Source of the DNA: a virus
Taxonomy: Duplodnaviria; Caudoviricetes
Reading direction: 5' to 3' (one strand)
Length of the DNA stretch: 64,000 nt
IMG/VR virus record: IMGVR_UViG_3300009787_000007
Location: 22,346-86,345 of that record
In this document: positions 1 through 64,000 of the stretch, in pieces
How positions within the stretch are numbered: the stretch's first letter is position 1
Layout: every line of letters starts with the position of its first letter
The notes under the pieces: generated by a model
Seen by the model: the letters and a program-made list of their open reading frames with translations, nothing else
The model's database searches: none
Told to the model about the DNA's origin: nothing
Program-made: the position numbers and the translations under genes

Positions 1-317
1 CCTTCTAATAACTGATTACTTGTAAATGTGCTTCCAGTTAGAAAATTTATAATAGTATATGAATCTGCATTATCAAATAAATTACTATTCCTACTATATA
101 ATTTCTGATTACTATTAAATACTAATCCTTCATTACCATTTATACTAGGAAATAATGTACTATTACTCTGTATAAAATCATAATTAGTATTTCCTATTAA
201 ATTAACTAATGTAAATATTCCACTACTATTTATATAAACATTATTTGTATCTGTACCATCTAAACATACTTTACAGGTTAAATTATTATTGCTTATATAA
301 TCTAATGTAGTTTGCAT
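1..317 (-). CDS. Partial structural protein, truncated by the window edge (MQTTLDYISNNNLTCKVCLDGTDTNNVY...)
   Basis: Hand translation: ATG at 317-315 overlaps the TAA of the upstream ORF (TAATG coupling), and the frame stays open for about 105 codons to position 1. N/S/T-rich like the neighbouring LamG proteins. Absent from the ORF track. Confidence 0.75.
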   Translation of the reverse strand, partial: MQTTLDYISNNNLTCKVCLDGTDTNNVYINSSGIFTLVNLIGNTNYDFIQSNSTLFPSINGNEGLVFNSNQKLYSRNSNLFDNADSYTIINFLTGSTFTSNQLLE

Positions 318-715
318 TAAAAATCAACCATATATTTAGTATATATAGACATATCAGCAGTTTTCTTCTTTCTTCTCCATTTAGGATTAGTATCTTTCTC
401 TCCTCTACCACTAACATTTGTTCCTGGTAATGCTACATTAAGTAATGCTGATTCATCATCTAAGTCTGTTTGTTCACTAGCTGGTGGTATATATTTCTCA
501 TTCATTGCATAATCTAAATTCTGTGCATCTTGAGTAGTAACCTTTACATTACCTTTATCTACTGGTGTACCTTCAGCAGTTCCTTTCATTACATCTTTAC
601 CTTTAGAATCAGTTCCAGGATTAGATTTACCTTTCGCATATACCTTGGTATTCATAGCTTTCTTATTAGGATTACTTACACTAGGCATCGCTTCTGTATT
701 TGTATATAATTTCAT
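317..715 (-). CDS. Hydrophilic hypothetical protein, possibly an internal head protein
   Basis: 132-aa ORF with genome-typical codon use. C-terminus KKKTADM...KYMVDF resembles the linker motifs of the 41-49 kb cluster. Confidence 0.7.
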   Translation of the reverse strand: MKLYTNTEAMPSVSNPNKKAMNTKVYAKGKSNPGTDSKGKDVMKGTAEGTPVDKGNVKVTTQDAQNLDYAMNEKYIPPASEQTDLDDESALLNVALPGTNVSGRGEKDTNPKWRRKKKTADMSIYTKYMVDF

Positions 716-796
716 ATATTCTATATTTATTAATTTTATTAGATTACTTGTATTGCTTACGTTACTTATGATATTTATATTATTAATACTATTCTA

Positions 797-1153
797 CTAT
801 ACAAATACTATCTGATTTATTGAACCTATTACACTTATATAGTTTGTAATTGATGCAAAAGCACTTATTACTACTGAACCTGTAAATCTTAGACCATTTA
901 TAACTGGAATTAGACCTCTACCTGTAGGAATAACTAAACTCATTTGTTGATATATTGAATTACCACCAAATAATATAGTTAATGAACTATCTGAAGCACC
1001 ATAATTATATGCACTTAACCATATTTCATCATAATTAGTTGATGAAGCTGTATGGATTAAAGTAGGTGAAGATGCAGTAGTAGCAGTAATATTTATAGGT
1101 AGAAAATTAGTTGAATTAGATAATGTAGCTATTTGATATGTCGCAGTAGTCAT
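797..1153 (-). CDS. Small beta-rich virion protein of a family I recall from aquatic tailed phages
   Basis: Pattern T.IHTA...DEIWL.A.N......LTI.FGG ... GL......VISAFA...N.I.V.G.INQI, recognised from memory. Confidence 0.6.
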   Translation of the reverse strand: MTTATYQIATLSNSTNFLPINITATTASSPTLIHTASSTNYDEIWLSAYNYGASDSSLTILFGGNSIYQQMSLVIPTGRGLIPVINGLRFTGSVVISAFASITNYISVIGSINQIVFV

Positions 1154-1250
1154 AATTATAATTAGTTTTAGTTAAAATATTATATCATCTTAAATCTTAT
1201 ATAAATTATATATTATAATCTTAGGTAATGTTACTAATTACTAAGATTAA

Positions 1251-1784
1251 ATGATTGATTATACTAAGATTGACTATACAAAAGAGAATAATATTATTGT
1301 AGGAATAGATCCAGGTGTACAACATATAGGTATAGCTATATTTGATATATTAAATCCTCAGAATATTATTACAATGGAATATTCTTTAGAAAAGAAGAAA
1401 TCAGCTTACTTTTTACTATATATGTTCTTTATAGAAGATGTTATAGATACGTATAAACCTAGTTATGTAGTTATTGAAAAACCATTCTTTACTCCTAAAA
1501 CATTAGCTAATAATATTAGAACACTAGAAGTAATAGGTATAATTAAAACTGCTTGTCAAACACCTGAAGTTATAATACCAACTACTGAATTATCACCTTG
1601 TACTATTAAAAAACGTATTACAGGAACTGGTAAAGCTAAGAAAGATGATGTAATAAAATCAGTTAGAAAACATTATCCTAATACTTCTTTCTCTAGTCAT
1701 ACTGCTGATGCTTTAAGCGTAGCTCTAACTTTCTATGCTGAAAAAGAATCTATTAATATAGAACAAATATTTATCGAAGATTAG
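1251..1784 (+). CDS. ruvC: RuvC-like Holliday junction resolvase
   Basis: IVGIDPG (catalytic D), VVIEKPF (E), P.TIKK.ITG.GKA.KDDV and ADALSVA motifs. Confidence 0.9.
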   Translation: MIDYTKIDYTKENNIIVGIDPGVQHIGIAIFDILNPQNIITMEYSLEKKKSAYFLLYMFFIEDVIDTYKPSYVVIEKPFFTPKTLANNIRTLEVIGIIKTACQTPEVIIPTTELSPCTIKKRITGTGKAKKDDVIKSVRKHYPNTSFSSHTADALSVALTFYAEKESINIEQIFIED

Positions 1785-2531
1785 TTATTTCTTCTTCTTA
1801 TCAGCTACTTTAATCATATTCTCTATTAATGAAGTAGCTTTATTAAATATTCTTTGTATCTGTCTATCACCTATTATACTTTTTTCACATGGTTTGAAAT
1901 AATGTAATTGCATAATTCCATATATATTATCATTACCAAACTGTAACAATCTAGTATATACAGTGCTTATACTTAATGAATCTAAGTATTTCTTACATTT
2001 AGGATCTAACTTAGAATCATCTACGTCTATTCTCATAAATTCTTCTGAATTACCTAATAATATCTCAGCTTCTATATGTTCTATAGCTATATCCTTTACT
2101 GTAGTCTTTAATGATACAATACCGTCTTTAACAGCTTCATATACTAATGACATCTTAGTAAAATGTATATTACCTATCGTAGTTCCATTATGAAATAATC
2201 CTACTGCTACTCTATCACATGCTGTAATAGCTCTAATCTCATGTAGTAAGTTCTCTATCTCAGTCTTCTTAGCTAAATCTCTCTTACTTACAAAAGCTAA
2301 TATATCCTTTGTAGCTACTTTTAATATGCTTAACCTGTTCATCCATTGTTGTACTAACACTAATGCTGTACTTAATAATATAGCTCCATCAAATAGATGA
2401 TTCACTAACGGTGTATCAGTTTTATAATTCTTTGCTATATCTTTTAATGCTTGTACTTCTTGTATCGTTACAGGATTACTATTCTCTGTATTAGCTATTA
2501 AATATTGTCTGTAATTACTAAAATCTTTCAT
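1785..2531 (-). CDS. Single-TM plus GAF-domain protein; candidate T4-T-like holin
   Basis: Hydrophobic segment LFDGAILLSTALVLVQQW, then a GAF pattern: CDRVAVGLF...SLVYEAV...RIDVDD..LDPKCKKYL..LSI...L...IYGIMQLHY. Confidence 0.65.
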   Translation of the reverse strand: MKDFSNYRQYLIANTENSNPVTIQEVQALKDIAKNYKTDTPLVNHLFDGAILLSTALVLVQQWMNRLSILKVATKDILAFVSKRDLAKKTEIENLLHEIRAITACDRVAVGLFHNGTTIGNIHFTKMSLVYEAVKDGIVSLKTTVKDIAIEHIEAEILLGNSEEFMRIDVDDSKLDPKCKKYLDSLSISTVYTRLLQFGNDNIYGIMQLHYFKPCEKSIIGDRQIQRIFNKATSLIENMIKVADKKKK

Positions 2532-2584
2532 TTTATATTCTCTTATATATCTATTTACATTTAACTGATTTACATCTATTTATA

Positions 2585-3385
2585 TTAGAATGTTATACCT
2601 TTATTAAGATAATTAGTTTTAGTATAGCTAAAGTTATTTATTCTTTCTACTAAACTTAAGCATCTATTATATATTCTTAACATAGCAATACTACCGTTTA
2701 AATATCCGTCACTACTCCAATTACTTTTACCTATATAATTACTAGTTCTAGTAATATTAGCTGGTATAGCACTAGTTACACCTGATGCTACATTAACTAA
2801 ATTTATATATAAGTTCATTGTTGTACTAGCTAATGTACTTTGTATATATATCCATTTATATAATGGTACTAATATACTACTAGTAATTAATCCTTCGCCA
2901 TATATCTCTGTATATGGATATCCACTACTATTACATGCACTTAGATCAACATTATTATTAGCTTGACCATTTCCTATATCTATCAACTTAGCATTTTGAG
3001 TATAATTTTTTAGTAAATATAATACTTCAACTGTATAATCTCCACTAAACCATATATTACTTGGTAAACTAACATATTGACTATTATTACTATTAAAATC
3101 TAATCCTATAGTGCTATTTACACTCCATGTAGGTGCATTAGTGCCATTAGCTAAAGTACCATTTAATCCATTACCTGAATAATCAGTTAAACTATTACCT
3201 GAACCATTATCGAATTGATAATTAGCTAATAATCCACTAGTTACTATGCTATTTACACTTCCTGAACCAAATAAATTCTGTTTACTTATCGTAGCTGTCT
3301 GCAATCCTACACTATCATAAATTAGGAATAAATCATTGTTAGCTATACTACTTTTACTGTTATACTGCGGTATCGTTTTTCCCAT
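2585..3385 (-). CDS. LamG/concanavalin-A-like domain virion protein
   Basis: GLLANYQFDNGSGNSLTDYSGNGLNGTL...GLDFN...YIG.SNW.SD.YLNGSIAMLRIYNRCLS, a LamG_3 signature. Confidence 0.8.
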   Translation of the reverse strand: MGKTIPQYNSKSSIANNDLFLIYDSVGLQTATISKQNLFGSGSVNSIVTSGLLANYQFDNGSGNSLTDYSGNGLNGTLANGTNAPTWSVNSTIGLDFNSNNSQYVSLPSNIWFSGDYTVEVLYLLKNYTQNAKLIDIGNGQANNNVDLSACNSSGYPYTEIYGEGLITSSILVPLYKWIYIQSTLASTTMNLYINLVNVASGVTSAIPANITRTSNYIGKSNWSSDGYLNGSIAMLRIYNRCLSLVERINNFSYTKTNYLNKGITF

Positions 3386-3412
3386 AAAATTTTATGTATT
3401 ACTAATGTACCA

Positions 3413-6400
3413 TTAACTTAATATGTAATTACCATATTCATCAACTATAGCATTAGTTCCATCACTAAGATAAGTTTGATTATTACTAACATAATCAGTT
3501 AAAACATTATAAAAACTATAATTTTCTAACTGAAAATATCTTAGTAAAACATTTTCTATAGTTAATATCTCATTCTGTTGTAAGGCTCTATTATACATAA
3601 CTAAACCATAAAATAATCCATTTAATCCTATTCCAGTCTTACTATTTCCTATTTCACTAATGTTTAAATTAGTATTACTTACAAAACTTAATACTTGAAT
3701 ATTAGTAGAATCTAGTAAATCACTTAAATTAGCTGCATTACTATTCTGTCTAACTTGAACTATATTCTGTGTAACTGTACTACCATCATTAGAATATAAA
3801 TCAATTACATTATTAAAATTAGATATTAATATATCTGAATCACTCTTAGATATTGAATATCCATAATCATTACTTCCATTAAAACTTATTGGAGTAGTAT
3901 AATTATCACTTATAAAATATATGTAAACTTTATTCTCTATCGGACTAGCTATAGCTATATTCTTATTATTATCTATATCAACTGCATATCCATAATTACT
4001 ATATACACTATTTAATGTCTTTACTAATGTAACTGTATAATTATTGTTTATATTACTAAAATTTAATGAATATACTAATACATTTGAACTAGTGTAATTA
4101 CTAATAATTAAATTTAGACCATCTTTAGAGAGATAAAAATCTTGTACGTTAGAAAATGTATTAACTATAGTCCATGTATTACTAATTAAGTTATATAGTC
4201 TTAAATTCTGACTATCTAGAGCTAATATAGCTAATAATGTTCCATCACTAGATACTTTTAACTTATATCCAAAGTTAGTATCTGAGTTAGTTATTATAGC
4301 TGTAGGAATAGCTGACCATATACCACTAGTTCTAGTAAATTCATACACTTTATTACTACTAATTTCATTTACATATATTCTTTGATAATCATCTCTTATA
4401 CATACTGCATTACCAAATCCTCCATAATATGGTGATGGAACAGGACTACTTAAATCTAAATCTTTACTCCATATACCATTATTTTCTAACCATACTTGTA
4501 CTCTACCTGCTCCTGTATCAGCATTCTTTATTCCTATTACTAATGCTGTACCATCTTCATTAAAATCAAATACAGTATTATATGAATAATTAATATCAGT
4601 TATTCCAGTATTTAATGTTATATAATTACTATTCCATATTCCACTATCATTTTTAGTATATAAATATAAAACGTTATTTACTTCATCACTTACTGCATAG
4701 GCATTACCAGATTTAGATATACATACATTAAACGATTTTATAGCTAATGTATTTATCTTTGAATAATCATTACTAGCTAAATATAAATTACCTACTAATT
4801 CTCCATTTACTCCACCATTAAATGTATAACTATTACTATCTCCTACATAAACTCTATACTCAACTAAATTTAACTCTTTATATATGAAAAATATTGTTTG
4901 TACATTACTATATTCTTTATTTAAACTAATTACATCATTTACACTATTTAATATATAACAATTACCTAAATCTATATTATTAACTAAACTAGCTGAGGTA
5001 GTAGCTGTATTACTATTATTAATATTAACTAAACTTCCTGCATTAGTAAATTTATTGACTATATAAGCATCATTAAAATTAGCTACACTACTTAATTGAT
5101 TTAGTAACCATGTACTATTAAATAAATTAGTATCAACTATATATATTAGATAATTATGAGTAGTTAAATTGTTAGTTATAGTTAATTTAAATCTTCTTTT
5201 ATATTCATTCTGTAATATATTACTTAAACTAATACTGAAACTAATTTGATTAGTATTAGCTTCCATTACTAATGTATTACTACTAATATTAATATCATTT
5301 AATACTAAATCAGTATAATTTATACTATTACTTAGATTACTATCAGTCATATTACTATCAATTAAACTAACTTGAATACTATAAGTAATATTATAATTCT
5401 TTATTCCATTTTGAACTATATAAAATAAATTAAAACTATTTAAACTAATTACAAATTCTCCTGATAAATTAAAATCTAATTTATCTATCTCTCTATTACT
5501 AAATATATTAAATTCATCTCTGTAATTTACTATCGCATTAGAATATATCTTATTTAACACTGTATTACTAGAACAATATGTTAAATAATTACTAAGATAT
5601 TTTCTACCATAAGATATATTAAATGTCTTTAAATATAAAACTGAATTAATATTTATATTAGCATTGACATTATAATTGAATGAATAAGCTATAGTAGGAG
5701 GTATTCTAAGATTTATTACTGAACTATATTGTTTAATTCCATTTACATATAATTCAATAGTTCTTAAATTATAATTAGAACTATCATTAAATACTTGTAA
5801 TGTTAAATAATTATAATAATCTAATACTATTCCATCTAAATTTAATATATTGACTATATTACTTCCATTAACTTTATATATAAACTGAATAATATTTAAA
5901 CTAGTATTATATATAAAATAATAATATTGATTATTACTTAATAACCAATTAGATATTATAACTATATTCTGATTACTACCATTTATTGAAGTAATTGTAT
6001 TACTTAATATTTTAAATTGTACTTCTAATGTAAATTCTAGTGGATGTTCTATATCTCTACTAGGATATAATGTTAATCCTTGATTATTATTTATAAATCC
6101 TAAATTTAGATTACTAGGATATATATACCAATTCTCATTAATTCCATCATAATATGTAGCACTGTATGTACTTGAATTAGTAATATTAAAATTATTAATT
6201 ATAGTAGGTAATACTAAAACATTACTACAGTAATCATAATTGTGTAAATTAACTAAGTAATATAAACTATTCTCTGTTACACTGTTTTGTACTAAATATT
6301 GTCTAACTAAAGGATTTGTATTACTAATATTATTCTGATTATTACTAACTAAAGACGTTATATTAGGATATAAATTAGTAACTGATGTTCCATTAGTATT

Positions 6401-7057
6401 AATGATTTGATAATTACTAAGATTAGCTGAAAGATAAGATGTAGTAGCACTAATATCTTCTTTACCTAAATATAAATTACCTTTAGGAATATTATGATAA
6501 TAATTATTAATTTGAGAAGTCTGTTCTAAGTTTAAATATAAAGTAATTACATTGTATTTTCTAACTAATGCTATATGACTCCAAGTAGATATACTTTGAA
6601 CTAGGGATAAGTATCTAATATCATATTTGTAAACATTAGAACTGATATTAACTTCAATAAGTCTAGATATAACTAACTTAGATAAAGTTAAATTATAACT
6701 AATTGAGAATAATGTATAAGTATTAGTTAAATCATAGATAGATAACAAAGGATAGTAATTAGTAGAATTACTAAGTAAGTATAAGAATGTCTGGAAAGTA
6801 TAGTTATATGAAATATCTAAGTATATAGACTGTATAAAACCTGAATTAAATTTAACACTAGAATTATCTAATAAGTAATTAGTAGTATCTAATGAACAGT
6901 TAGTATAACTTAAGATATTACTATCAGAAAGTGTATTAATTAAAGGTAAGTATAAATTACTGTAAGTTAGTGAACTATCAACAGTAGTAGTTAAAGTATT
7001 ATATGAAGTTAAAGAAGGTAATTTATATTGATCTATATTTCTTTTATGTCTATACAT
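3413..7057 (-). CDS. Large fibre/adhesin-like virion protein (LamG domains plus FG-GAP-like beta-propeller)
   Basis: WSHIALVRK...TLYLN LamG pattern; repeated FGNAVCIRDD / FGYKLKVSSDG / YGYAVDID / YGYSISKS blades; C-terminal LFYGLVMYNRAL. Confidence 0.7.
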   Translation of the reverse strand: MYRHKRNIDQYKLPSLTSYNTLTTTVDSSLTYSNLYLPLINTLSDSNILSYTNCSLDTTNYLLDNSSVKFNSGFIQSIYLDISYNYTFQTFLYLLSNSTNYYPLLSIYDLTNTYTLFSISYNLTLSKLVISRLIEVNISSNVYKYDIRYLSLVQSISTWSHIALVRKYNVITLYLNLEQTSQINNYYHNIPKGNLYLGKEDISATTSYLSANLSNYQIINTNGTSVTNLYPNITSLVSNNQNNISNTNPLVRQYLVQNSVTENSLYYLVNLHNYDYCSNVLVLPTIINNFNITNSSTYSATYYDGINENWYIYPSNLNLGFINNNQGLTLYPSRDIEHPLEFTLEVQFKILSNTITSINGSNQNIVIISNWLLSNNQYYYFIYNTSLNIIQFIYKVNGSNIVNILNLDGIVLDYYNYLTLQVFNDSSNYNLRTIELYVNGIKQYSSVINLRIPPTIAYSFNYNVNANININSVLYLKTFNISYGRKYLSNYLTYCSSNTVLNKIYSNAIVNYRDEFNIFSNREIDKLDFNLSGEFVISLNSFNLFYIVQNGIKNYNITYSIQVSLIDSNMTDSNLSNSINYTDLVLNDINISSNTLVMEANTNQISFSISLSNILQNEYKRRFKLTITNNLTTHNYLIYIVDTNLFNSTWLLNQLSSVANFNDAYIVNKFTNAGSLVNINNSNTATTSASLVNNIDLGNCYILNSVNDVISLNKEYSNVQTIFFIYKELNLVEYRVYVGDSNSYTFNGGVNGELVGNLYLASNDYSKINTLAIKSFNVCISKSGNAYAVSDEVNNVLYLYTKNDSGIWNSNYITLNTGITDINYSYNTVFDFNEDGTALVIGIKNADTGAGRVQVWLENNGIWSKDLDLSSPVPSPYYGGFGNAVCIRDDYQRIYVNEISSNKVYEFTRTSGIWSAIPTAIITNSDTNFGYKLKVSSDGTLLAILALDSQNLRLYNLISNTWTIVNTFSNVQDFYLSKDGLNLIISNYTSSNVLVYSLNFSNINNNYTVTLVKTLNSVYSNYGYAVDIDNNKNIAIASPIENKVYIYFISDNYTTPISFNGSNDYGYSISKSDSDILISNFNNVIDLYSNDGSTVTQNIVQVRQNSNAANLSDLLDSTNIQVLSFVSNTNLNISEIGNSKTGIGLNGLFYGLVMYNRALQQNEILTIENVLLRYFQLENYSFYNVLTDYVSNNQTYLSDGTNAIVDEYGNYILS

Positions 7058-7214
7058 AGTAAGTAGTAATTAAATTAGTTATATATAATAATTAGTTATA
7101 TTCTACTATACTATATAATATATTAATTTAATACTTATTAGTTACTTATATTTTATTAAGTTAACTCTTTATTAAGAGTAATATAATCTAGAGATGCTAC
7201 GTAGTACCTTGAAA

Positions 7215-7250
7215 GGCGACCCCCGCGCATTATAATTTTTTTTATGTCAA
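7215..7250 (-). promoter_or_regulatory. GC-rich island next to TTGACA-N10-TATAAT in a divergent intergenic region
   Basis: Minus strand reads TTGACA taaaaaaaat TATAAT gcgcgggggtcgcc. 13 of 14 nt at 7215-7228 are G/C. The 10-nt spacer is too short for a canonical sigma70 promoter. Confidence 0.3.
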
Positions 7251-7417
7251 GTCTTTTATTTATTACTATATAATACCATATCTAATTTTATGAAGTAAAT
7301 GAGTATAAATACCTAATTTAAAGATAATATTAGTTATAGATATTATTTATAAGAGGTAATAAAGAAATTAGATTATATAGGATATAGAATAGAGATTAGA
7401 TTAGAGAGGATTAGTAT

Positions 7418-7741
7418 ATGACTTTAGAGTATATAGTAGGTAAGAGAACTAGACCAGCTAAGAAATCTACATTTATTCCGAATAAGTTTGTTAAAAATAG
7501 TGTAAGCAGCAATATTATTTATATAAACTTAAGTAAGATATGGTATAGAAAAGGTGCTAAAGAGGGTAAAGATCCTATGACATGGTATGAAATTAATAAA
7601 GTTAAATCAATATTATACAGTTTACATAAAGAACTAGGATTAAAATATAATGAAATGTTATATATTAAAACTAAAGATATGAGATATATGTATGCTATAA
7701 CGCAAGTAGCTAGATTATATATAGCTTATCTAAATAAATAA
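7418..7741 (+). CDS. Basic hypothetical protein
   Basis: 107-aa ORF in an otherwise empty interval; K/R-rich. Confidence 0.6.
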   Translation: MTLEYIVGKRTRPAKKSTFIPNKFVKNSVSSNIIYINLSKIWYRKGAKEGKDPMTWYEINKVKSILYSLHKELGLKYNEMLYIKTKDMRYMYAITQVARLYIAYLNK

Positions 7742-7804
7742 ATAGTATGTAATGTTCTATAATTAGTATAATCAGTATAAATTAATTTAATATAATATAT
7801 TAAT

Positions 7805-8308
7805 ATGGTATATAATCAATCATTTCAAGATATAACTAATAATCAGCCTTTGTACGAAAAACAAATGCAGTTACAGCAGCAGAATATTACACCAGCTAGG
7901 TCTACAGGAGGCAAGAGAATACCTTTTGCTCAACAATTAGCTAATACACCATCTAGACAGATAGACAGTTCTCAGGCTCAATATTTAACTAATGTAGATA
8001 GACCTAGTAATGCACCACCTTTAGTAACTAAAACTAAACCTTATCAGACAGAAGATTTAAGTCAGTATATAAATACAGTTAAAAGACCTAGTAATGCACC
8101 TGATTTACCTATACAAGCTAAACTTCCTAATCAAGCAGAAGATTTAAGTAAATACATGACTAGTCCTAAGTATGTAAGAACTAGTAAAGCGCCTATAAGG
8201 GATAATCATTTCTTCAGTCAATTACAGAAGAATGCAGAAGAAAGATTAGGTAGTAATAATAATCCTATAAGAAGATTAGGTAGTTTCTTAAATAAGAAGA
8301 TATGGTAG
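7805..8308 (+). CDS. Disordered protein with about 2.5 internal repeats of roughly 28 aa
   Basis: Y..V.RPSNAP.L....P.Q.EDLS occurs twice, followed by a degenerate third copy. Confidence 0.7.
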   Translation: MVYNQSFQDITNNQPLYEKQMQLQQQNITPARSTGGKRIPFAQQLANTPSRQIDSSQAQYLTNVDRPSNAPPLVTKTKPYQTEDLSQYINTVKRPSNAPDLPIQAKLPNQAEDLSKYMTSPKYVRTSKAPIRDNHFFSQLQKNAEERLGSNNNPIRRLGSFLNKKIW

Positions 8309-8324
8309 AAGATATATAAATATA

Positions 8325-8354
8325 TTGACATTAGCTAAAAATTTAATATATAAT
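8325..8354 (+). promoter_or_regulatory. Sigma70-type promoter
   Basis: TTGACA (8325-8330), 18-nt spacer, TATAAT (8349-8354), 35 nt upstream of the ATG at 8390. Confidence 0.7.
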
Positions 8355-8389
8355 AAAAGAGTAAACAATTCTAGATACAGTTTAAACAT

Positions 8390-8953
8390 ATGACTAATTT
8401 TTCAGTTCCAGATAGTACAGATACTACATCAAGTGCTACACAAGATACAGTTGATTTGCTAGTAGCTATCTTTACTCAAATTCAATCAGATACTACAGAA
8501 GTATTAGCTCAAAAGAATCAAGTAATTGATACATTAACAACTAAATATCAAGCTGCATTAACACAAGATGCTGCTGATCAAGCTAGTTTAGCTACTGCTA
8601 ATGCTGAGATTGCACAATTACAAGGTGATGCTAGTAAAGAGGCTACATTGTTAGCTAATCTACAGAATTTCAAAACTACATTAGATAGTGCTTCAAGTGC
8701 TAGTAATACTTCAAGTACATCTACAGTTAGTTCATCTACTCCAGTAAATTCAGGTACAACAAATGTTAGTTCTAATGGTTCTGCTAGTGTTACTTCTACA
8801 GATTCTAGTGCTACTGGAACTACACCAGCTACAGGAAGCACTACAGTTCCCGCTAGTTCAAGTACAGATGGAACAGCAGTAGATAGTTCAACTTCAACAC
8901 CTGCTCAAGTAGCTACATCAGCTAGTGCATCTACAGCAAGTACAGGAAGTTAA
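8390..8953 (+). CDS. Coiled-coil protein with Ser/Thr-rich disordered tail
   Basis: Heptad A/L/Q-rich N-terminal half; the C-terminal 90 or so residues are almost all S/T/A/G/V/P. Confidence 0.8.
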   Translation: MTNFSVPDSTDTTSSATQDTVDLLVAIFTQIQSDTTEVLAQKNQVIDTLTTKYQAALTQDAADQASLATANAEIAQLQGDASKEATLLANLQNFKTTLDSASSASNTSSTSTVSSSTPVNSGTTNVSSNGSASVTSTDSSATGTTPATGSTTVPASSSTDGTAVDSSTSTPAQVATSASASTASTGS

Positions 8954-8958
8954 TAAAA

Positions 8959-9021
8959 ATGTTAGTCTTACTAAAAAGATTAGCTGAATGGATTGAACTA
9001 GTTAGAAAAGTAGATAGTTAG
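8959..9021 (+). CDS. Possible 20-aa amphipathic peptide MLVLLKRLAEWIELVRKVDS
   Basis: Hand translation. Lies between the 8390 ORF stop and the terminator, with AGGA 11 nt upstream. Confidence 0.3.
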   Translation: MLVLLKRLAEWIELVRKVDS

Positions 9022-9047
9022 TCTAAAATTAAAATACTAATAGAATT

Positions 9048-9081
9048 AAACTAAGATAATTAAATTTATCTTAGTTTTTTT
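9048..9081. terminator. Intrinsic terminator between convergent genes
   Basis: 12-bp inverted repeat aaactaagataa / ttatcttagttt with a 6-nt loop and a T7 tract on the plus strand. Confidence 0.7.
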
Positions 9082-9101
9082 ATTGTTTATCTATTTTCTA
9101 A

Positions 9102-10760
9102 CTAAGCACCTTGAGATGGATATTGCATATCTTGAGAGTTAGATTGACTAGAAGTAGATTGTTGAGTATTAGAATCATTAGGAGTATTACCTTGTTGATT
9201 AGGATCAGAAGTATTAGATTGAGGATTCTGCAACTGTTGTTCCTGCATAGCTATTTGTTGTTCTTGCATTTGAACTTGTTGAACTTGCAACTGTAGTTGT
9301 AACTGAGTTAATTGATTTTGAACTTCTTTAGCTATTTGAGCAGCCATAGCATCTTGTTCTTTTTCAGCCTTATCAGCTTCATTTAGAGCAGGTAGACCTA
9401 AATTCTTTCTAATTAGACCTATAACTTCAGTATCATTTTGATCTAATATTCCTGAAGCTATTAATGAAGATATAGTAGATAATCTACTATTTATAGTAGT
9501 TTGATCTTCTTCTGCATCGAATACAAATTCACCGTAGTTATTTTTAAACCAGTCAAAGGGAAAGTTAAAATATAATAATCTTTTAACTACTTTATTAATT
9601 AATTCTTCTTTAATTGAAGTAGTTAAAGCATAGATAGTTGTATCAAATACTGACTTAAAGTTTTGAGATAGACCTACATTAGTTGTACCTGAAATACCTG
9701 AATCAAAAATACCTACTGGAACACCGAATGCTCTTTGTAAACCTCTATCGATATAGTTAAGAATATAATCCCAGAATCTCTCATCATTTTGTATTTGTAT
9801 TCTAGTAATTTCAACATCTACATCAGTTACTATATAATCTTTCTTATAAATATCTTGTAATTGATAATTTAAAGCTATTTGTTTAGTAACTTCAACTGGT
9901 TTACCACTACCATCTTTTAATGGATTCATTTTACTATCTACTAGGATAGTTCTACCAGTATTAGGAGTTTTAGCATGAAGTATACCAGTAGAATTATTTT
10001 TAGTAGCAATAGCTAAATGAGTCAATACAATTCTTTTCAAAGTGTAATAATTTAAAGCTATTATTCCATCACCTATTCCCCATACTTCTCTTTCATTAAA
10101 AGTAGCACCTGAGTTATTAATAATATGAATACATTTCTTATAAGGTATTTTTACATAAATACCATGACCATTATCATATTCTATAGTTTCAATCCTACCT
10201 CTTTTACCTAATATTCTTATAATTCTTTCAGGATCTAGAACATTAATATTTTCTAATCTCCATTGACCTCTATAACCTCTAGCTTTAGAAGTCATAGTAA
10301 ATTCTGCTATACAAAATCCATAAAGTATAGTAGATGAAATCATTTTAAATAAAACTCTTTTAAATGATGTTCCTAATGTAGTTAAATTACTATTAATAAA
10401 ATTCTCTATCTCTTTCTTAGGATGAGAAAAGTTACCAAACGATTGTACTGTTCTTAATGCTTTTAAACTTATACACTGAGATACAACTGGATCTCTCTCT
10501 TGCATCTCATTTAAAGCTTTTATAGGTGGTCTTTTATCAACTGCTGGATATGCAAACTCACTAATAGCTGTAGTATATAAATTAGCTATATGAGAACTAT
10601 ATTGACCTTGATGATATACATTTAAAGGAGTTGGAACATTACTAAATAATAACTCTAAATCTAACTCTCCAATTGGTATATCATTCTTTAAACTTTGTAA
10701 TATCTGACTATTACTTGTATTACTACTAGCATAACTATTACTAAAATCTCTGTTATTCAT
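9102..10760 (-). CDS. Portal protein (DUF935/Mu gp29-like) with Q-rich C-terminal extension
   Basis: EMQERDPVVSQCISLK, TILYGFCIAEF, E.WGIG......YY.LK, RAFGVP and LINK.V..L...NF patterns typical of DUF935-type portals; 552 aa. Confidence 0.75.
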   Translation of the reverse strand: MNNRDFSNSYASSNTSNSQILQSLKNDIPIGELDLELLFSNVPTPLNVYHQGQYSSHIANLYTTAISEFAYPAVDKRPPIKALNEMQERDPVVSQCISLKALRTVQSFGNFSHPKKEIENFINSNLTTLGTSFKRVLFKMISSTILYGFCIAEFTMTSKARGYRGQWRLENINVLDPERIIRILGKRGRIETIEYDNGHGIYVKIPYKKCIHIINNSGATFNEREVWGIGDGIIALNYYTLKRIVLTHLAIATKNNSTGILHAKTPNTGRTILVDSKMNPLKDGSGKPVEVTKQIALNYQLQDIYKKDYIVTDVDVEITRIQIQNDERFWDYILNYIDRGLQRAFGVPVGIFDSGISGTTNVGLSQNFKSVFDTTIYALTTSIKEELINKVVKRLLYFNFPFDWFKNNYGEFVFDAEEDQTTINSRLSTISSLIASGILDQNDTEVIGLIRKNLGLPALNEADKAEKEQDAMAAQIAKEVQNQLTQLQLQLQVQQVQMQEQQIAMQEQQLQNPQSNTSDPNQQGNTPNDSNTQQSTSSQSNSQDMQYPSQGA

Positions 10761-10921
10761 TGTAAATTTATATCTATATTTATATTTATACTATTTATAT
10801 TAATTAGTTATTTTCTAACATATAGTTTCTAACTTATATTTATATGTACTATATAATAATTATACTAACTATAACGTATAATTATAACTTATAGATAATT
10901 TAATTAATATAACTAACTATT

Positions 10922-11722
10922 ATGAGTAATACATTAAACAATATTTCATTAATATCTACATATAATTATGGTTCACCTAGATATCATACTATACTTAATC
11001 TTCCTACAGTTATAATTCCAGAAGATTATGTAACACATGATGCAGTTCAAGGTACATATGATATGAATTTTCCATTATATGTAATGACTAATAATAATCC
11101 TCCTGTAATAGAATTAGTAGATGAGAATAGTAATATAAATCAGATTAAAGGTTCATTAGCACCATACCTTAGTCAGAAAGCATATATGACTAAACAGATA
11201 GGTAAACAAGCTACTACAACTATTCCAACTAACACTAATTTAGATTCTCAAACTATTTCATATGATGAATATTTACATATAAATGTTAATCCTAGTTGGT
11301 GTACTATTCAGAATAATTACGTTAGTAATACTAACTCTAATACTACTATTACACCTAGATTTCTAGTTAGAGTATTAGGTAATTCTATATTAATATCTGA
11401 TATATATGCTTTAACACTAGCTTCATCTAACTTAGGTGTAAGTAATACACTATTTCCAGTAGGAATTATAGTTAGTTATAATAATAATTTATGGATAAAT
11501 ACTCAATCAACTAATCTTTATCCTCCTAGTACAGCTAATGCTCAATCAGATTATTGGAATAATCTAAATGGTATAACTAATATATTTAATGCAGATTTAT
11601 TCTTTCTATCTAGTAACGGTACTTCATATTTTACTTCAGTTTCAGATGATTCTAGAGATTTTAATCCATTAACTGAAGATGATACCTTAGTAGCTTGGAA
11701 TTTATCTTACTATCAAGAATAA
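10922..11722 (+). CDS. Hypothetical beta-rich protein, probably virion-associated
   Basis: 266-aa ORF with N/T/S/Y-rich composition like the structural genes, but on the opposite strand. Confidence 0.6.
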   Translation: MSNTLNNISLISTYNYGSPRYHTILNLPTVIIPEDYVTHDAVQGTYDMNFPLYVMTNNNPPVIELVDENSNINQIKGSLAPYLSQKAYMTKQIGKQATTTIPTNTNLDSQTISYDEYLHINVNPSWCTIQNNYVSNTNSNTTITPRFLVRVLGNSILISDIYALTLASSNLGVSNTLFPVGIIVSYNNNLWINTQSTNLYPPSTANAQSDYWNNLNGITNIFNADLFFLSSNGTSYFTSVSDDSRDFNPLTEDDTLVAWNLSYYQE

Positions 11723-11740
11723 TTTATACTACTATACTTC

Positions 11741-11775
<35 letters not shown>

Positions 11776-11817
11776 TAAATTAGTTAATATATTTACTATT
11801 ATGTACATATAAGATTA

Positions 11818-13728
11818 CTAATTAGAGACAGTAGAGTTTACATTTGTCCAGAATTTATTAGGGAAGTAATGAGGATTACTACTTAATACAGACAGTTGAT
11901 TAGCATTAGGTTCTCGCATAAGTAAGGTATTAGTTTCATTAGCGGCTATATTTACATTACCTATATCATATTCTGATAAACCTTCTCCTCCCATACCAGC
12001 TAATATTTGACTATAGTATTGTTGCATTTGGTCTAAACTAGCTACATCTGAAGCATCTTGACCAGCATCATTATAATTATTATCTGCTGAACCACCATCT
12101 ATTGCAGGTGGATTTATCTGGTAATAATATATAGATTGATGTCCAAATATAGGCGGATTGTTGTAGTTTATGATGAATGTAAGCGTACCAAACAGATATT
12201 CAAAGTAACCAGAAGGTGGATTAACAGGAGAGTTCCAAGTAGTTTCTACAGCATTAGGAACACCTGGAGCTAGTATTAATTGACCTAGATCAAACATACT
12301 ACCTACAGGAACACCAGCTAAAGATTCGCTAGTTTTAACGCTTTGATATAAATTAGTATCACCTATAGGATAGAAAGATATAACGTTACCATAACACCAC
12401 CATAGTTTATAATCATATGAATAACCATATGATCTAGAACCTGAAGTAGCTTGTACTTGAGAAGGATGATTAATATTACCTGTAGCAGAACCAAAGTTAA
12501 ATCTAAGTAATATAGAAGCATCATTAGACATAGCTAATACAGGAGTGTAACATAGATTCTGATCAGAATATTTATTAGGAGTTACTGAATTAGAACTAAT
12601 ATTAGTTAAACTATTAGGTCTAATACAGTTAGTAGATTGAGAATATGATTGTAGTGAAACTCTTAAAGCATCTGTACCATAATCTGGACATTGATAAGGA
12701 GAACATATTTTATCATTAGTAGTGCTTACATAATTAGCTAAACCATTACTAAACTCATTAAAATCTAATTCCTTTCCATAACCTAATACAGTAGTTAAAT
12801 TTACTCTTTGAGTTAGGTTTAGATTATAGTTAAATTGTTTTTCTAACTGAACAATTCCATTAGCTATTGTATATGTTGAACTAGCTGATCTAGTTCTTTT
12901 ATTAAGGTTTAAGATACCTCTACACCATGTAAAAGAATAAGTTGGAGTAAAACTATATTCTACTACAGAATTAACCTGTATTGTACCGTTATCTACTTGT
13001 AAAGGAGTTCCTAAAGGTATATAATTACCTCCATCAGTAGGAGCTATAGAAGTAATAGGTATTCTATCTTGTACATCTACACCTATTGCAGTCCAAGTAC
13101 CACCACCTAAGTAATATAGACTATTCATATCAAAGTTATATGAGAAACAAATAGGTAAACTTTGAGATTCTATAAAATATGAATTATAAACACCATTTAA
13201 ATTAGAATCTATACTAAATAATCTCCAATTTAACTGTATAGTTCCATCAGGATTAGTAATTTGACTAACTTGATGAGCTATATGTACTGAGTAAGCATCA
13301 TCTTCTACTCCATTAGCGGTAATATAACATTTGATTACTAAATTACTTGTAGTGAATATATAAACAGGTGTAATTAAACCATATATATCTTCATCTATAA
13401 ATACTCCATATACATTAGTAGCTGTATTACTATTATTATTAACTGGACTATTAAATGGAATAGGTTGACCAGTTAATAAAGCTATATTATTTAATTCAGC
13501 TTGTTGAGTAACTAATAAGTTAGTTATATCTGTACTACTAAAATTAGTTAATCTTCTAACAGTAACTAATTTAAAGTTAAACTCTTTATCTGTAGTCTCT
13601 GATTTACTTCTCTCAGTTATATTCTTTTCAGATAATGTTTGAGTAGTAACTAAATGTTCTATATCATCTCTACCTCTTAAATATATCCTTCCTGTACCAT
13701 CTAATCTAATGAAATCTGATGTTGGCAT
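11818..13728 (-). CDS. Hypothetical virion/tail-tip protein
   Basis: 636-aa ORF; beta-rich structural composition; no family recognised. Confidence 0.55.
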   Translation of the reverse strand: MPTSDFIRLDGTGRIYLRGRDDIEHLVTTQTLSEKNITERSKSETTDKEFNFKLVTVRRLTNFSSTDITNLLVTQQAELNNIALLTGQPIPFNSPVNNNSNTATNVYGVFIDEDIYGLITPVYIFTTSNLVIKCYITANGVEDDAYSVHIAHQVSQITNPDGTIQLNWRLFSIDSNLNGVYNSYFIESQSLPICFSYNFDMNSLYYLGGGTWTAIGVDVQDRIPITSIAPTDGGNYIPLGTPLQVDNGTIQVNSVVEYSFTPTYSFTWCRGILNLNKRTRSASSTYTIANGIVQLEKQFNYNLNLTQRVNLTTVLGYGKELDFNEFSNGLANYVSTTNDKICSPYQCPDYGTDALRVSLQSYSQSTNCIRPNSLTNISSNSVTPNKYSDQNLCYTPVLAMSNDASILLRFNFGSATGNINHPSQVQATSGSRSYGYSYDYKLWWCYGNVISFYPIGDTNLYQSVKTSESLAGVPVGSMFDLGQLILAPGVPNAVETTWNSPVNPPSGYFEYLFGTLTFIINYNNPPIFGHQSIYYYQINPPAIDGGSADNNYNDAGQDASDVASLDQMQQYYSQILAGMGGEGLSEYDIGNVNIAANETNTLLMREPNANQLSVLSSNPHYFPNKFWTNVNSTVSN

Positions 13729-13783
13729 ATCTTATAATGTTAATAGTAATATATAAATTTTATAATAAATTAATTTAATTAAT

Positions 13784-14188
13784 ATGAATACATTATATAT
13801 GGTTGAGTTTGGTTTATCTCCTGAACAAGAGAAACTACTATATGGAGCTACAGTAGGTCTAACTTTAGGAGATGTAGTAGGTAATGTAGCTTCAGGTATT
13901 GATAGTTATAGTAAAAGAGAAGATATAGAGAAAGAAAAAGCTAGAAAATTAGCTGAAAAGTTTAATAAAGATTTTGAAACCTTTAATACTAAGAATAATT
14001 CTAATGGTTTCTTTATATCAGATGCAAATACTCCTGAAGGTAAAAGATATATAAAATCAGCTAATAAATTCTTAGACAATGAAAATAATTTAAATAATAA
14101 ATACTATAATCCTTATATTATTCCTGGTACTGCTGCTGCTGGTACACTATTAGGTGTAGGTATAGCTCATTATCTTAATAAGAAATAA
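13784..14188 (+). CDS. Glycine-zipper protein related to the 41-49 kb cluster
   Basis: Short leader MNTLYMVEF, then LLYGATVGLTLGDVVG and a C-terminal GTAAAGTLLGVGIAHYL segment. Confidence 0.7.
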   Translation: MNTLYMVEFGLSPEQEKLLYGATVGLTLGDVVGNVASGIDSYSKREDIEKEKARKLAEKFNKDFETFNTKNNSNGFFISDANTPEGKRYIKSANKFLDNENNLNNKYYNPYIIPGTAAAGTLLGVGIAHYLNKK

Positions 14189-14216
14189 GTTATATACACA
14201 TTTATAATAATAAATG

Positions 14217-14636
14217 TTATTCATCAAAAGGATTATCTATTAGTTTTTCTATATTTAATTGTTCCTTTGGTATACCTAAACTTTTACCATAATTTTTAAT
14301 AGTATTAAAAGATTTACGATTATTTCTTTTAGCTGTAAATATTTTATTAGGAAATGCAACATGAATAGTATCTCCATTTACTAGATGTGCATAAAATGGA
14401 TTATTAATATTACTAGAAATGGACTCTAGAGTAGTAGGTAAATTATCATTATCTACTTCTACTTTATGTAAATTATATACTTTTGATTGTATATCATTTT
14501 CTAATTTAGTCTTTTCAGTATTTACTATATTTATATTATTTAGTAAAGAAGGGTTGTTTAAACTTTCTTCTATAATTACACCTTTCCACTTATTACTATC
14601 TTCTTTATTAAAATAAACTATATCTACCATATACAT
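14217..14636 (-). CDS. Conserved hypothetical protein (KGVIIEESL...YG.SLGIP.EQL family)
   Basis: WKGVIIEESL, LHKVEV, FYAHL, VAFPNKIF and YGKSLGIPKEQL match, from memory, an uncharacterised family seen in CPR bacteria and archaea. Confidence 0.6.
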   Translation of the reverse strand: MYMVDIVYFNKEDSNKWKGVIIEESLNNPSLLNNINIVNTEKTKLENDIQSKVYNLHKVEVDNDNLPTTLESISSNINNPFYAHLVNGDTIHVAFPNKIFTAKRNNRKSFNTIKNYGKSLGIPKEQLNIEKLIDNPFDE

Positions 14637-14665
14637 ACTATAAACCTCCTTGTCTAATTTATTCT

Positions 14666-17600
14666 TTAACTAGTAGGATAAGGTAAACTAGGTGGTGTAA
14701 ATGGTTGTAAATATCTAGCTATTCCTTTAGTTATTCTTATTCCACTAATTAATGCACTAATATAACCTAAGTAATATCCTAAACTTGTACTAACATTACT
14801 CCAACTAACATTCTTTATACTATCTTCTAAACTTCCATTTCTATATAAATTACATGTTCCATTTCCATATATGTCAACTACATTCACTAAAGCTATATGT
14901 GTCCATGTAGATACGCTTATATCCTCTATAATAGCTGGTATAGTATAACCTGATTCATTATATAATCTAACACTAGATTCTTCTAGGATATACAGTAATT
15001 GAGGATAGTTAGATTGAGTTAATAAACCTGTAATTAAAGTACCATTACCTAAAGTAGATTGACTACTATTAGAATTAGAACTATTAGTATTACTATTATT
15101 TCCAATATAACTGAGTTTGGATAAATTACCAGCAGTGATAGTATTACTATTAATGAATCTTTCATTATATTCATAAAGTATATTATTAAAATTGTTATCT
15201 AGAGCTATGTCATAATAATAACCTATATTAGTATCTACATCATATATAATTCTTTGTGCAAAACCTTTACTTCCTATGAAATTATTTACATCAAATACTG
15301 GAACACTTGTACTATTTATATTTCCTATAATTATATCTGTAACATTACCAGTGTTAAGTGATTCATATCCTGGTACATATGTATCAAAATTAGATTCTGT
15401 AGATACATCTATTTGATAATTTTCAGCATTAGTAACTATATTCCAGTTAGCTTGAAATGAATTAGTAGTAACACTAGAAGAAGGTAATAAAACTGGTTGA
15501 GTTAGACGTAATATACTACTACTTTGTATATAAGCATAGAACTCAATAGTGTAATTAATAGTAGAAGGTAAAGACTGATTTAAGTTAAATAATAGACTAG
15601 AATTAGTACCATTAAATAACATAGATTTACTTAATCCTACTGGACTATTTTGACTAGTTAAAGTTACATTATTTACAGTTATAGAAGTATTAGTATTTGA
15701 TTCATCGATTATATTTATAGTAGGTTGTAATAAGAATATTACATTACTAAAATACTGATCTGGAATATAAGCAGGTACAACAGTAGTTCTAGTTAAAGTA
15801 TTACTAATTGAATTATAATTTCCTGCTAAATCTTGCATAGTATTAGCTGGTAAGTATATACTAACATTACCTGAACTTGAAGCTACTATAGTAACTTTAT
15901 ATAAATTCTGATTAGGATATGAGAATAAATTACTAGCTATACCATTACTAACATTTAATAAATCTAAAGTTAAAGGATTAAGTGTATTGTTATTAAAGCT
16001 AATAAATATATCAAATTGATAAGAATTATCATTAGGTTCATTAGTATATACTGTACAATTTAAAGCTGATAACATTATATCTACATAGGAATTATCTGTA
16101 GTAGAACTAAATACTTTATTAGGTAAATTAGGTTCATTACTTATAGCTATAGAGAAATTAACTATTCCATTAGAATAAGTATTATCTACTGTTACTGTTG
16201 AATAGTAATAATTATTGCTATATGAAGTATTAGCAATGATATTATTTATAGTTACTGTTGGTATATTAACTAGATTAATAATAGATGAATATTTAACTGT
16301 AATTACATTGTTTATAGTAGCTAGATTTGAATTATAATTATCTGAATATATTGATATGTAATTAAGTAAATTAGTAGCATCAGTAATATTTTCTAATACT
16401 GTATATGGTAATCCAGGAATGTCTACTGAAGCAGCAGTATATAAAGCTTGTCCTAATGTAACTCTTATATTAGATAGCCAATAATTACAATCAGTTATTC
16501 TATTTTGGTAATATCCTACTTTAATATCTCCTCTAGTTACATCTATTCCAGGTGTAGCAACTATTAATGCTATCCTTATTCCATTCCTATAAAATCTATA
16601 TACTCCACTTTGACAAGTTACTGCGAAATGTGGATATAATTGCTGTAAACTATAACCTGCTGTACCTAATGCTATAAAATTACCTGTATCTAAATCAGGA
16701 TAACTTAATCCACTAAATAATTGCGTAGTATTAGTAACGCTTCTATATATTAATAACTGCTTATTACTACTAAAGAAACATATACCTGTACTAGAGTTTT
16801 CGATAGAAAAGATATGACTTGATTTATTATTAGATGAATCTATTCTTAGAAAGAACTCTATAGTCCAATCATAACTAGTTCCTGCTGTAGTAGTATTATC
16901 TGAACCTATAGCATTGAATCCTGTATATACTAATCCAGATTGTTCATTAGTAGGTTGTACTTGTAATGAACTAGTTTCTCCAAATGGATAAGTAGTTGTA
17001 TCAAATGTAATTTGGTTAGCTATTACAGGAGTTAAAGTTAATCTAGCTGGACTTAGATCATATACAGTATTAGCAGTATCTAAAGGTAATTGAAGTATAG
17101 GAAATGAACTAGAATATATTCTAACTAATGAAGCACTAATAGCTGATGTTATATTGCTATCTGTAACTCCTGTTCCTTGCATACATTGTACTATTACTGG
17201 TGCTTCTTTTATAGGTTGTACTGTTATCTGATATACAGAACCTATAGTTATAGTAGAAGTATTAGTTATTGTACCATTCTCAACACCTATCTTAGTAGGA
17301 TCAAATGTTGCAATAGCAGCATTAAATGTAATAGTAACTAGGAAACTACTATTTATATAAGGATTACTACCTGATGTAAGTATAGGTAAAGGATTAGATT
17401 TATTTATAGTATATTGATTACCTTGAAAACTTAATTCACCTGCATAGTTACTAATTAATATGTTAGTTCCACTAAACTTTAATGTTTTTCTATCTAAGAA
17501 ATTTAATCCTAATATTCCATTTCCTGAACCAGTATTGGCAACTAAAGTATATACATAATTATTATTCTTTGTTAATGAAACTATACTAGCTCCTGTTACT

Positions 17601-19741
17601 CCTTGTAATTGAGTTAATGAAAAATCATCTGTAGTTAATGTGTCTACTTCTTGACTTAAATATATATTCCATGAAACTGTAGTTGTTGATACAGAAGCTA
17701 ATGTACTTGTACAAAGAATAGCTATTATTCTAGCTCTAGGTTCAGTTATTACATTTGTACTTAATGGTAAATTAAAAATGTTATCATATGCAAAATATTC
17801 ATTACTAGTAGTTGTAGAATATCTAGCTTGATTAGTAATTCTTAGTCCTTTAATGCCTACTGTTAAGTTATAAATACCTTCATTAATTCCATCATTAACA
17901 CTATTGCAAGTAATTGTAGGATAGCTATTACTATTACTAGATAAACCTAAACTATTAGTTACACTAAATAGAGTGTAATTAAAAGGTATTGTATTAGCTA
18001 AATTTCCATTTATAAATACATATAGATAATTATTAAATCTTTCAATAGCTATATGAGTTTGAGCTTCTTCATATCCTGAATTAACAGTTATAGTATTGTT
18101 ATTATAATTATCATGTCTATATAGAACTAATTCATTAGTAGGTATAGTAGCTGTACCTCTAGAATCTCCATCCCAATATATTAGAGTAGGTGAAACATTA
18201 GCTAACCAATTAGTTCCATCTTCAGATATTTTCAATCCTAAATAGTAACCACCTACATCATATCCATCATTATAACCATATGATTCAGCTTCATATAACC
18301 ATCTTAGGTTAATAGTTAATATTTTATTATTAACTGAAGTACCACTAGTTAAATTTAGTACATTCATAGTGCTATCTACATATACACCAAATCCAGTTGT
18401 AGGTACTTTAGATATTTGTTGATTAGCAGTTAATTGAGGATAATTATTATTACCTGTAGCTACACTATAGCCAGGATTAAAACCTTTATATGGAACTCCA
18501 TTATGAAAATAAGTTAGATAAAATTCTATAGTCCAATTAGTATTACTTAAATTAGTATTTATAGGATTTCTACTATATACATTCTTACCATCTAATTCAA
18601 CAAATCCTGTTATATAATTAGGTGTTAATTCTAATAAACTAGGATTATTTAAATGAGTTTGATAAGGAGAATAATAATATAAATCATATAAAAATGGAAA
18701 GTTAGCTAACACATAATTATAATAATTATCTATAGGATTAGCAATAGAAGTTATATAGAAAGGTAATGAACAGCTATAAAATGATTGTTTATATCTAGAT
18801 ATTCCAGTAGTAATTCTAATATTAGCTAAACCACCTGAAAATGTTAATTCAACTTGATTATTATTTACATAATAAATTCCTTCTGTAGTATTCCAATAAT
18901 TACTAAAAGTTCTAAAATAATTACTTCCACCTATACTTAATCTAGCTCCAGTAGTATTAGCATTTACTCCAACTGAATAATTAAAATTATGTGTGTAATT
19001 AGTATAACTATTTACTAAATTAAAATTAATATATGTTTCTAATACATTACCATTTCTTTGTAAACATACATGATACCAAGTATTAGCTGTAATATTATTA
19101 GCTATTATATATTGATTACTACTATCATAGAAAGTTAATACATTATTAGCTAAGAATATAGAATAACCTAAACCAGTTACATAAGTATAACTATTAATAG
19201 TAGCTATAGTTAAATTATCAGCAGGAGCAAAACAGTCTGCATAGTTAATAATAGGTTGATATTTCCAAGGTAGTGTTACTGAATCAGCATAAAAACTAAA
19301 TTCTATAGTCCAATCATTAGTTCCAAAGTTAATAGGTTGTTGACCATTTAACATCATCTCTAAAAATGTACCTTTAATACTTCCATAAAGAGTACCACTA
19401 TTTAACTCAGCTACTCTTAATGTGTGATTATATTTATTAGGAATAGTTAGAAAACTATTTACTTTATTATTACTGGTTAAATTAGCATTTATATCTGGAT
19501 AATTACTATAATCTGAATCATTTATGTTAATAAAAGCTATATCTGATTGACTAGAACTTCCTATAAAATATCTAAATTGTCTCTGTTTTGTAGAATAATC
19601 TTTATAGAACGGTAATCCTAATGTGTTTAAACTATTATCTAATCTTAATAGTAAATCTACATTGTTAAAGTACACATCATTTACTGTAGCAGTTGTTACA
19701 TTACTACATAATAAATATTTACTTAATGTTTTCTTATCCAT
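14666..19741 (-). CDS. Multi-domain tail fibre/adhesin (about 4 LamG, Ig-like and FN3 domains)
   Basis: Repeated D.YF.NV.LLL ... WTIEF ... W.H..L.R ... RIT.G.ARY...F.PP modules; Ig-like V.ITFN...FD...I.V.NG repeats; FN3 motif SFQANWN.V.NA.NYQIDVS...F. Confidence 0.8.
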   Translation of the reverse strand: MDKKTLSKYLLCSNVTTATVNDVYFNNVDLLLRLDNSLNTLGLPFYKDYSTKQRQFRYFIGSSSQSDIAFININDSDYSNYPDINANLTSNNKVNSFLTIPNKYNHTLRVAELNSGTLYGSIKGTFLEMMLNGQQPINFGTNDWTIEFSFYADSVTLPWKYQPIINYADCFAPADNLTIATINSYTYVTGLGYSIFLANNVLTFYDSSNQYIIANNITANTWYHVCLQRNGNVLETYINFNLVNSYTNYTHNFNYSVGVNANTTGARLSIGGSNYFRTFSNYWNTTEGIYYVNNNQVELTFSGGLANIRITTGISRYKQSFYSCSLPFYITSIANPIDNYYNYVLANFPFLYDLYYYSPYQTHLNNPSLLELTPNYITGFVELDGKNVYSRNPINTNLSNTNWTIEFYLTYFHNGVPYKGFNPGYSVATGNNNYPQLTANQQISKVPTTGFGVYVDSTMNVLNLTSGTSVNNKILTINLRWLYEAESYGYNDGYDVGGYYLGLKISEDGTNWLANVSPTLIYWDGDSRGTATIPTNELVLYRHDNYNNNTITVNSGYEEAQTHIAIERFNNYLYVFINGNLANTIPFNYTLFSVTNSLGLSSNSNSYPTITCNSVNDGINEGIYNLTVGIKGLRITNQARYSTTTSNEYFAYDNIFNLPLSTNVITEPRARIIAILCTSTLASVSTTTVSWNIYLSQEVDTLTTDDFSLTQLQGVTGASIVSLTKNNNYVYTLVANTGSGNGILGLNFLDRKTLKFSGTNILISNYAGELSFQGNQYTINKSNPLPILTSGSNPYINSSFLVTITFNAAIATFDPTKIGVENGTITNTSTITIGSVYQITVQPIKEAPVIVQCMQGTGVTDSNITSAISASLVRIYSSSFPILQLPLDTANTVYDLSPARLTLTPVIANQITFDTTTYPFGETSSLQVQPTNEQSGLVYTGFNAIGSDNTTTAGTSYDWTIEFFLRIDSSNNKSSHIFSIENSSTGICFFSSNKQLLIYRSVTNTTQLFSGLSYPDLDTGNFIALGTAGYSLQQLYPHFAVTCQSGVYRFYRNGIRIALIVATPGIDVTRGDIKVGYYQNRITDCNYWLSNIRVTLGQALYTAASVDIPGLPYTVLENITDATNLLNYISIYSDNYNSNLATINNVITVKYSSIINLVNIPTVTINNIIANTSYSNNYYYSTVTVDNTYSNGIVNFSIAISNEPNLPNKVFSSTTDNSYVDIMLSALNCTVYTNEPNDNSYQFDIFISFNNNTLNPLTLDLLNVSNGIASNLFSYPNQNLYKVTIVASSSGNVSIYLPANTMQDLAGNYNSISNTLTRTTVVPAYIPDQYFSNVIFLLQPTINIIDESNTNTSITVNNVTLTSQNSPVGLSKSMLFNGTNSSLLFNLNQSLPSTINYTIEFYAYIQSSSILRLTQPVLLPSSSVTTNSFQANWNIVTNAENYQIDVSTESNFDTYVPGYESLNTGNVTDIIIGNINSTSVPVFDVNNFIGSKGFAQRIIYDVDTNIGYYYDIALDNNFNNILYEYNERFINSNTITAGNLSKLSYIGNNSNTNSSNSNSSQSTLGNGTLITGLLTQSNYPQLLYILEESSVRLYNESGYTIPAIIEDISVSTWTHIALVNVVDIYGNGTCNLYRNGSLEDSIKNVSWSNVSTSLGYYLGYISALISGIRITKGIARYLQPFTPPSLPYPTS

Positions 19742-19779
19742 TTATATTAACCATAATATATAATCAACTAACTAACCTA

Positions 19780-21417
19780 CTAACCTACATTAGCTTGTAC
19801 TAGAAAGATTCTTTTCTTTAATGTTCCAGAACTATCTTGATTAATTATAACAATAAATATATCTGTCTTTCCATTACCACTTAGTACAGGTATATTACCA
19901 CTTGGAAACATTAAACTGCTATTCCAAGCTATAATTCCTGTCTGTTGTCTTATTTCTAATACACATGAATATGTTTGATTGTCTCCTATCGTACTAGCTA
20001 CTATATTAAATGTAGTAGTTCCACCATCATTAGGTGTATTTATAATGTAATAATCATAATTACTACTAGCATTTAAGTCTATTGAATAGCTAACAGATGT
20101 ACTTATATTTATAGTAGTAGTTTTAATTGTAGGTGTAATTAAAGCTAACACGCTTGTACTTAAATCAGCAGTTGTAATACTTCCTGGTAATATAGAACTA
20201 GTTAAAACTAACCATCTTCCAGTGTTAGGGTTGCTATTAGGAATGATAGTAGTTATACCATCATCTACACCTGTACTAGCAGCTATAAAAGCAAAACATT
20301 GGTTAACAGATTCTACAAATCTAATTTGACCATCTATATAATTAGAACTAGGAATAGCTCTTAGTGAGGATAAATTAGTTACAGGACTAGACCAGTAACT
20401 TAATGAAGTAATTGTACTATAATCATTAATTTTAGGATAAGTAGTTATAAATAAACCATCTGGAATAGTAGTAATAAAGTCTAATATAGGATAGACAACT
20501 AAAACTAAAGCATTATAAGCAGGTAATGGAGTGCTTAATGTAATACTATTAGCTGGATAAGCTATTAAAGTATTTACATAAGTAATACCTGTTGTAGATA
20601 AAGTATTAGCGTTATAGTCAAAATAACCTAGAACTTCTATATTAAATGAATAAGTTAAGGAAGCATCTGAACAGTAATCATTTAGTGCTATTTCACCATT
20701 ACTATATGCTACTGCTGAATCATTATATATATAATACATAATAGGTACAGAGTTATTTAGTACAGTATTTAATGAAGCACTAATTAGTTCTGTACTATTA
20801 ACTTCATATAATTCCTTTCTATAATTAACATTTAATTCAGCTAATGTATTAGATATAACTAATGACCATATACCATTTACACTACTAAAGGAATTAAAAT
20901 TATCTGCTATATAACTATTTGTAGTACCATTATTATTACTTAAATATTCATAAACATTATTATTTGAAGTAACAGCTATTCTAAATCCGTTAGGTAATGA
21001 AGTTGTATCAGGAAATGAAGAAGTATTAGCTATAGTAGTTGTACCATTGATTACATAATCATCATTAATAACTATATTTTCTAACGTAATAGCAGTTATA
21101 CCATCTGCTTGATATAATTCTTGTTCATATATTACTCTAGCTGAACTATAAGTATTAGTAGTTGAAACTAGTATAGCTATACTTCTCCAATCTTCATAAG
21201 CATAGGTAGAAAATGAAGTTGAACTAATAGTTATTGATTTATTATTAGCTATTACTAAAGATGTACTAGTTGAAGGATTATTATACCCTACTCTATTTCT
21301 AGCTATAGTCCAGAAGTAATAAGTAATATTATTACCTTGAATTAGACCTGTATTATTAGCTGTAATACTAGGTGCTGGTAAACTACTTCTACCATTTCCA
21401 TATTGTGTTCTTAACAT
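19780..21417 (-). CDS. Tail fibre/spike-associated protein
   Basis: GQIRFV...F......DDGITTIIP....GRW motif, and a C-terminal LEIRQ.TG.IAW...FP.G..P.LSGNGKTD domain shared with the ORF at 57684. Confidence 0.6.
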   Translation of the reverse strand: MLRTQYGNGRSSLPAPSITANNTGLIQGNNITYYFWTIARNRVGYNNPSTSTSLVIANNKSITISSTSFSTYAYEDWRSIAILVSTTNTYSSARVIYEQELYQADGITAITLENIVINDDYVINGTTTIANTSSFPDTTSLPNGFRIAVTSNNNVYEYLSNNNGTTNSYIADNFNSFSSVNGIWSLVISNTLAELNVNYRKELYEVNSTELISASLNTVLNNSVPIMYYIYNDSAVAYSNGEIALNDYCSDASLTYSFNIEVLGYFDYNANTLSTTGITYVNTLIAYPANSITLSTPLPAYNALVLVVYPILDFITTIPDGLFITTYPKINDYSTITSLSYWSSPVTNLSSLRAIPSSNYIDGQIRFVESVNQCFAFIAASTGVDDGITTIIPNSNPNTGRWLVLTSSILPGSITTADLSTSVLALITPTIKTTTINISTSVSYSIDLNASSNYDYYIINTPNDGGTTTFNIVASTIGDNQTYSCVLEIRQQTGIIAWNSSLMFPSGNIPVLSGNGKTDIFIVIINQDSSGTLKKRIFLVQANVG

Positions 21418-21429
21418 ATTTTATATTAC

Positions 21430-21624
21430 CTATCTACTTTGTATAGTTTTAATTGTTTGATATTTAGTAATAGGGATTATATAACTATTACCAACGTGAT
21501 CTACTTTTAATCTATCACCTTGATTAGTTATATTAGGTCTAATAGCTATAAAAGCATTGGTAAAATTAGCAATAGTTTGACTATCTATATTAGGATCTGT
21601 TTGTTGATTAAAATTAAATCTCAT
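21430..21624 (-). CDS. Small hypothetical protein in the tail operon
   Basis: 64 aa, tightly packed between co-oriented genes. Confidence 0.55.
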   Translation of the reverse strand: MRFNFNQQTDPNIDSQTIANFTNAFIAIRPNITNQGDRLKVDHVGNSYIIPITKYQTIKTIQSR

Positions 21625-21638
21625 GTTAATATATCATA

Positions 21639-24290
21639 TTACTGATTAGGTGATAAATCTAACCATCTACTAAAATTAGTTGGTATAGAGGTTATAGGTG
21701 TTCCAAAGTTACTAGGTAAGTTAGGATTAATTAATACTTTTACTGATGAAGTATTACTATTTACATTAGCTAATTGTACAGTATTTGTACTTATTCCTAA
21801 ACTAGTAATATAATTACCTGCTTCTATATTTATTGGTTGTAGAAAAGAATTACCTTTAGAATATTGTACACTAATTACACTTCTTTTCACTATCCAGTTA
21901 CCTGTAATTCCTGGTACTTGTATATAAGCATTTGTAGTTATATTACTTATACCTTTATTGAAATTTAACTGGCATGAGATAGTAGAACCATTATTAATGT
22001 TATCCATTATTAGTTTAAATTTTGCACCATTTAAAGCTTCTTGTAAATTCTCACATGCTGATATATTTACACTAGCTATATATTGTCTAGCACTATTCTG
22101 TATTGTACTAGTAATATATGTAACACTATTTAAATAACTATTATTTATACTAGTTTTAGATTCTTGATACATAGGTTTAACTATAGTAGCTCTAGGTGGT
22201 CTACCATCACTTAAGTTAAATGAAGTGTGTGTAACTCTACTTTTATAGCTATTATCTTGTGCTACTCTAATACTAGTTAATGTAGTATACTGATCATCTT
22301 TATCTAATATCTGATCTGGAAAACTAGTATTAATATTACTTGTACTAATACTAGGTAAACTATTACTTTCAATACCATAATCACTTACTTTCATATAAGT
22401 ATGTACATTATTATAATATGTACCAGTATCACTTAAACCAGCATTAATATTATTTAATATATCACTGATGCTTGAATACTCACTATATATGAGAGGTAAT
22501 TGAGGTCTAGTATTTTTAGATGGAAGTATACCATATTTAGTAAATTCATATTCTTCTGAACCAGAAGTAATTACAATAGGATTAGTACCGTAGTAATTTC
22601 TAGAGAAAGGACTATAATTAGGATTACCTGATAAACCAATAGAAGTTTTTAGTCTACTTTTAGCTGTAATCATTAAATTAGGTTCCCAATTAGGATCTGG
22701 AAATAATACTGGAATTGGTGTAGTATCTGTTTCAGATTGATTTACTTGATTAGCTGGAATATATTGTACAGTCCAATCTACATTATCTGTATCAGTATAG
22801 TATTTACTATAAGGTTCTACTACATAATCTACTCTTTCAAATATAGGTATCTTTCTATATAAATATTGTTCTAAATTAACTTTTGCACTATATAACATCC
22901 AATTATACTGCTGCTGAGTTAGTGAATTAGCACCACTAGTAAGTACACTTTTAGAATTAACTATAGTATTTAAATTTAACCACGCTGATATACTACCTTT
23001 AGTCCATTTAGTAGCATCTTCAGTAGCAAATCTTTTTAATTCCCATCCTGTAGTCTGTTCTGCTACTAATACTTGCATATTAGAATATAAATACTGTTGA
23101 TAATTACTAGGAATTGTTACAGGTGTTAATGTACCATCACTATTCTGTAACATAGGATTAATTTGAGGATTAAAACTTTGATATATATATGTAGTAGCTT
23201 TAATACTTATTAATCTCCATACCATAGCATTACTAAACGCTGCACTATCTGGATAACCTAACTTATTAGCTTGTATACTAGTTAGTACTTCTTGAAAAGC
23301 ATTACCACTATTTATTACATCAGATGTAATTTGACTAATTATCGCATCAGTTTCAGTATTTGCATATGTAGGATCAGCTACTAATTCTAAAGCTGAATGA
23401 GCATAACCCCAAGTAGCACTAATTTCAGTAGCAGGTTGACTAAATTTATATGAAGTAATCTTACATGATTTAGTTTCACCTGAACTATCAAACATTATAG
23501 ATAAGTCTCTAGGATATATACTATTGTTCATAGTTTCTGGTGGTGCTAAATGAGGATTATAATCACCTTCATATGTTACATAGTCACTAGGTTTAATCTG
23601 AATATAAATTTTAGCGTTAACTCCTGTATCATAGTTATCTTTCTGTGACCATGTTAATAATGTATTTTTATATGTAGGAACACTATTAACTCCTAAAGTT
23701 ACATTAGAAACTATTCCTGAGTTAATTCTTCCACTAGAACCTAATGAAGTGAATGATAGATTATCATTATTAAATTTATAAACTAAACCTAATATATTTA
23801 ACTTATCATCTATTAATTGCTTTAATGTAATAGTATCACTAACACTAGGATTATTTGATATCTCAACTAAAAATGCAGGTGGTGAAATTGTACCAGCATT
23901 AATTACTTTACCTAAAGCATAATTAACTAATAATCCTATAGAAAAATAATAACTTGAATTAGTTTTTATACTGTATTGATTCTTATATGCAGTTAGAAAA
24001 TCTTTAGTTACTATTGGATATTCATATAATCTTTTACTTATATGAGTATAAGTATATGTAATCTGTTTTTGATTAGCTGAAGTAATATTATTTTGTATAC
24101 ATACATCAGCAGTAAAATTTTCTAACGTAAAAGTCAGTCCATTGAATATAAAATTACTTCCTATTGACCTAGTTACTAGATCAGGTATATATTCAACTAA
24201 AGTTAATCTAGGATAATCATTTAAACTAGATTCACATTGTATACTACCATTCTGTATTAAAGATTGTACTAGATTTAAATTAGTTGACAT
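21639..24290 (-). CDS. Probable tail tip/hub (Tal-like) protein
   Basis: 883 aa, downstream of the tape measure and small Dit-like genes. Function assigned by synteny only. Confidence 0.45.
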   Translation of the reverse strand: MSTNLNLVQSLIQNGSIQCESSLNDYPRLTLVEYIPDLVTRSIGSNFIFNGLTFTLENFTADVCIQNNITSANQKQITYTYTHISKRLYEYPIVTKDFLTAYKNQYSIKTNSSYYFSIGLLVNYALGKVINAGTISPPAFLVEISNNPSVSDTITLKQLIDDKLNILGLVYKFNNDNLSFTSLGSSGRINSGIVSNVTLGVNSVPTYKNTLLTWSQKDNYDTGVNAKIYIQIKPSDYVTYEGDYNPHLAPPETMNNSIYPRDLSIMFDSSGETKSCKITSYKFSQPATEISATWGYAHSALELVADPTYANTETDAIISQITSDVINSGNAFQEVLTSIQANKLGYPDSAAFSNAMVWRLISIKATTYIYQSFNPQINPMLQNSDGTLTPVTIPSNYQQYLYSNMQVLVAEQTTGWELKRFATEDATKWTKGSISAWLNLNTIVNSKSVLTSGANSLTQQQYNWMLYSAKVNLEQYLYRKIPIFERVDYVVEPYSKYYTDTDNVDWTVQYIPANQVNQSETDTTPIPVLFPDPNWEPNLMITAKSRLKTSIGLSGNPNYSPFSRNYYGTNPIVITSGSEEYEFTKYGILPSKNTRPQLPLIYSEYSSISDILNNINAGLSDTGTYYNNVHTYMKVSDYGIESNSLPSISTSNINTSFPDQILDKDDQYTTLTSIRVAQDNSYKSRVTHTSFNLSDGRPPRATIVKPMYQESKTSINNSYLNSVTYITSTIQNSARQYIASVNISACENLQEALNGAKFKLIMDNINNGSTISCQLNFNKGISNITTNAYIQVPGITGNWIVKRSVISVQYSKGNSFLQPINIEAGNYITSLGISTNTVQLANVNSNTSSVKVLINPNLPSNFGTPITSIPTNFSRWLDLSPNQ

Positions 24291-24347
24291 ATACTATATA
24301 CACTATACACATTACATACACTACTTTTTATATACTTTATAACTTAT

Positions 24348-25187
24348 CTACAACTTATCTATCAATATAAAGTAATTAGGATTAGATAGAAAACTATGTA
24401 CTTGACTATCATCTACGTTATTATTAATATAATCAAATAGATTATCTATGTTATATAGATTAAAATATTTATTATTTCTATATATTAAATAATCTAATTC
24501 TATATATGGAATAGTATTAACTAAACTAACTGAACTAAAGCTAAATAATCTAGCATTGAATTTATTAATTGTAGCTGTATTAAATCCTATATTTTGATTT
24601 ATATAACTAAGATTAATGCTGAATAAATATGTAATATTTACTATGTTATTTACATTAAATGCTTTGTTAGTTAGAAAATTAGATGTAATAGCTAAAGGTA
24701 TAGATGAATAATTATCTTGATATGAAATATTAGTTATATTACTATGATTACTTATAAAACAATCAATGTTAGCATATTGATTTATATTACTTATACTATA
24801 TGTAACTTCAATATTAATATTACCTGTATTACTAGAGAATATATATAAATTATTTAAGTTTGAATTAGATTGAGTATTGTAATTAGTGATATAACATTTA
24901 CTAGTATCAACTAATTCAATACTAACTAAGTTGTAATCGGTTGTAATAGATGAGATTATATCATTTATATCAGTATATTCAACACTTACAATTAAATCTC
25001 CATAGAATTGTTTATTAATAGTTAGATTATCTATTGTAATAGCATATAAGTTAGTTACTAATATAGGAGTAATAGTTGATATATCTGTATATATATAATT
25101 AGTTTCATCTATAAATTCTTGTCTAATAGGTGGATTAGCTACTAATATACTATTTACTTTATTTATTTGATTAGTTGTTATCCACAT
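24348..25187 (-). CDS. Hypothetical N/I-rich tail-region protein
   Basis: 279-aa ORF within the operon. Confidence 0.55.
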   Translation of the reverse strand: MWITTNQINKVNSILVANPPIRQEFIDETNYIYTDISTITPILVTNLYAITIDNLTINKQFYGDLIVSVEYTDINDIISSITTDYNLVSIELVDTSKCYITNYNTQSNSNLNNLYIFSSNTGNINIEVTYSISNINQYANIDCFISNHSNITNISYQDNYSSIPLAITSNFLTNKAFNVNNIVNITYLFSINLSYINQNIGFNTATINKFNARLFSFSSVSLVNTIPYIELDYLIYRNNKYFNLYNIDNLFDYINNNVDDSQVHSFLSNPNYFILIDKL

Positions 25188-25215
25188 ATTAGTATTGTTA
25201 TTATTATTATTATTA

Positions 25216-25575
25216 TTAAGCTAATTTAATTCTAGGAGTATTTAAATCTGTACCTGTACAAGACCATGTATCATAAACAGCAGTTCCAGCTATAAAGAAT
25301 TTTCTACCTTCAATTGTATCTAATAATGTCCATGTTCTACCTCTAAAGTTAAAATTAACTGAACCTATATTAGATGCTAAAGGTTTACTAAAAGGTTCTG
25401 ATTGTATTCCTCTTAAAGTAATAGTTACAGTATCAAAACAATAATTACCTTCAAATAAAGTGTTACTTGAAGCTATATAAGTTTTAATTCCACTAGCACT
25501 AATACTAGAAAAAGCTACACCATCAGGAGGTATAGGATAATTATAAAATATCTCTGATGTGTAGATACTAGACAT
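25216..25575 (-). CDS. Small tail protein (possible distal tail component)
   Basis: 119 aa, second gene after the tape measure; loosely resembles the adjacent 133-aa ORF (F..P..PD.I...S..). Confidence 0.45.
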   Translation of the reverse strand: MSSIYTSEIFYNYPIPPDGVAFSSISASGIKTYIASSNTLFEGNYCFDTVTITLRGIQSEPFSKPLASNIGSVNFNFRGRTWTLLDTIEGRKFFIAGTAVYDTWSCTGTDLNTPRIKLA

Positions 25576-25633
25576 ATATTTAAACTGATATTGCTATTAC
25601 TGATATACTACTAATATTATTATTTTCTATCTA

Positions 25634-26035
25634 TTAAATAGATGTTACAGTAATATTTGTTAAACAAGTTACTTGGAATGAAGTATAATTATTTGATGAA
25701 CTTCCTACTTGTAAAGTACCACCATCTTGATATGAGAATGGTAAACAAGTACCATTTCTATATAAGAACAGTCCTGCACCTGTAGGATTAGTTAAATCGA
25801 TTTGTCCTAAAGCTAAACTTTCTGCATTAGTATTACAAGTATCAATAATTGTATTAGCTAATGTATCTGGAATACCTTTTAAATCAAAAGTATATGTTTT
25901 TAAGTTTAGATTAATAGTGATAATGAAATCACCTGTAATCGCTGGATATGATACTAATGATGCTGTACCTGTTGAAATAGAATCTGGTGAAACTGGAACA
26001 CCAAATACTTTCTGGAAATTAATTTGTAAAGCCAT
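25634..26035 (-). CDS. Small tail protein (possible distal tail component)
   Basis: 133 aa, immediately downstream of the tape measure. Confidence 0.45.
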   Translation of the reverse strand: MALQINFQKVFGVPVSPDSISTGTASLVSYPAITGDFIITINLNLKTYTFDLKGIPDTLANTIIDTCNTNAESLALGQIDLTNPTGAGLFLYRNGTCLPFSYQDGGTLQVGSSSNNYTSFQVTCLTNITVTSI

Positions 26036-26152
26036 ATTTTTAATTTATTCTCTTATTTACTATTTTTAATTTTATATTTGATTAATAACTACATTTAATT
26101 TAATTAATATCTATAACTAATATAGATATTTATATAATAACATTTACAGAAT

Positions 26153-29100
26153 CTATTTACTTACAGCAGCTAACAAAGCTTGAGATAGTTTATCTAAGCT
26201 AGTATTTACTTGTTTACCTACGAATACTTTTAAATCATTCTGAAAATTCTCATCACTAGCAGCACTACTTGTCCCATTAACAGGAATAGTTATACTAATA
26301 GGTGCTTGTACACTAACTGTTCCATTAGCATTACCATTAGCGTTAAAACTACTAGCTAATTTATTTAATGAATTAGCATCACTAGGATTAACTAAATGAA
26401 TTTGATTCTTTAATTTATCTAATCCTGCTTTATATTCAGGATCAGATAAGCTAGGTGACTTATAATCGTTATAATTAAAATCCTCTAAAGCTTTTTTAGT
26501 TCCATTTACATTATCTTTAATTAAGTCAAAGTTAGCTGGTAATAGATTACTACCTAAGATATTATTCTTTTTAGCCAAAGCATCTCTATCTAAGTTAGTA
26601 TTTTTAGTATCTAATTCAGTAGGAACATAATTTAACTTCTGATCTATCAAATCGCTTTTAGCAGCATTTAGTCCTCTACTTTGTTGTATTTTCTGAGTTA
26701 TATTAGCTATCGATTGTTGAACTAAATCACTAGAACTAAAATTAGTTTTTTCACCTTTTAAAGTACCTAAAACATCACCTAGTAAAGCTGTTTGAGTTAA
26801 AGCATTTTCATAACCTTGTTCTTCTAAACTAAGTTGAGCCTTTTGTAAAGTTAAATCTAATATTTCTTTTTGAGCATCTGTAGTATTTTTAGCTTTAGCT
26901 AATTTAGTATCTTCATCTACTCCTTTTACATCTAATCTTTGTTGAAGTATATCAGTAATAGGACTGTTCTTACCTAAGAAACTAAAGAAAGATGATTGAA
27001 GATTAGCACCTGATTTATTACTAGCACTAGCTAAATCTCTCTGTCTTTGTTGAAAATCAATACTATCTTTAGTAATACTTGACTCTTTAGTTAATATATC
27101 TATCTGTTCAGCTATAGTTGTACTTGATTCACTTAACTTAGCTGAGAATATAGATAATTTATCATTAGCATCTTGTAAGCTATTTCTTTGATTAACTAAA
27201 TCTTTAGTTATTCCTATTTCCTTTACAGTATCATTTCTAGTAGTAGTTAATTGTTTAATTTTATTAGGATCAACTCCAGTTTGTTTAGATACTTCTATTA
27301 ATTGATCTAAGCCTTTTAATCTCTCATCTAATAAGTCAAACTGTTTATCTTTACTAATTCCTCTGGTTTCTATATCTGCACTAGCTTTAGCACTTACAGC
27401 TTGTGTATTTAGTTTAGCTGCATATGAACTATTAGGAGATATACTATTTAATACTGAACCTAATCCTGAACTAAATGAACCATAAGCATTAGCTACTTCA
27501 GATGAATTGTTAGAGAAAGCTTCTCTTTGAGCATATTTACTCTTTATACTTAATGTATCTTCTTGTAATTGAGTATATACTTTACCTATTGCAGTATTCT
27601 GATTAATACTATTTAAATCACTAGCTGCTTCACTTTTACCTAAATCTCTCTGTTTAATAGCTGTATTTCTACTATCACTAATTTTAGCTATAGTTTCTTT
27701 ACTAGCTCCTGAATTAACTGCATCAGCTAGTAGTTTATCTAATCCTGTAACAGCTTTCTCTCTTAAATTCTGTGCATTACCTACTTGTTTTCTAGCTTCT
27801 TCTGCATCTTTATTTAACCTTTCATATGGTTTAGCAGCTTGGAAATTAATTAACTCTAATCCTGCTCCTGCTACTGAATTACCAAATATATCTGTTAATC
27901 CTGATATCTTACCTAGTGATTGAGCTAATAATTCTCCCTGTTTAATACTCTTTTCTCTAGCTGCATATTCATTTTCTATAGTTAAAGTTGATACCTTTAT
28001 AGCTCCTTCATAATCAGCATTGAATAACTTTAATTCATTTAAAAACTTACTGTTACTAGCATCCTGTTGTGCTGTAGTTAGTTTACTATTATTACTAGAA
28101 TTAATATTATTACTGTTAATATTGCTAGAATTAGAATTACCTATTATACCTTTAATATTATCTGAGTTATAATTAGCTACATCTCTATTTTGATTAACTT
28201 TATTAAAATTAATATTAGTTTTATTTATTGCATCATCATTATTACGATTAGCTATATTTAATTCTTTATTTCTATTTTGTCCAGCTTTTATATCTGAATC
28301 TAATTTACTTTGATCTCGATCATTAAGTATTTTACCTGCATTATCTACTGAACCTGCTGGTGTATAGAGATTTAATCCTGTAGCTAATTTAGTCAAAGGA
28401 TTATCATAGTTTTCACCTAATCTATTTCTATTAATTAGATTAGTTATTTCTTTACCATTATTTAACTTATTACCTGTAAACAGTAATGATTCAGTATCTT
28501 TATCTGGTATAGTAGCTTGATTTAGTTTATCTGCTTTATCTTTACCTAGTATTCTTTCTAAATCTTTTTGATTTTGAGGATTAGCTGAATTTCTAGATAT
28601 ATTTATTAAAGCATCAGTAATAGCAGCTTTATCATCTGCACCTTTCTGATTATCATCAAATGTATAAGCATTATCACTAGAAATCTTCTTTTTACTTAAA
28701 TATTCTTGATTAATACTATCTATTTTTTTCTTAGTATTATCTTGAATAGATTTAATATTAGATTGTTGTTTATCAGATAAGTTAGTATCACCTAAATTAG
28801 ATACTGTATTAGCATTATTTTTATCTCTAGTAACTTTATCTTGTAAAGATGTTATGATAGCTTGTTTTTTAATTTCATCTTCTCTAGAGCTAATTTCTAA
28901 ACCTTCTTTTTTAACAGCTACTTCTTTAATAGCTGCATCTAATTTAGCTTGAGATAGAGACATAGAGAATAAATCAAACTTATTTTCTTGACTATATAAA
29001 CCTAATTTAATTTGTTCTAAATTAAGTAATTCTTGTGCTACAGATAATGTTTGTTTTCTACCATCAAGTTCTGCTCTTATTTGAGCATCTGCATTTAAAC

Positions 29101-32100
29101 TTAATCTTTTAGCTTCTAGTTCTTCTATTTGAGCTAATATTTCAGCTTGTCTAGCTAATGATGTAGCAGGATCAGCTAATTCTTTACTTAGATTAGTTGC
29201 TAGTTCATTTATATAAGTTAAATTAGATTGATATTTATCTAAAGCTATAGCAGTAGAATTACTACCTAAGTTACTAGCTGAATCTAATACAGCAGTTTTA
29301 CTAGTCAAAGTATTTTGAGCATTTTTACTTATACCTTGAGTAATAGCAGCATTAGTAGTTGAAGCACCTTGTAATAGTTCAGGATTAGCTTTATATAATT
29401 TAGTTAAATTATCTTTACCTAGAGAGTTTTCTAATTGTTCTTTTAACTTAACTGCTGATTGAGGATCTAACTCTGCTTCTGCTTGAATACCTTTAAAAGT
29501 AGTGTCTAATTTATTCTTTAGATTATTAAAAGCTTCTGGTTTATCTAATACTCCATTAATTCCATCTTTAAATAAATCTGTAACATCTTTAATTTGAGCC
29601 TTAACAGCTTCTTCTCTATCAGTAGATAATTGAATATTTAAAGGTATAGTAATATCTAAACTTTGTAATCTTCTAACTGCATCTTTTAATTCTAATTGTT
29701 TAGTTTGTAATCCTAGTTGTTTCTTCTGTTCCTCACTAGTCTTTTCTAATGTAGTTAAATCAGTCTTTAATTGATTACCTTCTTCTTTATTACCATCACC
29801 TTTAGAATCGAAAGCAGCTATTTTCTGTCTTTGTAAAGCTATTCTTGCATCTATTTCTTCTATTCTATGTCTTTGTTCTGCTTCTAATGCACTCTTATCT
29901 TCTGAACTTAAATCTAATCCATTATTTAATTTATCTTCTGCTATCTTTCCTGCATCAGTCTTAGCACCGAATACTCCTTTCTTAGAATTACTTAAATTCT
30001 CATCTATATCACTAGTTAGTTTACCTTGAGCATCATTTATTGTATCTTTAATTACTCCATATACTTTAGTCTGTCCTGTTACACTTTTCCAAGCACCACC
30101 TAAAGCATTTACTATATCAATACTTTGATCTAAAGCTTCATTTACTCCTGTTACTTTACCAGCTAATGGATCTAAATCATCTACTATATCTGATATACCT
30201 TTAACATCTTTGAAGTCATTCAATGTATCTCTCATTGTCTGTAGTTCAGGTATTGTAGAATGATCTAATAACTGAGTTAATGAACTAAATACAGTAGTTA
30301 CATAACTTATAGCTCCTCCTACTATACCTATAATAGCTGCACTTCCAGCAAACATTAGTAACATTTCTTTACCTGTAGCTAATACAGCACTAAAAGCAGT
30401 CTTTAATCCAAAAGCACTGTTTTTAAACATATCAAAACCTCTAGCTGCTGTACTTATACCTTGTCCTAGTTTTTGATTTGCTCCTTCACCTATTACTTTT
30501 TCTATTCCACTTTCTCTACCTTGAAAAAATGTATTAGCTCCAGCTAAATGTTCTGTAAAAGTTTTACCTGTAAACTTAGGTTTAACAGCTTCTTCTTCTA
30601 CAGATTCAGCAGTTGTTATAGCACTATTAGCTTCTAATGCTGATCTTCTTCCACTTCTATCTACATAAGGTGCTTTATAAGCATCTTCTCTACTATAAGT
30701 TAAAGGTGTAGATGATGCTTCACCTTCACTATTACTTCCTACTTGACTTACTTCAGCATTTAATTCTTTTACTTTAGCAGCTATTCTAGCTATAGCTTCA
30801 CTAAATCTATTTTCTATATTATCAGCAGCTAAACTAGCATTTCTTTTAACTGATTCCCATATAGTCTCATTTTCTTTCTTAAATCCAGTTAATAATCCTT
30901 TTTTACCTGTAGTAACACTACCATCATCATTAGTTTTATCTTTAGTACCAAATAGTGAATCCTTTACACCACCTAGTACACTTCCTACACCTTTAAATGC
31001 AGCAAAGAAACCTAATATTCCAGTAGCAGATAATAAAAATCCACCTATAGCTTTAGCTTTAGTTGCAATGCTAGTTAGAAAACCTACTGTTTCACCTGTA
31101 GTAGTAGCTGTTTTATCTGCAAATTCTTCAATTAATTTATTACCTTGAATTAAACCTTGTAAAGCATCAGGTTTAAATCCTTTACCAAAATCTTCTATAC
31201 TAGCTTGAGATTTATTAATACCTTCTTCATATGCACCAACTAATGTTTTAGCTCTATTCTTAGCTTCACTAGATAAATTTTCTGTACTAGCATTTTTAAT
31301 TCTATCTACAAATTGTCCATAATCATCACCTAATGATATTAATAACTTAACAGCATCTTGAGCTTCTTTGGTAGAAAATAACTTTTGTATTACTGATGTA
31401 TCACCACCTGTAGCTGATTTTAAATCATCAATTATACCTTTTAATCCTTTCTCTTTTAAACTAGAAGCATTTAATTGAATAGGTTTACCTGCACTATCTC
31501 TAAAGTTAGCTAAGTATTTATTAGCTTCTTCACTTCCTGATGCTATCTCATTGAATAAAGCATTAATCTTTGTACTAGCTTCACTTGTAGTAACACCTTT
31601 TAATGTTAATCCAGCTAAAGCTGCTGTAACATCTTCAAAGTCTACTCCTAATGACTTAGCTTGTACAGATAAACTACCTATTTCACCTGTTAATTGATCT
31701 AATGTTAATAATCCTACTTTAGTTGTAGTAAATAACTGTGCTGCTCTTTTCTCTGCTTGATCTGAACCTTCATCTAATGATTTTAATACTCTTACAATTG
31801 CATTAGTTGAACCTCCTACATTACCAAATCCGGCTTGAGATAAGTTAATAGATGCTTTACCTACATTATTAGTATCTTTCTGTTTAGTAAAACCTGCTGA
31901 TGCTATATCATATTGAGTATTTAATAATGCTACTGAACCTACTGCAAAGTTAGTTTGTTTTTGTAACTCTCTCATTGATTCAATAGTTTTATCTATAGAA
32001 TCTATACTCTGTTCATTACCTTGTACTGTAACTGTACTTAATCTATATGCAGCTTGTTCTACTTTTGCAAAAGCATTTATAGCTTTACCCGACCATTCAA

Positions 32101-32548
32101 CTACATATTCAGTATTAAATACTGCATCAGCAGCTAATCCTATCTTCTTAAATACATCTGATGTTTTCTCTAAGTCAGCTATATTTTCAGATAACTCTTC
32201 ACTACCTGATATGGCTTTAGCAAAAGTTAATCCTTCAGCTACACCACTAAATTCTCTAATAGCTTTCTTACCTTCTATAAAGATTTCTTTAGCTATATCT
32301 AAATTAGTAAATACTGCATATAAACTAGCACCAACTCCTACTAAACTACCTAGTGATTTACCCATAGCAGCAATACTTTTATCTGCTTTCTCTGCTACTC
32401 CAACTATTCCTTTTAAATCACTATCTAATTCTTTAAATCCACTTAGACTTTTCTTAAAACTACCTAAATTATCTTTTAATCCATCAAATTCTTTATTTAA
32501 ATCTAGGAAGAAACTACTTAATGTCTCATTATATACTTTAGCTGTCAT
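26153..32548 (-). CDS. Tail tape measure protein (TP901-family core)
   Basis: 2131 aa helical A/K/L/Q-rich protein. TP901 core YDIASAGF...A.QLF.T.K.G..TLDQL...IG.L...A..LGVDFEDV.AALA.LT.KG...SEA.T...ALF. Follows the chaperone pair. Confidence 0.92.
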   Translation of the reverse strand: MTAKVYNETLSSFFLDLNKEFDGLKDNLGSFKKSLSGFKELDSDLKGIVGVAEKADKSIAAMGKSLGSLVGVGASLYAVFTNLDIAKEIFIEGKKAIREFSGVAEGLTFAKAISGSEELSENIADLEKTSDVFKKIGLAADAVFNTEYVVEWSGKAINAFAKVEQAAYRLSTVTVQGNEQSIDSIDKTIESMRELQKQTNFAVGSVALLNTQYDIASAGFTKQKDTNNVGKASINLSQAGFGNVGGSTNAIVRVLKSLDEGSDQAEKRAAQLFTTTKVGLLTLDQLTGEIGSLSVQAKSLGVDFEDVTAALAGLTLKGVTTSEASTKINALFNEIASGSEEANKYLANFRDSAGKPIQLNASSLKEKGLKGIIDDLKSATGGDTSVIQKLFSTKEAQDAVKLLISLGDDYGQFVDRIKNASTENLSSEAKNRAKTLVGAYEEGINKSQASIEDFGKGFKPDALQGLIQGNKLIEEFADKTATTTGETVGFLTSIATKAKAIGGFLLSATGILGFFAAFKGVGSVLGGVKDSLFGTKDKTNDDGSVTTGKKGLLTGFKKENETIWESVKRNASLAADNIENRFSEAIARIAAKVKELNAEVSQVGSNSEGEASSTPLTYSREDAYKAPYVDRSGRRSALEANSAITTAESVEEEAVKPKFTGKTFTEHLAGANTFFQGRESGIEKVIGEGANQKLGQGISTAARGFDMFKNSAFGLKTAFSAVLATGKEMLLMFAGSAAIIGIVGGAISYVTTVFSSLTQLLDHSTIPELQTMRDTLNDFKDVKGISDIVDDLDPLAGKVTGVNEALDQSIDIVNALGGAWKSVTGQTKVYGVIKDTINDAQGKLTSDIDENLSNSKKGVFGAKTDAGKIAEDKLNNGLDLSSEDKSALEAEQRHRIEEIDARIALQRQKIAAFDSKGDGNKEEGNQLKTDLTTLEKTSEEQKKQLGLQTKQLELKDAVRRLQSLDITIPLNIQLSTDREEAVKAQIKDVTDLFKDGINGVLDKPEAFNNLKNKLDTTFKGIQAEAELDPQSAVKLKEQLENSLGKDNLTKLYKANPELLQGASTTNAAITQGISKNAQNTLTSKTAVLDSASNLGSNSTAIALDKYQSNLTYINELATNLSKELADPATSLARQAEILAQIEELEAKRLSLNADAQIRAELDGRKQTLSVAQELLNLEQIKLGLYSQENKFDLFSMSLSQAKLDAAIKEVAVKKEGLEISSREDEIKKQAIITSLQDKVTRDKNNANTVSNLGDTNLSDKQQSNIKSIQDNTKKKIDSINQEYLSKKKISSDNAYTFDDNQKGADDKAAITDALINISRNSANPQNQKDLERILGKDKADKLNQATIPDKDTESLLFTGNKLNNGKEITNLINRNRLGENYDNPLTKLATGLNLYTPAGSVDNAGKILNDRDQSKLDSDIKAGQNRNKELNIANRNNDDAINKTNINFNKVNQNRDVANYNSDNIKGIIGNSNSSNINSNNINSSNNSKLTTAQQDASNSKFLNELKLFNADYEGAIKVSTLTIENEYAAREKSIKQGELLAQSLGKISGLTDIFGNSVAGAGLELINFQAAKPYERLNKDAEEARKQVGNAQNLREKAVTGLDKLLADAVNSGASKETIAKISDSRNTAIKQRDLGKSEAASDLNSINQNTAIGKVYTQLQEDTLSIKSKYAQREAFSNNSSEVANAYGSFSSGLGSVLNSISPNSSYAAKLNTQAVSAKASADIETRGISKDKQFDLLDERLKGLDQLIEVSKQTGVDPNKIKQLTTTRNDTVKEIGITKDLVNQRNSLQDANDKLSIFSAKLSESSTTIAEQIDILTKESSITKDSIDFQQRQRDLASASNKSGANLQSSFFSFLGKNSPITDILQQRLDVKGVDEDTKLAKAKNTTDAQKEILDLTLQKAQLSLEEQGYENALTQTALLGDVLGTLKGEKTNFSSSDLVQQSIANITQKIQQSRGLNAAKSDLIDQKLNYVPTELDTKNTNLDRDALAKKNNILGSNLLPANFDLIKDNVNGTKKALEDFNYNDYKSPSLSDPEYKAGLDKLKNQIHLVNPSDANSLNKLASSFNANGNANGTVSVQAPISITIPVNGTSSAASDENFQNDLKVFVGKQVNTSLDKLSQALLAAVSK

Positions 32549-32579
32549 TTATATACCTTCTATATAATCTATATAATCT

Positions 32580-33367
32580 CTATTTACCATATAGTAAATC
32601 AACTGATTTATCTTTAATTCTGAATAGATTAAACGGTTTATCTAGATGTAACCAGTTATATTTATTATAAGCTTTTCTATCTAAGAAGTTATTAAAGACA
32701 TTATTTTCTATCTCCTGTATTTCATCTTCAGGATAAGCTTTATTATTACCATTAATATCTATTAACTCTTTACAATCCCAATAATCTAAACTTTTATATA
32801 AATTTAATCCATTTTCAGGATATGCACATAATAAACAATTTAATAGTAATAAACTACCTTTGAAATTATTCTCCTTTAATCTAGGATAATTTAATTCAGT
32901 TAATCTTTTTCTTTCTCTAACTTTTCTTTCTCTAACTTTCTCTTCTCTTGTAATGCTTGATTCGCTATCTTGTTGTATGGCAAAAAATGTAGTTGACTTA
33001 CCTTTGATGCTGATACATCACTAATTTCTCTAGTATTATGGTCTAAAGCACTATTGAAGAATAAAGTAATTAATTGTTCCCAGTTATCCTCTATATCACT
33101 AAACTCTAAATGTTTTTGTTCAGTATTCTTACTAGAAATTATAGGTAATAATGAACATGCAATAGTTAAATCACTTCTAATTTCTGGATCTGTAATTATT
33201 GAACCAAATGCTCCATCTAACTCAATATATTTATTGATTAACCTATCTTGAATTTCTAGTAGTTGATCCATATCAGCTAGTGCTGCTCTACCTATATCTA
33301 CTACTGAACCGTTATCTAGAGTAACTTTTAATGTGTTATAACTTGGTTTTGATTTTACAATAGTCAT
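32580..33367 (-). CDS. Tail assembly chaperone, frameshifted gpGT-like product of about 262 aa
   Basis: The -1 frame has no ATG start and is open from the slippery site at 32987 to TAG at 32582-32580: FFAIQQDSESSITREEKVRERKVRERKRLTELNYPRLKENNFKGSLLLLNCLLCAYPENG...DLLYGK. Confidence 0.8.
32900..33367 (-). CDS. Tail assembly chaperone (gpG-like)
   Basis: 155-aa acidic helical protein upstream of the tape measure, carrying a slippery site near its 3' end. Confidence 0.8.
   Translation of the reverse strand: MTIVKSKPSYNTLKVTLDNGSVVDIGRAALADMDQLLEIQDRLINKYIELDGAFGSIITDPEIRSDLTIACSLLPIISSKNTEQKHLEFSDIEDNWEQLITLFFNSALDHNTREISDVSASKVSQLHFLPYNKIANQALQEKRKLEKEKLEKEKD
32981..32987 (-). other. -1 ribosomal frameshift heptamer T TTT TTG
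   Basis: In-frame X XXY YYZ heptamer (cat ttt ttg); the -1 frame is open downstream for about 134 codons. Confidence 0.8.
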
Positions 33368-33731
33368 CGTATATTTCCTCTGTTCCTATATTTAATAGAA
33401 TATTACCTTCCATAAAAGAATATTTACCTTTATATCCATACATATCTGTATTACTCTCAGTCTTAATTATATTCTCTACTAATACTGTTCCTAACTTATA
33501 TTCAAAATCTAATAAGTAGAAAAATAACTGAAAGTAATTATCTATAATTAATATAGAATCATAATATGAATTAAACTTAAATTCTAATATGTTTTTAGTA
33601 TTCTTAGTTTCATTCTCTATAGTACCATATATAGATAATGGTGCTGGAAATACATAATCATTACTCTCTATATCTCTAGTAAATAAATTACTTACCGCTT
33701 TATACTTCTTTTCAAATATCTCTATAGTCAT
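33336..33731 (-). CDS. Hypothetical protein in the tail operon
   Basis: 131 aa; overlaps the chaperone start by 32 nt. Confidence 0.55.
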   Translation of the reverse strand: MTIEIFEKKYKAVSNLFTRDIESNDYVFPAPLSIYGTIENETKNTKNILEFKFNSYYDSILIIDNYFQLFFYLLDFEYKLGTVLVENIIKTESNTDMYGYKGKYSFMEGNILLNIGTEEIYDDYCKIKTKL

Positions 33732-33768
33732 TATATTTTATATATTTATATATATATATATATATTAA

Positions 33769-33800
33769 AATATCTCTATTCATATAAGAATAGAGATATT
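33769..33800. terminator. Hairpin/possible terminator downstream of the 286-aa gene
   Basis: 13-bp perfect inverted repeat aatatctctattc / gaatagagatatt with a 6-nt loop, next to a 19-nt alternating TA run (33747-33765). Confidence 0.5.
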
Positions 33801-33894
33801 ATAACATTCTACATACGTAGAACTCGTAGGTTAAACCTATATTTATTATATACTATATGCTATACATTATCTACTATATGCTTTGCATTATCTC

Positions 33895-34755
33895 CTAACT
33901 AGGTGAAGGAACTCTAGCATTTAACAGGAATGAATCAATATTAACTGAGAATGTTCCTAATACACCATATGATAATGCTGTGACATCTACTCCATTAAAT
34001 CCACTAATACTACCTAATGCTTTAGTGCCATCTAATGTAGCTGCTGATACACTGAATGTAGCTTTACCACTAGTTGAACTACCAATAGGTACTAATGATA
34101 AACATCCAAACATACCATCTAATGCTCCTGGCAATACAGTTAATGTAGCAAAAGTAATTGTAGTAGCTATTGTAGTGCTAATATCGATTTGATTAGGATT
34201 ACTAGTAGCTGTACTAGGTCTAACTGCTATTACTCTTATAGCTGGTGTAATAGTTAATGTTGCTATTCCATCTGCTGTACAAGCATTAGTTAAATAAATT
34301 CTTCTATTTGTATAATCTATTGTATTTACTTGTGTACTACTTGGAATACCTGTACCACTAATTGCATCTCCTGATTGCATAGGTAAATTACTAGATGTAT
34401 ATGTATGAGGATAAACTATATAATTTAATCCACTAGAAGTATAACAACTAATAGTTGATGTACTAGGTGATGTTAATGAACCTGTAGTTACACTAGTAAT
34501 TATATCTCCTACATATATACCTGAATCGAATACTCCTGCTGTACCTACGCTTGGAGCTAATGCTGTTATAGTGCTTGTACTAGCTACTCCATTTACATTA
34601 GCAATAGTAAAAGTTGGAGCAGCAATACCTGATAAGAAGAAAGGTAAATAATATACATTGCTTATATCCTGTACACCTGTAGGATACATACTCATTGTAT
34701 ATGGTTCTTGTGTAACTGCTCTACCTCTTTCAATTACAACTGAAGTTAATGTCAT
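33895..34755 (-). CDS. Thr/Ser-rich structural protein at the syntenic position of a major tail protein
   Basis: 286 aa between the neck genes and the chaperone. Contains GD.I.GTGIP..T.V..ID....IYLTNA.TA beta-barrel motifs, but no tail-tube signature that I recognise. Confidence 0.35.
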   Translation of the reverse strand: MTLTSVVIERGRAVTQEPYTMSMYPTGVQDISNVYYLPFFLSGIAAPTFTIANVNGVASTSTITALAPSVGTAGVFDSGIYVGDIITSVTTGSLTSPSTSTISCYTSSGLNYIVYPHTYTSSNLPMQSGDAISGTGIPSSTQVNTIDYTNRRIYLTNACTADGIATLTITPAIRVIAVRPSTATSNPNQIDISTTIATTITFATLTVLPGALDGMFGCLSLVPIGSSTSGKATFSVSAATLDGTKALGSISGFNGVDVTALSYGVLGTFSVNIDSFLLNARVPSPS

Positions 34756-34856
34756 ATCTTTATATTATCTTTATTTTATACTTTTAATTAATTGAACTAA
34801 TTTATATATTTTCTAACTATATTAATTTCTTAATCTATATACTTTATATTGTACTA

Positions 34857-35393
34857 CTAATCTGATTCTGCTGGTATTGAATATTCATAAGTATTTGTAA
34901 TAGGACAAGTGTAAACATTAAATACTATATTAGTATATTTATAAACTAATTGATTAGGATCTATCATAGTTTCATATGTAGTTGTTACAGGTTTATCCCA
35001 ATTAATTTGAAATAAATTACATAAATCAGCATTCTTTAATAACCTTTTAATCTCTTGAGCTACATAACTTGATACATAAGCTAACTTAGTTAATTGTGTA
35101 TAAGCTAATACATAACTAACATTTATAGTTACATCTGAATATTGAGCAATGTTATAATTATCTACTTCATTTAACTTATATACTTTTAATACTGGAAAAT
35201 CTAAATTAGGAATAAATATATCGTTAAATGTTCTATATGTTGTAATTATATTTGTACCTAAAGGTGTTAGAAAAGTTGTATTTACTTCATTAAATAAATA
35301 ATTAGCTATAGTTAAACAATCATTATCTATGAAACTAAAATTACTATCATATATAGGTCTAGGTATTACTAAATCTTCATATATATCAGTCAT
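34857..35393 (-). CDS. Putative tail completion/terminator protein
   Basis: 178 aa, position after the adaptor genes; FPVLKVY...V.INV.Y pattern resembles gpU-like folds. Confidence 0.4.
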   Translation of the reverse strand: MTDIYEDLVIPRPIYDSNFSFIDNDCLTIANYLFNEVNTTFLTPLGTNIITTYRTFNDIFIPNLDFPVLKVYKLNEVDNYNIAQYSDVTINVSYVLAYTQLTKLAYVSSYVAQEIKRLLKNADLCNLFQINWDKPVTTTYETMIDPNQLVYKYTNIVFNVYTCPITNTYEYSIPAESD

Positions 35394-35623
35394 TAAACTA
35401 CTATTCCTTTCTTATTTATTCTACTAATATTTGTTATAGGATTTCTATTAACTAAACCATCTAAAGGTTTAGATTTATTTATAGCTGTAGCAACTAACTT
35501 ATTATTTTCATCTATATGAATATCTTTAATCATATTAGGAAATAAATCATTAGCTTGTTTAGTTAGTGAATCAGCTACTAACTTTAATATATCTTTAATA
35601 CTATCATCTTCTAAATTACTCAT
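35393..35623 (-). CDS. Small neck-region hypothetical protein
   Basis: 76 aa; its stop overlaps the next start (TAATG coupling). Confidence 0.55.
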   Translation of the reverse strand: MSNLEDDSIKDILKLVADSLTKQANDLFPNMIKDIHIDENNKLVATAINKSKPLDGLVNRNPITNISRINKKGIVV

Positions 35624-35670
35624 AATTATGTATGGTTATTTATATAACTTATATTGTTTATATTACTTAA

Positions 35671-36360
35671 CTAGAATAATGATTGAAAGAAATCTACATC
35701 AGCATGGTTAGGATAGATAGGTCTTAACCAAGGTCTAGTTCTTACACCTTTAAATACTGGTGGTTCATTAGGATCTGTAACTTGTTTTAAATCTCCTGCA
35801 TTATAGAAACTAGGAGATACATTAGTATTCATTTTAAATAAATCTGTATCTGATAATCCATCTCCATTAAAGTCATATCCTATTAGTGGTTTTAATACTT
35901 CTCCAGGTAAGATTAATGTTTTAACTATCTGTTGTTGTCTATTTTCATCGTTTTGTAAACTTTGAGATTGATTAGTAGCTCCTGGTACAAATATTCCTGT
36001 ACCATCAAATAATACTTGAAATTCATTTAATGCTTGTTGTCTTAATACTGATGCGAAGTTACTTGTATTACTGTTATCTTCCATTTGACTAGGAAAATAA
36101 CTACCATAAACATCTGCTACAATTAACTTCTCTGCAATATTAGATATATAAGGATGACTATTTTGTAAAGGAAATACATATAACATACTAAGATATATAG
36201 TAATCATTTCCTCTATAGGTTCACCAACTATGAATATTAAATCAGTTCCAACTTGTGTTCCTGTTACACCAGTAATTCCATAATCATTTATATTTACTAC
36301 TGTAATTCTTCCAGCTAATCTTTTTATAATTGCATCTAATCTAGCATATTGAAATTCCAT
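35671..36360 (-). CDS. Head-tail adaptor (Mu gp36/DUF1320-like)
   Basis: I..YL...Y.FPL......I..IA..L.V.DVY pattern and position downstream of the capsid gene. Confidence 0.5.
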   Translation of the reverse strand: MEFQYARLDAIIKRLAGRITVVNINDYGITGVTGTQVGTDLIFIVGEPIEEMITIYLSMLYVFPLQNSHPYISNIAEKLIVADVYGSYFPSQMEDNSNTSNFASVLRQQALNEFQVLFDGTGIFVPGATNQSQSLQNDENRQQQIVKTLILPGEVLKPLIGYDFNGDGLSDTDLFKMNTNVSPSFYNAGDLKQVTDPNEPPVFKGVRTRPWLRPIYPNHADVDFFQSLF

Positions 36361-36365
36361 ATTAC

Positions 36366-36938
36366 TTATCTCCCACTAAGATATTTTCCCCATGCTCTGG
36401 CTTCTGCTGAACTAGCTAAGAATGTTCTATATCCTGTTCTTACTTGTCTAGTATTAGCTCTAATTTCATCTGCATTAGTTAAATCTTCTTCTCTCTTTTT
36501 CTTATTATATAAAACACTGAACTGTTCAGGTGTTAATTGCGCTTTTTCTGAATCTAGTAAATCATCTAAATTTAACTTTCTATTAAATATAAATGGTTTT
36601 ACATTATTATTATTATTAGGTTTAGTTATAGTTTCTTTAACTTCTTCTATATCACCATTAGTTGATGTTCCATTACTTTTTTCAGGTAATATTTTAACTT
36701 GTTTTCTATCTAATAATCCAGTTGGTTCTATCTTTACTTCATCTTCTATATCATCACTAAAATTAGCTATATCACACATATACATGAAACTAACTTTAGG
36801 TATACCTATTCTTTTAGTTCCCATAGCTCTAAATTCCTCATTGATTTTACCACCAAATGGTATTCTATTAATCTTTCTTCTTTTACCTCCAGGTGAATAA
36901 TTCCTCCAATTCTGAGGTAATTGATTTACTATATTCAT
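36366..36938 (-). CDS. Basic/polar hypothetical head-region protein with a YMCDIANF linker (F60)
   Basis: 190 aa; basic N-terminal 60 residues end in the shared A-N-F motif. Confidence 0.6.
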   Translation of the reverse strand: MNIVNQLPQNWRNYSPGGKRRKINRIPFGGKINEEFRAMGTKRIGIPKVSFMYMCDIANFSDDIEDEVKIEPTGLLDRKQVKILPEKSNGTSTNGDIEEVKETITKPNNNNNVKPFIFNRKLNLDDLLDSEKAQLTPEQFSVLYNKKKREEDLTNADEIRANTRQVRTGYRTFLASSAEARAWGKYLSGR

Positions 36939-36950
36939 AGTTCAATCCTA

Positions 36951-37448
36951 TTAAATATATTCAATTAAATTAGGTAATAATTTATCATGTTTAAAATCTA
37001 TTGCACAGATATCTATCCATGATTTCTTAGAAATTAATGGACATCTAGAATCTAAATCAATATAAGATATAAAAGGTGTTTTACTTCTCTCTATAATTAC
37101 TTTTTTTGCACTAGTTTTACCTACATACTTAATAGCAGCTAATTCATCTTCTGAACATTCATTAATATAAATCTTTTCTATCTTTACTTCAGTTAGTTCA
37201 GGTAAAATCTCTGTTTCTTTATAATCTAAATTCATATTAAATTTCTGTACAGGCATAGCTATTTCAATATTACTAGCAGTTAAAGCTATTTCTACATCTT
37301 CTAATGTCATTATTGTTTTCATTCTAGCTTCTGCTATATCTATTAAATCCTCTCTATATATTCCTGGTTTAATTATCACTCCATTCATATCTATATACGC
37401 TATATGAATCTTATAATGTCTATACTCTTTATCTTCTTTATTATTCAT
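36951..37448 (-). CDS. ComEA-like helix-hairpin-helix protein
   Basis: IYINECSEDELAAIKYVGKTSAKKVIIERSKTPFISYIDL aligns by eye with the ComEA ININ.AS.EEL..L.GIG...A..II..R...PF.S..DL pattern. Confidence 0.65.
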   Translation of the reverse strand: MNNKEDKEYRHYKIHIAYIDMNGVIIKPGIYREDLIDIAEARMKTIMTLEDVEIALTASNIEIAMPVQKFNMNLDYKETEILPELTEVKIEKIYINECSEDELAAIKYVGKTSAKKVIIERSKTPFISYIDLDSRCPLISKKSWIDICAIDFKHDKLLPNLIEYI

Positions 37449-37467
37449 AACTAAATTTTATTTATAT

Positions 37468-37502
37468 AAAAATAGATAGCATAGATTAACTATACTATCT
37501 AT
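37468..37502 (-). terminator. Intrinsic terminator after the major capsid gene
   Basis: 13-bp stem whose single mismatch is a G-U wobble on the minus-strand RNA, 5-nt loop, followed by a U tract. Confidence 0.65.
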
Positions 37503-37569
37503 ATCATATCACTCTAAACTAAATACTCTAACTCTTACTTCAATTAGTAACTTTTTACTAATATTACTA

Positions 37570-38763
37570 TTAATAATTAGTATATGATTGTCCTGAAAAC
37601 TCGAAGTCTGCAAGATTCTGAGTTGTTTGTAGATTAGCAATTGTTGTTACTTGTCTACAAAATCCTCTCTTAGCTATAGCTGGTGCTGTAATTATCATCA
37701 TTGAAGCTGTAGCTGTAATATCTAATGGAGGTTCTTTCGATTCTTCATATGTTCTTTGATATATTCCTGCTTTACCAGCATTTTCTAATGTTCCACCTAA
37801 TACTCTTTCTGCCATTCCTTTCTTTAAGAATACTACTTTAGATGGGTCTAAGAATCTTACTGGATGATTCATACCATCATTAGCTGTATCTAATGAGAAG
37901 AAATCATCAACTAAAGTAATTGGAGGTAAAAATCTTCTTCTTAATACTTCATTTAATTGATCTACACTTACAGTTCCAGTAATTGTTGAACCAACTGTTA
38001 ATGATGCTACTACAGCTTCTCTAGTTGAATCTTGTCTTAGTAACATATTAAGTAATTGTTCAGACATTGCTATCTCATCTGCTCCAAATCCATTATCGAA
38101 TTTGTAAACATAGTGCATATCTACTAAATCTTGTATACCATTAGCTGTACTAAACTGTGTCCAATCTCTAGTACCAGTTAATGCAGCAGGGAAGTGATTA
38201 TAGATAGCTGTAATAGCTGGTTTCCAATCCATATTAATAGCTAAACCTGTTCTAGTATCACTATATGCCATCGCACCAGTTTGTAATACCTGCCAAGCTA
38301 GATAATCTAGTAAATTAACATGACCTCTTACTAATGATTGAATAGTACCAAAGATCATTTCAGCTAAACTATTATCTTGACCTATAGATATCTTACCTTC
38401 ACCTACACTAATATTCTGTACTGTAATACCTCTAGCTGCTGCAAATTCTTTTACTTCTTTTAATTTCCATTGAATATCTTCAGTCCATTCGTGTTTCAAT
38501 GCTGCTTTGAATAATCTTGTAGCAATTTGATTGAATTGACCTTTTTTAGTTGATGGATATTCAGCACCAAATGAAATTAGAGAAGCAATTGGATCAATTT
38601 GCATTGTAACATATGCTAACCAATCTCTACCTTCTTTAGTCTTCATTGGTACATACTTATCTAATACTTTAGACCTTTCTTTTAATTGTCTTAAAGTATT
38701 ATCAACTACTAGATTCGCTGTTCTAGCTTGTCTCTGTTCTTGTAACCAACTTTCAACGTACAT
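37570..38763 (-). CDS. Major capsid protein (lambda gpE-like, HK97 fold)
   Basis: 397 aa; IASLISFGAEYP...G.F......K......., LAWQVLQTG, LRRRFLP.I..VDD and P..FL....V.F patterns of the Phage_cap_E family; position after the decoration gene. Confidence 0.85.
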   Translation of the reverse strand: MYVESWLQEQRQARTANLVVDNTLRQLKERSKVLDKYVPMKTKEGRDWLAYVTMQIDPIASLISFGAEYPSTKKGQFNQIATRLFKAALKHEWTEDIQWKLKEVKEFAAARGITVQNISVGEGKISIGQDNSLAEMIFGTIQSLVRGHVNLLDYLAWQVLQTGAMAYSDTRTGLAINMDWKPAITAIYNHFPAALTGTRDWTQFSTANGIQDLVDMHYVYKFDNGFGADEIAMSEQLLNMLLRQDSTREAVVASLTVGSTITGTVSVDQLNEVLRRRFLPPITLVDDFFSLDTANDGMNHPVRFLDPSKVVFLKKGMAERVLGGTLENAGKAGIYQRTYEESKEPPLDITATASMMIITAPAIAKRGFCRQVTTIANLQTTQNLADFEFSGQSYTNY

Positions 38764-38950
38764 TTATATATATATTCCTTTTAATTTTTAATTAACTATA
38801 AATTTTATTTATTCTTATTTATTAATTCTATTAATATTTACTTAACTATAATTAAATATATTTTGTATATACTTTTATATACTTAATTATAGTATAAATT
38901 AATTAACTACATATTCAATACTTAATATTCAGTAATTAAACACTTAAATA

Positions 38951-39862
38951 TTACTTATAGAAGTAAGCATTAATATTTAGACCTATAAACATTCTCTTTA
39001 ATTGCATATCAATATAAGGTAAGTTATTTTGATATACACCATCTGCATTAGTAATAGGTGCAATAAATTCTGTAGGAACCATAGTGAAATCTAAAGGTTC
39101 TGAGTAAATACCTAGAATTTTATTGTATTTCAATCCTACTGGAGTATTAATAGGTAATGCTTGTGTTGCATTTCCACTTAATGTAACTACTCTTTGACCA
39201 GCAGTATTAGGACTAGCTATACTTGCAATAGTTCCTAATGGAATTATAGAATCTCCTAAGTAACTATGCTCTGTACTTACAACTACTCCTTGTAATGCAC
39301 CATCAGTTGAATTAGTAGCAATAGAATATGAGTCAATACCATAAAATAGTAATGAACCTGTAATTCCTCTCTGAGTTACTGTAGTCTGACTATCAGTAAA
39401 CATCTGTGTAGCATTAGCTGATACAAATGCAGCAGCAACACTAGCTAATGTAGGACTAGCTGGTACAGTTACACTATATGCAATATTATTAATTGCAATA
39501 GTAATTATGTCTCCAGCAGTTGGTGTACCTTGTAATACTACTTCTGCATAACAAGCTTGAGCATATAATACATCACCTACTTCAAATGAGAATGATGGAG
39601 CATTTAATGTAACACTTGTAGAATTAGTAGCTGTAGCTGCACCTAATCTAGTTCTAGGTAAACATCTAGTAGCGTTACCTGTAGTATTACCTGAAGACAT
39701 TTGTACATTTGCAATAAACATACCTTCAGGTACTAATCTTTGTAGATTTACATCTGGTAATACATCTGCTTGGTATAAAGGCACTGAGAATGGCGCTCTC
39801 ATGCAATTTAAACCGTATAGAATTGGTTTACCGTTAAAAAACTTTTGAATAGTTAAATACAT
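38951..39862 (-). CDS. Head decoration/cement protein with inserted domains
   Basis: 303 aa directly upstream of the capsid gene; LVPEGMFIA...G N-terminus and GIY....D........G.Y...LPY C-terminus typical of gpD-like proteins. Confidence 0.55.
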   Translation of the reverse strand: MYLTIQKFFNGKPILYGLNCMRAPFSVPLYQADVLPDVNLQRLVPEGMFIANVQMSSGNTTGNATRCLPRTRLGAATATNSTSVTLNAPSFSFEVGDVLYAQACYAEVVLQGTPTAGDIITIAINNIAYSVTVPASPTLASVAAAFVSANATQMFTDSQTTVTQRGITGSLLFYGIDSYSIATNSTDGALQGVVVSTEHSYLGDSIIPLGTIASIASPNTAGQRVVTLSGNATQALPINTPVGLKYNKILGIYSEPLDFTMVPTEFIAPITNADGVYQNNLPYIDMQLKRMFIGLNINAYFYK

Positions 39863-39931
39863 TCTGTTATATTTCCTTTTATATATCTTTAATTTTATTC
39901 TCAGTAACTATACTTAATCTTATATTTACTA

Positions 39932-40786
39932 TTAATCAATTAAGTTAAGTGCAAAATTATCTCCAAATATAGCATCGATATCACCTTCAACAGCTTTATC
40001 TAAACTAGCTGAGAATTGAGCTACATTTACATCTTTCTCACTTAATGAATAATCTTTAAATTCTACAAACTGAGAAGCATCATTAATAAACTGTAGAGCA
40101 AATTCAGCAGCAAATAGCATTACATCGATAGGAACATTATGTGTTTCTGCCATCTGTGCAAATCTAGCTACTCTATCATCACTAGCTGAGAAATTACCTA
40201 CTAACATCGCTTTATGTGCTGGAGGTAAAATACCTTCATTTACTAAACTTTCAGCAGCTACATTTAAGTTATTTAGTCTATTTGAAATAGCACTATAAAT
40301 CTCAAAATTAGCTAACTTTTGTTCAATTTCATTGATTCTTTGAAATTCTGCTGTATTCATATTATTTCTGTTATATTGTTCAGTTTGCTTTACTTCTTCT
40401 TCACTTGGATAATGCTTCTCTTCTTCTCCTGTATCTCCTTCACTCATTCCTGCTTCTGGAGATTCAGAATTACCTTTCATTGCTTCATGCTGCTCAATCT
40501 GTTCAATTAATGCTTTCTTATCATCTTGATCTACAGCATCAGCTACATTTACAATTACTTCTAAATCATGTTCATCTGCATCAGGAAAAGCATCTATAAT
40601 AGCAGCTAGTAAATTCTCATCTTCTACTATATGTTTACCTTTTATAATACCAACTACTTCTTCTTCACTTAATCCACTTGTCTGTACTAAAGCTTGTATA
40701 CCTTGATCTATATCTCCACCATACTGAGATTCAATTAGGTCTAATAGTAATTCTCCAAATGGATTGCTAGGATTTAATTCTTCCAT
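39932..40786 (-). CDS. Probable capsid scaffolding protein
   Basis: Very acidic helical 284-aa protein upstream of the decoration and capsid genes; internal TAEF (F148) and LANF (F161). Confidence 0.55.
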   Translation of the reverse strand: MEELNPSNPFGELLLDLIESQYGGDIDQGIQALVQTSGLSEEEVVGIIKGKHIVEDENLLAAIIDAFPDADEHDLEVIVNVADAVDQDDKKALIEQIEQHEAMKGNSESPEAGMSEGDTGEEEKHYPSEEEVKQTEQYNRNNMNTAEFQRINEIEQKLANFEIYSAISNRLNNLNVAAESLVNEGILPPAHKAMLVGNFSASDDRVARFAQMAETHNVPIDVMLFAAEFALQFINDASQFVEFKDYSLSEKDVNVAQFSASLDKAVEGDIDAIFGDNFALNLID

Positions 40787-41044
40787 ATCTATATATTAAT
40801 TTTTTAATTTCGTTTTAAACTATCTAAAATATCTAAACTGTCTAAACTTCTTTGTTTATATGTCTATTATTACTTTATGTACCATTAACTGATGTTTTAC
40901 TAATATATTCTTATATATATTTCATATATTAATATACTACTACATTTACTTGATTTATGTATAAAAATATTATACTTGTTTAATACTTATCTAATTACTA
41001 TTTACTATTTACTAATTAGTATTTAACTGTTAACTATTTTCTAA

Positions 41045-41758
41045 CTAATTTCCCACATCCATATAATTTTTAGATTCTGGAGATATGCTAGAACAAGCTA
41101 CTCTATAACCACAAGTCATATCTTTATTTCTCATTCCACTACCTTTATTAGCTAAAGCATTTGTAGCTACATTTATATCTCCAGTCTTCATATTTGAAGT
41201 ATTAGTAATTCCATCTGTTTTATGTTTCTTAGAATCAGATGTATTATCTTCTTTACCTCTATAGTTATCTAACTTATTCTGTGTAGTATTTTCTTTATCC
41301 TCTTGTATATTGAATTTAGCTGTCTTTCTACTATTACTAAATCCATTCTGAGTAGGTTGAGTAGTATTTACATTACTCGGATTCATAGGTTGAGTTTGAT
41401 TAGATTGATTTCCACCACCAGCTAATCTATATCCTCCATAACCTACACCTGCTCCTATACCTAATGCTCCATATCCAGTTAAGGCATTTTCACCATCTGT
41501 AGGTTCTATTCCACCTATAGCTTTATTTATTCCTTCTCCTGCATTAGTAACTGCTCCATGTATTTTCTGTCCAACATTTTGAGCATTTTGAGCTATATTT
41601 TGTAGAAATCCAGGTTTCTTAGCATTACCTTGAGCTACATTAGCTACTCCTTCTACTGCATCTTCAGCTAAGTTGAATTTAGCTGTGCTATCAAATTTAG
41701 CTAACTGTCTATAGTTAGAAAAACTAACTGTATTTGAATATCTATAACCTTTCTTCAT
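41045..41758 (-). CDS. Glycine-zipper internal virion polyprotein (AKF linkers at F22, F28, F149)
   Basis: GYGALGIGAGVGYGGY segment plus a polar C-terminal module after FSNSRKTAKF. Confidence 0.7.
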   Translation of the reverse strand: MKKGYRYSNTVSFSNYRQLAKFDSTAKFNLAEDAVEGVANVAQGNAKKPGFLQNIAQNAQNVGQKIHGAVTNAGEGINKAIGGIEPTDGENALTGYGALGIGAGVGYGGYRLAGGGNQSNQTQPMNPSNVNTTQPTQNGFSNSRKTAKFNIQEDKENTTQNKLDNYRGKEDNTSDSKKHKTDGITNTSNMKTGDINVATNALANKGSGMRNKDMTCGYRVACSSISPESKNYMDVGN

Positions 41759-41833
41759 TTTAAATTTCCTTTATTACTTAATATATTGTTTATTATTTAA
41801 CTGATTTATATTTATATTTATATTTACTATTTA

Positions 41834-43168
41834 TTAATATAAATATTTAGCATCCTTAGTATCCATTATAGGATAATCATCAGGTCTAGTAGCATTTTCT
41901 ATCAATGAACCTGTTCCTAGTATACCTAATGCACCTGCTCCTAAAGTACCATAACCTGCTACTTTATCATTTCTTAATTGATTTATAACTTCTTTCTTTT
42001 TAGCTAATCTAATTTGTTTATTTATTTTATTTTTTTCATCTTCATCAAATGCACTTAATAAATCTAATTCATACTTTTCTCTTTGATCTGTTCCAGTATT
42101 AGGTAAAACATTACCTGTAATTTCATTTACATCTTTACCTAATTTACCAGCTAATTTATCTATTCCTTTACCTGTTTTATCTAAATATCTATTAATATGT
42201 TTCTGTGCTTGATCTGATGCTTCATTTAATACTCTATATGCTTTATCCTTTAATGTAGGCTTATATAATCCTACACCTTCTGCTATATCACTTACTATAT
42301 GATTTAATGCAAACGTAGCTAATAGTCTATCTCTTTTATTAACTCTTAAATATTCATTATATGGACTATAATCTATATTATCTATACTCATATTAGCTTG
42401 ACTTAATGCTGTACCTGCTCCTATAGTTCCTACTCCAGCTAAACCTAAAGTACCATAACCTGCTATTCTATTATTCCTATTCTGAGTTTTATAAAATCTA
42501 TCTTTTATAGAATCTAATTGGTCATTAAACTTATTATTCTGTGCTGCTAACACTTCATATTTAGCTTTATTCTTTTTATAATAATTAGGTATTTTTAATT
42601 CTTCTAATTCCTTAGCTGCTTGATTAGGTAATATATTACCAGTTAAATCATTTACACCTTTACCTACATCTTCTACAAATGTATTTATATGATTTAATGC
42701 ATTAAATGTAGCAGTATTAGTAAATAATGTATTTTTATCTCTACTATATGCTGCATATGGACTAGGATAATTAGATATATTAGGTTTATTATTACCTGTA
42801 ATATTTCCTATAGCATCACTAGCTAATTTAGTAGCACCTAAACCACCTAATCCTATAGCTCCATATCCTGTAGCAGTATTTAACCTATTAATATTTCTAA
42901 GTGTATTCAATTGCTTGTTTAACTTAATCTTACTATCATCTGCTAACTTATTAAAATGTTCTGGAAATTGTTCTTTATACTTTCTAATAGCATTAGATGT
43001 ATTAGTTTCTATATTAGTAGGTAATCTCCTAGTAATAGCTTGACCTAGATTACCTGCTGTTTCATGTAACTGTTTAAATCTCTCAGCTAAAGGTTTAAAT
43101 AACTGTAATGGTTTTTCTTCTACTTCAGCTTTAGCTGAACTATAGTTAGAAAATATTTGTTTATTCAT
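41834..43168 (-). CDS. Three-module glycine-zipper polyprotein (ATF linkers at F155, F286)
   Basis: Three homologous units, each ending R..GYG[AT][IL]G..G.G...; units 2 and 3 both begin ALNH and share DVN.[LI]TGN[IV]LPN-like text. Confidence 0.75.
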   Translation of the reverse strand: MNKQIFSNYSSAKAEVEEKPLQLFKPLAERFKQLHETAGNLGQAITRRLPTNIETNTSNAIRKYKEQFPEHFNKLADDSKIKLNKQLNTLRNINRLNTATGYGAIGLGGLGATKLASDAIGNITGNNKPNISNYPSPYAAYSRDKNTLFTNTATFNALNHINTFVEDVGKGVNDLTGNILPNQAAKELEELKIPNYYKKNKAKYEVLAAQNNKFNDQLDSIKDRFYKTQNRNNRIAGYGTLGLAGVGTIGAGTALSQANMSIDNIDYSPYNEYLRVNKRDRLLATFALNHIVSDIAEGVGLYKPTLKDKAYRVLNEASDQAQKHINRYLDKTGKGIDKLAGKLGKDVNEITGNVLPNTGTDQREKYELDLLSAFDEDEKNKINKQIRLAKKKEVINQLRNDKVAGYGTLGAGALGILGTGSLIENATRPDDYPIMDTKDAKYLY

Positions 43169-43201
43169 ATACTTTATATAACTTATATATATATATCTAT
43201 A

Positions 43202-44053
43202 TTAATCTATTATTTCTCTAGCTAATTTTACTAATCTTCTAGGTGAATTAATTCCTTTCTTATATAGTTCAGGATCAGTAATAGTATTTAGTAAAGCAGG
43301 ATCATCAGTTCTTTCTCTTATATCTGGATTTCTAAATAATGAATTAGTTTTTAATTCAGCTTCATTTACTGCATATTTAGCATCTCTAAACCCTTTAGTT
43401 AATGCAGATTTTAATTCATTTGTTTTACCTTTAAATCCTTCTATAATCTTTCTACCTATACTTTCTTCCTCTTTCTTAGGTATAGATTTAAGTATTTTCT
43501 TAGTTGCTATAGATGATACACCACCTGATAAACCACCTATTAATGTACCTAATGCTATATCTTTACCAGCTTTACCTATATCTTTACCTTCTGATTCAGG
43601 ATCTAATAAATATTTAGCACTTCCTATAGTTCCACCTGTTAATGCACCATGTATAGCTTGCTCTAATACATCTTCATTTAATAAGTTGAAATCAGCTTTT
43701 TTTTTATTAAACCTAGCTACATAATTATTATCAAAATTATGATGACTAATTCTTGCTGCATGTTCATTACTTATATCAAACTCACCAGGTTGATTAGCAT
43801 TAGCAGCTATTCTATAACCTGTATGTTGATACTTATTCATAGCATTATTTGGATCAGAATTAGTATTTTGTTCTACATTCTCATTACTATTACTTCCTAA
43901 TGATTTACCTTCAGCTAATAAACCTTGTTCTGCTATTTCAGCTTGTAAGTTAAAATTACTAATATTATTATTATTTCTATTAATATAATCGTTATCATAA
44001 GCTTTATAGTTAGCAGTTGCAAGGTTATAGTTTATTCTATAACCTCTTTGCAT
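43202..44053 (-). CDS. Glycine-zipper internal virion polyprotein (ISNF F34, KADF F122)
   Basis: Two GYRI-containing polar units, then an AIHGALTGGTIG...IALGTLIGGLSGG hairpin. Confidence 0.7.
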   Translation of the reverse strand: MQRGYRINYNLATANYKAYDNDYINRNNNNISNFNLQAEIAEQGLLAEGKSLGSNSNENVEQNTNSDPNNAMNKYQHTGYRIAANANQPGEFDISNEHAARISHHNFDNNYVARFNKKKADFNLLNEDVLEQAIHGALTGGTIGSAKYLLDPESEGKDIGKAGKDIALGTLIGGLSGGVSSIATKKILKSIPKKEEESIGRKIIEGFKGKTNELKSALTKGFRDAKYAVNEAELKTNSLFRNPDIRERTDDPALLNTITDPELYKKGINSPRRLVKLAREIID

Positions 44054-44090
44054 TATATTTATCCTTTTAGTTTATTACTAGTTATATTAA

Positions 44091-45587
44091 CTAACTACCT
44101 CTTCTATAGTATTTTCTATCATTAACTGATTTTCTATTAGAGCTAAATTCAGCCATATATATAGGATTAGAATAGAAATTAGCTTTAGCTATAGTATCTT
44201 TAGAATACTGTAATCCAGGTATAGAAGGTTGAAATACTTGATCTACTCCACCTTGTATAGCTTGTCCTGCTGAATTAGCTACATCACCTATAACTGCTTT
44301 ACCACCATTAATAATATTACTAACATGACTGCCTAAATTATTAACATGATTTAAAGCAGCTTGAGCAAATACATTGAAATGATCACCTAGTTCATTTTTT
44401 AATCCTGCAACTTCTTCTTCATTTGGTGGTGTTTTACCGTTAAATAAAGATTTAACTTGGTCTAACTTATCAGTTCCCCATTTATTTATACCTTGTGATA
44501 ATTTTTCTGCATGATCTTTACCATTATAGAATAAGTTTTTAGCTCCTTCTCCTATTTGGTCTAAATGTGTACCTGCACCTGCTCCTATTGCTCCTGCACC
44601 TGCTACTACTGCTCCTGCTGTATTACCTGCATTTTTAACTGTATTAGCAGCTTGTTGTACAGCTTCACCACCTGCTCCTTTCAAAGCATTATAACCATAA
44701 TGTCCTGCTGCTCCTGCTCCTGCACCTAAAGCTGCTCCTGCTACACCTCTACCTAATCTATCACCTAAAGTTGCATTAGGATTAGCTGTTAATGCACCAC
44801 CTAATCCACCTATACCTGCACCTATAGTCATAGGATTAATGAAGAAATTAGCTGTACTATTCATATATCTACTAGCATTGAATTGGTCTAATAAATCTGA
44901 TGCACCTGCACTAGCATCATGTACACCATCTTTACCTGAAATAATACCCCATTTATTAGAACCTGATATATATTTAGCCGCTTCTTCTTTAGATATACCT
45001 AACTTATGTGCTAAAGCTGTAATTGCTTGACTAATTTGAATCTTACCGCTATCTAATAAACTCTGTGCTTTTTGTATATATGGATGTGCATTACTAGCTA
45101 GTTCAGAAGCTTTACCTTGTATTACATCAGGTAGAACAGATGATAATTCTCTAATATTTTGTTTATTATCATAAGCTACTTTACCTGCTCCTCCTAATCC
45201 AGTTAAACCAGCTAATCCTGCTACAGTCTTACCTATCCAATTTCCACCTTTACCTTCATCTTCTGCATCTCTAGCAATTCCTTCTCCTAGTCCTTTACCT
45301 AATCCAGAATCTAAAGCTTTAGTATCTTTAGCAGCACCTCTTAAGTATTTAATTCCTTTAGCACCACCATATCCAGCAGCACCACCTGTAGCAGCACCTA
45401 TTAATGCTCTAGATACTCTATCTGAATCATCACCTGTACTAGCTCCAGCTAAAGCACCTGCACCTGCACCACCTAGTCCAGCTAGAATATCTTTATGCTC
45501 TAATAAACTTTCTAAACCAAAATTAGCTGGTTTATATGGTTTAGCAGTATATAATCTTGTTGTATTAACTCTACTAAAATTTGACAT
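44091..45587 (-). CDS. Two-module glycine-zipper polyprotein (ANF/AEF at F23, F248, F471, F481)
   Basis: Two homologous G-zipper hairpin plus G-rich helix plus amphipathic tail units, bounded by A-x-F linkers. Confidence 0.75.
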   Translation of the reverse strand: MSNFSRVNTTRLYTAKPYKPANFGLESLLEHKDILAGLGGAGAGALAGASTGDDSDRVSRALIGAATGGAAGYGGAKGIKYLRGAAKDTKALDSGLGKGLGEGIARDAEDEGKGGNWIGKTVAGLAGLTGLGGAGKVAYDNKQNIRELSSVLPDVIQGKASELASNAHPYIQKAQSLLDSGKIQISQAITALAHKLGISKEEAAKYISGSNKWGIISGKDGVHDASAGASDLLDQFNASRYMNSTANFFINPMTIGAGIGGLGGALTANPNATLGDRLGRGVAGAALGAGAGAAGHYGYNALKGAGGEAVQQAANTVKNAGNTAGAVVAGAGAIGAGAGTHLDQIGEGAKNLFYNGKDHAEKLSQGINKWGTDKLDQVKSLFNGKTPPNEEEVAGLKNELGDHFNVFAQAALNHVNNLGSHVSNIINGGKAVIGDVANSAGQAIQGGVDQVFQPSIPGLQYSKDTIAKANFYSNPIYMAEFSSNRKSVNDRKYYRRGS

Positions 45588-45660
45588 ATTTAAATTATTT
45601 ATTCCTTTATTAAAATTTATACTATTAAGTTTATATTTAAGTTAGTTAACACTAATAACA

Positions 45661-46269
45661 CTAACTTAATGTTGAATAATATGGATCTTCTTCTATATAT
45701 TTATTGTAATTTGTTTTACTAAATTCTGCTGAATTAGTATCATTTATATTCTTACTAAATGGTATAGGTACATGAAGTGGTAACTGAGTTAGAAAATGTT
45801 GCGCTCCATGAACTAGATTACCTACATGATGTAATCCATCTCCTATAGCTGTATTTACTACACCAGGATATCCAGGAGTCTTAGTAGGATCAGCTTGTAC
45901 AGCTTTCATTACTACTGCTGGTACTATTCCTACATTAGTCATAACTATACTTACTTTCTGTAAAGGAGTAGGATTATTAAACTCTTTTAAAAACGCTTTA
46001 GTATTATCTCCAGATTTCTTGTAAAATCTATCAGCTAATGTCTCATCTAGTTTCTTACCTCTCTCTTTAGCTATCCTTACTCCTGTTCCTATTCCATATC
46101 CTCCTAAACCTCCTACTGCTCCTCCTATGCTTGCTTTAGTTAATCTATTATCATCATTACCTGTTAAAGCACCTATACCTGAACCTAGTGTAGTACCTAT
46201 ACCAGCAGTAACAGCAGAATTAAAGTTAGCAGAATCAACATTAACCATATATAATTTATATTTATTCAT
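45661..46269 (-). CDS. Glycine-zipper protein flanked by SANF (F16) and SAEF (F183)
   Basis: AGIGTTLGSGIGALTGNDDNRLTKASIGGAVGGLGGYG resembles module 1 of the 498-aa ORF. Confidence 0.72.
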   Translation of the reverse strand: MNKYKLYMVNVDSANFNSAVTAGIGTTLGSGIGALTGNDDNRLTKASIGGAVGGLGGYGIGTGVRIAKERGKKLDETLADRFYKKSGDNTKAFLKEFNNPTPLQKVSIVMTNVGIVPAVVMKAVQADPTKTPGYPGVVNTAIGDGLHHVGNLVHGAQHFLTQLPLHVPIPFSKNINDTNSAEFSKTNYNKYIEEDPYYSTLS

Positions 46270-46286
46270 AGTATTTAATTTATTAT

Positions 46287-48656
46287 TTATGCTGTTCTAG
46301 TGTTATATGCTCTTTCTTCTTCTAGTAAACGTTGTCTTTGTTCACGTTTAGCTTTCTGATCATCTAGATAAGTTTTACCAGCTAATAATGCACCACCACC
46401 AGCTAATAAACCTAAACCACCTAGACCTAAAGCTTTAAATTTCTTATTATCAAAATACTGTCTTATATTTTCTAATCCTAGTTCTTTCTTAGCACCAATC
46501 TTAGCTAATTCTTGAGCATTTTGATTTCTAGCCTTAAGTAGTTGCATATCATGAGAAGGTTCACCTATCCATCTCCAGAAACTATTAGGAGTAGTATGAT
46601 TTAATAACTCTTTTTCTCCTCTATTTTTATAGATTTGTTTAGCTACTTCATCACTTTTATATCCTGCATCTTCACCTAATAATCCTCCAGTTAAAGCACC
46701 TAACCATCCTTTACCTGGTACATAACTTTTACCTTCACTAGCTTTAGCTCTAATAGCTCTTATATTCTGTCTACCAGCTAATGCTCTTTCTTCTAATCTC
46801 TGTTTATGTTCTTGTCTTAGTAAATCGGATCTAATTCTAGAATCAGTTATAGCTTTTTCTCTAGCTAACCTATCTTCTTCATTTAATTTTCTTATTTCAT
46901 GTTCATTATTTACACCAGTTAATTTTTCGTTACTATATATATTTTTAGATTGAATTTGTTGATTAATTAATGCCTCTTGTTTAGCTTTTTCTGCTTCTAT
47001 TTCAGCTTGTCTTATCTTTGCAGTATTATCTAATTGTGATATTTGTAAGCTGTTACTTTGTGGTTGATAACTTATTCTAGTTTTAGTTCCACCTTCAGGA
47101 CTAATACTTTCTTCTCTTTCTAATACATTTCTACGAGTAGATTCTTGCTTAGTTTCCTCATCTCTAACTTTTAGTGTACCAGGTGCTACTACTCTACTAT
47201 TAGGATCAGGATTTTCTAAATCAATATTATTATTATTTGTAGGTGGTATATTATTTCCTCCTCCACTACCTGTATCTCCATTTCCACCATTATTTATAGG
47301 TGGATTAGTAGGTGGATTAGTTGATGAGCTATCTTGATTTATTCCATTATCTACAACATTTCTAATTTGATTAGTAGCTTTATCTCTCAATCCTAATAAA
47401 GTACCTTTTAATTCACTAAGTAATCCTCCACCTCTATTAGTTTCACTAGCTTCTTGAATAGGAATTACTGGATTACTAACAGGATTACTAACAGGATTAT
47501 GAGTAATTACTGTAGGTGTAGTATTTATACTAGGTTTAGTTTCTACTCTATAACCATTACTAGGATCTGTACTTTCTATAGCTCTAACACTAGGTTGTCT
47601 AGGAGTTTCAGGAGTAGAAGGTGTAGTACCAACTGGTGTTTCAGTAGTATTATCTGGTCTTATATTTATAGGTTCTAAATTGTTTATTTTATTACCTATA
47701 TATCTATATTTATAAGCAGTAGATACAGGTGCGATTTTTCTTGCATTAGATAAATTAGAACGATGATCATTTATATTAGGGTTACTAATTATTAAATCTC
47801 CATTCTGTTGAGTTAAAGGTAATCTAACTGAATTAGGTTCATGATTATCTTCATGATATATTCTATCTATACCTAATAATCCTTTAGCTTCTGCTTTTCT
47901 ATCAGCTTGTTCTCTTAATATAGCTATATTTTCATGATGTTGATGTACTTCATCTATAATACTAGGTCTAGCACGTTTTAAACTATCTAATCTATTTAAA
48001 GCATGATTAACTTCATCTTGAGTAATTCTTTTAGTTTCTCCTGTTAAATAGTTAGTTCTATGATAACCATGTGTTTCTTCTCTATGAAGTAAAGCTAAAT
48101 GATTTCTAGCTTCTTTAAATGCTTTATCTCTGCTTCCTTTTTCAGCTAATTGATATAATTCCTGCTCTGTTTTATTTTTACTAGAATCATGATAAAGTAA
48201 ATTTCTATATTTTTCCTTATTTTGCGCTCTAGCTCTATCTCTCCTTTCTAGTAACTTCGCTCTTTCTATATCTGCTTGTTCAGTTAATCCTCTTGTAACA
48301 CTAGGCTCATAACTAGCTTTATTAGCTGTAATACCACCTTTAGCTTTATGAGTTTCAGTAGTGTTTACATTATGTAATGGATGATTAGTATTTTCTCTAG
48401 CATCTCTATCTCCTTTCCTAATCTGTAAATAAGGATATGATGTAAAATCTGCTATCCTTTTATTTACGTTACTTACATTAAATCTTTTATTCTTTAATAA
48501 TCCATAACTAACACCAGCAGCTATAGGTATAGTTACTATATTAGGATTAGCTATCGCATAACCAATACTTCCACCACTAGCTATTAATTTTAATTCTTCT
48601 GGTGTTAATTTTCTCTTTCTATTAGTTACTTTATCTACTACTTCATCTAATAACAT
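46287..48656 (-). CDS. Large internal virion/ejection-like protein (IADF F71; P/T/N-rich linker; C-terminal coiled coil and G-zippers)
   Basis: 789 aa; hydrophobic N-terminal unit, charged helical body, GWLGALTGGLLG and GLGGLGLLAGGGALLAG segments. Confidence 0.65.
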   Translation of the reverse strand: MLLDEVVDKVTNRKRKLTPEELKLIASGGSIGYAIANPNIVTIPIAAGVSYGLLKNKRFNVSNVNKRIADFTSYPYLQIRKGDRDARENTNHPLHNVNTTETHKAKGGITANKASYEPSVTRGLTEQADIERAKLLERRDRARAQNKEKYRNLLYHDSSKNKTEQELYQLAEKGSRDKAFKEARNHLALLHREETHGYHRTNYLTGETKRITQDEVNHALNRLDSLKRARPSIIDEVHQHHENIAILREQADRKAEAKGLLGIDRIYHEDNHEPNSVRLPLTQQNGDLIISNPNINDHRSNLSNARKIAPVSTAYKYRYIGNKINNLEPINIRPDNTTETPVGTTPSTPETPRQPSVRAIESTDPSNGYRVETKPSINTTPTVITHNPVSNPVSNPVIPIQEASETNRGGGLLSELKGTLLGLRDKATNQIRNVVDNGINQDSSSTNPPTNPPINNGGNGDTGSGGGNNIPPTNNNNIDLENPDPNSRVVAPGTLKVRDEETKQESTRRNVLEREESISPEGGTKTRISYQPQSNSLQISQLDNTAKIRQAEIEAEKAKQEALINQQIQSKNIYSNEKLTGVNNEHEIRKLNEEDRLAREKAITDSRIRSDLLRQEHKQRLEERALAGRQNIRAIRAKASEGKSYVPGKGWLGALTGGLLGEDAGYKSDEVAKQIYKNRGEKELLNHTTPNSFWRWIGEPSHDMQLLKARNQNAQELAKIGAKKELGLENIRQYFDNKKFKALGLGGLGLLAGGGALLAGKTYLDDQKAKREQRQRLLEEERAYNTRTA

Positions 48657-48659
48657 TTC

Positions 48660-49676
48660 TTATACTCTTACACCTCTTAAATATTTCTTAGTAGTAGCAT
48701 ATACTTGATAATTAAAATTAGCTGTACTTTTTCTTGTATATTTACTATATTGACTAGCATTTGTACTAGCTAAATCTTGATACTGAGTTTGCTGCATCTG
48801 TTGTTTCTCATCTGCATTTAATATCGGCATATTTGTAGGATCTGTAGCTTGATTCATCTGTTCTTCTACATTAGTTAATCCTAGTAAATCTATAACTCTT
48901 GTACTAAATCCATTTAATGCTGAATAAACATACTGCAATAAAGTTGGTAAATCATTAATCTGTATAGCATTACTATTATAAACATTATTAAGTAATGTCC
49001 ATAAATCATCTGTTAAATCATTATATTCATCTTTTAAGTCATCTAATGTTTGTTGATTAGCTTCTAAATCATCCCATGTATAAGCATTATCTTCATTATT
49101 AATTCCAAATCCGAACATTCCCATATTATCTATAGCTGGAATAGGTACTAAAGATACTTCTAATATTCTTTCATCATCAGGATCTAAATTTAATCCCATT
49201 GATACTGAATTAATAGTATTACTCTTAATCTTTTCTATAGCTGGTTTATCTGTAACTATTACATCACTCATGAATAAACCTACTTTACCTATTAAATGTT
49301 TAGCTCTCTTATTAGGTAAATCAGATTCAGTAATAACTTTAGTATATGCTTTACCTCCTACTTTACCAATAGTAAAATCTACAGTCTTTTTATGGTCTTT
49401 ACATAGAGGTACATCTTTACCATTTTCTAACGCTAAATTTGTAAACTTAGCTATCCTATCTAATCTACTTTCTGTAAACTTATGCTTATTACCATTACTG
49501 TCTTTAAACTCTCCTGGTGTAGCTATTAATACAGTCTTAACTAAAGCATCATCAGTATTACTACTATCAAAATTAGCTATATCTATATAACCAGTGCTAT
49601 CAAAATTAGCTGTACTTTGTAAACTAGAATTAAATCTAACTGAACTTACTTCTCTCTGCTTTCTATATCTTTTCAT
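48660..49676 (-). CDS. Prohead maturation protease (Mu gpI-like serine protease)
   Basis: IATPGEF, VPLCKDH (catalytic His), SVSMGL (catalytic Ser) and EVSLVPIPAI motifs; position between MuF and the scaffold/capsid genes. Confidence 0.8.
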   Translation of the reverse strand: MKRYRKQREVSSVRFNSSLQSTANFDSTGYIDIANFDSSNTDDALVKTVLIATPGEFKDSNGNKHKFTESRLDRIAKFTNLALENGKDVPLCKDHKKTVDFTIGKVGGKAYTKVITESDLPNKRAKHLIGKVGLFMSDVIVTDKPAIEKIKSNTINSVSMGLNLDPDDERILEVSLVPIPAIDNMGMFGFGINNEDNAYTWDDLEANQQTLDDLKDEYNDLTDDLWTLLNNVYNSNAIQINDLPTLLQYVYSALNGFSTRVIDLLGLTNVEEQMNQATDPTNMPILNADEKQQMQQTQYQDLASTNASQYSKYTRKSTANFNYQVYATTKKYLRGVRV

Positions 49677-49793
49677 TGTTATTTATATTAATTATGTTAA
49701 TTACTGTTACTTTTACTATTCTTATATCTACTATATTTTATCTTTATATTAAAATTCTACTTATATCTATATAGATATTATACACTTACTATA

Positions 49794-51836
49794 TTAATTA
49801 CCTAATTCTATTACTAACTCATTATACGTATCTAAATATTCTCTATCAGGTAACTTACTAACTTCTTTCTGTCCTTCTTCTAACACATCTATTATCTTCT
49901 CTAAGTTAGTAATGTCATCTTTAGTTATTATATTTCCATTCTCTAACTTATATACTTTCTCATCTTTAGTAATTGTTTCTTTATTATCTAATTTACTTTT
50001 ACCTTCAATTTTACTTTCTATTATTCCTTCTCTAGCTTTATTCTGTATGTCATCTAAAGTTTGTCTTATACTTCTCTCTCTCTTAATCTCTATAGGCTTA
50101 TCTTCTATATAATCAACTGCATATCTATAAGGCTTAATTTCATATCCTGGTAATTCATTGTTTATTTCATTATCTATATTCTCTATACCTTCTACTGTTC
50201 TGACTGTTCTATATTCTTCTGTAGCTGGTTTATATATATTACTTAAATTATCTACTACTTTATTACTTATACTTATATCTTCATCCTTAACTAAATTCTT
50301 TACTTTACTTACACTGTTTATTACTTCTTCTCCAGTTTTATCTATCTCCTTTATAAAGGATTTAAAAGCATTACTACGTGCTAATAAAAATCCACCTGTA
50401 ACAGCTAGACCTAATCCAGTTACATTTATAGCTGTATCAATAGCTTTTTCTATCGAATCAGATTGTTCATTAGCTTTCTGTATATCTTCTATATTTCTAT
50501 CTATATCTTTATTACTTCTACTTATTCTTAACTCAGATTTATTACTACTAGCTCTAGTTGTAGTACCTTTTTCTACACCACTTTTTGTTACTTTCTTAGT
50601 TCCATTATCAATACTTACCCATCTACAATTGCAGTTAGGATGGTACGCTATAACAGGAAAATTAGGATTCTTCCAAACTGTTTTAGTTTCTTCAGTACCT
50701 TTATAATTTAGTACACCTGTATCAGTAATACTTCCTATTTCTAGTAGATGTCTAACTGTATATCTTTTACCATTCATGAATTTACAAGCTTTACATACTT
50801 CATATCCAGTAATTAAACCTTCTAATTCAAAGTCAGCATTCCATTCTACTATCCTATCTAAATCTTCTGGACTATTAAATGCTGCTAATTTACCAAAGTT
50901 ATAAGCTAAAACTAGTTCTGTTCTAACTATTCTTCTAGCTCTAATGGTTCTTTCTTCTAATGTTTCATCTACAGTTAAGCTAGTTAAACTAGCTCTAATA
51001 CTTGTAGTAATATCATTAATATTCTTAGCACTACTCTTTATACTTTTTACACTTCCTATATCTTTAGATAGATAATCTTTAATATCTTGTTTTACATATT
51101 GGTCATATCTTCTAGCATATTCTATACCTAATACAGCTTTTCTTTGTTTAATATAATTACTGCCTAAGTAGTTAGCTTTCATAGCTTCAGCTTTTTTAGA
51201 ATCATTTACTATAGTTTTGATACTTTCTAAAAATGATTTTCTTTGTTCCATATTCATTCTGCCAGTAATAAATTCATGACCATCTAAACCTAATCTTTCA
51301 AATAGTCTTAATCTTTTAGCTTCATCTAATAGTCTAATATTTCTAGTTACTCTAGCTTTATCTTTACTAGCCTTATTTCTTTTATCTCTTTCTCTCTGAC
51401 TTATAAATTCTGCTATATCAGTAATCCCTATATATCCAAACTTAATATTCTTAGGTTTAGTTTTACTTACTTTCTCATTAAATACTTTCTTAAATGATTT
51501 ATTGTTATAAAGTAAATCAGCTATATGATGTTTAATACCAGTTTCAAAAGCATCATTCCATACTTCACCTATAACATTAGTAAATATATTTCTATTGAAT
51601 CCGAATAGATTCATGAAAGGTTTTTTATGTTCCATAGATAGATTATCTATAGTATGTTTAGGATTACTATTAGCTATTCTTTCTAAGTCTTCTGTAGGTG
51701 TATTAACTATAAAACTAGTTGCAGTATCTAATAATAAATTCTTAAATGTCTTCTCCTTATATTTAGAATCTAATTTAGTAAAGCTAATATTAGTAATTAT
51801 ATTTAAATCATTAAGTTGTTTATTACTATGTGTCAT
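49794..51836 (-). CDS. MuF/SPP1 gp7-like minor head protein with C-terminal extension
   Basis: RARRIVRTELVLAYNFG, W.A.......VC..C..MNG..Y and P...HPNCNC signatures; extra 270 or so residues including VTGLGLAVTGGFLLA. Confidence 0.85.
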   Translation of the reverse strand: MTHSNKQLNDLNIITNISFTKLDSKYKEKTFKNLLLDTATSFIVNTPTEDLERIANSNPKHTIDNLSMEHKKPFMNLFGFNRNIFTNVIGEVWNDAFETGIKHHIADLLYNNKSFKKVFNEKVSKTKPKNIKFGYIGITDIAEFISQRERDKRNKASKDKARVTRNIRLLDEAKRLRLFERLGLDGHEFITGRMNMEQRKSFLESIKTIVNDSKKAEAMKANYLGSNYIKQRKAVLGIEYARRYDQYVKQDIKDYLSKDIGSVKSIKSSAKNINDITTSIRASLTSLTVDETLEERTIRARRIVRTELVLAYNFGKLAAFNSPEDLDRIVEWNADFELEGLITGYEVCKACKFMNGKRYTVRHLLEIGSITDTGVLNYKGTEETKTVWKNPNFPVIAYHPNCNCRWVSIDNGTKKVTKSGVEKGTTTRASSNKSELRISRSNKDIDRNIEDIQKANEQSDSIEKAIDTAINVTGLGLAVTGGFLLARSNAFKSFIKEIDKTGEEVINSVSKVKNLVKDEDISISNKVVDNLSNIYKPATEEYRTVRTVEGIENIDNEINNELPGYEIKPYRYAVDYIEDKPIEIKRERSIRQTLDDIQNKAREGIIESKIEGKSKLDNKETITKDEKVYKLENGNIITKDDITNLEKIIDVLEEGQKEVSKLPDREYLDTYNELVIELGN

Positions 51837-51942
51837 ATGAGTATATTAATTTTAGTGTATAATAAATTTTAGTTATATAGATATAATACAGTAATTAACA
51901 TTAAATCATTAACAATAAACTAACTAAAGTAGATTAATTAAT

Positions 51943-52488
51943 ATGAAAACTAAGAAAGATAATAAAAAATATATAGAACAGCAGAAAGAGTTTGAAAAAG
52001 TATATGAATATATAGATACTAGATTTAGAGATGAATTTCCTGATTTAGAACATCCTTTATTTACGATAGAAAAGACTATTAAGTATCTAGGTGATTTTAT
52101 ATATGAACAATTAGTACAAGAACAAGTAGCGTCAGTATTTGGATTAGGTAAGTTCTCAATAGTTTCTAAATTAAATAGATATGGTGATTTACAATTCTAT
52201 CCTAAGTTTAGGTATGGAGTTCATCTAGTTAGAAAAATTAGAAGCACTAAAGGTACTTGCACTGTTGCTGAGAAAAAACTATTAGAGAAAAAAGCTAATG
52301 TAAATAGAGAGATATGGAATAAACGAGTTTATTATATGTTAAAAAAATATGGTAAAGTAACTCAAGCTTTCTTAGATTATAGAAAAAGATTAAGATTATC
52401 TGATGACTGGCAATCAGAATTTAAGGAAGTTCTAGACCAACTAGAAAGAGAAAAATCAGCTAAGTTAATTAAAACTACTATTGATTAA
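51943..52488 (+). CDS. HU/IHF-like DNA-binding protein
   Basis: TIKYLGDFIYEQLVQEQVASVFGLGKFSIVSK..R.G...YPKFRYG..L.RKI aligns with the HU core, with shortened arms and a basic tail. Confidence 0.55.
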   Translation: MKTKKDNKKYIEQQKEFEKVYEYIDTRFRDEFPDLEHPLFTIEKTIKYLGDFIYEQLVQEQVASVFGLGKFSIVSKLNRYGDLQFYPKFRYGVHLVRKIRSTKGTCTVAEKKLLEKKANVNREIWNKRVYYMLKKYGKVTQAFLDYRKRLRLSDDWQSEFKEVLDQLEREKSAKLIKTTID

Positions 52489-55400
52489 CTATAACTACTT
52501 GTAGGAATACTAAAATTAGTTGTATATAAAGCTAATCTTCTATATATCATAAATTCATCTATTAATACATTTATATAGCTAGTTAGTAATGTAGTGCTTA
52601 TTTGACCTATAATTACTGGACTATAATAATCTCTTATTTCTATATTACAACTAGCTGTATTTACTAAATTACCATTATAAAATAGATATAGTGTATTATT
52701 CTGTCTACATATACTAATAAAATTAAATATATAATTTATATTCCAGAAGTTACTAGGTAATGTATAAGTTATATATGAACCTTCATAACTTAAGTTATTA
52801 CTAATAAATAAATTACTTCCATATATTCCTATAGTTAAATCTGTTTGACTATAAATGATTAATGTATCATTACTATTTAAACTACTATTAATAGCTATCC
52901 AAAAACTTATAGTAAAATCTTCATATAAATAAGCATAATATCCATTATTAACTATTGTTATATAGTTATAGCTAGAATTATTTACTAATTGATATGAATA
53001 TCCACCAAATTTATAATGATTATTAAATGTTAAACTACCATTAATATTATTTCCTATGCTAGAACTATCAACTAAATTGTTATCTAAATGTAATAATAAT
53101 AAATATTTAGGATTGTTATAATAATCTCTTATAGCTTTATTTATAGCACTGATTATAGTTAATGTATTATTATTTGTAGTAGCATCTGTTATAGGTTTAT
53201 CTAATACTAATACTAAAGCTAAATAACCTTTTACACTATTATCAGTAAACATTCTATCTTGTGCTATTCTATCGAAACTTAATGCACTATTACTATTTAT
53301 AATAATAGTATTTAGTACAATATTATCTATCTGATAAACTGTATTATTTATTAATTGTCCATTTACATAATTATTAGATTCTAATATTGAATTACTAGTA
53401 GCACTAATATCAAATATATAATTGTTTAATCCGCTAGAGAAGTTATTTGTACTGTCTTGTCCAAATAAAAATGCTCTACCTGTACTGTCTTCTTTCTTAA
53501 TATATGCAACTATAAAACATTGTCCAGTTATATTTCCTGTTAGATTTAATGATGAACTACCATCTATCTCATACTCTATTACATCATAATTATCTACTAT
53601 ACTTAATGCTGTATAATATAAATTTCCTATCGCATTAAATGTAGTTCCAGTTAATCTATAATCTTCCCATTCACTTACTGTTGTAATACCACTATTACTT
53701 ACTGTTGTAATACTATCATTAGTAGGAATTAATATTAATTCAAAACTATAATTAATATTATATAAACTATTATCCTCTAATAAACTTTTTAATGATAAAT
53801 ATAATGAGTTAGTTCTTACACTTATATCTACATAAAAACTTAATAGTGTACTTAAATTACTACTATTAGTACAAGTTATTTGAAATTCAATTATTTCATC
53901 TTCTATATCAGTAAAACTAAGTGTATTGTTAGTTATACTAGCATCATTAGTATTTTCTATAAAAGTATAAGTTAATGTAGAACCTAATATATCTAATACT
54001 TTCTTACTTAAATCAATATTTACATTAGTATTACTAGTATATACAGTGCTACTATCTACTATAATAGGTGCCAGTGAGCTAAAATTTGTTGTAGCTAATA
54101 AATTAGTTAAAGAATTAATATCGTTTGAATCTAATATAATTGACCATGATGCGAAGAAAGCTAGATTACCTCTTAGATTTTGTAATCCTCCAAAAGATAT
54201 AGCTGAACTACCACTATTAACTGTAGCTATGATTATAGTAATTTGATTTAAAGGTATTAAATAATTACTAGCATTTACAGCTAATCTATTTACAGTAACA
54301 TTTAAAGCTGTAACTGAAGTATTACCAAATGTTTGATTTGTACTATTACTAACTGTCCATAATACTCCAGTTCCATATATGTCGGGAAAAGTATCTAACA
54401 TATTCCTTATACCATAACTAGTCTGTTCATATACCCATACAAATGTCATACCACTAATGCTAGTAGTTAGATTACCTATATATGAATTACCTGTAAATGA
54501 TACAGTATTTAAGTTATTAAAGTTAGTATTAGATATATTTAATATTGGAGGATTAGTATTAGGAGTTAGTACAGGTATATTTAATCTTCTAGCATCTTCC
54601 CATGAAGTTAAATTATTATAATTATCGGTATATATACCATAAGATGTATTATCTATAGGACTATAGTTAGCAGAGAGAATTAGAGTTAAGTTATTACTTT
54701 GAGGAATACTATTAATAATAGGATCTGCTCTTACTATAACTAAGTTAAATATAAAGGTATTATTAAATCCACCTGAGTTAGTAGTTTGTATAGTAATAGT
54801 ACCGTTATAAGTTATGTTTAAATAACCACTTAATACACTTCCAGTAAAACTCAATCCTATAGTTAAAGGACTAATTAAAGTATAACTTTCTATTGAATAC
54901 CATTCATCAACTAATATAGTTGAGAAATCAAAGTTAAATACACTTCCAACTAATAATCTAAATGATGGAGTAGAACTTAATACTGTTCCTTGATAATTAA
55001 TATAATAAGTAGCTAATCCAGCTTCAATAGATTCTATTAAACTTAAATCTATACTTTCACTAAATGTTAATATAGCTGCTATTTTACCTTTTACACTATT
55101 AGCATTAGTATTAGTATCAATACCATTAGTTATTCCTCCTAATATTCCATTTTGTCCACCAAAACCACTTATAGGTAATATTCCTGTTGAGTTAGAAAAG
55201 TTATAAACAGTTAATATTCTAGGATTATTCAAAGGTACATATTCTGTAGGACTAACTACTTTTCCATTTATCCTAGATATAGCATTGTAAACAGCACTTC
55301 CATCTAATGCTTCATTTCCCCATAATTGACTATCATTAGGAGGAAAATGATCATAATGTTCATATTCATAAACTCCAACTACTTCTGTATCAGGAGAATA

Positions 55401-55790
55401 TATTATATATGCTCCACTAACTCTTACTAAATATACTATAATTATTGTTCCTATATTAATAGGATTATTTAAATATAATACATCAGTACCATCATTATTA
55501 AAATCAATACTAGCTTTATTATTAAACTGACTATCATTAATAATTAGTTGAGGTTGATTACCACTAACACTATATAAATAATTAGTATCTCCTATTAAGT
55601 TATACCAGTTATTTACTAACAATTGATTACTGTTATTAGTTGAAGTTCCAACATATGAAGTATGTAAATAATCGTTAGTTAATACATAGAAGCTATTTAA
55701 ACTTGGTATATCTTTTACTAAATTCCATATAGGAACTGTAGGCTCTATATATCCATTAAATGTACTATTAAATGCCGATAATAGTTTCAT
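52485..55790 (-). CDS. Multi-LamG/Ig fibre-like virion protein
   Basis: Three concanavalin-like units (W.D......, GKIA.IL.F...L) and a final YLLLLHLDN...DEFMIYRRLALYTTNFSIP module. Confidence 0.7.
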   Translation of the reverse strand: MKLLSAFNSTFNGYIEPTVPIWNLVKDIPSLNSFYVLTNDYLHTSYVGTSTNNSNQLLVNNWYNLIGDTNYLYSVSGNQPQLIINDSQFNNKASIDFNNDGTDVLYLNNPINIGTIIIVYLVRVSGAYIIYSPDTEVVGVYEYEHYDHFPPNDSQLWGNEALDGSAVYNAISRINGKVVSPTEYVPLNNPRILTVYNFSNSTGILPISGFGGQNGILGGITNGIDTNTNANSVKGKIAAILTFSESIDLSLIESIEAGLATYYINYQGTVLSSTPSFRLLVGSVFNFDFSTILVDEWYSIESYTLISPLTIGLSFTGSVLSGYLNITYNGTITIQTTNSGGFNNTFIFNLVIVRADPIINSIPQSNNLTLILSANYSPIDNTSYGIYTDNYNNLTSWEDARRLNIPVLTPNTNPPILNISNTNFNNLNTVSFTGNSYIGNLTTSISGMTFVWVYEQTSYGIRNMLDTFPDIYGTGVLWTVSNSTNQTFGNTSVTALNVTVNRLAVNASNYLIPLNQITIIIATVNSGSSAISFGGLQNLRGNLAFFASWSIILDSNDINSLTNLLATTNFSSLAPIIVDSSTVYTSNTNVNIDLSKKVLDILGSTLTYTFIENTNDASITNNTLSFTDIEDEIIEFQITCTNSSNLSTLLSFYVDISVRTNSLYLSLKSLLEDNSLYNINYSFELILIPTNDSITTVSNSGITTVSEWEDYRLTGTTFNAIGNLYYTALSIVDNYDVIEYEIDGSSSLNLTGNITGQCFIVAYIKKEDSTGRAFLFGQDSTNNFSSGLNNYIFDISATSNSILESNNYVNGQLINNTVYQIDNIVLNTIIINSNSALSFDRIAQDRMFTDNSVKGYLALVLVLDKPITDATTNNNTLTIISAINKAIRDYYNNPKYLLLLHLDNNLVDSSSIGNNINGSLTFNNHYKFGGYSYQLVNNSSYNYITIVNNGYYAYLYEDFTISFWIAINSSLNSNDTLIIYSQTDLTIGIYGSNLFISNNLSYEGSYITYTLPSNFWNINYIFNFISICRQNNTLYLFYNGNLVNTASCNIEIRDYYSPVIIGQISTTLLTSYINVLIDEFMIYRRLALYTTNFSIPTSSYS

Positions 55791-56520
55791 AGTTATCCTG
55801 CATATACATTCTAATTAAAGTAATTACATAGTTATAATTCTTAGTAAATTCATGTCTTTTCCAATCTATTAAAAAATTTCTCCAATTAGCTAAATTATTA
55901 TTATCCTTATTATCAGTATCGGTATTAGTATTAGGTATATGAGTTCTAATCTTTTCTATTTCTTCATTAGTTAATTTTCTATCTTGATTAAGTAATAATA
56001 AAAATTCATCTTTATATATAACATCAGGTTTATTAGGAAATACTATACAATGTGGATAAGCAACTTTGTTTAAACACATTCTTAATAAAGTAATATAATG
56101 TTTATATTTAGTTTTAGTTTCATCTGTTATAGTTTCATTATGAATAATACTTATAGCTTCTTTTAATAAATCATCTCTTTCTTTTCTCTTATGTTCATAC
56201 AGATGATTTAGTTTATTACTATCTATTTCATATATAATTCTACATTCCCATTCACCATTAATATTAATTGCTGGTTTACTATATCTAGTATTGTAATAAA
56301 TTAATACTGGTTTACCTTCTTTATCTTTTACTAAATTATCTTGATTATCTACTATTAATACTCTTTTATATCCAAAATGATTTAATACTGAATCATTAAT
56401 TACTTCTGGTAATATTACACCACCTTTACCTATAGGATCTAACTTCTTACTAACTTCTTTTCTAACTTCACTTGCATTTAATATTCTTACTTCATCATTC
56501 TCTGTATTTACATAAAACAT
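55768..56520 (-). CDS. Tail fibre assembly chaperone-like protein
   Basis: RKERDDLLKE...Y..Y...LR.......YP..I.FP.KP matches the Phage_tail_APC-type motif. Confidence 0.6.
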   Translation of the reverse strand: MFYVNTENDEVRILNASEVRKEVSKKLDPIGKGGVILPEVINDSVLNHFGYKRVLIVDNQDNLVKDKEGKPVLIYYNTRYSKPAININGEWECRIIYEIDSNKLNHLYEHKRKERDDLLKEAISIIHNETITDETKTKYKHYITLLRMCLNKVAYPHCIVFPNKPDVIYKDEFLLLLNQDRKLTNEEIEKIRTHIPNTNTDTDNKDNNNLANWRNFLIDWKRHEFTKNYNYVITLIRMYMQDNYETIIGI

Positions 56521-56553
56521 AATATAATTAATCCTTTACTTTCTATATAATTT

Positions 56554-57663
56554 CTATATACTATCTACATTAGCTAAACTAATTCCTTTCTGTAATACTT
56601 TAGTTATTATACTGCTATCACCTTGATATGTCAATAAATTTAATATATTACATGGTTCTATTAACTGTGGTGCAATTCCATTCTCGTATTGTATATAACT
56701 ATTAAACTGTATAATTCCTGTAAAATTATCAAGTATAATATTATTCATTATCATAGAACTTATATTTATATCAAAATCATATATCAAATTTAATGTTAAT
56801 ATCTGTACACTACTATTACAATTAATATAGAATAAACTATAGTTATTTAAATATAAATTAATGGTTTCTTGTATACTATTTAGTGATATACTATCAACAC
56901 TATAATATAAGTTAATTATTGAATTATAATTACAATTTAAACTATTACCTAATACTGGTGTACTATCCCATGATATATGTAAACTAGAAGTTCTGTCTAT
57001 ATTAGAACTTTCTTCTATTGCTGGTATATTCTTTATTAACCATCCATTACTAGGTGTATTATATTCAATATCTTCTAGTAAAGCTAATTTACTTGTTTCA
57101 GGTTTTAATATCCAACTACCATCCATATTAGGACTAAAATAATCATTAGTTGTATAATTACCAGCAATATAAGTTAAAGCATATGTATCATAATTACTAG
57201 TTAATTGACTACTAATATTTACATCTAATAATTGTTCTAATTTAAATTGGTGTTCAATTACACTTTCTAATTGACTATTTAATGTGACAGCTAAATAATT
57301 ATATGGAATATTAGTTGTAATAGTTGATTCTTGTAAATCAGTGATAGATAAGAAAGGATAATCAGTAGTAAAATATAACTGATTTAAATCTATGTTATTA
57401 GGATCTGGAAATTTAATCTTTACTAAAGCATATGCTTCATTACTAGATTCAACACCTTGTATATAATCTAATAAATCAACTAGTTTTCTAGCACTATTTC
57501 CTACTATTACTAATTCATTATTCGTTACTTTAGCTAATATTTCTTTGTTAGAAAAACATATTATTACTTCACCTAATAATATATTGTTTATATAATTTAT
57601 ATTACTATTACTAATACTTTCTAACGTTAATCTTGAATGTTTAAATACTCTTTTACTACTCAT
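56554..57663 (-). CDS. Fibre protein, paralogue of the ORF at 57684
   Basis: LGEV.I......I..K N-terminal motif, L.QLLDVNI repeat, and a C-terminal G..Q....I.YENG.AP.L domain. Confidence 0.6.
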   Translation of the reverse strand: MSSKRVFKHSRLTLESISNSNINYINNILLGEVIICFSNKEILAKVTNNELVIVGNSARKLVDLLDYIQGVESSNEAYALVKIKFPDPNNIDLNQLYFTTDYPFLSITDLQESTITTNIPYNYLAVTLNSQLESVIEHQFKLEQLLDVNISSQLTSNYDTYALTYIAGNYTTNDYFSPNMDGSWILKPETSKLALLEDIEYNTPSNGWLIKNIPAIEESSNIDRTSSLHISWDSTPVLGNSLNCNYNSIINLYYSVDSISLNSIQETINLYLNNYSLFYINCNSSVQILTLNLIYDFDINISSMIMNNIILDNFTGIIQFNSYIQYENGIAPQLIEPCNILNLLTYQGDSSIITKVLQKGISLANVDSI

Positions 57664-57683
57664 ATTTTATATAAATCATATTA

Positions 57684-59591
57684 TTATAAAAACATTTCAT
57701 TAGCTACTGGATTATATATATTACCTACATTAGAATATAAATCAAATACTATATCCTGTAAGTAACTATAATCATTACCATTACTATCTATATTTTCATA
57801 TCCTCCTACTAATCCGAATCTCATGTTAGGTAATAAGAAGTTAGTTTTATATCTAGCATATTTAGTTAATCTAACACTGTTTAAATTACCAACTAAATTA
57901 ATATCAGCATTAGTTATATTGAAACTTGTAATACTGCTATCAGTTACTATTCCACTACTATTACTCTCTTTACATACTTGATATATTCCTTGTATATATA
58001 TATATATATATACTCCACTTCTAACTACTGCTATATGTATATAATTACTATCTTCGTTAGAAAAGTAACTAAAAGCATTTATAAGTGTATAAGTATTACT
58101 TCCTATAATTACTTGTAATATAGTATTTTGAGTAGTATTAATAGCACCTGTATAAATAATTCTAAATGTTGTAATAGAGTTATTATTACTAGCATTATTA
58201 TCTATAAATGTATTAGTTATTGTAGTATTAGAATTATAATCATTATCACTAGGATAGTTAATAAAAAATTCAAATGTAAAATCATTATTAATTGTAATAT
58301 TACTATTGCTAGTTATATTAATTGAATTAGCATAACTAAGAAATTCTGCTACATATTCTTGTAATCCAAAACTATAGAATGAAGTAGCTAATTGAGTAGT
58401 ATTTGTAGTAATATTATTAGCTAATAAAGATTTATCAGCATACCATATGTTGTTTAGGCTAGTTGTTTCAAAGTTTAATAATAGTTGTACATATTTAAAA
58501 TAATTATCATATAGATGAGGTATATCAAATTGTTCTATGGTAGCATATCTTGATTCATCATATCTATAAGCTGGTATTCCTCCTTCGCCTAGAGAAGCTA
58601 AGTTTAGAGCATTAGCTGTAACATAGCTAGTGATTATATTATTTATATTTTGAATAGTTATAGTAATTAAATCTATCTTTCCATTACCTGATAATTGAAT
58701 AGGTTTACCATCTTCAAACTTAGCATTAGTTAATCCAGCTATGAATATATTACCTGTTGATTGTCTAATTTCTAACATCATAATAACTGATGTATTCTCA
58801 GCTAAATTATTAGCAGTAATATTAATTAAACACTGACTATTTGTATTTACATCTACTCCTTGTATTACAAAATAATCTCCAGTTGAATAATCACATGTTA
58901 TTGAACTAACATTAGCAGTAATATATTGTGTTCTATAACTACTATTATTTATAGTATAAGCACTAGCATTTAAGTTACCTCCAAGTGTAGGATTAGTATC
59001 ATTAACTATTTGTAAATTCTGATTTTCCCATTTATCATCTGTAGCATTATAAACTAGTACCTGATTATTATCTGAACCTGATACATTTACATCTAATAAG
59101 TCTTGAAGTAAGTTAGTTCTAGGTCTAGTTTTAAACGAATTACTAGGATAATCAAAGTATAATATCTCATTATTCTGACTACTTGAATTAGAACTATTTG
59201 AAGGTATTACATTTACATCTAATAGTTGATATAAAGAATATGAAGGTTGAAAGTTTCTATATGCTAAATATGTAGGATCATATCTTAAATAATCTCCAGC
59301 TTGAGGGTTGTTTATCTCTACATCAGTTAAACTATCTATTGTACCTACTTTATCTGTAATTACAAAGGAATTACCTTGTTGTATAATAAATGCACCATCT
59401 GTAGCATTAGTAAAGTCTATATCTTGTAGATCAGTTAGATTTAATGCACCTTGTCCTATTTCAACTATTACACCTTCAAATGTCTTTGTATACAATGTCG
59501 CTGTATTACCATTTAACTGTACTACTATCTCTCCTATCTCTATGTCACTACCACTAGGTATTTCAGTTCCTTCATAATGTTTTAATAGCAT
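57684..59591 (-). CDS. Fibre protein with four L.DL.DV.I repeats and a LamG-like C-terminus
   Basis: GEIVVQL.....LYTK N-terminus; repeats L.DL.D[VI]...Q.L.Y.....W.N; LSGNGKID domain; DNYFKYVQLLLNF...RLTKYARY..NF module. Confidence 0.72.
   Translation of the reverse strand: MLLKHYEGTEIPSGSDIEIGEIVVQLNGNTATLYTKTFEGVIVEIGQGALNLTDLQDIDFTNATDGAFIIQQGNSFVITDKVGTIDSLTDVEINNPQAGDYLRYDPTYLAYRNFQPSYSLYQLLDVNVIPSNSSNSSSQNNEILYFDYPSNSFKTRPRTNLLQDLLDVNVSGSDNNQVLVYNATDDKWENQNLQIVNDTNPTLGGNLNASAYTINNSSYRTQYITANVSSITCDYSTGDYFVIQGVDVNTNSQCLINITANNLAENTSVIMMLEIRQSTGNIFIAGLTNAKFEDGKPIQLSGNGKIDLITITIQNINNIITSYVTANALNLASLGEGGIPAYRYDESRYATIEQFDIPHLYDNYFKYVQLLLNFETTSLNNIWYADKSLLANNITTNTTQLATSFYSFGLQEYVAEFLSYANSINITSNSNITINNDFTFEFFINYPSDNDYNSNTTITNTFIDNNASNNNSITTFRIIYTGAINTTQNTILQVIIGSNTYTLINAFSYFSNEDSNYIHIAVVRSGVYIYIYIQGIYQVCKESNSSGIVTDSSITSFNITNADINLVGNLNSVRLTKYARYKTNFLLPNMRFGLVGGYENIDSNGNDYSYLQDIVFDLYSNVGNIYNPVANEMFL
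57993..58012. repeat. (TA)10 inside a fibre CDS
   Basis: Encodes VYIYIYIQ in the 635-aa protein. Confidence 0.85.
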
Positions 59592-59610
59592 CTATTACTA
59601 ACCTTTTTTA

Positions 59611-61272
59611 TTACCACTGTATATTCATTAAATCTGTTCTACTGGCTAATCTATCTAAATCAAAAAATGTCTCTGAATAATCAGCTTGTAATATCTTACT
59701 TCTATTTCTAGCTAAATAATCTTCTTCTCCTAATTCTATCCTTTCTCCTTTCGTTATCATTCCATATGTTGTAGCATATTCTGATAACCATTGTACTGCA
59801 TATGATATACAATCTACAATATCATCTGTAGAGCCTATAGGAAACGATTTAAGCTCTCTCTTTATAGTTTCACAACTAAATGTAGGTTCTATTGAAATAT
59901 CATGCTTTAAAGGGTTATATATGAATATCTTTCTATCTCTAAAATATGGAACTATTGAATTAAATCTCTGTTCCTTATGACCACCAAATAATCTAGGTTC
60001 TATAGCATATATATCTTTAATTTCTCTTTGTAATAATGACATAGCAGCATGTCCATTAGCTCTACGTTCTATACCTACTACAGCTTTAGGATATTTCTTT
60101 TTCATAAGTCTAATAGCATCTAATTGTTCAGGTATTGCACATTGCTTTCTGAACATATCTATTACATAATATTCATCTTCTACTTTACCTACCACTAATC
60201 CAACTGTATAAGAACCTTCTGGTGAATCAGAAAATGATAAATCCCATACTGTAATTAATGCTGTATACTTCTGAGGTTTATCAGTACATTCTTGTAAATA
60301 CTCAGCTTTTAATAAGTTACCATCTGAAGCTGCATCAGGATCTTGTTGATATCTAGTGTTATATATAACAGGATCTTTAGCTTGCATAGCTAGGAATGAA
60401 TCAGGTAATCTCTCTTTATCTAATAACTGATTCTTTATAGTTCTTTTATCATTCCATCCTATAGGTGATATAAATGTTCTCTCAGGATCATACTTCGCTG
60501 GTAATACTAAATTAAACCAATCTTGTTCACCATAATTCCTATTTACATAATCACATATATCTGAACTAGATAATCTTTGCATAACGATAATGATTACATC
60601 AGTATTTACATCGTTACTTCTATTCATGAATGTTTGCTTATACCAATTGTTTACATTCTCTATCTCAACTGGATTATTCGCTTTCTCACTATCTAATATG
60701 TCATCTAGTACAGCTATACTATATCCCATTCCTAATGCTCCAGATGTTGGTGAACCACCTAATATATATCCACCTGCACTAGTATCTATCCTAGTCTTTG
60801 TATTTACATCTGTACTTAAACTGTATTTATAATGTTCCTTGTTCTTTGGATCACACCATCTTTCTTTATATAACGGATGTTCTAATATTCTTCTCGCATA
60901 TACAATATTCTGTATGAATAATTTACTACTATGTGACATTAACCAGAACTTCTCATGTGGATTAGTTATAAATGACCATGTAGGAAAACATATTGAACTT
61001 ATAATAGACTTGCTTGAACGAGGAGGAATTGAAATTGTTAATCTTCTTATCTGTCTAGATAATGCTGCTTGTATGTGTTCTGATATACATTCTATATGCC
61101 AATTATTCTTAAACGCTGCTGGTTCAAATGTATTCCAAAAGTTAATTATATAATCATATAACCTCTTTTCACTCCTTTCATACATGTCTTCCTTTAACAT
61201 CTCTTCTAATAACATTAGGTCTTCATCTAACCTTTCTGTCATTATTTCATTACTTACTTTCTTTCTAACCAT
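59611..61272 (-). CDS. terL: Terminase large subunit
   Basis: Walker A-like IPPRSSKS, Walker B IAVLDD, motif III VMQRL, nuclease WDLSF...SYTVG and DDIVDC. Confidence 0.93.
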   Translation of the reverse strand: MVRKKVSNEIMTERLDEDLMLLEEMLKEDMYERSEKRLYDYIINFWNTFEPAAFKNNWHIECISEHIQAALSRQIRRLTISIPPRSSKSIISSICFPTWSFITNPHEKFWLMSHSSKLFIQNIVYARRILEHPLYKERWCDPKNKEHYKYSLSTDVNTKTRIDTSAGGYILGGSPTSGALGMGYSIAVLDDILDSEKANNPVEIENVNNWYKQTFMNRSNDVNTDVIIIVMQRLSSSDICDYVNRNYGEQDWFNLVLPAKYDPERTFISPIGWNDKRTIKNQLLDKERLPDSFLAMQAKDPVIYNTRYQQDPDAASDGNLLKAEYLQECTDKPQKYTALITVWDLSFSDSPEGSYTVGLVVGKVEDEYYVIDMFRKQCAIPEQLDAIRLMKKKYPKAVVGIERRANGHAAMSLLQREIKDIYAIEPRLFGGHKEQRFNSIVPYFRDRKIFIYNPLKHDISIEPTFSCETIKRELKSFPIGSTDDIVDCISYAVQWLSEYATTYGMITKGERIELGEEDYLARNRSKILQADYSETFFDLDRLASRTDLMNIQW

Positions 61273-61314
61273 ATTATAATCTCTATATAACCTAACTTAC
61301 TTAACTTGATCTCT

Positions 61315-61719
61315 ATGTCTAAATCTGTAACTTACCCTAAACCTGGTTTTGTCTATTTCATAGGTAATATTCAATATAAAATACTTAAAATTGGTTTTAC
61401 TTCTAGAGCAGATATATCTAAACGTATTAAAGAACTTCAAACTGGTTCAGCTTTTATATTGTCTCTGTTTAAAAGTATTAAAGCTAACACTACTTTAGAG
61501 AAATTATATCATAGTGCATTATATAGATATTCACTAAATGCTAACTCAGAGTGGTTTAGATTATGTTTAGATACTGCATACTTTTGTCAACTTAGTGATG
61601 ATATAATCTCTCAATTAACTTTAGATGAACCAGTTAGAAAATATAATAATGATAGTAGTTATAGTAGTTATAGTAGTAATGAATCTTTAACTATAGATGA
61701 TTTATATGCTTATATGTAG
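61315..61719 (+). CDS. GIY-YIG nuclease (T5orf172/MUG113-like)
   Basis: GFVYFIG.....LKIGFT....KRIKELQTG...LEK..H......SEWF. The ATG at 61315 is preferred over the TTG at 61306. Confidence 0.85.
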   Translation: MSKSVTYPKPGFVYFIGNIQYKILKIGFTSRADISKRIKELQTGSAFILSLFKSIKANTTLEKLYHSALYRYSLNANSEWFRLCLDTAYFCQLSDDIISQLTLDEPVRKYNNDSSYSSYSSNESLTIDDLYAYM

Positions 61720-61726
61720 TGATTAA

Positions 61727-62578
61727 CTATACTATTTTATTAGTTACTTCTATATTACTAGTATCTATAGTAATTACTGAATCATCTTTATTTAGATTAG
61801 TTTTATCTGTATTTAATCCTAATTCAGTAATAGTTTTACCTAATTTAGCTGCAATTCTATTTATAGCTGCTGCTCTTTCCTGTGCTGATTTATATTTAGG
61901 TTTACTTTCTAATAAGTCTAATATTTCCTGATCAGTTTTAGGTGCATTATCATATATTTTTCTTTGCAATTTATATATTTCTGATGCTACTGTTACTGCT
62001 TCTTTTAATTCTAATGTAGTTACTCTACTTATATCATCCTTTCTAGTATCACTATTTATATCTTCATTACTATCTAATATATCTCCAAACTTATTCTCTA
62101 TATATCTATCTAGCACTACTCCTAATTTATTACAAGCGCTCATAGCTGCTACTTCAGCTTGATAATTAGCTGTAGTATATAAACTTAACTTCTGTCCTAT
62201 ATTTATATTGTTTACTCTAGCTAAATATGCTTTTCTTAACTTAGTCCATGACTCTCTAGCACCTCTATCTTTAACTGTTTGTAATGCTATTCCATAATCT
62301 TTAGCTATCTGACTATATGTATAATCTTCACTTATCCATATTCCATCTGGTAATTGCTTTCTCTTACCTAATATGTATTTCTCTCTCAATAATGTCCAAT
62401 TTACATCTTGTTCAAAATATACTCTCTTAGCTCCACTTCTTACCATTCTAACTGGTAAGTTTTTCTCTCTAGCAATTTCTGCATCTGTAATTGTTCTATC
62501 TGTTTGTTCAAATAAGTCCAATTCTCCTCTTTCATACTTAGGTGTTGTCTTTCTTGTAGGTCTTCTATATCTTGACAT
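61727..62578 (-). CDS. terS: Terminase small subunit
   Basis: HTH YSQIAKDYGIALQTVKDRGARESWTKLR typical of TerS N-termini, helical body, AGGAG RBS, position upstream of terL. Confidence 0.65.
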   Translation of the reverse strand: MSRYRRPTRKTTPKYERGELDLFEQTDRTITDAEIAREKNLPVRMVRSGAKRVYFEQDVNWTLLREKYILGKRKQLPDGIWISEDYTYSQIAKDYGIALQTVKDRGARESWTKLRKAYLARVNNINIGQKLSLYTTANYQAEVAAMSACNKLGVVLDRYIENKFGDILDSNEDINSDTRKDDISRVTTLELKEAVTVASEIYKLQRKIYDNAPKTDQEILDLLESKPKYKSAQERAAAINRIAAKLGKTITELGLNTDKTNLNKDDSVITIDTSNIEVTNKIV

Positions 62579-62937
62579 TTACTTTCTCCTCTCTCTATTA
62601 CTCTATTTATATCTACTATATTATTAATACTCTCTATCTCTATCCCATATCTGTTATTAATTAAACTCTTATCTATCTTTCTATGCTTTCCATCTCTACT
62701 GAAATATACTACCCTTAATCTGCAATCTCTGTAAAACTCTCTGTAACTTAATACCTGCCCTATTGCATGTTTTATACTGCTTCTCTCTTTAACCTCTATA
62801 ATGTATTTCTCTCTCTCATTACTTATTACTAAATCTATATAACCTACATCTGTCTTTACTTCTCTTATTACTCTGTAACCTCTCTCTCTATAATATTCCT
62901 CTAAACTCTCTTGTACCCATACTTCTTGTATATTCAT
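62440..62937 (-). CDS. PD-(D/E)xK restriction-endonuclease-fold protein
   Basis: EV.T.VG.IDLV......IIEVK......AIGQVL.Y motif. The 3' end overlaps terS by 139 nt. Confidence 0.75.
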   Translation of the reverse strand: MNIQEVWVQESLEEYYRERGYRVIREVKTDVGYIDLVISNEREKYIIEVKERSSIKHAIGQVLSYREFYRDCRLRVVYFSRDGKHRKIDKSLINNRYGIEIESINNIVDINRVIERGESKCQDIEDLQERQHLSMKEENWTYLNKQIEQLQMQKLLERKTYQLEW

Positions 62938-62952
62938 AAGTATATTAACCTA

Positions 62953-62981
62953 TTGACTTTTTTACACTTCTATGGTATAAT
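62953..62981 (+). promoter_or_regulatory. Near-consensus sigma70 promoter with extended -10, antisense to the upstream gene
   Basis: TTGACT (62953-58), 17-nt spacer, TG at 62973-74, TATAAT (62976-81). Confidence 0.7.
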
Positions 62982-62987
62982 ACCTAA

Positions 62988-63401
62988 CTATATTAATGGT
63001 GATTCTTCTGTATCATCCAGATGTAATTTAGATTTATCTAGTTTATTCTTAAAGCTTATAGGTAATACTGGATTCTTTATTCTATTTCTATTTGGATTAT
63101 TAAATTGTTGTTTACCTTTATCTCTTATTTCTGCTTTATTTACATACTTTTCTCTAAAGTTATTTAATTTCTTAGATGCTTCAGTTAATTTAGTTGTATC
63201 TCCATCTCTATATTCTAATGGCTTATCACTATCTAATGGTAGTGCATTTATATTAGGTGTCTTTGTTACTTGCTTTGTCCATGAGTTACTTCCTGAATCT
63301 TGCTCACTATCATAACTGTAAGCAAAGTTTATATTTCTATTTAATCTTCTATTCACTAATGTTCTAGCTCTGTGTCTGCTAATTACTATGCTTTCTCTCA
63401 T
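62988..63401 (-). CDS. Hydrophilic hypothetical protein with Arg-rich leader ending in NINF
   Basis: 137 aa, genome-typical codon use. Confidence 0.65.
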   Translation of the reverse strand: MRESIVISRHRARTLVNRRLNRNINFAYSYDSEQDSGSNSWTKQVTKTPNINALPLDSDKPLEYRDGDTTKLTEASKKLNNFREKYVNKAEIRDKGKQQFNNPNRNRIKNPVLPISFKNKLDKSKLHLDDTEESPLI

Positions 63402-63574
63402 AATGTTACTTGTCTTAGTTTATGTTTCTATCTTATCTTTATTTCTATATTTTATCTTATTCTCTGTATTATACTGTACTTATTTTAGGTAGTTTCACTT
63501 TCTATGTCTTTTATATGGATATATTATGACTTTTGTATGTCAAGCCAACTTTCTAACCATATAAACTCCTCTTA

Positions 63575-63602
63575 TACGTAATTCTACTTACGTAATTCTA
63601 CT
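63575..63602. repeat. 2 x 14-bp tandem repeat TACGTAATTCTACT
   Basis: Exact tandem duplication in non-coding DNA. Confidence 0.9.
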
Positions 63603-63794
63603 TAAAAAGTGTTCGGTTAACCATACTTAGCTATTACAGATAGTTGCAAACATAGACTACTTAGACATTACAGACTATTGCAGATATGCTAGAAGCTAGA
63701 CAGTGTAAGGGTTGTAGATATGTGTAAAGGAAATATGCGGTGTAAATAGTAGGAATCCTGTTTCCCCTAAGTACCTTTAAAGGATTCTTACACT

Positions 63795-63946
63795 AGCTAC
63801 AATCTAATCCTATAATCTAATCTAATATAAACTAAACTAATCTATTAAGCTACAATCTAATCCTAGACTATTGCATATTAGCTACAATCCTGATAGTGTA
63901 AGGATTACAGATATATGCAATAACAATAACTACTTTAGCTACAATC
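63795..63946. repeat. Four direct repeats of AGCTACAATC (iteron-like)
   Basis: Copies at 63795, 63848, 63880 and 63937; the first two extend to 18 bp (AGCTACAATCTAATCCTA). Confidence 0.85.
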
Positions 63947-63983
63947 ATTTAAGTATATTGAATATCTGTATATCTCTAGCCAT

Positions 63984-63999
63984 TGTGATCCGGATCACA
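63984..63999. promoter_or_regulatory. Perfect 16-bp palindrome matching the CRP-family box TGTGA-N6-TCACA
   Basis: TGTGATCCGGATCACA. Confidence 0.55.
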
Positions 64000-64000
64000 C

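Follow-up and report, generated by a model that had tools for sequence, protein, structure and literature searches.

The head module of the large, uncultured phage considered here (Duplodnaviria; Caudoviricetes) raises the question of why one short peptide, A-x-F, recurs in so many of its proteins. The stretch of DNA that was analyzed (the window) is 64,000 nucleotides long and corresponds to positions 22,346 to 86,345 of the IMG/VR record IMGVR_UViG_3300009787_000007. In an earlier note on this DNA, it was postulated that copies of A-[NEKDT]-F constitute a cleavage code read by the head protease of the phage. Every copy listed there is present at its residue, and the genes and sites concerned are collected in Table 1.

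Table 1. Head-module genes of the window and their A-x-F sites (window coordinates; nucleotide positions of sites in parentheses)
Protein	Length (aa)	Coordinates	Strand	Sites	Family match or sequence feature
MuF-like minor head protein	680	49794..51836	-	A-E-F at F144 (51405-51413)	
Head-maturation protease	338	48660..49676	-	F25 (49602-49610), F36 (49569-49577), F321 (48714-48722)	phrog_976, E = 3.2e-10
Cargo protein	789	46287..48656	-	F71 (48444-48452)	Site followed by conserved T/A-S-Y-P-Y
Cargo protein	202	45661..46269	-	F16, leader end (46222-46230); F183, second site (45721-45729)	
Cargo polyprotein	498	44091..45587	-	F23 (45519-45527), F248 (44844-44852), F471 (44175-44183), F481 (44145-44153)	
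Cargo protein	283	43202..44053	-	Tandem F115 (43709-43717), F122 (43688-43696)	Leader type M-Q-R-G-Y-R-I-N
Cargo polyprotein	444	41834..43168	-	A-T-F at F155 (42704-42712), F286 (42311-42319)	
Cargo protein	237	41045..41758	-	F22 (41693-41701), F28 (41675-41683), F149 (41312-41320)	Leader M-K-K-G-Y-R-Y
Scaffold-like protein	284	39932..40786	-	F148 (40343-40351), F161 (40304-40312); conserved copies F209 (40160-40168), F258 (40013-40021)	
Major capsid protein	397	37570..38763	-	L-A-D-F at F387 (37603-37611)	phrog_29, E = 1.5e-16
190-aa virion protein	190	36366..36938	-	Y-M-C-D-I-A-N-F at F60 (36759-36767)	

Within the head module (13 ORFs, 36366-51836), A-[NEKDT]-F occurs 24 times vs. 3.9 expected, a count reached by none of 3000 per-protein shuffles. 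In the remaining 58 ORFs of the 86-kb record, it is at expectation (19 vs. 14.0 expected; 56/500 shuffles), and a direct comparison of head ORFs with the other ORFs of the record bears out the enrichment (Fisher P = 4.6e-8). When the 400 possible X-x-Z patterns are scanned without bias in the head module, A-x-F comes second (32 vs. 11.7, P = 7.7e-7), the sole pattern above it being G-x-G, which ranks first because of glycine zippers. Synonymous codon variation at the sites (GCT/GCA, AAT/AAC, TTT/TTC) shows that the signal lies in the peptide and is not a DNA repeat.

The extended consensus is [F/Y/M]-[S/N]-[K/R]-x3-[K/R]-[T/V/S]-A-[N/E/D]-F, followed after this P1 Phe by [S/N/A/G]. The P1 Phe hardly varies, and Ala predominates at P3, with Ser, Val, Thr, Leu, or Ile as the other residues. 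The flanking preferences in the site logo (P2 N/E/D, a small P1', P4 T/V/S) look like protease subsites. The upstream element of 10-13 residues (aromatic-S/N-K/R ... K/R) is part of the signal as well, and consequently the whole may be a combined addressing and cutting tag. Tandem sites spaced 5-10 residues apart are also present, like the tandem sites of known processed propeptides.

The same signal recurs in the Pseudanabaena phages PA-SR01 and Pam2 and in six metagenomic relatives, where it lies at the end of short N-terminal leaders, at joints inside polyproteins, on both flanks of the protease domain, and in the MuF-like protein, the scaffold, and the capsid C-terminus. Its enrichment was replicated in PA-SR01 (rank 1/400) and in the relatives L003, L004, and L005, with at most 8/1000 shuffles reaching it in each case; in L006 and L007, strict A-x-F enrichment was weak and not significant by the shuffle test, and in L010, the same leaders and sites are seen by inspection. 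Short leaders ending in x-x-F are borne by many unrelated cargo genes of PA-SR01, Pam2, L003-L007, and L010. Furthermore, F10 of a 184-aa PA-SR01 protein aligns with F515 of a 640-aa Pam2 protein, such that what is a leader in a free-standing gene is an internal junction in a polyprotein. When a position matrix was built from the protease and cargo proteins of other loci alone, 9/141 Phe residues in the head module of the window vs. 2/799 elsewhere reached the cutoff of at least 4 bits (Fisher P = 1.3e-6). The motif is real, head-specific, and kept across proteins that are only 27-58% identical.

The candidate enzyme is the 338-aa protein, whose gene lies in the head module, with the MuF-like gene on one side and the scaffold and capsid genes on the other. 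In its AF2 model, a folded core (residues 41-185; pLDDT 85-97) is followed by a helical domain (about 199-300) and a basic C-terminal tail. The core aligns with pseudorabies assemblin (4v08_A; Z 9.4, rmsd 2.7, 115 aligned) and with T4 gp21 (5jbl_A; Z 9.3, rmsd 3.3, 120 aligned), while unrelated structures give Z values of 5.2 or less; judged by this model, the protein has the prohead-protease fold of herpesvirus assemblin and T4 gp21, the latter sharing the fold without sequence-level similarity. D94-H95 and S159 (in S-V-S-M-G-L-N) are invariant across 34 homologues (43-55% identity), and His95 and Ser159 are the probable catalytic residues. The earlier designation of the enzyme as "Mu-gpI-type" was not confirmed. 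The Pfam family PF10123 (Mu-like_Pro) gives no hmmscan match at E <= 0.01 to the window protease or 10 distant homologues and none at E <= 10 when the record is searched in six frames; the hhalign probability against Mu gpI is 0.2. A relationship to Mu gpI would be remote, its only basis being a published HHpred run that matched the PA-SR01 orthologue, ORF24, to PF10123 (E = 4.5e-18).

Sites F25, F36, and F321 fall in predicted disordered segments flanking the core (pLDDT <50 for residues 13-40, 186-198, and 301-335). At least 85% of the 34 homologues have F or Y at these positions. The Phe postulated at P1 is found in 31, 31, and 29 (plus 3 Y) of them, and in all leaders, in place of the Glu of a T4-type code; the Ala postulated at P3 is preferred but not strict, being present in 13, 23, and 11, with S/V/T or L/I in the rest.

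It had also been suggested that the motif marks domain boundaries. This holds for the protease and for the cargo modules, but not for the scaffold, whose AF2 model is all-helical (residues 104-128 disordered) and has its A-x-F copies in predicted helices. A glycine-zipper module follows the F16 leader of the 202-aa protein (Gly-zipper_YMGG at residues 20-61) and both F23 and F248 of the 498-aa polyprotein, and the A-T-F copies of the 444-aa polyprotein part three glycine-zipper repeats. The matrix built from other loci gives all four 498-aa sites 6.3-10.3 bits, and F122 of the 283-aa protein 8.3 bits. Module homologies within the window end at A-x-F sites: residues 4-72 of the 202-aa protein are homologous to residues 18-87 of the 498-aa protein, and residues 83-156 of the 444-aa protein to residues 77-150 of the 237-aa protein, a site closing both stretches of the latter pair. 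In the L003 homologue of the 789-aa protein, N-A-E-F followed by ASYPY is found at F78, and the 190-aa site is kept in position as IASF F61 in PA-SR01, LASF F76 in Pam2, LANF F64 in L004, and TADF F74 in L010.

The MuF-like protein matches phrog_1657 ("head morphogenesis") at E = 4.9e-4 and has no Pfam match, including to the MuF/SPP1 gp7 family PF04233; hhalign against Mu gp30 gives a probability of 0.2, with an A-Y-N-x-G-K motif aligned. The stretch around its site is otherwise unconserved, yet A142 and F144 do not vary among 7 homologues with 27-42% identity. In the scaffold, F209, F258, and F274 are invariant in 7 homologues, and in the capsid protein, D386 and F387 are invariant in relatives, with a tail of 2-13 residues after the Phe. 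The PA-SR01 capsid band of about 47 kDa matches the uncut protein, leaving room for a small trim at most. These three scaffold residues, capsid F387, and an A-A-A-F in a 303-aa protein could be structural.

Known systems provide close analogies. By comparison with T4, in which gp21 cleaves at (L/I)-x-E sites and a capsid-targeting sequence is used, the A-x-F sites sit where T4-type systems are cut, at leader ends, inter-module linkers, both protease-domain flanks, and the scaffold. In T4 as here, the N-terminal leaders of packaged proteins terminate in a short x-x-P1 motif that is also found in scaffold and protease. Unlike T4, P1 is Phe rather than Glu, P3 is mainly Ala, the upstream element is longer, the cargo consists of glycine-zipper polyproteins, the virion is that of a siphovirus, and the MuF-like protein is separate. 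Precedent comes from SPN3US, whose protease cleaves itself and numerous head proteins after A-X-E (PMC10052503); phiKZ gp175 and SPN3US gp245 (cutting after A/S/G-x-E) share the Ala preference at P3. In these phages, processing extends from the protease itself to numerous head and ejection proteins, with multiple tandem motifs in propeptides (PMC10052503), the pattern predicted here; however, they belong to an unrelated lineage, with P1 Glu and experimentally mapped sites, whereas the P1 Phe sites here are predicted. Phage Mu (gpI protease, gpZ scaffold) has the same gene order, MuF-like to protease to capsid, and a protease likewise with a helical C-terminal extension, but in the window the scaffold has a gene of its own, 8 kb downstream of the protease and separated from it by six cargo genes. 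Finally, Prp, a host protease acting on staphylococcal phage 80alpha, cuts directly after Phe and thereby removes short N-terminal leaders of head proteins, as proposed here, although it is a cysteine protease that acts on N-termini only, without polyprotein cargo.

Published virion mass spectrometry of Pam2 detects the cargo proteins ORF15 and ORF17, the 302-aa ORF19, the capsid protein, and ORF22, the orthologue of the 190-aa protein; the orthologues of the protease (ORF14) and the scaffold (ORF18) were not detected (PMC9382816 Table S2).

Given all of these findings, the signal is probably recognized and cleaved by a serine protease that the phage itself encodes, the 338-aa protein with the assemblin fold, which is predicted to cut after the Phe inside the procapsid. 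The best-surviving alternative, though an unlikely one, is that the motif is solely an addressing or docking peptide, which brings proteins into the procapsid by attaching to scaffold, protease, or capsid interior and stays uncut. Cargo-loading peptides of encapsulins behave in this way, as does the binding half of the T4 capsid-targeting sequence. The conserved upstream element carries information beyond the tripeptide and is longer than typical protease subsites, so that selection could have acted on binding instead of cutting. In addition, the leader M-K-[KR]-G-Y-R-x-N, shared with the 237-aa protein, is common to unrelated cargo proteins and is found in L004, L005, L007, and L010, and some proteins of relatives terminate exactly in Phe. 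However, C-terminal Phe is not enriched (5/69 head vs. 5/111 control proteins), and a docking tag would not need to lie at internal module joints, in tandem, or beside the catalytic domain of the protease. The small P1' and the strict stop at Phe suggest a scissile bond, and the motif-bearing protease and scaffold are absent from Pam2 virions.

It is improbable that the copies have no common function and reflect paralogy of duplicated modules, each a linker plus a glycine zipper, together with a few structural Phe residues in scaffold, capsid, and protease. The cargo modules are indeed paralogous, some conserved copies are in predicted helices, and the P3 signal is diffuse in the wider protease family. 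Yet the proteins with the motif (MuF-like, protease, scaffold, capsid, 190-aa protein, cargo) represent no fewer than five non-homologous families, and the motif is retained where its flanks diverge and, when sought with the cross-trained matrix, is matched almost only in the head module. Moreover, outside the motif the cargo proteins are poor in Phe: their Phe content is halved (1.6-2.4% vs. 3.8-5.0%), and 17-36% of all their Phe sits in A-x-F, vs. 4-8% in control proteins.

That the sites are cut by a host protease or another phage enzyme is very improbable: Prp demonstrates that a host can supply P1-Phe processing, since it cleaves the capsid protein and the scaffold of 80alpha at the L27-like motif MLxx(D/N)LQ(F/L)F'A(S/H)KK, directly after Phe (PMC9405229), but the logo here (P3 A, P2 N/E/D, P1' S/N/A/G, no L-Q at P4-P3) is unlike its (D/N)-L-Q-(F/L)-F plus A-(S/H)-K-K, cyanobacteria are not among the phyla given as encoding long L27 or Prp (PMC9405229) and the cultured relatives infect Pseudanabaena, and the phage encodes its own prohead-protease-fold enzyme, itself carrying the motif at conserved positions.

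In the favored model of cleavage by the phage protease, this enzyme, the scaffold, the MuF-like protein, and the six cargo proteins would co-assemble in the procapsid, the leaders perhaps doubling as addressing tags in the manner of the T4 capsid-targeting sequence. The protease would then release its own catalytic domain from the N-terminal leader and the basic C-terminal tail and cut the scaffold into pieces able to exit. Cargo proteins would lose leaders of 6-36 residues, and the 444-aa and 498-aa polyproteins would be split into glycine-zipper modules that remain in the head and are probably ejected along with the DNA. From the MuF-like protein, an N-terminal piece of about 144 residues would be detached, and the capsid C-terminus would perhaps be trimmed. 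If the A-x-F sites are cut by the phage protease in this way, they would represent a specificity that has so far not been described.

The tripeptide A-x-F, which the earlier note had put forward as the cleavage code of the 338-aa head protease, is concentrated in the 13 ORFs of the head module (36366-51836). All of the listed copies are present in the window, and the enrichment check confirms the concentration: A-[NEKDT]-F occurs 24 times in the head module against 3.9 expected, a count matched in none of 3000 per-protein shuffles (0/3000), and 19 times in the record's other 58 ORFs, with 14.0 expected (head versus rest, Fisher P = 4.6e-8). When all 400 X-x-Z patterns are scored in the head module, A-x-F (32 versus 11.7) comes second to G-x-G alone (62 versus 29), and the latter derives from glycine zippers. 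The comparison with relatives covered their protease neighbourhoods (L001-L008, L010, and L011). Head sets from PA-SR01 (rank 1 of 400), L003, L004, and L005 show an excess of A-x-F that their controls lack, and in L006 and L007 the excess is weak. Furthermore, with a position matrix for which only proteases and cargo proteins from loci other than the window served as training data, 9 of 141 head-module Phe residues in the window reach 4 bits or more, versus 2 of 799 elsewhere (P = 1.3e-6). The cargo proteins, encoded by the genes between protease and scaffold, contain half as much Phe as the controls (1.6-2.4% versus 3.8-5.0%), and a greater share of it lies inside A-x-F (17-36% versus 4-8%). 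C-terminal Phe is not significantly enriched (5/69 head proteins versus 5/111 controls). Because the site codons vary synonymously, the signal is one of peptide rather than DNA, and a DNA-level repeat is ruled out. An artefact of AT-rich composition is likewise ruled out by the per-protein shuffles, by controls at expectation, and by conservation in relatives of 36-37% GC. Two A-N-F copies in the tape measure, F349 and F2007 (the latter 124 residues before the C-terminus), can be explained by chance, given 9 A-x-F in the 2131 aa of this protein, which would not be within reach of a head protease.

Alignment of 140 head-set sites yields the consensus [F/Y/M]-[S/N]-[K/R]-x3-[K/R]-[T/V/S]-A-[N/E/D]-F, followed by S, N, A, or G; the control A-x-F sites lack those flanks. 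Of the proposed specificity, Phe at P1 is nearly constant in sequence, and Ala at P3 is not strict. The three protease sites were compared in 34 homologues: Phe occupies P1 in 31, 31, and 29 of them (with Tyr in 3 more at the last site), and Ala occupies P3 in 13, 23, and 11, the remainder having Ser/Val/Thr or Leu/Ile there. The small genes between protease and scaffold are highly divergent across relatives, yet they start repeatedly with a leader of 6-36 residues ending in x-x-F, such as M-R-K-S-A-N-F, M-K-H-F-A-N-F, M-S-L-K-A-E-F, M-K-T-L-A-K-F, M-R-L-T-A-R-F, or M-K-[KR]-G-Y-R-x-N...A-N-F, and internal joints of the form ...I-R-K-S-A-N-F, often in tandem, are found in the cargo genes of the same relatives. 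Some proteins encoded outside the head module also have Y-M-V-[D/E]...F, either N-terminally (M-N-T-L-Y-M-V-E-F, M-Y-M-V-D-I-V-Y-F) or as the C-terminal residues before the stop (T-K-Y-M-V-D-F). This element resembles the upstream Y-M seen at some head sites, and its carriers may be further packaged proteins.

In the AF2 model of the protease, the core (residues 41-185) has a pLDDT of 85-97, and residues 13-40, 186-198, and 301-335 fall below 50. Two of the sites, F25 and F36, fall within residues 13-40, and F321, which a short basic tail follows, falls within 301-335; many homologues have an additional S/A-x-F within the 186-198 linker. Seven homologues of the MuF-like protein (27-42% identical) all keep A142 and F144 in a stretch that is otherwise unconserved. 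D386-F387 of the capsid protein is invariant, with a tail of 2 to 13 residues beyond it, and the site position in the 190-aa protein is conserved in PA-SR01, Pam2, L004, and L010. The 303-aa protein has a strictly conserved A-A-A-F at F146, then V-[S/T]-A-N-A; a role in decoration or as a second shell is possible for this protein, and its A-A-A-F may be structural. In the scaffold, the columns of F161, F209, F258, and F274 are conserved. Its AF2 model is all-helical and does not place F148 and F161 in a disordered linker; since the sites lie within helices, F209, F258, and F274 may be structural.

In the cargo, homologies between modules begin or stop at the sites. Within the window, residues 4-72 of the 202-aa protein match residues 18-87 of the 498-aa protein, and residues 77-150 of the 237-aa protein match residues 83-156 of the 444-aa protein. 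In addition, the leader of a free-standing PA-SR01 184-aa gene (S-A-S-F, F10) aligns with an internal joint of the Pam2 640-aa polyprotein (S-A-S-F, F515). The modules downstream of the sites are glycine zippers (G-Y-G-x-L-G-x-G-G), repeats of which make up all six window genes between protease and scaffold; the products of these genes probably act on membranes as ejection proteins.

Searching 5.8 billion proteins returned 54 protease homologues (42-58% identity), and D94-H95 and S159 are invariant in the alignment of 34 homologues. Foldseek gave probabilities of 0.75-0.98 with E values of 1e-2 at best, and VIA-align was added as a second look. The core of the AF2 model aligned with pseudorabies virus assemblin (Z 9.4, rmsd 2.7, 115 residues) and T4 gp21 (5jbl; Z 9.3, rmsd 3.3, 120 residues), with unrelated rows at 5.2 or below; a sequence-profile search of the PDB found nothing relevant. 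The assignment to the Mu gpI type was not confirmed: neither the window protease nor ten distant homologues match PF10123 in Pfam, nor does anything in the whole record, and comparisons of the alignment with Mu gpI (hhalign, probability 0.2) and of the MuF-like protein with Mu gp30 were not significant, each against a single-sequence template. The sole support for membership is a published HHpred match of PA-SR01 ORF24 to PF10123. When 1.84 billion cluster representatives were searched by profile, 225 protease clusters (50% identity) reached E <= 1e-3, many with a Phe-ending N-terminal leader and a C-terminal x-x-F before a basic tail, and with a diffuse P3 signal. Among 142 representatives of this wider family, 139 have Phe within the first 45 residues; a short basic tail follows the last C-terminal Phe, and P3 is not clearly Ala.

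The source record (86,345 bp, 27% GC) is 59% complete by CheckV estimate. For the whole set of head-module proteins, Pfam gave only weak Gly-zipper matches. The only cultured relatives are the Pseudanabaena siphophages PA-SR01 (137 kb) and Pam2 (143 kb), with 42-53% identity in the protease and 54% in the capsid protein. A single-protein scan of IMG/VR gave no further loci, and capsid-profile scans gave only three in IMG/VR and one usable in metagenomes. Several other features were observed. Relatives have inteins within the large terminase, and the MuF-like genes of two relatives (852 and 907 aa) have Intein_splicing/PT-HINT matches, the loci concerned being L003, L006, and those of P0007 and P0038; the window's copies have neither. 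Most relatives have a small HTH_3 regulator gene on the opposite strand, immediately upstream of the gene for the protease; the window lacks one at that position. The large terminase and candidate portal genes are not adjacent, and the Pam2 portal by HHpred (ORF50) is ~50 kb from TerL. The 613-aa ORF adjoining TerL in Pam2 bears the label 'botulinum neurotoxin type B'. This annotation looks like an artefact caused by a lectin-like beta-sandwich; the ORF's L003 counterpart has only a faint Laminin_G_3 match.

Features of the window and of related loci
Feature	Locus	Positions	Strand	Length (aa)	Match or remark
MuF-like protein	window		-	680	phrog_1657, weak
Head-maturation protease	window		-	338	phrog_976, E = 3e-10
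Six cargo genes	window	41045-48656	-	789, 202, 498, 283, 444, 237	no family assignment
Scaffold-like protein	window		-	284	
303-aa protein	window	38951-39862	-	303	between scaffold and capsid
Major capsid protein	window		-	397	phrog_29, E = 1.5e-16
165-aa protein	window	36951-37448	-	165	between capsid and 190-aa genes; helix-hairpin-helix HHH_3, E = 2e-5
165-aa protein relative	L006	17639-18103			HHH_3 motif kept
190-aa protein	window		-	190	beside 165-aa protein
Tape measure (tail genes)	window	26153-32548		2131	
Y-M-V protein	window	13784-14188	+		
Y-M-V protein	window	14217-14636	-		
Y-M-V protein	window	317-715	-		
Large terminase	window	59611-61272			
Candidate portal	window	9102-10760		552	
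Large terminase intein	L003	1-765			Intein_splicing plus LAGLIDADG
Intein-related locus	L006	1-95			
HTH_3 regulator	L004	9640-9900			
HTH_3 regulator	L005	9638-9967			
HTH_3 regulator	L006	9761-9994			
HTH_3 regulator	L007	9679-9912			
HTH_3 regulator	L008	9566-9838			

The pattern of leaders on packaged proteins, polyprotein joints, multiple scaffold sites, and sites flanking the protease domain is, by analogy, the signature of T4-type head maturation. T4 gp21 cleaves after (L/I)-x-E. SPN3US gp245 cleaves after A-X-E, also within itself and within multi-motif propeptides (PMC10052503); there P1 is Glu and cleavage is established, whereas here P1 is Phe and cleavage is predicted. Given the match to T4-type maturation and the SPN3US precedent, A-x-F is read as the predicted cut site of the 338-aa protease and probably also an addressing tag, which we consider likely. 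More tentatively, a large assemblin-fold head-protease family (the 225 clusters) might have evolved a chymotrypsin-like P1-Phe specificity, with the 10-13-residue Ala-x-Phe signal serving as a portable capsid-addressing tag and cut site. The packaged head set would then be readable from sequence: polyproteins whose cutting yields membrane-active glycine-zipper peptides for ejection would belong to it, and so, perhaps, would tagged proteins from outside the head module.

Virion data are available for Pam2. Mass spectrometry found two cargo orthologues, ORF15 (442 aa) and ORF17 (640 aa), together with the 302-aa ORF19 (orthologue of the 303-aa protein), the capsid ORF20, and ORF22, the counterpart of the 190-aa protein; the protease ORF14, scaffold ORF18, MuF-like ORF10, and ORF16 were undetected (PMC9382816 Table S2). 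This fits cargo kept in the head and protease and scaffold removed, in a presence table that is silent on cut positions. For PA-SR01, a four-band SDS gel has a 47-kDa capsid band that allows at most a small trim. A docking tag that stays uncut is unlikely. Paralogy plus a structural Phe, with no shared function, could be read into the matching cargo modules and the helical scaffold sites; it seems quite improbable. That an enzyme other than the 338-aa protease does the cutting is very improbable. Phage 80alpha relies in this way on host Prp, whose motif L-Q-(F/L)-F then A-(S/H)-K-K differs from the A-x-F signal.

With A-x-F taken as a cut site, the type of system is already known, and what appears new from sequence is its specificity, together with the length of the signal, the lineage of the protease, and the type of cargo. 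In the literature searched, P1 is Glu at every phage-encoded head-protease site (T4, phiKZ, SPN3US); the same searches found no Phe-P1 phage-encoded prohead protease, no processing in PA-SR01-like or Pam2-like phages, no Mu gpI cleavage sites, and no Pam2 structure. The prediction is directly testable, since Pam2 and PA-SR01 are cultured and Pam2 virion mass-spectrometry data already exist. If cutting after Phe is true, aromatic-P1 specificity would be added to the prohead proteases, and the leader would be a candidate tag to load foreign proteins into capsids. The glycine-zipper polyproteins would be likely ejection cargo. Furthermore, the processed and packaged head proteome would become predictable from sequence alone for a poorly known clade of ~140-kb siphoviruses, which includes the cyanophages PA-SR01 and Pam2, the majority of whose genes are annotated as hypothetical.
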